Source: Sedimentisphaera cyanobacteriorum (GTDB lineage Bacteria > Planctomycetota > Phycisphaerae > Sedimentisphaerales > Sedimentisphaeraceae). Taken from it: a DNA stretch of 32,000 bases. The DNA lies in the NCBI RefSeq assembly GCF_001997385.1, contig NZ_CP019633.1, positions 420,001 through 452,000 on the forward strand, written 5' to 3'. Of the stretch, positions 1 through 32,000 are shown piece by piece. The position numbers were made by a program, and so were the translations under genes. A model generated the notes under the pieces. The model searched no databases, was not told the origin of the DNA, and worked only from the letters and a program-made list of their open reading frames with translations. Position 1 is the stretch's first letter, and every line of letters starts with the position of its first letter.

Positions 1-615
1 AGCAGCGGTGGGGCAGATATTAACGCACTGCCCGCAGGCTGCGCAAACGCTCTCGCTCATCGGCATATCAAAAGCCGGCATTACAACTGTCTTAAACCCT
101 CTGTTGGCAAGGCCGAGATTAGTTACTTCCTGTATCTCTGAGCACATCCTTACGCATCTGCCGCAGAGAATACATTTGTTGGGATTCCGAACCACTGAGA
201 TAGAGGAATAGTCCTCGTTGTATTCTTTTCTCTCGCCTTCGAAATGCCTTTTCTGAATGCCGACAGATGAGGAAAGCCTCTGGAGCTCGCATATACCGTC
301 TCTCTCGCAGGTATGGCAGTCCTGCGGGTGATTATCGAGGATAAGCTCAACGATATCCCGCCTTGCCCGCCTTACCTCGGGGGTGTTGGTATATATCTTC
401 ATTCCGTCTCTAACCGGCGTAGCACAGGAGGCCGAGAAGTTTCTCGCACCTTCCACCTGCACAATACAAACCCTGCATGCCCCTTCGATTGAGAGCTTGG
501 GGTGATAGCAGAGTCTCGGTATTTTGTAGCCGAGTTTGTCTGCGGCCTGCATAATCGTCTGGCCGGGTTCCACTTTATATTCTATGTCGTCTATGTGTAT
601 GGTTATTAAATCCAT
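1..615 (-). CDS. N-terminal Fe-S module of a HydA/HndD-type [FeFe]-hydrogenase catalytic subunit (NuoG/FdhA-like alternative not excluded); 3' end beyond window
   Basis: Absent from the ORF track because it has no stop in the window. Manual minus-strand translation from the ATG at 613-615 is open to position 1. It reads MDLITIHIDDIEYKVEPGQTIMQAADKLGYKIPRLCYHPKLSIEGACRVCIVQVEG...NHPQDCHTCERDGICELQ...NPNKCILCGRCVRMC...CAACGQCVNICPTAA. That gives a 2Fe-2S ferredoxin Cys pattern, an H-x3-C-x2-C-x5-C cluster motif and two 4Fe-4S motifs. A GAGGA Shine-Dalgarno lies upstream, and the start is 5 nt after the stop of the NuoF-like gene. The H-cluster domain is not visible, so the hydrogenase call rests on synteny. 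Confidence 0.75.
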   Translation of the reverse strand, partial: MDLITIHIDDIEYKVEPGQTIMQAADKLGYKIPRLCYHPKLSIEGACRVCIVQVEGARNFSASCATPVRDGMKIYTNTPEVRRARRDIVELILDNHPQDCHTCERDGICELQRLSSSVGIQKRHFEGERKEYNEDYSSISVVRNPNKCILCGRCVRMCSEIQEVTNLGLANRGFKTVVMPAFDMPMSESVCAACGQCVNICPTAA

Positions 616-620
616 TTGTC

Positions 621-2507
621 TTATCCTCTGTCAACTGCACCGAATTTACAAACTTCGTAACATTGTCCGCACTTAATGCATTTTTCCTGATCGATAACGT
701 GCTTGCCTTTTTTCTCGCCGCTGATTGCATCAACAGGGCAGGCCTTTTTGCAGGCACCGCAGCCCACGCAATTGTCGTTAATGCTGTATCCGAGAAGCGC
801 GCTGCAGACGCCCGCACGGCATTTCTTCTCTTCAATATGTTCCACATACTCATCCCTGAAGTTTTTGATCGTGCTGAGCACAGGATTCGGGGCAGACTGC
901 CCGAGCCCGCACAGCGAAGACTTCTGGATCATTGTTCCGAGTCTTTCGAGCTTCTCGATATCGCCAGGGCGGCCTTTGCCCTCAGTGATTCGTGTGAGAA
1001 TCTCGAGCATTCGCTTTGTCCCTTCACGGCAGGGCGTGCACTTTCCGCAGGATTCATCCTGAGTGAATTCGAGGAAAAACTTCGCCACATCCACCATGCA
1101 GGATGTCTCGTCCATTACGATCATACCTCCGGAGCCCATAATAGAACCCGCTGCTGCGAGGGAGTCGTAGTCGATTTTTGTTTCCAGATAGCTTGCCGGA
1201 AGGCAGCCGCCTGAAGGACCGCCGGTCTGAACGGCTTTGAATTCTTTCCCGTCCGGTATTCCGCCGCCTATATCATAAACCATCTCTCTGAGCGTTGTTC
1301 CCATCGGAACTTCAACGAGCCCTGTATTGTAAACTCTTCCAGCAAGAGCGAACACCTTAGTTCCCTTGCTCTTTTCCGTTCCAACTGTGGAAAACCAGTC
1401 TGTCCCGTCGAGCATTAAAGCAGGTATGTTAGACCACGTCTCAACATTGTTGATAAGTGTTGGCTTGCCGAACAAGCCGGACTCGGACGGGTAAGGAGGT
1501 CTCGGCTTGGGCATACCTCTGCGTCCTTCAATTGAATGGATAAGGGCGGTTTCCTCGCCGCATACGAAAGCTCCAGCACCGAGTCTGAGCTCTACATCGA
1601 ATGAAAATCCGGAACCGAGGATGTTTTCCCCGAGAAGCCCCTTTTCTTTTGCCTGCCCGATTGCAATTTCGAGCCTCTTAATAGCAAGCGGGTATTCAGC
1701 ACGGATATAGATGATCCCGTTTGTGGCTCCGATTGCGTATGCGCCTATAAGCATACCCTCAAGCACTGAATGCGGATCGCCTTCGATAGTGCTTCTGTCC
1801 ATAAATGCTCCGGGGTCGCCTTCGTCAGCGTTGCATATAACGTACATCTCCTCGTCTTGGAATTTAGCGGTGATATCCCATTTAAGACCTGTAGGGAAAC
1901 CTGCGCCGCCTCTGCCGCGAAGACCGGATTCTTTAACTTTTTCAATAACATTTGCGGCTTTATGGTTTTTAAGCACATCTGCAAGTGCTTCATATCCTCG
2001 ATTGTGAATATATTCATCAATATTTTCAGGGTCAATGATTCCGCAGTTTCTCAGAGCAATTCTAAGCTGCTTGCCGAATACCGGCAGATCGCCGAACCTG
2101 CCGTAAGAGCGGTTATGCAGATCATCGCTTTCGGGCTTTTCGCTGCCGCATTCGCCCTGGAGCCATTCTGTGATTACCTCTCCGCCTATAAGATGCTTCT
2201 GAACTATCTCAGACGCCTTTTCCGGCGTTACTTTTATATATCTGTATGATTTTCCGCCTGTAACTACCTCTATCGTAGGCTCTACATTACACCTGCCGGC
2301 GCAGCCCTTACGTGAAACCCGGGTATCCTTAAGCTCGCCGGATTCTATAGCATCGTTGAACACCTTCATTGCTTCACGGGAACCTGCTGCGATCTCGCAG
2401 GTTGCCATACCAACGAATATCTCGTGTTTTATCCCTTCGCGCTCGTGCTGATAAGATTTATCAGCTCCGCTGCGCATTTCTTTAATAGCTTGGATTGGAT
2501 CTGACAC
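621..2507 (-). CDS. NuoF-like flavoprotein subunit of an NAD(P)-linked/bifurcating [FeFe] hydrogenase (HydB/HndC type), 628 aa, GTG start
   Basis: The N-terminal thioredoxin-like 2Fe-2S domain reads GMATCEIAAGS...KGCAGRCNVEPTIEV. The NuoF core shows the FMN/NADH motif GLRGRGGAGFPTGLKW and the SLBB region. The N3-like cluster reads ESCGKCTPCREG. A C-terminal 2x[4Fe-4S] ferredoxin reads CVGCGACKKACP...CIKCGQCYEVC. Confidence 0.9.
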   Translation of the reverse strand: MSDPIQAIKEMRSGADKSYQHEREGIKHEIFVGMATCEIAAGSREAMKVFNDAIESGELKDTRVSRKGCAGRCNVEPTIEVVTGGKSYRYIKVTPEKASEIVQKHLIGGEVITEWLQGECGSEKPESDDLHNRSYGRFGDLPVFGKQLRIALRNCGIIDPENIDEYIHNRGYEALADVLKNHKAANVIEKVKESGLRGRGGAGFPTGLKWDITAKFQDEEMYVICNADEGDPGAFMDRSTIEGDPHSVLEGMLIGAYAIGATNGIIYIRAEYPLAIKRLEIAIGQAKEKGLLGENILGSGFSFDVELRLGAGAFVCGEETALIHSIEGRRGMPKPRPPYPSESGLFGKPTLINNVETWSNIPALMLDGTDWFSTVGTEKSKGTKVFALAGRVYNTGLVEVPMGTTLREMVYDIGGGIPDGKEFKAVQTGGPSGGCLPASYLETKIDYDSLAAAGSIMGSGGMIVMDETSCMVDVAKFFLEFTQDESCGKCTPCREGTKRMLEILTRITEGKGRPGDIEKLERLGTMIQKSSLCGLGQSAPNPVLSTIKNFRDEYVEHIEEKKCRAGVCSALLGYSINDNCVGCGACKKACPVDAISGEKKGKHVIDQEKCIKCGQCYEVCKFGAVDRG

Positions 2508-2558
2508 CTTTATCCTATCCTTTCAAAAGATTCACTAATAACTTGTTTTAATACGCCT

Positions 2559-2582
2559 AAAAAAACTGCGTTTGACCGCAGT
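2559..2582 (-). terminator. Short rho-independent terminator/attenuator directly after rex
   Basis: The minus strand reads TGA-A-ACTGCG-GTCAAA-CGCAGT-TTTTTTT: a 6-bp stem, 6-nt loop and U-run. It lies only about 50 nt upstream of the hydB-like start. Confidence 0.45.
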
Positions 2583-2583
2583 T

Positions 2584-3231
2584 TCAAATATCATCTATAT
2601 TCTGAGCTTTGTTCTTCTCTGCAGCTATTACGTAATAGATGAGGTTTTCAAGCTCCATCTCGAGGTTGATATTGTTTATCACCACCTCGTCGCTGCTGCC
2701 CAGATTTATCGGGGCAAAGTTCAATACGCCCTTTATCCCCGCTTTTTTCATCACTTCAAACACCTGCTGAGCGGCCACATCCGGCACCGAAATAACACCC
2801 AGCTTTATGCGGTTTTTTTCTATATATTCCTCAAGCTTTTCAAAGGGGTAAACAGGGATCTCTGCATCCTCATCAACCTTTGAGCTGTCTATGTCGAAGG
2901 CTGCATCTATCTTTATAGATTCCTTCTCAAAACCCTTATAGCTCATCAGAGCCTTGCCTATATTTCCAAAGCCCACTATAATTACTTTGTGAACCTCGTG
3001 CTTGCCGAAGATTGTGTTCATCTGTTCGACCAAATCGTCAATGTTGTAGCCGCCTCGCTTGTTGCCTGTAATTCCGAACAGTGAGAAATCTTTTCGAACC
3101 TGTGCAGAAGAGGTTCCCGTTGCATCTGCAAGATTGCTCGAAAATACCTTAACAAAACCGAGCGATTTCAGCCTTGTCAAAGCGTTTTTATAACGCGAAA
3201 TCCTTACAATGCAGTTTTTGTTAGTTGCCAT
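2584..3231 (-). CDS. rex: Redox-sensing transcriptional repressor Rex
   Basis: The N-terminal winged helix reads RISRYKNALTRLKSLGFVKVFSSNLADATGTSSAQVRKDFSLFGITGNKRGGYNIDDL. A Rossmann NADH-binding motif VIIVGFGNIGKAL follows. The 215 aa length is typical of Rex. Confidence 0.9.
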   Translation of the reverse strand: MATNKNCIVRISRYKNALTRLKSLGFVKVFSSNLADATGTSSAQVRKDFSLFGITGNKRGGYNIDDLVEQMNTIFGKHEVHKVIIVGFGNIGKALMSYKGFEKESIKIDAAFDIDSSKVDEDAEIPVYPFEKLEEYIEKNRIKLGVISVPDVAAQQVFEVMKKAGIKGVLNFAPINLGSSDEVVINNINLEMELENLIYYVIAAEKNKAQNIDDI

Positions 3232-3333
3232 AAAGGCCTTACTCCCGGAAAATTTATTTCCTTGAATAAATCAACACCTAATACCTTTTAATATGTTTAT
3301 TAAAAACATTATAACGCAAAAGTCAAGCTTTTG

Positions 3334-3351
3334 TTGTTCAATTTTTCACAA
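3334..3351. promoter_or_regulatory. Candidate Rex operator upstream of rex (autoregulation)
   Basis: TTGTTCA-ATTT-TTCACAA matches the widely reported Rex consensus TTGTGAA-N4-TTCACAA at 16 of 18 positions, with the right half perfect. It lies about 100 bp upstream of the rex start in an AT-rich intergenic region. Confidence 0.5.
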
Positions 3352-3407
3352 AATCAAAAAATTTTATAACTTTTTTTGTGTTTTGTTTTTCGTTTGGGAA
3401 TACGGTT

Positions 3408-4166
3408 TCAGCAGTAGCACTGGCCGGCAGAATAATTTTCTTTGAGCTGTTCAAGTCTTTTTCTGTCGGTCATAAAGTATTTTACGGGTGTTATTGTTGT
3501 GAATCCGTTCATTATCGCTTCTCTGTCGGTCTCTTCTTGAGCCAGAGCATCTTCCTCGCTCATAATCTGATATGTTTTTTTGCCCTCTTCGCTGATGCCC
3601 TTGAAGTATTTCTCTTTATAAACCTGCTCTGCCTGAGGCACGAAGGCTATCTTCTTTTCGTTAAATTTTCTCAGACAGGGCACGTTGATGTTGTAAACAT
3701 CCCCGGGCTTCATATCGCCAGCCACCATCTCAATCGCCCTGAAGCCTTCCTCTGCTGCCTCTTCGATCGATTCCTGTCCGATTCGTGCGGAAACTGCTAT
3801 TGACGGTATCCCGTAAAAAGCCCCCTCAACAGCTGCTGCAAGCGTGCCTGAATAGAGCATATCCACCCCGGCATTAGAGCCTATGTTCATCCCGGAAACT
3901 ATAAGATCGAATTGCTCATCGAAAAGCTCCAGCACTGCAAGCTTAACGCAGTCAGCAGGCGTCCCTTCGATTGCCCAGCCGGTGAAAAGCCCGTCAACAG
4001 ATGCCTCCTCGCATACTATCGGGCTTAATGTAAGGCTGTGGCTTGCTCCCGATTTGCCGGTTAGAGGAGCTGCCACTTCAACATCTCCAAGTTTGGTTAG
4101 CTGCTGATAAAGGCAGTGGAGAGATTCGCAGAAAATCCCGTCATCGTTGGTAAGTAGAATCCGCAT
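3408..4166 (-). CDS. surE: 5'/3'-nucleotidase SurE
   Basis: The sequence MRILLTNDDGI...GMNIGSNAGVDMLYSGTLAAAVEGAFYGIPSIAVS is the SurE signature. I start at the ATG at 4166 (AGGGG SD 8 nt upstream) rather than the TTG at 4202 used in the ORF track. Confidence 0.9.
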   Translation of the reverse strand: MRILLTNDDGIFCESLHCLYQQLTKLGDVEVAAPLTGKSGASHSLTLSPIVCEEASVDGLFTGWAIEGTPADCVKLAVLELFDEQFDLIVSGMNIGSNAGVDMLYSGTLAAAVEGAFYGIPSIAVSARIGQESIEEAAEEGFRAIEMVAGDMKPGDVYNINVPCLRKFNEKKIAFVPQAEQVYKEKYFKGISEEGKKTYQIMSEEDALAQEETDREAIMNGFTTITPVKYFMTDRKRLEQLKENYSAGQCYC

Positions 4167-4312
4167 ATTGTTTACCCCTGTATTGCTCTTAATTTTTTTC
4201 AAAGTTTAATCACTTTTCCCTTAATATCAAACCATGCGATTTGTTCAAAAAGAATATGTGTTATGTTTTATAATGCATTTTAAAACAGCTTTTGCATTTT
4301 CAAAAACAGCAT

Positions 4313-4338
4313 AAAAAAGGGCGGCTGTATTGCCGCCC
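4313..4338 (-). terminator. Rho-independent terminator after sulfatase 1
   Basis: The minus strand reads GGGCGGC-AATACA-GCCGCCC followed by TTTTTT, 7 nt after the stop at 4346-4348. Confidence 0.6.
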
Positions 4339-4345
4339 TGAATTA

Positions 4346-5968
4346 TTATCTAACGCTTTTCTTGATTTTTGGTCTCCAGCCCGAATTATCCAGAGGATAA
4401 ACACCGTTCTTTTTCGCCCATGAGTCCCAAAGCTCTATCATTTTCTTTTTCAGCTTTGGGTATTTCTCGGAAATATCGTTTAGCTCTGTAGGGTCTTTTT
4501 CTAAATCGTAAAGATACCAAGGACCGGCGTATGGCTTCTTATCCTTCGCCGGAGAAACGAGCTTCCATTTGCCGTATCGTACAGCTCTGTTGGCCTCATG
4601 TTCCCAATAAATCGGTCTGCGAGGCATACTTCCGCCTTTGAAAGCCGGCATAAGGCTTATTCCGTCTGTTTTGTTGATTAGATTGCCCTTGTATTTGCTG
4701 GGATATTCAGCCCCGCCAGCATCGAGGCAAGTGGGCAGAATGTCGATTACATGCCCAAACTCATCTGTATAGCCGCCTTTATTGCCTACCTTTTTAGGCC
4801 AGCGTACAATCAGTGGAGTGGTTATCCCGCCTTCATACGTGTCCTTTTTGTATTTTCTGAAAGGCGTATCGCTTGCATTAGCCCAGTTTATTTTGTAGCT
4901 TTCATTGTCGCCGGGCTTGCCGATGGTTTCGATATTGCCTTTACCAGCAGACTCAGCACAAGCGCCGTTATCGGAAAGGAACATTATCAAGGTGTTGTCA
5001 AGCTCGCCTTTCTCCTTGAGCTTATCAAGCACCTTCCCGAGATTGTAGTCCATGCAGTCGATCTGGCCGGCATACGCTGCCATTCGCTTATCCCAGAGTT
5101 TTTTCTCGTTATCAGGAATATCTTTCCAAGCAGGAACTCTCGGGTCTCTTGGTGAAAGCTTGTAGCTTTCGTCAAAAAGGCCGATCTGTTTCTGCTTTTT
5201 GAATCGTCTCTTTCGCAGCTCATCCCAGCCGATCATATACTTGCCCTGATACTTTTTGAGGTATTTATCCGGCACCTGAAGAGGGCGGTGGGGGGCATAG
5301 AAAGCAAGATACATAAACATCGGGTTGTTCTGATTTTTTTCGAAGTGATTATCTATGTATTCTGCCGCCTCTTCAGCTACTCTGTCTGTGAGGTATTCTC
5401 CGTCTTTGAGCTCAATTCTTTTGTTGTCTCTGGTCATTGTAGGGGTGTTGTAGTAGCTCCCGCCGCCGGTGAGGTGTCCGTAGAAATGATCAAAGCCTCG
5501 CTGAAGCGGCCATGAGGATTTATCCCCGTCTTTGTCCATATTGTTGCTGAAAGTTACATGCCATTTTCCAAGCATATAAGACGTATAACCTGATGGCTTA
5601 AGCCCTTCGGCTATAGTGATGCATTTATCGTTCAGTTCGCCCTGATACGCATCAGTCCCCAGATCAGAGGCAGTCATCCAGCCCATGCCAACGCTGTGCT
5701 GGTATTGTCCGGTAAGCAGAGATGCGCGGGTCGGGCAGCATCTGGCGGTGTTGTAAAATTTCCTGAATCGAACCCCTTCTCCAGCGAGTTTGTCGATATT
5801 AGGCGTTGAAATCTCGCTGCCGTAGCAGCCGAGGTCTGAATAGCCCATGTCATCAACTAAAACTACAAGGATGTTGGGTTTCTTGGTTTTCTTCAATGCA
5901 TCCCCGTATGCTGCCGAGCAGTATGCAAGCGGCAGGGCTTTTAGAAAATCTCTGCGATTTAATGCCAT
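4346..5968 (-). CDS. S1-family (formylglycine-dependent) sulfatase, exported, 540 aa
   Basis: It has an RR-type signal (MALNRRDFLKALP), the metal site VLVDDMGYSDLGCYG, the FGly motif CCPTRASLLTG and GKWH. The late motif reads YLYDLEKDPTELND. Confidence 0.92.
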   Translation of the reverse strand: MALNRRDFLKALPLAYCSAAYGDALKKTKKPNILVVLVDDMGYSDLGCYGSEISTPNIDKLAGEGVRFRKFYNTARCCPTRASLLTGQYQHSVGMGWMTASDLGTDAYQGELNDKCITIAEGLKPSGYTSYMLGKWHVTFSNNMDKDGDKSSWPLQRGFDHFYGHLTGGGSYYNTPTMTRDNKRIELKDGEYLTDRVAEEAAEYIDNHFEKNQNNPMFMYLAFYAPHRPLQVPDKYLKKYQGKYMIGWDELRKRRFKKQKQIGLFDESYKLSPRDPRVPAWKDIPDNEKKLWDKRMAAYAGQIDCMDYNLGKVLDKLKEKGELDNTLIMFLSDNGACAESAGKGNIETIGKPGDNESYKINWANASDTPFRKYKKDTYEGGITTPLIVRWPKKVGNKGGYTDEFGHVIDILPTCLDAGGAEYPSKYKGNLINKTDGISLMPAFKGGSMPRRPIYWEHEANRAVRYGKWKLVSPAKDKKPYAGPWYLYDLEKDPTELNDISEKYPKLKKKMIELWDSWAKKNGVYPLDNSGWRPKIKKSVR

Positions 5969-5980
5969 TAGTGAAGCCTT

Positions 5981-6871
5981 TCAACGATTTTGTAATAAGT
6001 CGAATAGTATATTTGAAAGCTCAACATATTCAGAGGGATTGAGCATCTCGCCTCTAATCCCTGAATTAATGCCGGCTTGCTGGAATACGTTTTCCCAGTC
6101 TTTTATCTGCGATAGTCTCCCGTCCGCTAAACGGCAGCAGGCTCTAAGTGTTTTTCGTCTGTGCCCCATAAGCAGACTCACCGCTTCCTTCAATAGAGAT
6201 ATATCCTTAATGCGTGCGGTTTTTGACAATTTTTTTTCAAATTTCACCATTACCGATTCAACCTTAGGCGGAGGCCAGAAAACCTGAGGCGGAAGAGTTT
6301 TAAGAATTTCAGCTTCTCCAAGAGCCTGAATTATTATGCTCAAAGGCCCGTAGATTTTGCTTCCGCTTTGGGCTGTCATCCGCTGACCAACCTCTTTCTG
6401 TATCGTTACATACATCTGGTCTGCAAAAGGGCTGTCTGTAATAACGTTTATCATAACAGAAGAGGCTATGTTGTAGGGCAGGTTCGCTGCGAGAATCAGC
6501 CTGCCTCCAAGAGCCTCTCGCATTTTTTCCGCTTCAGAAATCAAATCCGGATTGAGCCGATTTTTCGTTTCAAGCGCATCGGCGCAGATTATCTTAACGT
6601 TTTGGAAGTCTTTGAATCGCCGGCTCACGCACTGCCCGAGCAGTTTGTCGTATTCCACTGCCACAACTCTGCCTGCCGCTTCGGCCAGAGCTTCGGTAAG
6701 GCTTCCTGTTCCGGCGCCGATTTCCATCACTGCATCAGTTTTTTTTATCTCGGCCTGAGAAATAAGAAAGTTAATCAGATTTGTATCGAAAAGAAAATTC
6801 TGACCGAGCTTTTTGTCCGGCTTCGCCCCGCACTGGGCAAGTATGCTTTGTATCTGCTGCTTACTCTGCAC
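5981..6871 (-). CDS. rsmA: 16S rRNA (adenine1518/1519-N6)-dimethyltransferase RsmA/KsgA
   Basis: The sequence shows LGQNFLFDTNLINFLI, the SAM motif VMEIGAGTGSLTEAL and NLPYNIAS. Confidence 0.92.
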   Translation of the reverse strand: MQSKQQIQSILAQCGAKPDKKLGQNFLFDTNLINFLISQAEIKKTDAVMEIGAGTGSLTEALAEAAGRVVAVEYDKLLGQCVSRRFKDFQNVKIICADALETKNRLNPDLISEAEKMREALGGRLILAANLPYNIASSVMINVITDSPFADQMYVTIQKEVGQRMTAQSGSKIYGPLSIIIQALGEAEILKTLPPQVFWPPPKVESVMVKFEKKLSKTARIKDISLLKEAVSLLMGHRRKTLRACCRLADGRLSQIKDWENVFQQAGINSGIRGEMLNPSEYVELSNILFDLLQNR

Positions 6872-6876
6872 GTGGA

Positions 6877-7890
6877 CTACTTTTTCGATTGGAATTTGTG
6901 TTTTCGGTCAACCATCATCGCAGCAACCCTGATAGCCATTTTCATACTCGCCTCATCAGCCTTGCCTTTTCCGGCAATATCGAATGCTGTTCCGTGAGCA
7001 GGCGAGGTTCTTATTATAGGAAGGCCAATTGTTACGTTTGTCGCATCGTTCATTGAAAGCGTTTTAACAGGTATCAGCCCCTGGTCGTGATACATTGCAA
7101 GGAATCCGTCATATTTCTCCCTGTTTTCCTTTGAGAAAAGCGTGTCTCCCGGGCTCGGCCCTTCAACATCTATCCCGTTTTCTCTGCTCGCTACCACTGC
7201 AGGCCTTATGATTCTGCTCTCTTCTTTGCCGAATCTTCCCCCTTCGCCTGCGTGCGGGTTGAGCCCGGCAACCGCAATCTTCGGCCGCTCAATTCCGAAA
7301 TATTTTTTCAGCGTCTGATTGAGCAGTTCGAGGGTATTTGTAATTTTCTTAATGCTGAGCCTGCCGGGAACCTCTGATAATGCGCAGTGGATTGTAGCAA
7401 GCGCAACTTTCAGCTCGCTCGATACAAACATCATTGCTGAATCTTTGCAGCCTGTTTTATGGGTTAAAAGTTCGGTATGCCCCGGCCATTTAGCCCCCGC
7501 CATTTTCCAGCTCTGCTTGTGTATAGGCGCAGTTACTAAAGCATCAAGCCTGCCTTCAAGAACATCAGAAACTGCATCACTGCAAAACAGAAGCGAGGCC
7601 CTTCCGGAATCTTCATTCGGCTCTCGCAAGCTTGTTCCTATCGATAAGCCGTAATCAAATACCGTAACCTGATTTTCTTCTTGGGGAAAACTTTTCGGCG
7701 AGCATACAGACCAGAATTTCTCTATTCCAAGCTCGCCGGCAGCCTTTGTTAGATACTTATCACTGCCGTAGATATAGAATCTCCCCTGAAGCCTTATCAC
7801 TGAGTCATAAAGCGCCTTCAATATTATCTCAGGGCCGATACCGTTTAAATCGCCCATTGTTACGGCTATTCTTTTATTGGAGAACAGCAT
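6877..7890 (-). CDS. pdxA: 4-hydroxythreonine-4-phosphate dehydrogenase PdxA
   Basis: The sequence shows IAVTMGDLNGIGPEI, GHTELL, GLNPHAGEGG, MYHDQGLIPVK and RTSPAHGTAFDIAGKGKAD. It sits 5 nt upstream of rsmA, matching the classical pdxA-ksgA synteny. Confidence 0.92.
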   Translation of the reverse strand: MLFSNKRIAVTMGDLNGIGPEIILKALYDSVIRLQGRFYIYGSDKYLTKAAGELGIEKFWSVCSPKSFPQEENQVTVFDYGLSIGTSLREPNEDSGRASLLFCSDAVSDVLEGRLDALVTAPIHKQSWKMAGAKWPGHTELLTHKTGCKDSAMMFVSSELKVALATIHCALSEVPGRLSIKKITNTLELLNQTLKKYFGIERPKIAVAGLNPHAGEGGRFGKEESRIIRPAVVASRENGIDVEGPSPGDTLFSKENREKYDGFLAMYHDQGLIPVKTLSMNDATNVTIGLPIIRTSPAHGTAFDIAGKGKADEASMKMAIRVAAMMVDRKHKFQSKK

Positions 7891-7965
7891 TTTATTTCCT
7901 GCATTAAACTAATGAAAATGTAAATTTTAAGCTTTAAACCTTACAGTTCAACTGATTTCCGTTTC

Positions 7966-7993
7966 TTGTAAATGTTTTTACCTCAGGTATAAT
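7966..7993 (+). promoter_or_regulatory. Sigma70-like promoter for xseA (TTGTAA-16-TATAAT)
   Basis: TTGTAA lies at 7966-7971 and TATAAT at 7988-7993. The xseA ATG is at 8002, only 8 nt after the -10 box, and no SD sequence is present. Confidence 0.35.
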
Positions 7994-8001
7994 TTTTTGT
8001 T

Positions 8002-9336
8002 ATGAAAAATCAATACACCGTTACACAAATAAATAATATGGTTAAGGTTGCGCTGGAATCAAGCCTTCCCGGGCATATGTCTGTAATTGGGGAGGTTAGC
8101 AATCTCAAGAGGCCTTCAAGCGGACATATCTATTTTTCTCTGAAAGACAAAAACAGCCAGCTTCCGTGTATTATGTGGAAATCCAGCGTTTCCAAACTCG
8201 GTTTTGAGCTTGAAAACGGGCTTTCTGTGATCTGTTCTGGTTATATAGACGTTTATTCGCCTTACGGAAAATACCAGTTTATTAGCCAAAGCATAAGCCC
8301 GGCGGGAGTCGGGAGCCTTCAGCTGAAATTCGAACAGCTCTGCAGAAAGCTCAGAGAGGAAGGCCTTTTCGAGCCGTCGCGCAAGAAAGCTCTTCCGAAA
8401 TACCCGTTCAATATTGCTGTTATCACAAGCTCAAGCGGTGCTGCTGTGAAGGATATCTCAGAGAGCATACATTCCCGTTTCCCTTGTGCAAAGCTGTATC
8501 TGTATTCCGTGCCGGTGCAGGGCAAGGGGGCGGAAAAGCAGATTGCAGCTGCTCTTGGCCGGGTAAACGTTTTGAAAGAGAAATACTCGCTCGACCTTAT
8601 TATCCTCGGCAGGGGCGGCGGGAGCCTTGAGGATTTATGGTGCTTTAATGAGGAGGCTGTGGCCAGGGCTGTTGCTTCTTCAGAGCTGCCCGTTATAAGT
8701 GCTGTAGGCCATGAGGTCGACACAACTGTAAGTGATTTGGCTGCAGATGCTGTTGCTTCAACGCCAACAAAGGCCGGCTTTATAGCTGTGCCGGATAAAT
8801 CTGAGCTGGAAGCTAAGTTTGATGAGCTGGAAAACAGGCTCAAGCAGGACCTCCGCAAAAGGGCAGCCCTTGCCTGCCAGCAGCTGGAAACTGTTCAGGC
8901 CTCCGCAGTTTTCAAAAACCCCAGATACGCAATCAATTATAAATCCCAGCAGCTCGATGAGCTCAGCGGGAAGCTCAAACAGGCCTTGTCGCAAATGCTT
9001 CTAACGAGAAAAGGCGAATTGGCAAGCTTGCAGAATCAGCTTGCCGGCAGCTCTCTTTACAATCTTATGAAAGACGCCCAGAGCAGAATAGAAAAAAATC
9101 AGAACCATTTGGAGCGAGCTTTTTCTAACCGGCTCAACAGCTCTGTTAATCAGCTTGATAAGCTTGAGAGCAAGCTTTCTGCGCTGAATCCCCGCTCTGT
9201 GCTCGAACGAGGCTTTACCCTTACAAAAACTCTCGAAGATAACAATATAGTAAAACAGCCTGACGATTTGAATAAGGGCCAGAGGCTTATTACCGAATTC
9301 GCAGGGAGGAAAACGGTAGAAAGTGTTGTTGATTAG
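8002..9336 (+). CDS. xseA: Exodeoxyribonuclease VII large subunit
   Basis: It has an N-terminal OB fold (YTVTQINNMVKVALES...VIGEVSNLKRPSSGHIYFSLKD). The catalytic core shows AVITSSSGAAVKD, GRGGGSLEDLW and ISAVGHEVDTTVSD. A C-terminal coiled coil follows. Confidence 0.9.
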   Translation: MKNQYTVTQINNMVKVALESSLPGHMSVIGEVSNLKRPSSGHIYFSLKDKNSQLPCIMWKSSVSKLGFELENGLSVICSGYIDVYSPYGKYQFISQSISPAGVGSLQLKFEQLCRKLREEGLFEPSRKKALPKYPFNIAVITSSSGAAVKDISESIHSRFPCAKLYLYSVPVQGKGAEKQIAAALGRVNVLKEKYSLDLIILGRGGGSLEDLWCFNEEAVARAVASSELPVISAVGHEVDTTVSDLAADAVASTPTKAGFIAVPDKSELEAKFDELENRLKQDLRKRAALACQQLETVQASAVFKNPRYAINYKSQQLDELSGKLKQALSQMLLTRKGELASLQNQLAGSSLYNLMKDAQSRIEKNQNHLERAFSNRLNSSVNQLDKLESKLSALNPRSVLERGFTLTKTLEDNNIVKQPDDLNKGQRLITEFAGRKTVESVVD

Positions 9337-9344
9337 GGCTTATT

Positions 9345-10466
9345 ATGCTTGATTTAAAAAGTCTTTACGTGCACATACCTTTCTGCGATTACAAATGCGG
9401 CTGCTGCGGGTTTTATTCAATCCCGGAAACAGCAGAGAGCCTCCACCGAGACTACCTGAGCGCTTTGCAAAATGAGCTCAAAAGCTTTGATATTGATGAA
9501 GATTCGCTCGAGACAATCTACATCGGAGGCGGGAGCCCTTCAATTCTTTCCGAAGAGAACCTCGAGCATCTGCTGGGTATTTTTACTGAGAAATTCTCGC
9601 CCATTGAGTTTACAATTGAAATGAATCCCCGCCAGCTCACAAGAGACAAGCTTATTACAGCGGAGCTTTTCGGTGTGAACAGGCTTTCTATAGGCGTGCA
9701 GAGCTTTTCTGAGAAATCGCTTGAGGTTTTGGGCAGGAAAGGCTCACGCAGAGAGATTTTGAATGCCCTTGATGCAGCCTGCGATTCTCCAATAGAGAAT
9801 CTCAATATAGATTTGATTTTCGGCCTGCCTAACCAAACTCTCGAAGATCTCGAAAAAGATTTGGATATTGCCCTGAGTTTTGAGCCCGGCCATATTTCCG
9901 CATACAGCCTCGTCGTGGAGCAGAATACGCCCCTCGGCAAGTCTGTAGAAAGCGGGAGGCTAAAACTCCCAGGCCAGCAGCTCGATAGAAAAATGTATGA
10001 GCATTTGATTTGCCGGCTCGAAGAAGAGGGGCTTTATCAGTACGAGATCTCAAATTTTGCCCTGCCTGATTTTGAATGCCTGCACAACTGGAACTGCTGG
10101 CGTTCTGAGCAGTATATTGGGCTCGGGGCATCCGCAGGAAGCTTCTATAACGGCAGAAGATTTACCAATCCCGCTGATGTTAGAGGCTATATCGCTGCAG
10201 AGAGGAATCCAAAAAGAGAGTCTGCAGCTCTAACAGAAAAAGATTATGCATGGCAGACAGCGGTCTTGATGCTCAGAACAAACAGGGGGGTCTGCGCCGC
10301 TGAATTCAGCGATAAAACAGGCTTTGATTTCGAAGTGCTTTTCTCGGCTGAGATAGAAAAGAACATAAATGCAGGCTTGCTTGAAAAAACTGTTTCAGGC
10401 TGCCGGCTCACTCCGGAAGGTTTTTCTGTGGCCGATTCTGTCAGCAGAGAATTTGTTCTGGATTAG
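9345..10466 (+). CDS. hemW: HemW/HemN-like radical SAM protein (heme chaperone / oxygen-independent coproporphyrinogen oxidase-like)
   Basis: The sequence shows LYVHIPFCDYKCGCCGF (C-x3-C-x2-C), IYIGGGSPS, EMNP, NRLSIGVQSF, NIDLIFGLPNQT and HISAYSL. No SPASM-type extra Cys clusters are present. Confidence 0.85.
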   Translation: MLDLKSLYVHIPFCDYKCGCCGFYSIPETAESLHRDYLSALQNELKSFDIDEDSLETIYIGGGSPSILSEENLEHLLGIFTEKFSPIEFTIEMNPRQLTRDKLITAELFGVNRLSIGVQSFSEKSLEVLGRKGSRREILNALDAACDSPIENLNIDLIFGLPNQTLEDLEKDLDIALSFEPGHISAYSLVVEQNTPLGKSVESGRLKLPGQQLDRKMYEHLICRLEEEGLYQYEISNFALPDFECLHNWNCWRSEQYIGLGASAGSFYNGRRFTNPADVRGYIAAERNPKRESAALTEKDYAWQTAVLMLRTNRGVCAAEFSDKTGFDFEVLFSAEIEKNINAGLLEKTVSGCRLTPEGFSVADSVSREFVLD

Positions 10467-10508
10467 CTTTTATAGATTGAACAGTTAGTATTTTGAGATA
10501 AATAAATT

Positions 10509-11921
10509 ATGAAGGGTTATTTTATGACAGAAAAAATTCAAAGACGAAGCTTCCTTAAGGCTTCAGGCGCACTGCTGGCGGGGAGTTTGTTTCCCGCTTA
10601 TTCTTCCGCGGGTGTTTCGAAGAAAATGAAAAAGCCAAACATTCTCTACATCCTTGTAGATGATATGGGCTGGTCGGATGTTGGTTATCACGACAGCCAG
10701 CTTCAGTCGCCGAATATCGACAGATTAGTCAAATCCGGCGCCGAGATGGACTGCTTCTACGTTCAGCCTCAATGCACGCCCACAAGAGTTGCCCTCATGA
10801 CAGGCAAGTACCCCTCTCGTTTCGGAAACCACTGCATCCAGGCATCCAACAAGCAGGCATACCCTAAAGGCACTCAAACGATGGCATCAATGCTCAAAAA
10901 GCAGGGCTATGATACTGCCGTAATGGGCAAGTGGCATATGGGCTCTAAGCCTGAATGGGGGCCGAATCACCACGGCTTCGATTACAGCTACGGCTCGCTC
11001 TCAGGCGCTATAGGTATGTACGACCACAGATACCGTCTTGATTCTGAATACGTTAAGACATGGCATCGAAACAGCGAGTTTGCTGAGGAAGAGGTCGGGC
11101 ATGTAACTGATCTGGTAACCCGGGAAGCTGTAAACTGGCTGAAGGAAGATAAACGAAAAGAAAACCCGTTCTTCCTGTATATGGCGTATCACAGCGTTCA
11201 TATTCCTCTGGTTGAGAATCACAGAACCGTGGCCAAATTTGATTATATAAAGGATCCCGACAGAAGGCTTATGGCGGCTGCTGTGTATCACCTCGACCAG
11301 TGTGTTGGAAGGCTATTAGATACCCTCGAAGAGCTTGGTATTCGCGAGAACACTCTAATTGTTTTCAGTTCCGACAACGGCGGCCTCAAAGACGGCAGCA
11401 GAAAGCCGCCCTTGGGAGAGCCCGAACATTATCCACAGCCAAACCCGCAGCTCGGTAAGGATTTCAGTATGAACGACCCACTGAGGGGAGGCAAATGCAC
11501 TGCCTTCGAGGGCGGTATAAGAGTGCCGGCATGCGTGAACTGGAAGGGCGTTATAAAGCCTCAAAAAATGACTCAGAGGATGCACATTGTTGATTGGATG
11601 CCAACAATCGCTCATCTAACGGGCTGCAGAACTGACCCAGAATGGGACGGTAAAGATATGTGGAAACATATCACCGGAAAGGCAGAGAAAAACGAGAGCA
11701 GAGATGTCTATATTGTATGGCATTCAGGCCGAACTTGGGAGGCTTTAATCTCAGGAGACTGGAAAATCGTTCGTAACGGCCAGAATTCAAAATGGCAGCT
11801 TTATGACCTTTCAAACGACCCGTATGAAACGGTAAACCTTGCCGATACGAATAAGAAAAAGTTTTCAGAACTCGTGCAGATTTATAAAAAAGAGCGAAGC
11901 AAAGACGCAAAAGGCGTATAG
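10509..11921 (+). CDS. S1-family sulfatase, exported, 470 aa
   Basis: It has an RR signal (IQRRSFLKASGALLAG), ILVDDMGWSD, the FGly motif CTPTRVALMTG, GKWHMG, SSDNGG and LYDLSNDPYE. An alternative ATG start lies at 10524. Confidence 0.9.
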   Translation: MKGYFMTEKIQRRSFLKASGALLAGSLFPAYSSAGVSKKMKKPNILYILVDDMGWSDVGYHDSQLQSPNIDRLVKSGAEMDCFYVQPQCTPTRVALMTGKYPSRFGNHCIQASNKQAYPKGTQTMASMLKKQGYDTAVMGKWHMGSKPEWGPNHHGFDYSYGSLSGAIGMYDHRYRLDSEYVKTWHRNSEFAEEEVGHVTDLVTREAVNWLKEDKRKENPFFLYMAYHSVHIPLVENHRTVAKFDYIKDPDRRLMAAAVYHLDQCVGRLLDTLEELGIRENTLIVFSSDNGGLKDGSRKPPLGEPEHYPQPNPQLGKDFSMNDPLRGGKCTAFEGGIRVPACVNWKGVIKPQKMTQRMHIVDWMPTIAHLTGCRTDPEWDGKDMWKHITGKAEKNESRDVYIVWHSGRTWEALISGDWKIVRNGQNSKWQLYDLSNDPYETVNLADTNKKKFSELVQIYKKERSKDAKGV

Positions 11922-11946
11922 GCAGAAGATTTAATCCATATTGTAG

Positions 11947-11982
11947 AAGAGCTCGTTTTATTTGCGGGCTCTTTTTGGTTTT
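11947..11982 (+). terminator. Rho-independent terminator after sulfatase 2
   Basis: AAGAGCTCG (11947-11955) pairs with CGGGCTCTT (11965-11973), giving 9 bp with one G-U pair and a 9-nt loop. A T-rich tail TTTGGTTTT follows. Confidence 0.55.
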
Positions 11983-12015
11983 AAAAAATATAAGCCAGAC
12001 CAAAAGGTCTGGCTT
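11983..12015 (-). terminator. Hairpin terminator oriented for minus-strand transcripts (symporter operon)
   Basis: A perfect 10-bp stem AAGCCAGACC/GGTCTGGCTT has an AAAA loop. The minus strand continues ATATTTTTT. It lies about 160 nt past the symporter stop, so the assignment is tentative. Confidence 0.45.
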
Positions 12016-12172
12016 AACGGTAAATATGGTTAGAATTAGAGGGGTTATGTTTTTAGTCTTTATATCCGGCAAAAGCCTGCCGGCGTTTTGCTTTCTTATG
12101 CTTTAATTTAACGTTTCTTGCCTTTAATGTCAAACCATACTTTTCAGGTTTTTGCGGAATTCAGTTTTTTTT

Positions 12173-13705
12173 TTACCTGAATATGACAATAAAAGCAATC
12201 ACAGCAGCTATTACAAGAATCCCGTAAATCTTAACATCTGGTTTGGTTTCAAGGTCTATATCTTCCCTCACAGGCAGCTTTCTCGGCGTTTCCAGAGGAC
12301 GCAGGAATGTCATAAGCCCCATAATGCATATAACAAGATTAAAGCTTATTGCCACATCCACCAAAAAGTGCTGAGTTTTCGCAAACATCTGGAATATTGC
12401 ATAGAATATCGGGCCTGATAACAGAGCCACAACGCCTGAAGCAGCCGGTGCCTGAGGTACGAGCATACCGAAAAGGAACGCTGCCACTACGCCGGGCCAG
12501 ATATACCCCTGAAACTGCTGTATATACTGGAAAACCCCGCCGAACTTTGGATTATCAAGCATCGGGGCAAGCAGACAGCCTACTATCACGAAAATCATCG
12601 TCATCGATCTGCCAAGAAGCAAAAGACCTTTCTGTCCGGCCTTACCGCCGAACATCCTTTTATAAACATCCATCGTGAAAATTGTTGAAGCGGAGTTCAG
12701 CATTGAACCCAGAGAGCTTATAACAGCTCCGGATATCGCTGCGAACATAAAACCTCTCAGCCCTGCTGGAACGAGATTGCGAATCAGTATCGGGAAGGCC
12801 TCGTCCGGAGTGCTCATCTGATCGCCGTAGAGCTGGTTAGACATTATCCCGGGAATCACAATCGCAAACGGAACAATCAGCCATAACGCACCCGCGAAGA
12901 TCACGCCGAGCTGCCCGTCCCTAAGGGTTTTTGCTGCAAGGTTTCTCTGCACTATAAACTGATTGAGGCCAGTATAGTAAATCAGAACAATCCACATACC
13001 GGAGGCAAGCCCTGTCCACGGGAGTTTCTCATGGTCTTCAGGGAGTATCATATGCAGCTTGTCTTCGTTTACTTCTGAAAACTGCTCCCAGCCTCCGCAG
13101 GCATGCAGACCGAGGAAGAAGATTACCAGTCCGCCTACAATCAGAGCACCTCCCTGAAAAAGGTCTGCCCAGGCAACCGCCTTCAGCCCGCCCCAGACAG
13201 TATAGCCTGCGGCGAGAAGGCCGATAAGCCATACGCCGTATTCGAGCTTGAGCCCGAAGATTGTACGCAGAGTAATACCGCCGGAATAAAGCACTGCCGT
13301 GAGAAGCACTGCCACATAAACTACCACAGTTAGAAGAGCCATTATCCCTCTTGCTGCGGAGTTGTAGCGGTATTCGAGGTATTCAGGCATTGTGTATATG
13401 CCTGCCTTGAGGAATCGAGGTATCAGTGTAAACGCTATCACTACAATACCTATACTGCCCAGAAGCTGCCAGTTTGAAACAGCCAGACCCACATCTCCGG
13501 CGCCCTGGCCTGCCATGCCTACAAACTGCTCTGTGGATATATTGGCTGCCACAATTGACACACCAATCAGCCACCATTTCAGTCCTCTGCCTGCGAGGAA
13601 ATAATCCTCACTGCTCGTTTCTTTACGGCTCTTGAATAGGCTTACGCCTATTACAACAGCAAAAAACGCTACGAATACGAATACGTCAAAAAAGCTTAGT
13701 TCCAT
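12173..13705 (-). CDS. Sodium:solute symporter, SGLT-like (SSS family), 510 aa
   Basis: It is polytopic. The stretch DYFLAGRGLKWWLIGVSIVAANISTEQFVGMAGQG...GIYTMPEYLEYRY closely follows the vSGLT/SGLT signature. Confidence 0.9.
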   Translation of the reverse strand: MELSFFDVFVFVAFFAVVIGVSLFKSRKETSSEDYFLAGRGLKWWLIGVSIVAANISTEQFVGMAGQGAGDVGLAVSNWQLLGSIGIVVIAFTLIPRFLKAGIYTMPEYLEYRYNSAARGIMALLTVVVYVAVLLTAVLYSGGITLRTIFGLKLEYGVWLIGLLAAGYTVWGGLKAVAWADLFQGGALIVGGLVIFFLGLHACGGWEQFSEVNEDKLHMILPEDHEKLPWTGLASGMWIVLIYYTGLNQFIVQRNLAAKTLRDGQLGVIFAGALWLIVPFAIVIPGIMSNQLYGDQMSTPDEAFPILIRNLVPAGLRGFMFAAISGAVISSLGSMLNSASTIFTMDVYKRMFGGKAGQKGLLLLGRSMTMIFVIVGCLLAPMLDNPKFGGVFQYIQQFQGYIWPGVVAAFLFGMLVPQAPAASGVVALLSGPIFYAIFQMFAKTQHFLVDVAISFNLVICIMGLMTFLRPLETPRKLPVREDIDLETKPDVKIYGILVIAAVIAFIVIFR

Positions 13706-13740
13706 TTCAACACCTTAAAAATGCTGTTATCAAATTTATT

Positions 13741-15015
13741 CTATATTGTTTTCACTCCGCGTGCATCGTCAACAGCATTTATCATTGATAGCAAATTCTC
13801 CAGAGGAACGTTGCTCTGAATATTGTGTATGCTGTTGAAAACGTATCCTCCGCCCTCGTTGAATATGTCAATTCTCTCGCGAACTTCTTTGTACACCTCT
13901 TCCGGCGTCCCGAAGGGAAGGGTTTTCTGCGTGTCAACGCCGCCGCCCCAGAATACAAGGTCATCGCCGAATTCATCTTTGAGCATCTGAGGGTCCATGT
14001 TCTCAGCAGAGCACTGAACCGGATTTAATACATCAAAGCCCGCATCTATCATATCCGGAATCAGCGGGGCGATAGAGCCGCAGCAATGCATAAATACCTT
14101 CCAGTTTGTGAGTTTGTGGATCTTATCGTTAATTGCCTTCTGGAACGGCTTATACATCTCTCTGTATGTTTCCGGAGAAATTAAAGGCCCGCGCTGAGCG
14201 CCGAAATCTGTTCCAGTTACAAAAACAACCTGAGGCATATCCCCGAGTGAATCAGCTAAAAGCTCGATATTCTCAAGAGCAACCTCGCACTGCTTCTCGA
14301 AAACCTTCATTATATAATCCTTCCGGATAGCAGTGGATATATACCACTCCTCAACGCCCCTGATTCCCTTGGGGTCCTTCAAAAACGGCCCGGGCACAAG
14401 AGCTATATCTCCGAAAGCCATTGCAGGCAGAGTAACGTAGATGCCGAATTCAGTGTTGTTGTAGTACCAGCTTACCTTTTCCTTGAAGTGGTTCAGCTCC
14501 TTTTCGCTGAGAACGCCGAATTCCTCGCAGTTGTCAAGATAATTGAGCTTATCTTCCTCAACAGGTTTCTGACGGTCTATCGAATCAAAGAAATAACTGG
14601 TAGAAGGCATTATCGCAGAAGGCTGCGCAGACTTGTCTCCCTGAGGGTAAACATAAACATCGCCGCTTTCGCTGACAGTATAGTTGAAATCTTCAGGCAC
14701 AAGGCACTCTGTTCCGTCAACCGGCATCTTGAATTTCTTGTACCTTCCCGTTTCCAAGCCAAACATATCATACAGCGGATAAATACCCGCAACGTCCAGC
14801 TGAAGCTTTCTCTTCAGCTCATCGTCAACCTCGCCGAGCATCTGGAATGTCTCGCAGATTTTGCAGGTGTAGTCTTTATCCCCTGTTACTGTTTTTCTCA
14901 GCTTGTCCAGAACGCATACACCTATACCGGTCTGCCCGCCTGCTCCGATATCAACGCACAGTCTGTCAGGCTGCTTGTGTTCTAAAACCGTTTGAAGTCT
15001 TTCTCTTGAATTCAT
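13741..15015 (-). CDS. Uroporphyrinogen-decarboxylase (URO-D/MtaA) superfamily protein of unknown function, 424 aa
   Basis: The N-terminus RERLQTVLEHKQPDRLCVD resembles the start of URO-D family proteins. The C-terminal half FMHCCGS...DAGFDVLNPVQ...LKDEFGDDLVFWGGGVD...GTPEEVYKEVRERI...GGGYVFNSIHNIQSNVPLENL parallels the HemE/MtaA TIM-barrel C-terminus. It lies 35 nt upstream of the symporter gene. Confidence 0.8.
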   Translation of the reverse strand: MNSRERLQTVLEHKQPDRLCVDIGAGGQTGIGVCVLDKLRKTVTGDKDYTCKICETFQMLGEVDDELKRKLQLDVAGIYPLYDMFGLETGRYKKFKMPVDGTECLVPEDFNYTVSESGDVYVYPQGDKSAQPSAIMPSTSYFFDSIDRQKPVEEDKLNYLDNCEEFGVLSEKELNHFKEKVSWYYNNTEFGIYVTLPAMAFGDIALVPGPFLKDPKGIRGVEEWYISTAIRKDYIMKVFEKQCEVALENIELLADSLGDMPQVVFVTGTDFGAQRGPLISPETYREMYKPFQKAINDKIHKLTNWKVFMHCCGSIAPLIPDMIDAGFDVLNPVQCSAENMDPQMLKDEFGDDLVFWGGGVDTQKTLPFGTPEEVYKEVRERIDIFNEGGGYVFNSIHNIQSNVPLENLLSMINAVDDARGVKTI

Positions 15016-15246
15016 TTTTTAATCCTGTCCTTAAGTTGAGCAATAATTTATTAATCACATAAACGTATATTAGAACAGAAATCAATAATTATTTAACTCA
15101 ATATTGTATAATAATACCGCAAATTTGGGCAAAAATTTAGATTGATGCAGTTAATTTCATCAGTATTTTAAATTTTGTGGTAAATTTTCACTGTTTGAAT
15201 ACATTATTAAATAGAAAAGGTCTTATTGTTTAACTGGGAGATAAAA

Positions 15247-16782
15247 ATGAAATATTCAAGAAGAAATTTTCTCAAAGCTGCTGGAGTTATGTCTGCAGGG
15301 CTTGCATTTGGAGAGAATGTTCTCGCTGATGAAAAAAAGAAGCCTAATGTTGTAATTATATACACAGACGACCTCGGCTACGGCGATGTAAGCTGCTACG
15401 GCGCAACAGAAATCGAAACACCTAATATCGACAGATTGGCCAAGGAAGGCCTGCGCTTTACAAACACGCACACCGCCTCTGCCACCTGCACCCCTTCAAG
15501 ATATGCCCTGCTGACAGGTGAGTATCCTTGGAGAAGGGAAGATACCGGTATTGCAGCAGGCGATGCGAATATGATTATAGAAGCCGGCAGACACACTTGG
15601 CCGGAATCAATGCGCAGAGCCGGCTACAAAACAGCTGTTGTAGGCAAATGGCACTTGGGGCTGGGCGATTCAAAGATAGACTGGAACAAAAAGATAGCAC
15701 CAGGGCCGCTTGAAATAGGCTTTGATTACAGCTTTATAATCCCCGCAACTGGTGACAGAGTTCCCTGCGTTTATGTGGAAAATCACGAAGTTGCAAACCT
15801 TGATGAAGACGACCCACTCTATGTGAGCTTCAAAAAGCCGTTCAAAGGCCTGCCTACGGGCAAAAAGAACCCCGAGCTTCTCAATATGAAGCACTCCCAC
15901 GGCCACAACAACGCAATTATAAACGGCGTAGGCAGGATTGGCTATATGAAGGGCGGGGCAAGCGCTGTATGGAACGACAGGACAATGGCCGCAAAGCTGG
16001 TTGACAAGGCCTGCGATTTTATGTACGAAAATAAAAACAATCCTTTCTTCCTCTATTTCTGCACCCATGATGTGCATGTTCCGCGCCTTCCAAACGAGGA
16101 GTTCCGAGGCAAGAGCGGGATGGGGCCGCGAGGCGATGCTATCCTCCAGCTCGACTGGACAGTAGGAATGCTTCTCGAGGAGCTTGAAGAGATGGGGCTC
16201 AAGGACGATACTGTCGTTATGTTCTCCAGCGATAACGGGCCTGTGCTCGATGACGGCTATCAGGATAAGGCAGTGGAAAAGCTCGGAGACCACGAACCTT
16301 GGGGGCCTTACCGCGGCGCAAAATACAGCAGATATCAGGCAGGGACGCTCGTTCCGTTTATACTGAGATGGCCGGGTGAGGTGCCTGCGGGCAAAACCTC
16401 TGATGCCCTCATATCCCAGACAGACCTTTTCGCTTCATTTGCAGCGATGAATAATCAGAAAATGCCGAAGACCGCTCCGGACAGCAAGAATGTTCTGCCT
16501 GCTCTTCTCGGCAAGACTGAAAATGCAAGGAAATATCTTGCAATTGATGCTATCGGAGGGCTGGCTGTCGTTGGCGGAAGATGGAAGTTTATGCCGGCAA
16601 ATGATGAGCCCAAAACCGCTTGGCAGACAGGCATAGATACCGGCGCAAGAAGAAAGCCCCAGCTCTATGATTTGAAAAACGATATGGCAGAGAAAAACAA
16701 CCTTGCTGATAAGATGCCCGGCGTGGTTGAAGACCTTTCTCAAAAGCTTGAAGAGATATTAAACGGCGCCGCTCCTGAATAG
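15247..16782 (+). CDS. S1-family sulfatase, exported, 511 aa
   Basis: The start is moved to the ATG at 15247 (GGGAG SD 6 nt upstream); the ORF track uses the TTG at 15226. It has an RR signal (YSRRNFLKAAGVMSAG), IYTDDLGYGDVSCYG, the FGly motif CTPSRYALLTG, GKWHLG, SSDNGP and LYDLKNDMAE. Confidence 0.9.
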   Translation: MKYSRRNFLKAAGVMSAGLAFGENVLADEKKKPNVVIIYTDDLGYGDVSCYGATEIETPNIDRLAKEGLRFTNTHTASATCTPSRYALLTGEYPWRREDTGIAAGDANMIIEAGRHTWPESMRRAGYKTAVVGKWHLGLGDSKIDWNKKIAPGPLEIGFDYSFIIPATGDRVPCVYVENHEVANLDEDDPLYVSFKKPFKGLPTGKKNPELLNMKHSHGHNNAIINGVGRIGYMKGGASAVWNDRTMAAKLVDKACDFMYENKNNPFFLYFCTHDVHVPRLPNEEFRGKSGMGPRGDAILQLDWTVGMLLEELEEMGLKDDTVVMFSSDNGPVLDDGYQDKAVEKLGDHEPWGPYRGAKYSRYQAGTLVPFILRWPGEVPAGKTSDALISQTDLFASFAAMNNQKMPKTAPDSKNVLPALLGKTENARKYLAIDAIGGLAVVGGRWKFMPANDEPKTAWQTGIDTGARRKPQLYDLKNDMAEKNNLADKMPGVVEDLSQKLEEILNGAAPE

Positions 16783-16812
16783 AGGAAAAACGGGAAATAA
16801 TTTTTGAAATCT

Positions 16813-16845
16813 ACGGGGCGAACCAGTACGGACGCCCCGTTTTTA
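16813..16845 (+). terminator. Rho-independent terminator after sulfatase 3
   Basis: ACGGGGCG (16813-16820) pairs with CGCCCCGT (16833-16840), with a 12-nt loop, followed by TTTTT. Confidence 0.6.
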
Positions 16846-16971
16846 CTGCCATAAAATAAAAAATCATTAGAGAAAAATTATTGCGGATTAGCGGCTCAAA
16901 AATCGGCTGCAAATTTCTCAGTCAGGTTCTAACAATTGGCTTCGGATAAGTCGTCGTTTTGATGTTTTGGC

Positions 16972-17000
16972 TTGTATTGCTTTTTTAATCGCTGTAAAAT
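16972..17000 (+). promoter_or_regulatory. Sigma70-like promoter for sulfatase 4 (TTGTAT-17-TAAAAT with TG extension)
   Basis: TTGTAT lies at 16972-16977 and TG-TAAAAT at 16993-17000. A GAAGGGG SD precedes the ATG at 17034. Confidence 0.3.
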
Positions 17001-17033
17001 ACCTGTTCAAATAATTTTGAAGGGGCTTGAAAT

Positions 17034-18611
17034 ATGAATCTATCGAGGCGTAATTTTCTTAAAAGAGCTTCAATCTTAGGTGCAGGTGCGTTTGCAGGTG
17101 CCTCTTTTGCGGGTTCTTCGAGCAGCCGGCCGAATATTATTTGGCTTATCTGCGAAGATATGTCTCCGGATTTGGCCTGTTACGGAAATTCGGTTGTAAA
17201 AACGCCAAATATAGACGCTCTCGCCCAGCAGGGCAGGCGATACGACAGGGTTTACTGCACAGCACCTGTCTGCTCGGCAAACCGCAGCGCTCTGTTCACC
17301 AGTATGTATCAGACCACGCTCGACGCCCAAGACCACCGCAGCCACCGAGATGACGGGTATATTTTGCCCTCTCCCGCCCGGGTAATTACGAATTATTTCA
17401 GAGATGAAGGATACTATACAAGCTGCGGGCGCTGGGACAATACCTCCAGCTGGGGCAAGGGCGACTGGAACTGGCAGAGCCCGACCCATCGCGACAGCTT
17501 CGACGGAACCGACTTTTCCGGCAGGGCTCAGGGGCAGCCGTTCTTTGCTCAAATAAGCTTTTCCCTTACCCACCGTTCAGCAGATTCCGTTCAGAACCCG
17601 CAGAATCCAATCTCTGGTTCTCAAATTGAGCTCCCTCCAACTAATCCTGAACATCCTCTTACGAGAAAGGACTGGTCGAATTATCTCGAGAAGGTGCAAA
17701 AGCTGGATTCTCAGGTTGGTTCGGTGCTTTCCCGCATTGAATCTGAGGGTCTTGCGGAAAACACGATAATTTTCTTCTTCTCAGACCACGGCCGTCCTCA
17801 GATCTGGGATAAGCAGTGGCTGTATGAAGGCGGGCTAAGAATTCCGCTGATTATTCGCTGGCCCGGAGAGATCCCCGAAGGCAGTGTTAGCGATGAGCTT
17901 ATCAGCACTATTGATTTAGCTCCAACTGCGATGAAATGGGCGGGGATTGATGTGCCCGGCCATTTCCACGGCATGCCATTTTCAAGAGAAGGCAGAAGAC
18001 TCGTTTATGACAGCGCCAGCTTTTCCCTCGGGCTCGCTTCCCAAACCGCCGGCAGAAACTATGCCTTCGCAGCGAGGGATAAATGCGGCGCAAGCTTCGA
18101 CCGCATAAGGGCGGTTATCACGAAACGATACAAATATATTCGCAATTTCTATCCCGAAAGGCCGTACACGAACAATCCGGGACAGACTATGTTCAACAGA
18201 TACATTGCAAATGAGTATCCCGTTAATGCGGTTCAGTTTGCAAAGTATTATCAAGGCTCGCTTGAGCCTGCCCAGCTCAAGTTTATGGAAACAGCAGGCG
18301 GGGCGAACCGCCCGGCAGAAGAACTCTACGACCTGCAAAACGACCCATGGGAGCTGAATAATTTAGCGGCTAACCCGCAGCATCAGCGAATAAGAGATCA
18401 CCTTTCCCGCAGACTGGACCGCTGGATTGTAGAAACTGGCGATATGGGCGAATACCCGCCGGACGATTTGAATGTCGGGTTAAACTGGGGAACAAACAAT
18501 TTCTACAGCACCCTTGAAGCAAGAGGTGTTGATACAGAACCATTCAAACAGGGCAGATATCAGCAGGGCTGGGAAAATTATCTTGCGTACTGGGAAAATG
18601 TTTTGCTCTAA
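17034..18611 (+). CDS. S1-family sulfatase, C-x-A-x-R variant, exported, 525 aa
   Basis: It has an RR signal (LSRRNFLKRASILGAGAFAG). The metal site reads WLICEDMSPDLACYG (E-D instead of D-D). The FGly motif is CSANRSALFT (Cys80, codon at 17271-17273). Later motifs are FSDHGRP and LYDLQNDPWE. Confidence 0.88.
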   Translation: MNLSRRNFLKRASILGAGAFAGASFAGSSSSRPNIIWLICEDMSPDLACYGNSVVKTPNIDALAQQGRRYDRVYCTAPVCSANRSALFTSMYQTTLDAQDHRSHRDDGYILPSPARVITNYFRDEGYYTSCGRWDNTSSWGKGDWNWQSPTHRDSFDGTDFSGRAQGQPFFAQISFSLTHRSADSVQNPQNPISGSQIELPPTNPEHPLTRKDWSNYLEKVQKLDSQVGSVLSRIESEGLAENTIIFFFSDHGRPQIWDKQWLYEGGLRIPLIIRWPGEIPEGSVSDELISTIDLAPTAMKWAGIDVPGHFHGMPFSREGRRLVYDSASFSLGLASQTAGRNYAFAARDKCGASFDRIRAVITKRYKYIRNFYPERPYTNNPGQTMFNRYIANEYPVNAVQFAKYYQGSLEPAQLKFMETAGGANRPAEELYDLQNDPWELNNLAANPQHQRIRDHLSRRLDRWIVETGDMGEYPPDDLNVGLNWGTNNFYSTLEARGVDTEPFKQGRYQQGWENYLAYWENVLL

Positions 18612-18618
18612 GGAGGTT

Positions 18619-20508
18619 ATGGTGAAATTATTTACACTTTCAGTTTTGCTTCTTGCCTCTTCTGTTTTAGGTGCACAGATCCCGCAAGGCCTCTCAGGGG
18701 CATGGAGATTTGAGGAGGCAGGTTCTGGCATAATAAAAGATTTTTCCGGAAATAATTCTGACGGTATCCTGCTGGGATCGCCCTCAGCCTGCGATGGGTA
18801 TATTTCAGCCGGCCTTGAGCTCGACGGCTTCGATGATTATATCAATGCTCCCTCGTTTACTATGAACACGCAGAACGCTGCATTTAGTGCGTGGATTAAC
18901 ACTCAATCAATCCCGAATTGGTGGGTTTCAGTTATCAACACTCACAAGGCCTCGGGCAAGTGCGGCCTTGCATTCTACAAAAACCAGAATCAGCTTGCAT
19001 ATTACTGGAACGACAGCAAATACAGCTTCGACAGCGGCCTTGAAATCCCGCTCAATCAGTGGGTTTTTATCGCTGTTGTAATTGAGCCTGAAAGGGCGGT
19101 GCTCTATGTGAAACCCTATGGCGGGCAGCTTGAGAAGAGCGTAAATTTCGACAATCATTCCTTCTGCAGTTTGAAAGGGGTAATGATAGGCAGGGATTCT
19201 GCACCGGGCTGGGGAGACGGCGAAAGGCGCTTCCAAGGGCGCATAGATGAGGTTAGGATCTATTCGAGGAGCCTCTCTGAGAGCGAGGTTATCCGGCTTT
19301 CTGATATGGAAAGATGCTGGAATTATCCGCCTCGAATATCTGTAAGCGATGCCCAGATTGCCTATGCCGGCAAGCCGCGAAGCTTCAGCTGTTCTTTTCA
19401 GGATGACGGCAGGCCTTTTATCGAAGGCTGCGATAATCTGATGCAGGGCACTTCTTTCCAGAAGACTTTCTATTGGAGTAAAGTTTCCGGTACGGGCAGT
19501 GTCAGTTTTACAGCCCCCTATAAACAGACATCTCAGGCAGTTTTCTCCGAGCCGGGGAATTATCAGATTAAGATAGATGTTTCAGACGGGCCTTCCGGAA
19601 TCCCTGAACAGATCCACGGGAAAACAGGTTCTGTTTTTATAGACGTGGAAGTGCTTAGCGAAGAAGATAAACAGCTCTTAGCGGATTACAGATTCCAGCA
19701 GCAGCCTGATGAAGATGCCCCGGATTCAGCAGGCGAAAATGATTTGGCTCAGAGGATGGTTTTCGGTCTGCCCGGTCAGAACTGGTGCGAAGGCCCAGAA
19801 AACAGCAAAGCAGCGGGTTTTATGCCCGGGGAAAATACTTTTTATGAAATCCAGCCCTCCGGCAACAGTCAGTCAGAGCTTGCAGATATCAAAGAGGCAG
19901 CTGTTTCTGCTTGGATTATGCCGCTTGCAGGCTCGCCGGAAGGGGGGAGAGTTTGTTTTTCCGCAAAAAACTCTTCAGGAAAGGTCTTCACCATTGAAGG
20001 TACAAGCACATTGAGCAATTCAAAGTGGCATCATATAGCTGCTGTGTACGATGCGGTTCAAGGGCAGATGCTCGTTTATGTTAACGGAGTTTTAGACGCA
20101 GCCAAAGATATTCCCCCTTCAGCCCTCAGCAGTGATTGGTATGAGCCTTTGATTGCCTCAGGGTACTCCGAGCAGAGAGAAAATTTTGCAGGATGTATTG
20201 ATAAGCTCCAGATTTTCAACTATGCCCTCTCAAGAAACGAGGTCGTTTCACTGATGGAGTGCAGTGAGCTTGTTTTTGCCGGCCTCAGCGCCGAGGCAGA
20301 CATCTCGGGCAGGTTAAATTCTCCCGACTGCCGGGTAGATCTGTTCGATTATGCATTGCTCGCAGACAGCTGGCTCAGCTTTTCTCCAGTTAATGCAGAC
20401 ATAACTGGGGATTCGGCTGTAAATATTTCCGATTTGGCGCTGCTGGCTGAGAGCTGGCTCTCCTGTAAAGACCCGCAAGACCCGAGATGCCTTCAATATT
20501 ACGAATAA
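18619..20508 (+). CDS. Secreted LamG / Ig(PKD)-like / LamG / dockerin-like multidomain protein, 629 aa
   Basis: The start is moved to the ATG at 18619, where an AAGGAGG SD at 18610-18616 overlaps the upstream stop codon. The signal peptide is MVKLFTLSVLLLASSVLGA. Two LamG-type modules end in FQGRIDEVRIYSRSLSESEV and FAGCIDKLQIFNYALSRNEV. The central module YWSKVSGTGSVSF...FSEPGNYQIKIDVSDG is PKD/Ig-like. The C-terminus has two dockerin-like repeats, including DITGDSAVNISDLALLAESWL. Confidence 0.8.
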   Translation: MVKLFTLSVLLLASSVLGAQIPQGLSGAWRFEEAGSGIIKDFSGNNSDGILLGSPSACDGYISAGLELDGFDDYINAPSFTMNTQNAAFSAWINTQSIPNWWVSVINTHKASGKCGLAFYKNQNQLAYYWNDSKYSFDSGLEIPLNQWVFIAVVIEPERAVLYVKPYGGQLEKSVNFDNHSFCSLKGVMIGRDSAPGWGDGERRFQGRIDEVRIYSRSLSESEVIRLSDMERCWNYPPRISVSDAQIAYAGKPRSFSCSFQDDGRPFIEGCDNLMQGTSFQKTFYWSKVSGTGSVSFTAPYKQTSQAVFSEPGNYQIKIDVSDGPSGIPEQIHGKTGSVFIDVEVLSEEDKQLLADYRFQQQPDEDAPDSAGENDLAQRMVFGLPGQNWCEGPENSKAAGFMPGENTFYEIQPSGNSQSELADIKEAAVSAWIMPLAGSPEGGRVCFSAKNSSGKVFTIEGTSTLSNSKWHHIAAVYDAVQGQMLVYVNGVLDAAKDIPPSALSSDWYEPLIASGYSEQRENFAGCIDKLQIFNYALSRNEVVSLMECSELVFAGLSAEADISGRLNSPDCRVDLFDYALLADSWLSFSPVNADITGDSAVNISDLALLAESWLSCKDPQDPRCLQYYE

Positions 20509-20685
20509 AAACTTGCTGAGCTTATCGTTCAGGCCTAATACGATACCCCTGGCCAATATCCGGCCTTCTACTGCAAGCTTTCTTCTGCTGCTGCACCGGG
20601 TTTCGGTTTTGCAGATGAGTGATTTTTGGCCGAGATTCCCGTACTTCTCAGAACTTTATTTTGGACAAGCAAGTATGCTTATTTT

Positions 20686-22683
20686 TCATTTATCAAAAAA
20701 CACCGGCACTGCCCACTTGCCGAATTCCAGCTTTTCACCATCTTTACAATTCTTTTGATAGAGCGTGCAATGATTGGAATCTCTTTCCGTAAAGAATTTG
20801 AATTCCGGGATATCCACCTTTTCAAAGCCTTGCATCTCAAGCCTGCGGGATTGGCTGTCTTTATTTCTATGCGGCCGTGGGGTTAAGAAATGCACCATTC
20901 CGCCTTTCTTGCAGACAATAGTTTTTGTGCCGTCCATATCAGTCCGAACGAAATTTGCCCTTTTCAAAACATAGGGTAAATTGCGAACTTTGTAATCACG
21001 ATCGGCAAATAAAACCGCTCCAATTTCAAGGCTGAGTTGCGGGGTTTGTTTAATTTGGGCGGCAGGTTTTCTCATCAGCGGTTCGCCTTCTTTATTGTCT
21101 GAGCCGGCGCTGCCGAATTTCTCTTCTATCAACTTGTTTCGTTCCTGCTTTTCTTGCAAAATTTCGGAGAGCGTTTTGCGTTTGCCTTCAGCACCCTTTC
21201 GAGAGCTGCCGGAGGTGAAATGGGTTTCAAGCAGAGCTCTCATTCGCCACAATATCTCGGGAAATTTGGCGGCAAGATTGTTCTTTTCTTGGGGGTCGTC
21301 TTCGAGGTTGTATAATTCCATCTTATCCTTGTCCGGGTAGTAAACAAGCTTCCATTTACCTTCACGCAAACCTAAGGAGTTAAGCGCTCTGTCGCCCCCT
21401 ATTATATATGGCCTGATTTCGTTTTTGCTGCTTTTAGCAGTTAAAGCCGGCAAAATATTGAAGCTGTCAAGGGCCTGGTCGGGTTTCAGTGTATATCCTG
21501 TTAAAGCTGCAAAAGTTGCTGCCATATCCGAAAGCATTATCGGCTCGCTGCTTACCTCTGCTCTCGGTATTGCCCCGGGCATTCGAGCGATAAAAGGAAC
21601 GCGCAAACCGCCTTCATAAGCGGTGGCTTTATGGCCGCGCCATGGTGCAGCAGGACGATAATCTTCTTTGCAGCTGCTGTGAGCATTAGAATTCCGATAT
21701 CCCCCGTTGTCGCTGGTAACAATCAGCAGTGTGTTTTCCGCCAATCCAAGCCTGTCCAGAGTTTGCATTATTCTGCCTATTGTCCAGTCGAACTGCATAA
21801 CGAAATCTCCGTGTTTTCCGATCCCGCTTTTGCCTTCAAAACGCTTGTCAGGGGCTATAGGGAAATGTATTGAGCAGGTTGGAAAATAAAGAAAGAAAGG
21901 ATTCTCAGAATTTTGTTCTATAAATTCTTCAGCTTTCTGAACGAGCCTCGCTCCTATTTCATCATCTTTCCTGCGATTTTCCCACTTGCCCTTGGGAATA
22001 TGCCTTACAAGCTTATAGCCGTATCTGTCGAGAATTTTTATTTTGCTTTCAAACGGAGGCTTTGTCCCGCCTTGAATCTCACCGTCTTCTATATAATACT
22101 TTGGCTTCATATTGTGTCCATCGGGAACAATATAAGATTTATCGAACCCTATATCGTTAGGCCCAAAACCGGGATTATTTATATCTCTGGGCAGCTGTTT
22201 TCCTAAGCCTAAATGCCATTTGCCTACAACGCCTGTTTTGTATCCCTGCTGTTTAAACATTTTGGCAATGTTATACTCGTCTTTCCCGATAATCATCGGC
22301 TCGCCGTTAAACATTACATGGCTTGTATGATACTTTCTGAACGGACAGGTGCCGGTCAACACGGAATATCTGGTGGGAGTGCAAACAGCAGCGTTGCTGT
22401 AGGCATCTGTCAGTTGTATTCCCTGCTTTGCAAGCTTGGTTGTATTAGGTGTGGGGAAATACTCCTGCCCGTAGGCAGCTAAGTCTGAATAGCCTATATC
22501 ATCAGCCATAATGAATATAACATTAGGTTTTGATTTTGTTTTTTCCTGTCCCGCAAAAACTCTGCTTTGCATAAAGTTTGCCGCAAGCGAGGAACCGGCT
22601 GCGAAAGAAGCAGCAGTTCTCAAAAAATTTCTGCGAGAAACATTCTGATATTTGCTGTTTTTATAAAGCTTATTTTCATTCAT
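20686..22683 (-). CDS. S1-family sulfatase with about 175-aa C-terminal extension, exported, 665 aa
   Basis: It has an RR signal (VSRRNFLRTAASFAAG), IMADDIGYSD, the FGly motif CTPTRYSVLTG, GKWHLG, TSDNGG and LYNLEDDPQE (around aa 458-465). A K/E-rich linker and an uncharacterised domain of about 120 aa follow. Confidence 0.9.
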   Translation of the reverse strand: MNENKLYKNSKYQNVSRRNFLRTAASFAAGSSLAANFMQSRVFAGQEKTKSKPNVIFIMADDIGYSDLAAYGQEYFPTPNTTKLAKQGIQLTDAYSNAAVCTPTRYSVLTGTCPFRKYHTSHVMFNGEPMIIGKDEYNIAKMFKQQGYKTGVVGKWHLGLGKQLPRDINNPGFGPNDIGFDKSYIVPDGHNMKPKYYIEDGEIQGGTKPPFESKIKILDRYGYKLVRHIPKGKWENRRKDDEIGARLVQKAEEFIEQNSENPFFLYFPTCSIHFPIAPDKRFEGKSGIGKHGDFVMQFDWTIGRIMQTLDRLGLAENTLLIVTSDNGGYRNSNAHSSCKEDYRPAAPWRGHKATAYEGGLRVPFIARMPGAIPRAEVSSEPIMLSDMAATFAALTGYTLKPDQALDSFNILPALTAKSSKNEIRPYIIGGDRALNSLGLREGKWKLVYYPDKDKMELYNLEDDPQEKNNLAAKFPEILWRMRALLETHFTSGSSRKGAEGKRKTLSEILQEKQERNKLIEEKFGSAGSDNKEGEPLMRKPAAQIKQTPQLSLEIGAVLFADRDYKVRNLPYVLKRANFVRTDMDGTKTIVCKKGGMVHFLTPRPHRNKDSQSRRLEMQGFEKVDIPEFKFFTERDSNHCTLYQKNCKDGEKLEFGKWAVPVFFDK

Positions 22684-22738
22684 GGCTTTTTCCTTTAATA
22701 AATCTCTACGAAATAATTGGCTGCTGCTGTTTTTTGAG

Positions 22739-24019
22739 TTAAAAGAAATCTCTTAAACCCAATACGGCGATATACGACATTACCAAAGAGAAAACGAACG
22801 CTGCCGCCATCCCGCAGTTCAGAAGCACGCCGGCGCGGTATTTGCCCATTTGTTTGCTGTTGACAAGTAGTATTATGCAGCCTACTACCAGAGGCAGATT
22901 GAAAACTTGCGATACCTGAGTTGCGATTTGAGCGAGTATCGGGTTTGCCCCGAGTATCGGGACGGTCAAACCTATAAGAGCAGCCGCAGCGGTCAGCGAG
23001 CGAAACATAACCGAGCGTGTAACCATCTTGCCCTTGTTATAGTCTGAAATCAAAAGCGGGGCAACCATCATAATAGGCAAAGTAGAAGAGAGCCCTGCGC
23101 TGAGCGTGCCCACGAGGAACAGCGCTACTGCAAACCTGCCTGCAAACGGGGTGAGGCTGTTTGCCATATCCAATACGTTAGTAATTACCTTGCCCTCAGC
23201 GAACAATGCCCCGGCTGCGCACACCATAACAGACCCGCTGATAACAAACATCATCGCCGCCGAGGTAAAAGAATCCCTCTGCTGCTGACGAAGACCGTCA
23301 TTTGCCTCAATCCAGCCCTTGCTCTTTACCAGAAGCGGGCGAACCACAAACGTAGGTGCTGCCATAGTTGTGCCTACGAAAGCCGCTATCATCAGGTTGG
23401 CACCTTCGACATCGGGTATTGACGGAATAAAGCCCTTGGCAATATTAGCTGGAGAAGGCAGCACAATAAACATCGAGACAATAAAGCTCAACCCCAGAAT
23501 CGTAACGAAAAACACCAGCACTTTCTCAAAAAGAGAATACGTCCCGAACCAAAGTATCGCATACATCCCCGCCATTATCAAAACAGCTATTATCAGAGTA
23601 GGCGCATAGCCGGAAGGGCTTAATGAGGGGAAGAAAATTCTCAGCGTTTCGTAAACAGCTGAAGAAGACAGACCCACAAGCCCCGAAAGACAGCACCATT
23701 GACCAACGCTTACCCCCACAAGCACCAGAATCGCGATAAATTTGCCGCCTTTGAGCTTCGTCTTGAAGCTGTGTATCGCGGTTTCCCCGGTAATCACCGC
23801 GTATCTGCCGTAAGCCTCCATCAACACCCATGCGAAAAGGCAGCTAAACGCAAGAACCCAGAGAAGCTGAGTTCCAAACTCAGAACCCGCTTTGCTCATC
23901 GAAGTAACGCTGCCTGTGCCGATAGTATAACCGATACAAAATATCCCCGGACCTACAGAAAGCAGAAGCAGCCAAAGTTTTTTAAGCGGGGATTGGGATT
24001 TTGTGTTTTCGTTTTCCAT
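22739..24019 (-). CDS. NRAMP-fold (LeuT-fold) membrane transporter, divergent, metal-site motifs absent, 426 aa
   Basis: The TM1 region SVGPGIFCIGYTIGTGSVTSMSKAGSEFGTQLLWV parallels NRAMP GP(A/G)..A.AY.DPGN....AG..FGY.LLWV. However, DPGN is replaced by IGTG(S). The TM6-equivalent reads GTTMAAPTF and has no MPH. About 11 hydrophobic segments are present. Confidence 0.75.
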   Translation of the reverse strand: MENENTKSQSPLKKLWLLLLSVGPGIFCIGYTIGTGSVTSMSKAGSEFGTQLLWVLAFSCLFAWVLMEAYGRYAVITGETAIHSFKTKLKGGKFIAILVLVGVSVGQWCCLSGLVGLSSSAVYETLRIFFPSLSPSGYAPTLIIAVLIMAGMYAILWFGTYSLFEKVLVFFVTILGLSFIVSMFIVLPSPANIAKGFIPSIPDVEGANLMIAAFVGTTMAAPTFVVRPLLVKSKGWIEANDGLRQQQRDSFTSAAMMFVISGSVMVCAAGALFAEGKVITNVLDMANSLTPFAGRFAVALFLVGTLSAGLSSTLPIMMVAPLLISDYNKGKMVTRSVMFRSLTAAAALIGLTVPILGANPILAQIATQVSQVFNLPLVVGCIILLVNSKQMGKYRAGVLLNCGMAAAFVFSLVMSYIAVLGLRDFF

Positions 24020-24043
24020 AATTAAAATTCCTTTTGTGTTGTT

Positions 24044-25132
24044 TTATCTTACTACCCTGCCCGAGGCGCTTCCGCCGGCAAGAGCCTCTACTTCGTTCCT
24101 GCTGCTGAAGTTGAAATCGCCTTTGATTGAATGGGCAAGGCAGGATGTAGCTGCTGCAAATGAAACTGCCTTTTGGCATTCTGCTAATTCAGAGGTGTTT
24201 AAGGCAAAGATCAAACCTGCGGCGAATGCGTCTCCGCCGCCTACCCTGTCAACGATATCCGTTATCTTATACGGCTGATATTCGCCGCCGTCTGTCGGGG
24301 CGTAATAGGCTTTGGCCTGCTCGCAGTCGTAAAGCATTGCCCCCCAGTTGTTGTGCGAAGCGGATACGCTCTGCCGAAATGTGGTGGCTATCTTATCAAC
24401 GTTTGGAAACGCCTTGTGTATTTTAATTGCGACGTCTTTGTAGGCATTTACATCGAGCCTGCCCGCCTGAACGTCAGTGTTTTCAGCCTCTATGCCCAGC
24501 ACACAGGCGGCGTCTTCCTCGTTGGCGATTAAGACATCAACGTAGGGGACAATCTCGCTCATTACCTCTCGGGCAAGGCTCTTCGGCTCTTTCCCCGGCT
24601 CCCATTTCCAAAGCTTCCCCCTGAAGTTCAAATCGCAGGATATTGTTACTGATGCCTGTTTTGCATTTTTAACAGCGGCAAGCGTGCTCTGGGCTGCCTC
24701 TTTTGAAAGCGCCGGCGTTATTCCGGATATGTGCAGCCAGCCGGCATCGGCGAAGATACCGTTCCAATCGTAAGCATCGGGCTTTGCTTTGCTTATTGCT
24801 GAATGAGAGCGGTCGTATATTATGCGGCTCGGACGCTGATTGGCTCCGGTTTCGGTAAAATACAGCCCTAACCTGCCGTCGTTATGTATTATATGCGATG
24901 TGCCTACACCTAAAGACCTCAGCTCGGCGATACAGGCGGCGGCTATGTCGTTTTTCGGCAATGCTGTAACAAAAGCCGCCTTTCCCCCAAGCTGGGATAT
25001 TGATACTGCAACATTCGCTTCCGCGCCGGCAAAAAGCATATTTACCTTACCCGGCAGACACTGACGAAACCTCATAAAGCCTTCCGGCATAATCCTTGCC
25101 ATAATTTCGCCAAAAGTTATCACCTTTTTCAT
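24044..25132 (-). CDS. kdgK: 2-dehydro-3-deoxygluconokinase (PfkB family)
   Basis: MKKVITFGEIMARIMPEGFMRFRQ...FAGAEANVAVSISQLG is the long-form KdgK N-terminus. The C-terminal anion hole reads VDRVGGGDAFAAGLIF. It is adjacent to eda. Confidence 0.85.
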   Translation of the reverse strand: MKKVITFGEIMARIMPEGFMRFRQCLPGKVNMLFAGAEANVAVSISQLGGKAAFVTALPKNDIAAACIAELRSLGVGTSHIIHNDGRLGLYFTETGANQRPSRIIYDRSHSAISKAKPDAYDWNGIFADAGWLHISGITPALSKEAAQSTLAAVKNAKQASVTISCDLNFRGKLWKWEPGKEPKSLAREVMSEIVPYVDVLIANEEDAACVLGIEAENTDVQAGRLDVNAYKDVAIKIHKAFPNVDKIATTFRQSVSASHNNWGAMLYDCEQAKAYYAPTDGGEYQPYKITDIVDRVGGGDAFAAGLIFALNTSELAECQKAVSFAAATSCLAHSIKGDFNFSSRNEVEALAGGSASGRVVR

Positions 25133-25166
25133 TATTTGTAAGCCTTTCTATAATCTTGTAAACTGC

Positions 25167-25811
25167 TCAATTCTCAAGCCTGTTTTTCGCATCTTTGCAC
25201 AAATCGCTAATCAATTTCCATTCGCCTTTTGAGATTGCCTCTCTTGGGGCAAGCCAAGACCCTCCTGCGGCAAAAACATAGTCCTGCTTTAGGTAGTCTG
25301 TAAAATTGTCTGCATTTATCCCTCCCAACGGGAAGAAGCTTATCCCCGTATGGCGATACGGAGCGGACATCGATTTGAGATATTTAATACCGCCAAGGGG
25401 CTCAGCGGGGAAGAATTTAAGATGTTTGCAGTTATAGCTCAAGGCCTGTTCAACATCTGAAGGTGTGCAAACGCCCGGTGCAAACGGCAAACCTGCCTTC
25501 ATTGCTTCTTCCACAACTTCAGGATTAAGCCCGGGTGAAACTGCAAATTCAGCCCCTGCATCAGCGGCCTGCCGTACTTGTTCTCTTGTTAAGACGGTGC
25601 CTGCCCCAACGAGCATTTGCGGGTATTTGTTTTTTATAACCTTGATTGCCTCAATCGCTTCATCAGTTCGCAGAGTTAATTCAATGCTGTTCATGCCCGC
25701 TTCCAACAAGGTTTCGGCAAGTCCGGCAGCATTATCTTTATCGTCTATAACTACCGTAGCGACTACCCGCTCGCTTTCCAACTCTTTAAATACATTTTCC
25801 GGTGTCTGCAT
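25167..25811 (-). CDS. eda: 2-dehydro-3-deoxyphosphogluconate (KDPG) aldolase
   Basis: The sequence shows IELTLRT, VGAGTVL, SPG, GVCTPSD, LKFFPAE (Schiff-base Lys context) and GGSWL. The 214 aa length fits. Confidence 0.9.
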   Translation of the reverse strand: MQTPENVFKELESERVVATVVIDDKDNAAGLAETLLEAGMNSIELTLRTDEAIEAIKVIKNKYPQMLVGAGTVLTREQVRQAADAGAEFAVSPGLNPEVVEEAMKAGLPFAPGVCTPSDVEQALSYNCKHLKFFPAEPLGGIKYLKSMSAPYRHTGISFFPLGGINADNFTDYLKQDYVFAAGGSWLAPREAISKGEWKLISDLCKDAKNRLEN

Positions 25812-26008
25812 AAGCTTCTTTTGAGATTTAATATTAGATTAAAAATATTAGAACACAGATAAGAGATTAAACTTAACAAAATATATAGTGATAATGATAA
25901 CACGTATGGCTGCTGAGTTTCTTCTCATTAGTTATACTTTGGTGTTTACCTCTTTCTTATTCAAAACTGAAACATCGCTGAAATTTTAACATATATCCGA
26001 CCATGACA

Positions 26009-26044
26009 AACACCATTATGCGAATAAAAAACACCCTATTGCGA
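26009..26044 (+). promoter_or_regulatory. Direct-repeat candidate operator (2 x 15 bp, 21-bp period) for the XylR/AraC-type regulator
   Basis: AACACCATTATGCGA (26009-26023) and AACACCCTATTGCGA (26030-26044) share 12 of 15 positions, two helical turns apart. The second repeat ends 10 bp upstream of a -35-like box. A third AACACC occurs inverted at 25941-25947. Confidence 0.4.
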
Positions 26045-26054
26045 CAAAAGACTC

Positions 26055-26083
26055 TTGCTAAGAAAGTGTTAAGCAAGTATAAT
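26055..26083 (+). promoter_or_regulatory. Sigma70-like promoter for the regulator gene (TTGCTA-17-TATAAT)
   Basis: TTGCTA lies at 26055-26060 and TATAAT at 26078-26083, 38 nt upstream of the ATG at 26122. Confidence 0.35.
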
Positions 26084-26121
26084 ATAAATTCGTTAATAAA
26101 ATTAGACTCTTCCGGGCATTT

Positions 26122-27261
26122 ATGCAGCATACAAAAAGAATAGCTTTACTAATCGAGACCTCCACCTCTTACGGCAGAGCGCTGATACGCGGGATACTTA
26201 CGTATGCCAATATAGCGACAAATTGGGTGTTTTATAACGAGCCAAGCGGTTTTGCTGATTCATTGCCTGAGCTGTCTGCAAAAAGCTTTGACGGTATAAT
26301 TATGAGGGATACCTCGGAAAATATGAAGCTTCTGAAATTGGGTGTCCCGGCTATAGTATCAATTCGCTATCAGGATAAGATAGCAGGTGTGCCGAATATA
26401 GTAAGCAATTCCTCGCAGATTGGAGCTATGGCAGCGTCTTATTTCAGAAATAAGGGCTTCGAAAATTTCGCTTACTGCGGGTTTGAAAATATGCCTTGGT
26501 CTCACGAGAGAAAAAAGGCTTTCGCTGCCAGCCTGCCTTCAGGATGCCGGTTTGAATCTTTTTCCCAGCAAAGCAGCGGCAGCTACGAAAAACAGATTCA
26601 GAGCCTATCAGACTGGTTAGCTTCGCTCGAAAAGCCATCTGCGCTTATGGCTTGCAACGATGTCAGAGGCGCAACTATAATAGAGGCCTGTAAATTAGCA
26701 GGCTTGAAGATTCCGCAAGAAATATCGATCTTGGGCGTGAACAACGATGATATGATATGCGAGATGGTTTCGCCGCAGCTCTCAAGCATATCGCTTAATA
26801 TCGTAAAAGCAGGCTCTAAGGCTGCTCAATGTTTGGATAATCTTATTAAAGGAAAAACTGGCAGCGAACAGAGAATCAACGTGGAGGCGGATGGTATTGT
26901 TTCCCGTGCATCGACCGACTTGCTGGCAATAAACGACCCTGCTATTGCCCAAGCTTTGCACTTTATAACCCAAAACAGAAGGCAGCATCTGCAGGTCAGC
27001 GAGGTTGCCGAATATGTCGGTGTCAACAGACGCAGTCTTGAGCGAAGGTTCAAAGCAGTATTGAACACAAGCGTTTATGAACAAATCAAAAGCGTTAGAA
27101 TTAACACTATTTGCAAAATGCTGACTCAAACGAGCATCCCCATATCCGAAATATCTTATTCGATGGGTTTTAACGACGCCAACCACATCGCAAGATACTT
27201 CAAACAAAAAACCGGTATTACACCCTTGCAGTATAGAAAGCAGTATTCAGCAATGCACTGA
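26122..27261 (+). CDS. XylR-type transcriptional regulator (periplasmic-binding-protein-like sugar sensor domain plus AraC-family HTH)
   Basis: The architecture and many local matches follow E. coli XylR: KRIALLIETSTSYGRALIRGI, ACNDVRGATIIEACKLAGLKIPQEISILGVNNDD and RASTDLLAINDPAIAQALHFI. The C-terminal AraC HTH reads FNDANHIARYFKQKTGITPLQYR. Confidence 0.85.
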   Translation: MQHTKRIALLIETSTSYGRALIRGILTYANIATNWVFYNEPSGFADSLPELSAKSFDGIIMRDTSENMKLLKLGVPAIVSIRYQDKIAGVPNIVSNSSQIGAMAASYFRNKGFENFAYCGFENMPWSHERKKAFAASLPSGCRFESFSQQSSGSYEKQIQSLSDWLASLEKPSALMACNDVRGATIIEACKLAGLKIPQEISILGVNNDDMICEMVSPQLSSISLNIVKAGSKAAQCLDNLIKGKTGSEQRINVEADGIVSRASTDLLAINDPAIAQALHFITQNRRQHLQVSEVAEYVGVNRRSLERRFKAVLNTSVYEQIKSVRINTICKMLTQTSIPISEISYSMGFNDANHIARYFKQKTGITPLQYRKQYSAMH

Positions 27262-27494
27262 AAACTGCTGAAGAGCTTAAAAAACCCTCAGGCTTCTCGA
27301 TTGATTTACTTAACTTGCCCTTGACCGGGCATTATTTCGAAAATAAAGCTATTCTTTAACCATATACCCCTCTCGTAAAAAAGCGTTAAAGTCCAGTTTT
27401 AGTTTAGCGATAAATACAGATTTAATCACCGATGCTTGAGAAACGCAAATAATGCGAAAACCCGTGTTTTTTTTAATTTTCGAAACCTATTTCA

Positions 27495-27522
27495 TTGATT
27501 TATCAAATCATATATTTACAAT
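27495..27522 (+). promoter_or_regulatory. Sigma70-like promoter for hppA (TTGATT-16-TACAAT)
   Basis: TTGATT lies at 27495-27500 and TACAAT at 27517-27522. It overlaps the palindrome TGATTT-ATC-AAATCA (27496-27510). Confidence 0.3.
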
Positions 27523-27609
27523 AGCACAGGTTTTTTTGCGCAGAATGCGCAGTTCGTTTTTTATTAACAGAAATATTAGTAAAACTCTATTTAAGAAAAA
27601 GGAGTAATC

Positions 27610-29988
27610 GTGAACATGACGGGTATGAAAAAATTTATGCTGCCTGCAATTGCGGCTCTTCCTTCTATCGCGCTGGCGGCAGAGGGCTCAAACGGCGGTG
27701 AAGCGGATGTGTCAACAGGCTGGGCAGAGCCTATCTTTTGTGTTATCGCCTCGCTTGTTGCTCTTGGATTTGCCAGATTCTTCTACAAGAAGATGATGGA
27801 GGCCTCCGAGGGAACAGACAAGATGAAGGAAATTGCCGAAGACGTTCGCAAAGGTGCTTATGCATATCTCAGAAGGCAGTATGGGGTTGTAACGGTGGTA
27901 TTCATCGTTCTGCTGTTAATATTTGTCGGCCTTGCGATGGCTGGTGCTCAGAATCCGTTTGTTCCGCTTGCTTTCTTAACAGGCGGTTTCTTCAGTGGTT
28001 TATGCGGATATCTCGGCATGAAAACTGCTACCTTCGCCTCTGCCAGAACTGCTAGCGGAGCAAAAGAAGGGCTAAATAAAGGGCTCACAGTTGCTTTCAG
28101 AAGCGGTGCTGTTATGGGGCTTGTTGTAGTGGGCTTCGGCCTATTGGATATCTCTCTTTGGTATCTGCTTCTGGATAAGCTGGTTTATACCGCAGAGCAT
28201 ATGAGAGAAGGATGGGGCTTCCTCGTCCCGGCAGGTATGAACCCCGACCACAAGCTCATCGTGATCACCACAACGATGATTACATTCGGTATGGGTGCTT
28301 CAACACAGGCTCTGTTTGCACGTGTTGGCGGCGGTATTTACACAAAAGCAGCTGACGTTGGTGCAGACCTTGTTGGAAAGGTTGAAGCGGGTATCCCTGA
28401 AGACGACCCGAGAAACCCTGCTACTATCGCAGATAATGTTGGCGATAACGTTGGCGACGTTGCCGGAATGGGTGCAGACCTGTACGAAAGCTATTGCGGG
28501 TCTATCCTCGCTACTGCCGCTCTTGGTGCTGCCCTTGGAATCAACCTGCCTCACGGCCTCGACCCTTTCAAAGTGGTTGTAGCTCCGATGCTGGTTGCCG
28601 GAATTGGCATCATACTATCTGTAATCGGGATGTTTATGGTTAAGTGTAAGGAAGGGGCTAGCCAGAAAAACCTCCTCCGTTCACTTCTAACCGGCACGCT
28701 TGCAAGCTCTGTGATGATTGTTATTGCTCTGATGATCCTCGTTTTCACAGGCTACATCACTTGGGGAATCTTCGCTGCTGTAATAACAGGGCTGATTGTC
28801 GGCGTGATCATCGGCCAAATCACAGAATACTACACCTCTGATGAATTTGCACCTACTAAAAGCATTGCCGAACAAACCCAGATGGGACCTGCTACAACAA
28901 TTATTGAAGGTATTTCAGCCGGTATGTATTCCACCGGATTCACGGTTGCAACAATCGTAATAGGTATTCTGCTTGCTTACGGTTTCAGCGGCGGATTCAA
29001 CAATCCCGCTATGGGGCTCTACGGAATCGGCTTTTCTGCTGTGGGCATGCTTTCAACTCTCGGAATAACTCTTGCGTCTGACGCATACGGACCAATCGCA
29101 GATAATGCAGGCGGTAATGCTGAGATGGCAGGGCTCGGCGAAGAAGTTCGAAACAGAACAGATGCCCTTGATGCCCTTGGAAATACTACAGCTGCCACAG
29201 GTAAAGGCTTTGCTATCGGCTCAGCCGCTCTTACAGCTATGGCTCTTCTCGCTGCATATCTCGAAGAGGTGCGTGTGTGGATAGCCAAGCTCGCCAATGA
29301 ATCGGCAGAAGGTATATACAGAGTGGGCGAGATGGTGTTTACCGCCGAATCTGTAAAAACCGCTCCAGTGGCGAAATTTGTTGAGGCATACAACCTCACC
29401 ATTATGAATCCGAAAATGATATGCGGCCTCTTTATCGGCTCAATGATGGCGTTTGTATTCAGCGCTATGACAATGAAGGCTGTTGGAAGGGCTGCTGGCG
29501 ATATGGTGAACGAAGTGAGAAGGCAGTTTAAGGAGATGCCAGGAATTCTTGACGGATCTCAGAAGCCTGATTACGCAACTTGCGTTGCCATTTCAACAAA
29601 AGGCGCTCAGAAGGAAATGATCCTTCCCTCAGCGATTGCTATTATCGTGCCTGTGCTTACGGGCCTGATTCTCGGCGTTGCTGGTGTGCTCGGTCTGCTC
29701 GCAGGCGGCCTTGTTGCTGGATTTTCACTCGCTATCACACTAAACAACGCAGGCGGGGCTTGGGATAACGCCAAAAAATACATTGAAAAAGGACACTTCG
29801 GCGGCAAGAATTCCGAATCGCACCACGCAGGCGTTGTGGGCGATACCGTTGGCGACCCGTTCAAGGATACATCAGGACCATCTCTAAACATTCTCATCAA
29901 GCTTATGACAATGGTTTCTGTTGTTTTCAGCGGCGTTGTTATCAAATTCGGCCCGCAGATTTCCGATTTACTGAATTTGAACTACTAG
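27610..29988 (+). CDS. hppA: Membrane-bound ion-translocating pyrophosphatase, K+-dependent type
   Basis: The sequence shows GGGIYTKAADVGADLVGKVE, IADNVGDNVGDVAGMGADLYES, DAYGPIADNAGG, GNTTAATGKGFAIGSAAL and GDTVGDPFKDTSGPS. The GTG at 27610 or the ATG at 27616 follows a GGAG SD. Confidence 0.93.
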   Translation: MNMTGMKKFMLPAIAALPSIALAAEGSNGGEADVSTGWAEPIFCVIASLVALGFARFFYKKMMEASEGTDKMKEIAEDVRKGAYAYLRRQYGVVTVVFIVLLLIFVGLAMAGAQNPFVPLAFLTGGFFSGLCGYLGMKTATFASARTASGAKEGLNKGLTVAFRSGAVMGLVVVGFGLLDISLWYLLLDKLVYTAEHMREGWGFLVPAGMNPDHKLIVITTTMITFGMGASTQALFARVGGGIYTKAADVGADLVGKVEAGIPEDDPRNPATIADNVGDNVGDVAGMGADLYESYCGSILATAALGAALGINLPHGLDPFKVVVAPMLVAGIGIILSVIGMFMVKCKEGASQKNLLRSLLTGTLASSVMIVIALMILVFTGYITWGIFAAVITGLIVGVIIGQITEYYTSDEFAPTKSIAEQTQMGPATTIIEGISAGMYSTGFTVATIVIGILLAYGFSGGFNNPAMGLYGIGFSAVGMLSTLGITLASDAYGPIADNAGGNAEMAGLGEEVRNRTDALDALGNTTAATGKGFAIGSAALTAMALLAAYLEEVRVWIAKLANESAEGIYRVGEMVFTAESVKTAPVAKFVEAYNLTIMNPKMICGLFIGSMMAFVFSAMTMKAVGRAAGDMVNEVRRQFKEMPGILDGSQKPDYATCVAISTKGAQKEMILPSAIAIIVPVLTGLILGVAGVLGLLAGGLVAGFSLAITLNNAGGAWDNAKKYIEKGHFGGKNSESHHAGVVGDTVGDPFKDTSGPSLNILIKLMTMVSVVFSGVVIKFGPQISDLLNLNY

Positions 29989-30018
29989 TCCAAGTATAAA
30001 ATCACATTAAATGCACAA

Positions 30019-30050
30019 GGCAGCGGCCCGCAAGGCTGCTGCCTTTTTTT
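30019..30050 (+). terminator. Strong rho-independent terminator after hppA
   Basis: GGCAGCGGCC (30019-30028) pairs with GGCTGCTGCC (30034-30043), giving 10 bp with one G-U pair and a CGCAA loop. T7 follows at 30044-30050. Confidence 0.8.
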
Positions 30051-30475
30051 AATTTATTGCTTGACTTCAAGCCTGAAAAATTATATGTTAATGTTAGGTA
30101 ATTAGATAGGTTTATCTGCCTCTTACTGAGATTGTTTGAGCTGAGGTTTAAAGCAGTGCTTTTTCAAAGCTCATAAATTTCAAAAGCGCAGAACCTTAAG
30201 TTTTGTCTGTGATAAGACAATTCGACCGTTGTTTGAGTTTGGCTTCTGAGAATCGTTTGCATAACACGATCTGATTGGGCTTGGAACAGAATCGTAAGAT
30301 CTTTTAAGCCTTTGACATCATTTATAAGTGAAAACATTTGTTTATTTGCTCCTTAGTTCCGCTTCAGCTTTCCAGGCTTAAAACGCATTAGGTTTTATAA
30401 ATATGTTTGCTGTCTTATTCTTTAACAGAAAGGCAGCGAGAAAAGTTAGTGCAAACATATTTTAGGAGTGATTGT

Positions 30476-31102
30476 ATGTTTAAGCCTGTAACTATTGCTG
30501 TAATGCTGCTGTATGCTTTTGGACACATTCCTTCAGCGGCGGAAACGCGGGATTTCAGCGACGATATTTCCGAAAGCTTTCAAATTCTTCCTGAAAGCGA
30601 GCCCATAGAGGGAGAGCTGCAAACTGAAACGGATATTGATTTCTTTGTCTTAAATCCTGTGCCCCAGACGGTTTATCGTGTCTTTCTCAATAACGGGGCA
30701 TCAGACAGGAAAAATATGACAGTCTTAATGGAAAATTACAACTCGGAGCTAAGAGATATAAAAACACTCGACTCAATTGCTGAAACTGAATATTCCACTT
30801 TCTATTGCGAATACGGCTATCCCGTATATTTCAAGGTTTTCAGCAACTACAGCGCATCGGGATTGTATCATATTGAAGTGCAGACAGTGAAATCAGCTGA
30901 TGTTGATTCGTTTTCCAACAGCTGCTCAGCCCCAACCCTATTGGATCTTTCAGGCGGCTATATCGAAACAGAAGCGGTTATAGACACTTCCGAACCTAAC
31001 TTCCCTGCAGCAGACTATTACACCTTTGATGCCCTTGAAAATTACCGTTACCATATCAGCTTCGATTATCTGGACTCTTCCGAAATAGAAGCCTCTATTT
31101 AG
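30476..31102 (+). CDS. Small secreted protein with PPC-like (pre-peptidase C-terminal-type) repeats; probably 3'-truncated
   Basis: The start is moved to the ATG at 30476 (AGGAG SD). The signal peptide is MFKPVTIAVMLLYAFGHIPSAAE. One complete module runs IEGELQTETDIDFFVLNP...YRVFL...GLYHIEVQTV. A second begins IETEAVID...ADYYTFDALENYRYHISF and stops about 15 aa later, immediately before the IS. Confidence 0.6.
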   Translation: MFKPVTIAVMLLYAFGHIPSAAETRDFSDDISESFQILPESEPIEGELQTETDIDFFVLNPVPQTVYRVFLNNGASDRKNMTVLMENYNSELRDIKTLDSIAETEYSTFYCEYGYPVYFKVFSNYSASGLYHIEVQTVKSADVDSFSNSCSAPTLLDLSGGYIETEAVIDTSEPNFPAADYYTFDALENYRYHISFDYLDSSEIEASI

Positions 31103-32000
31103 TCGTTCCTAAAAAATCAATGATTTTGGGGAAACTAAAAAAATATATCAGGCTAATCGAGTCTTTAATTTGCTTTTCATTGCCAAATTTCTGTAAAATT
31201 CAATAATTTTAAGCATAAAAATATAGGCAAAAGTAAACTTCTCTAGAAGTTTACGCATATTGTACCCAAAAGCGCTGCCGAGGGCGTTCATTTTGTCCCC
31301 TTCTACACCTTTCAAGAAGTTTCTTCCCAACCTGTTGTCTTCTTTGAGGTGGCCTATCGTTGGTTCTATGCTCGATCTTCTCTTAATCCACCTCTTGATA
31401 CTTCGTTTCTTTTTTCGCCAGCCCTTTTCTACAATTTCAACATTTCCAATATCTTCGCAGCCATGTTTCTTGTATCCTCCATCAACATAAACATCTCCAA
31501 GCTTTTCTCTCCCGATTAAATTCATTGTCTGCTTCAGATTAGCCCGAAGAGTATGGCCATCATAAGGGTTTCCTTCAAAGCCCAACGCTCCTACGATAAA
31601 ATTATTCTTGGCAGTAGTTACAATTCCAACCTTATTTCCAAACTCATATTTCTTGTGGCTTTTGCCTTTCCCAATGCAGCAGACGTGAGGTTCGTGAATA
31701 CTGTAGAGTTTATTTTTGCTTTTCTTTGTCTGGGCTAAAAGCTTCTTAGCGGCTTGAAGCAATGTATCAAAAATTATTCTTAACTGCTCATTGCCTGCTA
31801 TATTCCGCTCGACCTCTTTCGTAATTCGCCGCAGGTAGTTCCTTAATTTCTTCACTTCTTTTTTAGCTCTTTTGAACTGTCTTGCACGTCGATACCTGCC
31901 CTGCATTACATACGCCCTTTTCCCAACCCTTTCGTAGCTTTGGCGAAGTTGGAGTTTTGATGCTTTTGCAAGATCTACAAGCTTAATGCGCAGTTTGTGG
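31103..32000 (-). mobile_element. IS5-family insertion sequence, one end in window
   Basis: The transposase CDS is as above. AT content is higher than in the flanks. The element end is inferred between 31103 and 31147. TTAG at 31099-31102 fits the YTAR target preference of the IS5 group. No inverted repeat can be confirmed with only one end visible. Confidence 0.55.
31148..32000 (-). CDS. IS5-family DDE transposase (5' part beyond window)
   Basis: The sequence shows YSIHEPHVCCIGKGKSHKKYEFGNKV, NPYDGHTL, VYVDGGYKKH and RSSIEPTIGHLKEDNRLGRNFLKGVEGDKMNALGSAFGYNMRKLL. The frame stays open upstream of the tracked Met (HKLRIKLVDLAKASKLQLRQSYERVGKRAYV-MQGRY...) to position 32000. Confidence 0.85.
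   Translation of the reverse strand, partial: HKLRIKLVDLAKASKLQLRQSYERVGKRAYVMQGRYRRARQFKRAKKEVKKLRNYLRRITKEVERNIAGNEQLRIIFDTLLQAAKKLLAQTKKSKNKLYSIHEPHVCCIGKGKSHKKYEFGNKVGIVTTAKNNFIVGALGFEGNPYDGHTLRANLKQTMNLIGREKLGDVYVDGGYKKHGCEDIGNVEIVEKGWRKKKRSIKRWIKRRSSIEPTIGHLKEDNRLGRNFLKGVEGDKMNALGSAFGYNMRKLLEKFTFAYIFMLKIIEFYRNLAMKSKLKTRLA

Follow-up and report, generated by a model that had tools for sequence, protein, structure and literature searches.

We report a two-gene unit of Sedimentisphaera cyanobacteriorum that encodes a URO-D-superfamily protein and an SGLT-type Na+/sugar symporter. We propose, with about equal measures of confidence and doubt, that the URO-D-like protein takes methyl groups from an imported O-methyl sugar, as the substrate-specific methyltransferase in a corrinoid-dependent O-demethylase. 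The observations behind this proposal are the fold of the protein, a conserved motif, the pairing of its gene with sugar transporters, and the linkage of near-orthologues to corrinoid-system genes.

The unit lies within the window (the whole stretch of DNA analyzed, 32 kb), and its features are collected in the table below. The encoded proteins are identical in sequence to AQQ08536.1/WP_077538923.1 (URO-D-like protein) and AQQ08535.1/WP_077538921.1 (symporter) of S. cyanobacteriorum. A first-pass annotation of this DNA had placed the URO-D-like gene 35 nt upstream of the symporter gene, and the open reading frame coordinates confirm that spacing. The gap contains an AAGGTG ribosome-binding site at a distance of 7 nt from the symporter ATG, and a scan of its minus strand for terminator-like hairpins found none, an arrangement consistent with co-transcription of both genes. 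The hairpin beyond the symporter gene probably marks the end of the two-gene operon, and the region separating the URO-D-like gene from the divergent sulfatase gene is the presumed promoter region; a promoter scan there yielded two weak minus-strand matches of the sigma-70-like kind, not above chance. Neither Rfam nor tRNA scans gave a match anywhere in the window, which therefore holds no cobalamin riboswitch.

Features of the two-gene unit and its surroundings (positions within the 32-kb window)
Feature	Position	Strand	Remarks
Sulfatase, TAT-exported	10509..11921	+	Convergent with symporter gene; missing at this position in S. salicampi
Terminator-like hairpin	11991..12016	-	11-bp stem and T run; ~157 nt past symporter stop
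SGLT-type Na+/sugar symporter (SSS family) gene	12173..13705	-	510 aa; open reading frame confirmed
URO-D-like/symporter spacer	13706..13740	-	35 nt; AAGGTG ribosome-binding site; hairpin-free
URO-D-superfamily protein gene	13741..15015	-	424 aa; open reading frame confirmed
Divergent intergenic region, URO-D-like gene versus sulfatase	15016..15225		AT-rich
Sulfatase, TAT-exported	15226..16782	+	Divergent neighbor; genus-specific context, outside conserved module
Sulfatase	17034..18611	+	Conserved in S. salicampi, not beyond genus
Secreted LamG-domain protein	18514..20508		After the preceding sulfatase

The three sulfatases of the table, which carry TAT signals, flank the unit on both sides (the divergent one probably starts at the Met before RRNFLK), and to this extent the sulfatase cluster described in the first-pass annotation is real. 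It is not, however, a conserved part of the unit. In a relative with 78% identity, the corresponding chromosomal position is occupied by a GH2 beta-galactosidase instead, the S. salicampi locus is without one of the flanking sulfatases, and a sulfatase occurs within 8 kb at only ~10 of 85 loci. These comparisons contradict the inclusion of the sulfatases in the functional unit, and we dropped them from it.

The URO-D fold spans the full length of the protein (AF2 pLDDT 86.6, pTM 0.88), and the Pfam URO-D match is restricted to residues 274-416. In a Foldseek search of the PDB, the best match was MtaA (4ay7; E 5.5e-12, TM 0.55/0.67, identity 14%), followed by HemE (~1e-9) and then MetE; in a search of PDB sequences, a profile query gave a weaker result than a single-sequence query. 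The N-terminal half is specific to the family and carries a D-x-G-A-G-G-Q-T-G motif, and the protein is ~80 aa longer than HemE. No signal peptide was found in it, and from its sequence we place it in the cytoplasm. The family itself is a large uncharacterized clade present in at least eight phyla. Against the TIGR01464 hemE model the protein scored 16.2 bits (E 0.004, a match confined to the C-terminal third), compared to an equivalog cut-off of 302.95; for the MtaA/CmuA methyltransferase models, the corresponding values were 58.6 versus 235.4 bits (TIGR01463) and 43.3 versus 400 bits (NF040654). We also rejected identification as a canonical MtaA or as "Mlp": the scores are below cut-off, the identity to MtaA is far below the 25% level that defines Mlp, and the gene contexts differ.

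The first-pass annotation had pointed to an H-C-C triad in the string FMHCCGS. The string is indeed present, but the triad is not a feature of the family: of 166 family members (49-93% identity), only 13 have its middle residue, Cys311, and 131 have Ser there, but none lacks His310, Cys312 or His397. We therefore replaced the H-C-C triad with the pattern H-x-C...H. In a pairwise alignment, these three residues stand opposite His246, Cys248 and Cys325 of 4ay7, the H-x-C...C zinc positions; the URO-D TIM-barrel fold expected of MtaA and CmuA is thus accompanied by an incomplete His-x-Cys...Cys triad, with His397 in place of the third residue. His397 falls within an FN(S/L)xH(N/G)I motif that HemE shows too. 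We infer that His310, Cys312 and His397 are putative metal ligands, probably for Zn2+. S-methyltransferases of the UroD superfamily have a His-Cys-Cys site, while in O-methyltransferases one or both Cys are replaced (PMC10418091). By alignment, the predicted His-Cys-His site agrees with this O-methyltransferase criterion of a replaced Cys; we could find no characterized His-Cys-His precedent within the URO-D superfamily.

The partner protein is clearly a member of the SSS family (PF00474, 218 bits versus a cut-off of 22.8; TIGR00813, 301 versus 184) and scores slightly under the cut-off of the YidK-type equivalog NF007790 (394.1 versus 401). Its best PDB match is vSGLT, the Vibrio Na+/galactose symporter (PDB 3dh4, 2xq2), which it resembles over its full length (E 8.9e-95) and whose Na+/sugar core residues N64, E68, Q69, Y263 and Q428 it retains. 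It differs from vSGLT at positions aligned with the galactose ligands of the latter (E88Q, S91G, N260L, W264T and K294W). Three of these changes (E88Q, N260L and K294W) are swaps to less polar residues, and the same less polar pattern (Q, L/I, W) occurs in 14 of 22 SSS proteins of family loci. This pattern hints at a less polar sugar, which the aligned residues suggest as the substrate, and we propose that the symporter imports the substrate of the URO-D-like enzyme.

We then read the loci of relatives by all-ORF clustering and tblastn (87 genome and 80 metagenome loci). The recurrence of the URO-D-like/symporter pairing, which the first-pass annotation had marked for checking, was evident across many phyla: 66 of 167 loci had a monosaccharide transporter of the SGLT, XylE-type MFS or ABC class immediately next to the family gene. 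In 41 of the 87 genome loci and 25 of the 80 metagenome loci, the immediate same-strand neighbor was an SSS or XylE-type MFS gene, and further loci carried an Rbs/Mgl-type ABC transporter. The partner transporters matched vSGLT (E 9e-95), XylE (E 2e-91) and Rbs-like ABC systems. The occurrence of three unrelated classes of monosaccharide importer at one position points to a monosaccharide substrate. Secreted glycosidases were also encoded nearby (GH2_20 in ~18 of 87 loci, as well as GH35, GH28 and GH59), and AraC/XylR sugar regulators were among the neighbors.

Corrinoid-system genes stood beside the family gene in 10 of 166 independently sampled loci (6%), whose family members are 50-61% identical to the S. 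cyanobacteriorum protein; the linked genes encode a corrinoid protein, a RACo activase, and MtaA-like or homocysteine methyltransferases. In two Verrucomicrobiia loci (L021 and L089; 61% identity), genes for a corrinoid protein, an MtaA-like URO-D protein and the family member are consecutive, with RACo, DUF1638, a homocysteine S-methyltransferase and another URO-D protein lying opposite. A tight operon in Bacteroidota (L064) comprises the family gene, a corrinoid protein, a URO-D protein, a MetH-activation-like domain, a further URO-D protein, S-methyl_trans and a Sugar_tr MFS transporter. Elsewhere, the family gene is accompanied by RACo and a corrinoid protein (L084 and L171), by a corrinoid protein and ABC permeases (L078), by S-methyl_trans 15 nt downstream (L101), or by an MtaA-like gene 88 nt downstream (L107 and L108). 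The MtaA-like paralogue in corrinoid clusters has H-x-C...C. The O-demethylation raised as an option in the first-pass annotation thus gains comparative support from these near-orthologue operons. By sequence identity, corrinoid-linked and transporter-linked family members are interleaved, at 73-83% identity: L021 is 82% identical to an MFS-linked member (L027) and 81% identical to one linked to both MFS and GH2 genes (L033), and L064 is 73% identical to L080, which has a distantly related SSS-type gene upstream.

The corrinoid partner that the first-pass annotation had recommended looking for was not found in the 32-kb window, which likewise contained no activase or second methyltransferase. 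No corrinoid protein or RACo was found at any locus at least 62% identical to the S. cyanobacteriorum protein, nor at the 32 genome loci named as Planctomycetota. Among the matches listed for a five-sequence corrinoid-protein profile, the best 120 were all Verrucomicrobia-like, a result that says nothing about Sedimentisphaera. It is conceivable, if unlikely, that the enzyme acts alone on an imported monosaccharide as a cofactor-free or metal-dependent sugar-converting enzyme without a corrinoid (for example, a sugar-acid decarboxylase that works as HemE does, an enzyme that isomerizes or epimerizes the sugar, or a de-etherase on the URO-D barrel that acts by hydrolysis), and that the corrinoid-linked relatives are a functional offshoot. 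The 94% of loci without a nearby corrinoid-system gene would fit such an enzyme, as would the apparent self-sufficiency of the two-gene unit, the shared His397 motif, and HemE structures that are nearly as close as MtaA. The interleaving of the two kinds of family member argues against an offshoot, however, and the L064 operon combines a corrinoid-protein gene with one for a sugar transporter. The invariant H-x-C, moreover, corresponds to metal ligands of the methyltransferase branch that are missing in HemE. HemE carries an N-terminal Arg-rich (RQAGR-like) substrate-binding motif and has no metal site; the N-terminus of the URO-D-like protein reads DRLCVDIGAGGQTG, without an RQAGR-like motif, and this, with the score of 16 bits against the hemE model, speaks against HemE-like chemistry. 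Sugar-acid decarboxylation, the other option of the first-pass annotation, receives no support from the gene contexts.

We judge it rather improbable that the protein is a corrinoid-dependent methyltransferase for another small solute than a methylated sugar (an aromatic aglycone or glycoside with methoxy groups, a polyol or osmolyte that is methylated, or a methyl-thio compound), or one that works in the MtaA direction, from corrinoid to acceptor. S. cyanobacteriorum comes from a hypersaline mat, where methylated osmolytes are abundant, and the L021 and L089 clusters are without a sugar transporter or glycosidase. Characterized URO-D-type demethylases use aryl methyl ethers, thiols or halides (PMC10418091). 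Against this, all partner transporters are of monosaccharide types, the neighbors include secreted glycosidases and sugar regulators, the His-Cys-His site is unlike the His-Cys-Cys of thiol methyltransferases, and the H-x-C...C MtaA-like paralogue in the clusters already suits the unloading role. There is next to no chance that the protein serves tetrapyrrole biosynthesis as the HemE (uroporphyrinogen decarboxylase) of this organism: it has the Pfam match and a HemN-like radical SAM gene 1.7 kb away (9345..10466), but that gene belongs to an opposite-strand housekeeping block (xseA, pdxA, rsmA), the hemE score led us to reject this identity, and the extra length, family-specific N-terminal half, H-x-C motif alien to HemE and conserved sugar-transporter neighbor all count against it. 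Both the assignment to the URO-D/MtaA superfamily, rather than to HemE, and the reading of the context as unrelated to heme biosynthesis in the first-pass annotation therefore hold, on the strength of the HMM scores, the AF2 fold, the Foldseek ranking and the conserved partner.

Together, the adjacency of importers and, in relatives, of B12 carriers points to the probable O2-independent removal of methyl groups from imported methyl sugars. In the corrinoid-dependent O-demethylase that we favor, exported enzymes would first release the sugar outside the cell (here sulfatases; in relatives GH2_20 or GH35 beta-galactosidases, GH28 and others), and the SGLT-type symporter would take it up with Na+. 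The cytoplasmic URO-D-like protein would then serve as methyltransferase I (MT I): His310, Cys312 and His397 would bind a metal, probably Zn2+, that polarizes the ether oxygen, a separate corrinoid protein would receive the methyl group at its Co(I), and the demethylated sugar would enter ordinary sugar catabolism. A second methyltransferase, MtaA-like or homocysteine S-methyltransferase-like, would unload the methyl-Co(III) protein, and a RACo-type activase would repair oxidized cofactor. The genes for these partners would lie elsewhere in the S. cyanobacteriorum genome. Their existence there, metal binding, the direction of methyl transfer and the sugar-ether substrate are inferred parts of the scheme, and the sugar could, at a guess, be a methyl-galactose or a methyl-deoxyhexose. 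Methyl ethers of the aliphatic (sugar) type are chemically harder to cleave than those of aryl compounds, and the sole corrinoid precedent known to us is methanol, handled by MtaB, a protein of different fold. No link between URO-D-family or corrinoid proteins and methylated sugars was found in the literature searched, outside of which most subscription journals lay.

Methyl ethers on sugars block their ordinary catabolism, and such sugars include 6-O-methyl-galactose (porphyran), 2-O-methyl-fucose and 2-O-methyl-xylose (pectin RG-II), 4-O-methyl-glucuronate (xylan) and methyl-rhamnose (cyanobacterial sheaths). Their handling in anaerobic sediments, mats, peat, guts and digesters is unexplained in the searched literature. 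With somewhat less assurance than we attach to the enzyme itself, we suggest that the family represents a widespread, previously undescribed O2-independent route for O-methylated sugars from the glycans of algae, cyanobacteria and plants, one that would run in Planctomycetota, Verrucomicrobiota, Bacteroidota, Acidobacteriota and other phyla. Methyl groups would pass from a URO-D-type methyltransferase to a cobalamin protein and on to homocysteine or other thiols (giving methionine, possibly methanethiol) or to folate. If true, this would give a function to thousands of genes labeled "uroporphyrinogen decarboxylase family protein" or "methylcobalamin:CoM methyltransferase," couple vitamin B12 supply to polysaccharide degradation, provide anoxic habitats with another methyl source for methionine, methanethiol/DMS or C1 metabolism, and offer a biocatalyst for mild carbohydrate demethylation. 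The hypothesis is directly testable, because Sedimentisphaera isolates and the two-gene module are at hand.

Compared to known systems, the protein shares with HemE its fold and the C-terminal FNxxHxI-like motif, but differs in its hemE score (16 versus 303), its non-tetrapyrrole context, its H-x-C motif and its greater length. It is closer to MtaA/MtbA (4ay7), its best structural match, in having the TIM-barrel fold with His310 and Cys312 opposite the first two zinc ligands, and in near-orthologues that lie beside MtaC/MtbC-type corrinoid proteins and RACo/RamA-type activases. It is, however, only 14% identical, under all NCBIfam cut-offs, has His rather than Cys as third ligand and ~80 extra residues with the family-specific N-terminal half, would transfer methyl from substrate to corrinoid (as MT I) instead of from corrinoid to thiol, and is partnered by a sugar transporter rather than by methanogenesis genes. 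The anaerobic O-demethylases, whose MT I enzymes include MtvB (Moorella) and those of Acetobacterium and Desulfitobacterium, have four components: MT I, a corrinoid protein, MT II and an activase. As generally described, their substrates are aryl methyl ethers (vanillate, veratrol, guaiacol), whereas the proposed substrate here is an imported aliphatic sugar ether; the hosts of the present family are saccharolytic fermenters, not acetogens, and the partner genes are usually unlinked. The proposed four-component logic, the URO-D superfamily and a zinc site with a replaced Cys, as reported for O-methyltransferases (PMC10418091), would be common to both. In marine aerobes, cytochrome P450 monooxygenases demethylate 6-O-methyl-D-galactose (PMC6292453, PMC10033563), and these O2-requiring enzymes were the only sugar demethylases in the searched literature (PMC6292453). 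The proposed task is the same, removal of a methyl ether to open an algal or plant glycan sugar for use, but the proteins are unrelated, and O2-dependent hydroxylation with release of formaldehyde would be replaced by O2-independent methyl transfer to cobalamin. If this is correct, the URO-D-like protein would stand as the anaerobic equivalent of the P450 sugar demethylases, and no corrinoid enzyme before it would be known to split a methyl ether of a carbohydrate.

S. cyanobacteriorum, a planctomycete in the class Phycisphaerae, is a saccharolytic anaerobe. The product of its URO-D-like gene is 100% identical to AQQ08536.1/WP_077538923.1, and the symporter encoded beside it is identical to AQQ08535.1. 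A 35-nt spacer separates the two genes, the ribosome-binding site AAGGTG precedes the symporter ATG, no minus-strand hairpin was found between the genes, and a terminator-like hairpin lies 3' of the symporter gene; together, these signals fit a putative two-gene operon. The enzyme has no signal peptide, in contrast to its sulfatase neighbors and to the glycosidases adjoining its relatives. Conservation of one motif aside, all of the features described in the first-pass annotation were present in the sequence.

Features of the window around the URO-D-like and symporter genes
Feature	Coordinates	Strand	Remarks
HemN-like radical SAM protein	9345..10466	+	373 aa; Radical_SAM + HemN_C; after xseA
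Sulfatase	10509..11921		TAT signal; convergent, downstream of symporter
Terminator-like hairpin	12016..11991
Symporter	12173..13705	-	510 aa
URO-D-like enzyme	13741..15015	-	424 aa
Antisense ORF	14488..14985	+	165 aa; within URO-D-like gene
Sulfatase	15226..16782		TAT signal; divergent upstream of URO-D-like gene
Sulfatase	17034..18611		TAT signal; divergent upstream side
LamG ORF	18514..20508	+	Two Laminin_G_3 domains
KDPG/KHG aldolase, PfkB-family kinase (KDG-kinase-like), Nramp-family transporter	22739..25811	-	Apparent operon
XylR-type regulator (Peripla_BP_3 + AraC HTH)	26122..27261	+	Divergent from aldolase/kinase/Nramp operon
231-aa ORF	30407..31102	+	Beside transposase; no Pfam match
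DDE transposase	31148..31906	-	Window edge

The sulfatase ORF listed from 15226 probably starts at the Met preceding RRNFLK. The LamG ORF, which as listed overlaps the sulfatase end by ~100 nt, probably starts at the Met preceding the signal peptide MVKLFTLSVLLL. ORFs resembling the antisense ORF form one cluster across 69 of 85 related loci; the antisense ORF is most likely not a gene but a by-product of strong conservation in the sense frame. The HemN-like gene lies within a housekeeping block kept in relatives; the size of its product suggests a HemW type, not a true coproporphyrinogen oxidase, and it should not be taken to place the URO-D-like gene in a heme pathway. The presence of an Nramp-type protein inside the sugar-acid operon is unusual.

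The Pfam URO-D match is confined to residues 274-416 of the enzyme (69 bits), and its AlphaFold model (pLDDT 86.6, pTM 0.88) resembles URO-D-superfamily barrels along its full length. The closest structure was the Methanosarcina zinc methyltransferase MtaA (4ay7, E 5.5e-12), followed by structures of uroporphyrinogen decarboxylase (HemE; ~1e-9) and then MetE. Likeness to characterised methyltransferases is remote, and a canonical MtaA/CmuA assignment was rejected (58.6 bits vs a cut-off of 235.4).

The clade that includes the enzyme is very large, tightly conserved and unnamed. The enzyme matched >8000 clusters at 90% identity, of which the best 120 were all at least 62% identical to it and ~420 aa long; at the 50% clustering level, 850 representatives fell below 1e-30 and 4444 below 1e-10. 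Pattern scans found a relative encoded in 569 of the 600 genome matches listed and 575 of the 600 metagenome matches listed. Record titles place the clade in Planctomycetota, Verrucomicrobiota, Lentisphaerota, Bacteroidota, Acidobacteriota, Armatimonadota, Chloroflexota, Hydrogenedentota and others, and indicate anoxic sources for several records. Among 166 members spanning 49-93% identity, conservation reaches at least 97% at 77 positions, and many of these hold a polar or an aromatic residue (D, E, Q, N, R, W, Y). The H-C-C triad previously singled out does not hold as a conserved feature: position 311 is Cys in only 13 members and Ser in 131, whereas each of the 166 has His310, Cys312 and His397. 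When the enzyme is aligned pairwise with 4ay7, His310 and Cys312 coincide with the MtaA H-x-C, and His397 with the third-ligand Cys; the aligned positions are presumably the MtaA zinc ligands His240, Cys242 and Cys319, with a consistent six-residue PDB-chain offset. A survey of the UroD superfamily assigns His-Cys-Cys to the S-methyltransferases, and to the O-methyltransferases a site in which one Cys or both are replaced (PMC10418091), so the clade's putative His-Cys-His site falls on the O-demethylase side; His is not among the Cys replacements that the survey lists.

We give about an even chance to the reading that the enzyme is the substrate:corrinoid methyltransferase (MT I) of a corrinoid-dependent O-demethylase acting on an O-methylated monosaccharide. 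Genes of corrinoid methyltransferase systems stand beside a family member in 10 of 166 independently sampled loci (6%). In L021, a Verrucomicrobiia locus whose enzyme shares 61% identity with the query, the gene for a 212-aa corrinoid protein (B12-binding + B12-binding_2, DxHxxG motif) stops 18 nt short of the family gene, and the opposite strand encodes the reductive activase RACo, DUF1638 and a homocysteine S-methyltransferase-like protein. A search starting from the corrinoid protein recovered a fuller version in L089 and L090, with the corrinoid protein, an MtaA-like URO-D (337 aa, H-x-C...C) and a 422-aa family member in order, and RACo, DUF1638, S-methyl_trans and a further URO-D opposite. 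On a Bacteroidota chromosome (L064), one tight operon comprises the family member, a corrinoid protein, URO-D, a MetH-activation-like domain, URO-D, S-methyl_trans and a Sugar_tr MFS; here, corrinoid machinery and a sugar importer share one transcription unit. Elsewhere, RACo and a corrinoid protein lie near the family gene (L084, L171), a corrinoid protein accompanies it with ABC permeases (L078) or lies 2.8 kb upstream (L065, L146), S-methyl_trans follows it by 15 nt (L101), or an MtaA-like gene follows by 88 nt (L107, L108).

In the Verrucomicrobia corrinoid clusters, DUF1638 lies between RACo and the homocysteine methyltransferase-like gene (L089 14516..15268, -; L021 12809..13573, -); it has no NCBIfam match and may be an uncharacterised accessory component of such methyltransferase systems. 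Three loci, L016 (3168..4682, +), L022 and L086, encode a B12-binding radical SAM protein (~505 aa) near the URO-D-like gene.

A corrinoid-independent sugar-converting enzyme is a rather unlikely alternative. Against the O-demethylase reading, the 32-kb window contains no corrinoid protein, activase or second methyltransferase, loci with 62% identity or more yielded neither a corrinoid protein nor RACo, nor did the 32 genome loci whose record titles name a Planctomycetota lineage, and the linkage is confined to 6% of loci. The corrinoid-linked enzymes form no separate branch: that of L021 is 82% identical to an MFS-linked enzyme (L027) and 81% to an MFS- and GH2-linked one (L033), and that of L064 is 73% identical to the enzyme of L080, whose upstream gene is a distantly related SSS type.

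The pairing with a transporter did recur: by tblastn, 41 of 87 genome loci and 25 of 80 metagenome loci have an SGLT-type SSS or sugar-porter MFS gene as the immediate same-strand neighbor. Counting any position within the flank retrieved, the numbers are 50 and 35, respectively, many contigs being too short to tell. The nearest structures were vSGLT, the Vibrio Na+/galactose symporter (E 8.9e-95), for SSS and XylE (E 1.8e-91) for MFS; an Rbs/Mgl-type ABC system is found instead at L065-L067, and CUT1-type permeases at L078. That three or four unrelated monosaccharide importer classes occupy the same position argues strongly for an imported monosaccharide as the substrate. That the enzyme is a corrinoid methyltransferase acting on something other than a sugar is unlikely, and HemE, whose fold the enzyme shares, has practically no standing, as TIGR01464 gives 16.2 bits, far under its cut-off of 302.95.

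AraC and XylR-type regulators also recur beside clade genes. The commonest secreted glycosidase neighbor is a ~1060-aa GH2 with a CBM32-like domain (~18 of 87 loci; subfamily GH2_20; best PDB match 8u01, E 1.3e-188), and GH35, GH28, GH59, GH120 and GH20 occur as well. The symporter retains N64, E68, Q69, Y263 and Q428 (vSGLT numbering) and differs at E88 (Q), N260 (L/I) and K294 (W), which we take to be galactose ligands of vSGLT; the altered pattern is common to 14 of 22 SSS proteins in the family's loci and, as a lead only, might favor a sugar in which one hydroxyl is capped.

The sulfatase neighborhood was not conserved: a sulfatase lay within 8 kb in only ~10 of 85 loci. A 78%-identical relative occupies the same chromosomal site, with flanks identical in kind (HemN-like, xseA, pdxA, rsmA) and the order URO-D, SSS, then GH2. 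S. salicampi (L087) retains both divergent sulfatases and lacks the convergent one between the HemN-like and symporter genes. It also lacks the sulfatase/Nramp-like/PfkB kinase/KDPG aldolase/XylR-AraC regulator block (20686..27261 in the window); its LamG gene abuts the H+-pyrophosphatase gene, which is followed by a GH99/GH71-like gene in place of the transposase and 231-aa ORF. Within the genus, the core is stable, while gain or loss affects the sulfatase and sugar-acid genes around it.

For the O-demethylase reading, we infer metal binding, direction of transfer and substrate. The sugar would be freed by secreted enzymes and imported via the symporter; the putative metal site would activate the ether oxygen, with methyl passing to Co(I) of a corrinoid protein, to be unloaded by an MtaA-like or homocysteine methyltransferase, and RACo would repair the cofactor. 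The frequency of beta-galactosidases among the neighbors suggests methyl-galactose as substrate; methyl-fucose, methyl-xylose or methyl-rhamnose is possible, given the pectin/RG-II-type neighbors and a glycyl-radical enzyme in L064. The latter (PFL-like, 787 aa) is encoded with its activase immediately upstream of the operon on the same strand (4750..7911, +) and may hint at the demethylated sugar's fate, such as a deoxyhexose or propanediol route. The only precedent known to us for corrinoid-dependent cleavage of an aliphatic methyl ether is the methanol enzyme MtaB.

The full-text literature searched, mostly without subscription journals, tied no URO-D-family or corrinoid protein to methylated sugars, and the only sugar demethylases in it were P450s from marine aerobes, which depend on O2 (PMC6292453, PMC10033563). 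Because Sedimentisphaera strains are in culture and the module has just two genes, the proposal lends itself to direct testing. It would extend the known kind of corrinoid O-demethylase system to new hosts and a new class of substrate, through an MT I clade that is itself new.

Follow-up and report, generated by a model that had tools for sequence, protein, structure and literature searches.

Within the Nramp family (PF01566), the Slc11/MntH transporters are Mn2+/Fe2+:H+ symporters, among them DraNramp, ScaDMT, E. coli MntH and human NRAMP1/DMT1. They coordinate metal through a D-P-G-N motif in transmembrane helix 1 (TM1) and a G-A-T-x-M-P-H motif in TM6, the latter contributing an Ala carbonyl, a Met sulfur and a His of the proton pathway, and their genes lie in a context of metal regulation. 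NRMT proteins, exemplified by the Mg2+ transporter EleNRMT, carry a D-A-G-G sequence in TM1 that keeps the aspartate (D55 in EleNRMT), and the NrmT gene is associated with an M-box riboswitch and with a partner gene encoding an MgtE N-domain (PMC4072509). PF01566 proteins that lack the aspartate have been described as an 'orphan outgroup' of Slc11 (Cellier; PMC9606685, PMC10606218), to which our analysis also assigns the PxpT/YcsG type with its link to 5-oxoprolinase. Two assignments compete for the latter: growth on the organic carboxylate 5-oxoproline genetically requires pxpT/ycsG (PMC13274462), whereas YcsG has been assigned Mn2+ import and renamed MntG (PMC10448178), which contests the organic-acid precedent. 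Because such Asp-less proteins were already known, the absence of the DPGN and MPH motifs from a family member is not new by itself.

Here, we analyzed a 32 kb stretch of Sedimentisphaera cyanobacteriorum DNA (the window) that encodes a PF01566 protein of a different kind, henceforth the carrier, in which both motifs are replaced and whose gene lies among genes for sugar-acid catabolism. The features discussed below are as follows.

22739..24019, minus strand: carrier ORF, 426 aa, ATG start; secondary carrier with the NRAMP fold (PF01566), belonging to the 'GTGS' clade and predicted to import a sugar acid of the KDG type
23909..23920, minus strand: codons for G34-T35-G36-S37 in TM1, opposite the metal-binding D-P-G-N of Slc11 (alignments to EleNRMT (7qia), B. 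fragilis MntH and E. coli MntH, and multiple alignment)
23354..23374, minus strand: codons for G216-T217-T218-M219-A220-A221-P222 in TM6, opposite G-A-T-x-M-P-H of Slc11 (same pairwise and multiple alignments)
23339..23341, minus strand: codon for R227 in TM6b, a clade-specific invariant Arg in place of an MntH His (H216 in E. coli; multiple alignment)
25167..25811, minus strand: KDPG/KHG aldolase (Eda), the operon's first gene (Pfam PF01081, 205 bits; TIGR01182 eda, 231 bits, cutoff 156)
24044..25132, minus strand: 2-keto-3-deoxygluconate (KDG) kinase of the PfkB family, 24 nt upstream of the carrier (Pfam PfkB, 114 bits)
20686..22683, minus strand: exported formylglycine-type sulfatase, 55 nt downstream of the carrier (Pfam Sulfatase, 171 bits)
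26122..27261, plus strand: divergent XylR-type regulator with a sugar-binding Peripla_BP_3 domain and an AraC HTH (Pfam)
25812..26121, no strand assigned: divergent intergenic region, by its position the presumed promoter/operator of operon and regulator

An NRAMP fold with replaced binding-site motifs

The carrier is a full-length match to the Pfam Nramp profile (187.3 bits, cutoff 29.8), its residues 38-396 covering positions 1-355 of the 357 in the profile, and has no other Pfam domain match. An AF2 model of the protein (pLDDT 85.6, pTM 0.84) has the 11-TM LeuT-type fold of NRAMP structures and superposes on those of EleNRMT, DraNramp, BfrMntH and human NRAMP1; Foldseek comparisons with 7qia, 6c3i, 10ky, 8e6i and 9f6q gave TM scores of 0.75-0.86 at a probability of 1.00, with EleNRMT (7qia) at the top (TM 0.81/0.86). 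Profile and model together bear out the NRAMP fold proposed in a preliminary description of the locus. DSSP assigns TM1 and TM6 of the model as continuous helices, with locally lower pLDDT (64-70), so that the unwound geometry of these segments is assumed for the carrier from its homologues. Among NCBIfam models, the carrier falls short of the curated MntH model NF001923 (71.2 bits, cutoff 430) and passes the looser NF037982 (Nramp_1), 'Nramp family divalent metal transporter' (72.7 bits, cutoff 50), which is the source of the automatic metal-transporter names.

Alignment with Slc11/MntH, to which the carrier is about 21% identical, reveals a kept framework (GPG at the start of TM1, AG-x-x-G-x-x-LLW across TM1b/TM2, GLSS in TM8 and a Gln in TM10) around an altered site. 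MntH residues D34, P35, G36 and N37 stand opposite G34-T35-G36-S37 of the carrier, and the TM6 stretch G-A206-T-I-M209-P210-H211 stands opposite G216-T217-T218-M219-A220-A221-P222; at these positions A-x-x-M-P-H has become T-x-x-A-A-P, and the second His of TM6b has become Arg. Every metal-ligand side chain of Slc11/MntH is thus replaced in the alignments, and the TM10 glutamine (Q368), a metal contact in MntH, is still present. The preliminary description had reported the loss of metal-coordinating residues from both motifs, and the alignments and homologue conservation agree, with DPGN now read as GTGS and A-x-x-M-P-H as T-T-M-A-A-P. Its account of the TM6 replacement matches the aligned residues G216-P222; its 'IGTG(S)', placed at 23909-23926, covers the right TM1 codons in a register one residue out.

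These replacements are strongly conserved. GTGS occurs in 120 of 120 close homologues and VGTTMAAP in about 109 of the same 120, and in the multiple alignment of the whole clade G34 and G36 are each present in 100%, T35 in 90% and S37 in 86% of sequences. Across 52 homologues at 60-85% identity, G34, T35, G36, S37, G216-P222 and R227 are all invariant. R227 is found throughout the clade (100%), at a position where 74% of a second set of homologues (group 2), like both MntH sequences, have His; it is a candidate for pairing with an anionic group or for gating. No other conserved intramembrane carboxylate that might replace the TM1 Asp appears among the clade-wide invariant positions of the multiple alignment. 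With little or no variation across over 100 homologues, the motifs represent a selected state and not decay; a pseudogene or decayed MntH was accordingly rejected, the ORF being intact, the motifs invariant and the family large.

Comparison with the other Nramp types places the carrier apart from each of them. EleNRMT, its best PDB sequence match (E 3.6e-16) as well as its best structural match, shares two TM6 states with it, Thr where Slc11 has Ala and Ala where Slc11 has Met (AFVGTTMAAP in the carrier, AMIGTTIAPW in EleNRMT), but differs in keeping the TM1 Asp where the carrier has Gly34, the two being about 21% identical. The orphan outgroup, at 24-26% identity, also has Gly for the TM1 Asp and Thr-Thr in TM6, but reads G-P-G-T and T-T-V-V-P-Y-N-L-F-L-H where the carrier reads G-T-G-S and T-T-M-A-A-P...R. 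Group 2 is linked to PxpT through gene context, with a group-2 carrier gene followed directly by pxpABC at one locus (L099) and pxpABC genes adjacent to the group-2 member P0239; YcsG was not returned from the PDB sequence set with a group-2 query. This group lies nearer to MntH, a group-2 protein scoring 133 bits against BfrMntH and the carrier 50.

A neighbor-joining tree (gamma-type distance, 100 bootstraps) separates the GTGS clade from group 2, MntH and NRMT together in 100 of 100 replicates, the branching order beyond this deep split being unreliable. The GTGS clade and NRMT were grouped in 1 of 100 replicates, NRMT otherwise falling with group 2 and MntH. Alignments and tree show the GTGS clade as deep and well separated within PF01566, distinct from Slc11/MntH, NRMT and the orphan outgroup. 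The preliminary description had called for a phylogeny with MntH, NRMT and related groups, and the tree sets the carrier's clade apart; the same result tells against its wording that the protein 'has lost' its metal site and is 'NRAMP-derived', because a deep sister of the orphan outgroup, NRMT and Slc11 may never have had such a site.

Gene context in the window and among homologues

The genes for Eda, the KDG kinase, the carrier and the sulfatase follow one another on the minus strand, 34, 24 and 55 nt apart, and no minus-strand terminator-like site was found from eda through to the sulfatase gene. ORF coordinates reproduce exactly the two spacings given previously: the kdgK stop at 24044 precedes the carrier ATG at 24019 by 24 nt, and the carrier stop at 22739 precedes the sulfatase ATG at 22683 by 55 nt. 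The best PDB match of the kinase is the Thermotoga maritima KDG kinase 2afb (280 bits), and its top NCBIfam models are all KDG/KDGal kinases, each scoring below its curated cutoff. The sulfatase, one of five in the window, has a twin-arginine-like signal (RRNFL, read off the translation) and a separate C-terminal domain of about 180 aa that is 41-45% identical to BNR_2-like proteins encoded after the carrier at two other loci (L001, L002). Promoter-like matches in the divergent region are no more frequent than expected from shuffled sequence. A search of the window with Rfam at the gathering cutoff returned no riboswitch, including those of the M-box and Mn types. Also missing from the window are uxa, uxu and kdu genes, the pxpABC products (LamB_YcsF, CT_C_D and CT_A_B, likewise lacking from the top neighbor families of the homologues), and, both in the operon and in the rest of the 32 kb, any dehydrogenase, lactonase, dehydratase or isomerase that would make KDG from a neutral sugar.

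The arrangement recurs among close relatives. Scanning genome contigs with the carrier protein found two close loci, and eda and/or kdgK lie directly upstream in all nine orthologues of at least 67% identity with readable upstream sequence; the orthologue of Limihaloglobus sulfuriphilus, 83% identical, sits in the same eda-kdgK operon. A XylR-type regulator is also found upstream of eda-kdgK-carrier at four loci (L003, L005, L016 and L017). Co-location of eda, kdgK and the carrier gene is thus conserved, and the three are probably co-transcribed.

To survey the family more widely, we used contigs encoding homologues and one metagenome scan by homologue alignment, the statistics excluding 9 of 92 loci in which ORF calling missed the carrier gene. 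The leading Pfam families among 115 non-redundant same-strand neighbors are BNR_2 (12), HpcH aldolase (9), MR_MLE dehydratase (7) and PfkB (7), followed by KDPG aldolase (6), sulfatase (6), fucosidase (5), SDR (4), GFO_IDH (4) and FAH (3). No metal-homeostasis family occurs among the top 25, nor does the MgtE family or a metalloregulator. Counted together by distance from the carrier gene (in genes), eda, kdgK, HpcH and MR_MLE account for 27/127 at ±1, 10/101 at ±2, 1/77 at ±3, 1/153 at ±4-6 and 0/41 beyond; sulfatases peak at ±2/3, more weakly than the cytoplasmic sugar-acid enzymes do at ±1. The enrichment of these markers thus declines sharply with distance. The link with kdgK/eda suggested in the preliminary description holds in the window's own orthologous sub-clade, but across the family several different sugar-acid modules take the place of these genes. 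About 45% of the non-redundant loci have no marker family within two genes, many of them being short contigs or having unannotated neighbors.

Sub-clades follow distinct contexts, marked by HpcH aldolases, enolase-superfamily sugar-acid dehydratases, BNR_2 proteins or fucosidases. Some homologues lie in MR_MLE-carrier-HpcH loci, a dehydratase-permease-aldolase order, and one whole sub-clade is ordered sulfatase-BNR_2-carrier-fucosidase. The fucosidase-linked paralogues suggest that a neutral sugar may be the substrate in some sub-clades. Genes for SDR, GFO_IDH, ADH and FAH proteins, typical of non-phosphorylative fucose/rhamnose pathways, adjoin some members, and distant members of the clade from Acidobacteriota and Bacteroidales also reside in carbohydrate loci, that from Acidobacteriota being surrounded by mannose and amino-sugar genes. 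Two carrier paralogues with 75% identity were found 18 kb apart on the same contig; paralogues that each have a catabolic context of their own follow the pattern of substrate-specialized nutrient carriers.

Proposed substrate and competing explanations

With no metal ligands and with a sugar-acid operon context in many bacteria, a sugar acid such as KDG is a likelier substrate than a metal. We put at somewhat better than even the chance that the carrier is an NRAMP/LeuT-fold secondary-active importer of a carbohydrate-derived organic substrate and not of a divalent metal, most likely an acidic sugar and here probably KDG, which would be the most economical substrate for the window's operon. 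The substrate class, KDG in particular, the binding mode and the coupling ion are what we infer from this material. In the window, the carrier would import KDG or the galactonate epimer, the adjacent kinase would phosphorylate it, and the adjacent KDPG aldolase would split the product into pyruvate and glyceraldehyde-3-phosphate. Expression would presumably be under the divergent XylR/AraC-type sugar-sensing regulator and be coupled to the exported sulfatase, which would act on the polymer outside the cell. At the binding site, backbone amides and hydroxyls of an unwound TM1 segment (G34-T35-G36-S37) and of TM6 (G216-T217-T218) may contact the carboxylate and hydroxyls of the substrate, holding the former much as APC/SLC7 carriers bind an alpha-carboxylate with their G-S-G motif, with the clade-specific Y31 and R227 as candidate stacking and charge partners. 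Transport would proceed by a rocking-bundle cycle driven by H+ or Na+, and paralogues in the same genomes may handle other sugar acids. As to the earlier suggestion of an organic substrate rather than Mn/Fe, the sugar-acid and glycan context, the lack of a metal riboswitch and the sugar-type regulator favor it; the uronates and sulfated sugar acids also named there find no specific support, since the window has no uxa, uxu or kdu genes.

A neutral sugar or other non-acidic glycan product, such as L-fucose, L-rhamnose, 3,6-anhydrogalactose or an amino sugar, might be imported in place of an acid and converted to a 2-keto-3-deoxy acid in the cytoplasm. The recurrence of alpha-L-fucosidases as direct neighbors (5 of 115, and throughout the sub-clade described above), the adjoining fucose/rhamnose-type SDR, GFO_IDH, ADH and FAH genes, and the mannose and amino-sugar surroundings of the Acidobacteriota member are all consistent with this alternative. 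In the window, however, the operon supplies only a kinase and an aldolase that act on KDG, the 32 kb lacking enzymes that would make it; the dehydratase-carrier-aldolase order found elsewhere is that of E. coli rhmD-rhmT-rhmA, whose permease RhmT takes up an aldonate; and an invariant R227 together with a G-T-G-S resembling a carboxylate-binding GSG motif points to an acidic ligand. We regard import of a neutral sugar as unlikely.

Improbable, in our estimate, is a carrier that still transports a cation (Mg2+, Mn2+, Ca2+ or a monovalent ion), bound through backbone, hydroxyl and water-mediated contacts as NRMT binds hydrated Mg2+ and supplying cofactor to sugar-acid enzymes or sulfatases. HpcH aldolases, enolase-superfamily (MR_MLE) dehydratases and PfkB kinases do require divalent cations, so that co-location with them could in principle reflect metal supply, and the match to EleNRMT in sequence and structure, the NRMT states of T217 and A220, the retained Q368, the NF037982 score and the reported Mn2+ import by YcsG (PMC10448178) point the same way. 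Against this stand the TM1 Asp, kept in Slc11 and NRMT but Gly in 100% of the clade with no conserved intramembrane carboxylate elsewhere, and the lack of an M-box or Mn riboswitch in the window and of an MgtE-N partner or metalloregulator among the top neighbor families; moreover, several paralogues per genome, each in its own catabolic context, are unlike the gene organization of metal homeostasis, and exported sulfatases would not be served by cytoplasmic metal import. We give still less weight to an exporter or exchanger, which might remove a toxic intermediate or an inorganic anion, for instance sulfate from desulfation, or exchange a sugar acid for a product, and hold it very improbable. 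Transport direction is unreadable from sequence, LeuT-fold families do include exchangers, and sulfatases are frequent within two to three genes, but the export signals on these enzymes imply that sulfate is freed outside the cytoplasm, their peak at ±2/3 is the weaker one, and their abundance in these genomes makes adjacency weak evidence.

Significance and comparison with known systems

We tentatively propose, at rather less than an even chance, that the GTGS clade is an unrecognized fourth NRAMP branch whose members are the main importers of sugar acids (KDG, aldonates and perhaps ulosonic acids) in those Planctomycetota and Kiritimatiellota that degrade glycans; the polysaccharide loci of both phyla lack SusC/D-type systems. 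An organic carboxylate would then be bound at the Mn2+ site of MntH, in the unwound parts of TM1 and TM6, and, taken with PxpT/YcsG, metal transport would be a state derived in one branch of an ancestral organic-acid carrier family. To our knowledge, the cytoplasmic-membrane importers of breakdown products in Planctomycetota (Sedimentisphaerales) and Kiritimatiellota are largely unassigned, and GTGS carriers, if the proposal is true, would fill this gap in their use of sulfated polysaccharides. Our search, which left most subscription-journal papers outside its reach, found no publication linking the clade to sugars or sugar acids. Automatic annotation has given thousands of proteins the name 'Nramp family divalent metal transporter' or 'manganese transport protein', in all likelihood wrongly, and such misnaming distorts reconstructions of metal homeostasis and carbon flux for glycan degraders of marine waters and sediments. 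The clade may also offer a natural experiment on how a single LeuT-fold site comes to bind either a bare metal ion or an organic anion, and it bears on the dispute about the substrate of Asp-less PF01566 proteins (YcsG/PxpT), organic acids or Mn2+. L. sulfuriphilus, which is cultured, makes the proposal testable through its orthologue.

Among known systems, the APC/SLC7 carriers (AdiC, LAT1, Asc1) are LeuT-fold relatives of the carrier at 11-17% identity, with Foldseek TM scores of about 0.68 for ApcT and about 0.6-0.64 for AdiC. Their TM1 G-S-G motif binds the alpha-carboxylate of the substrate with its backbone N-H groups and the hydroxyl of its Ser (PMC10998858); the small-residue G-(S/T)-G pattern in common with G-T-G-S is a lead, the equivalence of the two motifs being putative. 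Both NRMT, with its M-box riboswitch and/or MgtE-N partner gene, and Slc11/MntH, with its metal regulation, differ in context from the carrier, which has neither NRMT mark in the window or its top neighbor families and is associated with sugar-acid catabolism. Within PF01566, PxpT/YcsG is functionally the closest precedent for a substrate other than a metal, its genes keeping company with pxpABC as those of the GTGS clade do with sugar-acid and glycan genes. In B. subtilis kdgRKAT and E. coli rhmRDTA and dgoRKADT, a sugar-acid permease is placed with the same enzymes as here. The operon logic of the KDG permease KdgT (B. subtilis kdgRKAT, Dickeya), with a single permease accompanying a regulator, a KDG kinase and a KDPG aldolase, is that of the window, just as the MR_MLE-carrier-HpcH loci mirror rhmD-rhmT-rhmA. 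KdgT and the MFS permeases RhmT and DgoT are functional analogues with no relation to the carrier in sequence or fold, an arrangement in which the carrier would be a non-orthologous replacement of a KdgT-type permease.

The operon in the window

The carrier gene lies within four genes arranged head to tail on the minus strand, separated by gaps of 34, 24 and 55 nt and without a minus-strand terminator-like site between them:

25167..25811, minus: eda (KDPG/KHG aldolase); TIGR01182 at 231 bits, over its cutoff
24044..25132, minus: PfkB kinase (kdgK); best PDB match the T. maritima 2-keto-3-deoxygluconate (KDG) kinase 2afb, 280 bits
22739..24019, minus: carrier; ATG start, 426 aa
20686..22683, minus: sulfatase with a twin-arginine-like export signal

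The preliminary description is confirmed in its open reading frame, motif replacement and gene spacing, its 24- and 55-nt intergenic distances being exact. A XylR-type regulator, which combines a sugar-binding domain with an AraC HTH, is divergent from the operon. Together, carrier, kinase and aldolase would suffice to take external KDG to pyruvate and glyceraldehyde-3-phosphate, the transport step being predicted; B. subtilis kdgRKAT follows the same logic. No uxa, uxu or kdu genes occur in the window, and Rfam detects no riboswitch anywhere in it, hence no M-box or Mn riboswitch.

Elsewhere the window encodes four further sulfatases, an SSF symporter accompanied by a URO-D-like gene, an H+-PPase and housekeeping functions. 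The five sulfatases in these 32 kb are of the formylglycine type (4346-5968(-), 10509-11921(+), 15226-16782(+), 17034-18611(+) and 20686-22683(-)), and two match Pfam TAT_signal at scores under cutoff. The fourth overlaps by 98 nt, as listed, a two-domain Laminin_G_3 protein (18514-20508(+)) whose TTG start is probably too far upstream, so that its real start is likely internal. The C-terminal ~180 aa of the operon's sulfatase (20686-21243(-)) are 41-45% identical to the C-termini of 516- and 523-aa proteins following the carrier in two other loci (L001:9304-10854 and L002:9225-10796). Because these proteins are closer to a BNR_2-type protein of locus L003 than to the sulfatase, the segment seems to be a common domain of unknown function attached to exchanged catalytic domains. 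At the nucleotide level the window resembles L001 (80%) over kdgK and the carrier only.

The membrane H+-pyrophosphatase (27610-29988(+), 868 bits) adjoins the operon regulator, and another H_PPase gene (L095:12669-14882) lies 3.4 kb from a Bacteroidales family member; this proximity in two unrelated lineages is probably coincidence. The SSF sodium:solute symporter (12173-13705(-)) is paired with the URO-D-like (uroporphyrinogen-decarboxylase/methyltransferase-family) gene (13741-15015(-)). URO-D-like genes also adjoin carriers of the same clade in two further loci, L009 and L011, and in L011 the carrier is immediately followed by an SSF gene (positions concerned: L009:9306-10370; L011:522-1694 and 9307-10881); this may be a recurring module of these glycan loci. 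Near the window end, a DDE transposase (DDE_Tnp_1, 31148-31906(-)) stands beside a 231-aa ORF (30407-31102) with no Pfam match.

Fold, motifs and place within PF01566

The Pfam model PF01566 (Nramp) matches the carrier along its entire length, with 187 bits where 29.8 is the gathering score. An AlphaFold2 model computed from 52 homologues is confident (mean pLDDT 85.6, pTM 0.84); its top PDB match is EleNRMT (7qia, TM 0.81/0.86), and the other best matches are NRAMP-family throughout (D. radiodurans and B. fragilis MntH, human NRAMP1 and DMT1, NRAT), with the LeuT-fold carriers ApcT, AdiC and NKCC1 ranking well below. Model confidence and the uniformity of these matches make the predicted NRAMP fold secure. 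The Asp-less carrier clearly fails the curated MntH model (71 bits, cutoff 430) and passes NCBIfam NF037982 'Nramp_1' (72.7 against 50), an equivalog-type model named 'Nramp family divalent metal transporter'. Because this looser model passes, all named database homologues are called metal transporters (e.g., 'Mramp', 'manganese transport protein'), likely a systematic misannotation across the family.

More than 4,500 proteins are related to the carrier at E<=1e-5, the best 120 of them all at >=61% identity. At their head stand a Planctomycetota MAG (90%) and Limihaloglobus sulfuriphilus (83%), in keeping with a Planctomycetota genome of Sedimentisphaerales-like type, rich in sulfatases, as the source of the window. 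In metagenomes, at least 477 stretches carry a relative. GTGS is present in 120/120 close homologues and VGTTMAAP in about 109/120. The size of the family and the retention of both motifs rule out a decayed gene.

Motif positions were fixed by HMMER against EleNRMT and B. fragilis MntH, BLASTP against E. coli MntH and a 59-sequence MAFFT alignment, all concordant. Carrier residues G34-T35-G36-S37 (nt 23909-23920) align with MntH D34-P35-G36-N37; T217, A220, A221 and P222 (nt 23354-23374) align with A206, M209, P210 and H211; and R227 occupies the place of the second TM6b histidine (E. coli H216). The preliminary reading of TM1 as IGTG(S) therefore covered the right codons but was off by one residue in register, and its description of TM6 was exact.

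A search of 1.84 billion 50%-identity cluster representatives recovered two kinds of relatives. Members of the carrier's own group (GTGS clade; 29-55% identity) share TM1 'GY[TN]IGTGS' and a TM6 'VGTT...' followed by an Arg, while a second group (21-27% identity) carries 'FIGPGTVTT' and 'IGTTVVPYNLFLH[AS]', the same states (D to G, N to T, A to T, M to V, H to Y) as Cellier's Slc11 'orphan outgroup' (PMC10606218, PMC9606685). The carrier is on average 45% identical to its own group; its identity is 26% to the second group and ~21% to MntH and NRMT. A neighbor-joining tree that included E. coli MntH, B. fragilis MntH and EleNRMT separated the GTGS clade from all others in 100/100 bootstraps; we trust this main split and, the tree being NJ only, distrust the finer order. 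Published accounts compose PF01566 of Slc11, the orphan outgroup and NRMT (PMC9606685), beyond which the GTGS clade appears to be a further, deeper branch. The earlier statement that the carrier 'has lost the metal-binding residues' is thus not established, since a clade branching this deeply may never have had them.

Across 52 homologues (60-85% identity), G34, T35, G36, S37, G216-P222 and R227 are invariant. G30, Y31, T35, S37, R227, S311, P315, P321 and D326 are invariant in the GTGS clade specifically, G34, T217 and T218 are common to both groups, and Q368 (the TM10 Gln) to all groups; alignment of the groups revealed no conserved intramembrane carboxylate replacing the missing TM1 Asp. 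By DSSP, TM1 and TM6 of the model are continuous helices, with lower local pLDDT there. The G-T-G-S segment, made of small residues and rich in hydroxyls, is similar to the G-S-G motif of SLC7/APC carriers, where the alpha-carboxylate of the substrate is held by backbone amides and the Ser hydroxyl (PMC10998858). Given this likeness, the carboxylate and hydroxyls of a KDG-type substrate could lie between TM1 G34-S37 and TM6 G216-T218, with Y31 as a possible stacking residue, R227 as a possible charge partner or gate, and H+ or Na+ as candidate coupling ions.

Gene contexts in other genomes

Contexts were surveyed on contigs encoding looked-up homologues and in 80 metagenome loci. The co-occurrence with kdgK and eda that the preliminary description had proposed to examine is borne out among close orthologues: eda and/or kdgK lies immediately upstream in 9/9 orthologues with >=67% identity and readable upstream sequence (L001, L002, L003, L005, L013, L014, L016, L017 and L021), cultured L. 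sulfuriphilus among them, and the same regulator type is often nearby. Members at 59-66% identity occupy other modules.

Modules around carriers at 59-66% identity
2-hydroxyacid dehydrogenase, BNR_2, carrier, HpcH aldolase, BNR_2
enolase-superfamily (galactonate/mannonate-type) dehydratase, carrier, HpcH aldolase (the order of E. coli rhmD-rhmT-rhmA)
sulfatase, BNR_2, carrier, alpha-L-fucosidase
carrier, then ADH, SDR, GFO_IDH

Pooled over 115 non-redundant same-strand neighbors, the Pfam counts were BNR_2 12, HpcH 9, MR_MLE 7, PfkB 7, KDPG aldolase 6, sulfatase 6, fucosidase 5, SDR 4, GFO_IDH 4 and FAH 3, with no metal-homeostasis family in the top 25. As an internal control, eda/kdgK/HpcH/MR_MLE genes fell off with gene distance, from 27/127 at +-1 gene to 10/101 at +-2, 1/77 at +-3, 1/153 at +-4-6 and 0/41 beyond; 27/70 non-redundant loci have one within two genes. 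Sub-clades of the carrier tree track their contexts, and distant members also sit in carbohydrate loci, beside PMI/ManC, aminotransferase, GFO_IDH, Amidohydro_2 and PGM in Acidobacteriota and beside a chondroitinase-B-like lyase, sulfatase and RGL11-like protein in Bacteroidales. This pattern points to a family of substrate-specialized nutrient carriers, not metal homeostasis genes.

Two GTGS-clade paralogues (L035 and L077, 75% identity) occur on the 41-kb contig Ga0209269_1000412, 18 kb from each other. An HpcH aldolase gene comes after each, with BNR_2 genes flanking, and the region looks like a large ulosonic- or sugar-acid utilization island.

Substrate and precedents

The interpretation in the preliminary description is supported in part. 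Comparative genomics gives good support to the organic, probably sugar-acid, substrate that it proposed; KDG specifically is a plausible candidate. For some paralogues a neutral sugar (fucose, rhamnose) is likewise plausible from their fucosidase neighbors, but it fits the window operon poorly, because no gene there would convert a neutral sugar to KDG. Import of a cation for metal-dependent enzymes has some support in the resemblance to NRMT, in the metals that HpcH, MR_MLE and PfkB enzymes require and in the study that assigns MntG (PMC10448178); against it stand the universal absence of the TM1 Asp, the lack of any link to a riboswitch, MgtE-N or a metalloregulator, and an organization into several paralogues that track their contexts. 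Little speaks for export or for sulfate transport.

NRMT and NRAT show that specificity can change within the NRAMP family. Asp-less PF01566 proteins are already known, as the 'orphan' outgroup; neither the deeper GTGS clade nor an NRAMP-family link to KDG, sugar-acid or glycan catabolism was found in the searchable literature. Within the second group, a Winogradskyella protein (P0239; L099:5001-8544; motifs GPGT / VPYNLFLH) is directly followed by LamB_YcsF, CT_C_D and CT_A_B, the pxpABC 5-oxoprolinase genes, and a Shouchella clausii member (L098:5001-9948) lies near LamB_YcsF and two GntR regulators, so that the orphan-outgroup type includes the PxpT/YcsG proteins and is tied to the 5-oxoproline question. 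Growth of C. glutamicum on 5-oxoproline requires pxpT, with complementation in trans, and 5-oxoproline use by B. subtilis needs ycsG (PMC13274462); elsewhere YcsG was assigned Mn2+ import and renamed MntG (PMC10448178). The idea that an Asp-less PF01566 protein carries an organic carboxylate thus already exists but is contested; the GTGS clade would add a second, independent example, for another class of substrate.
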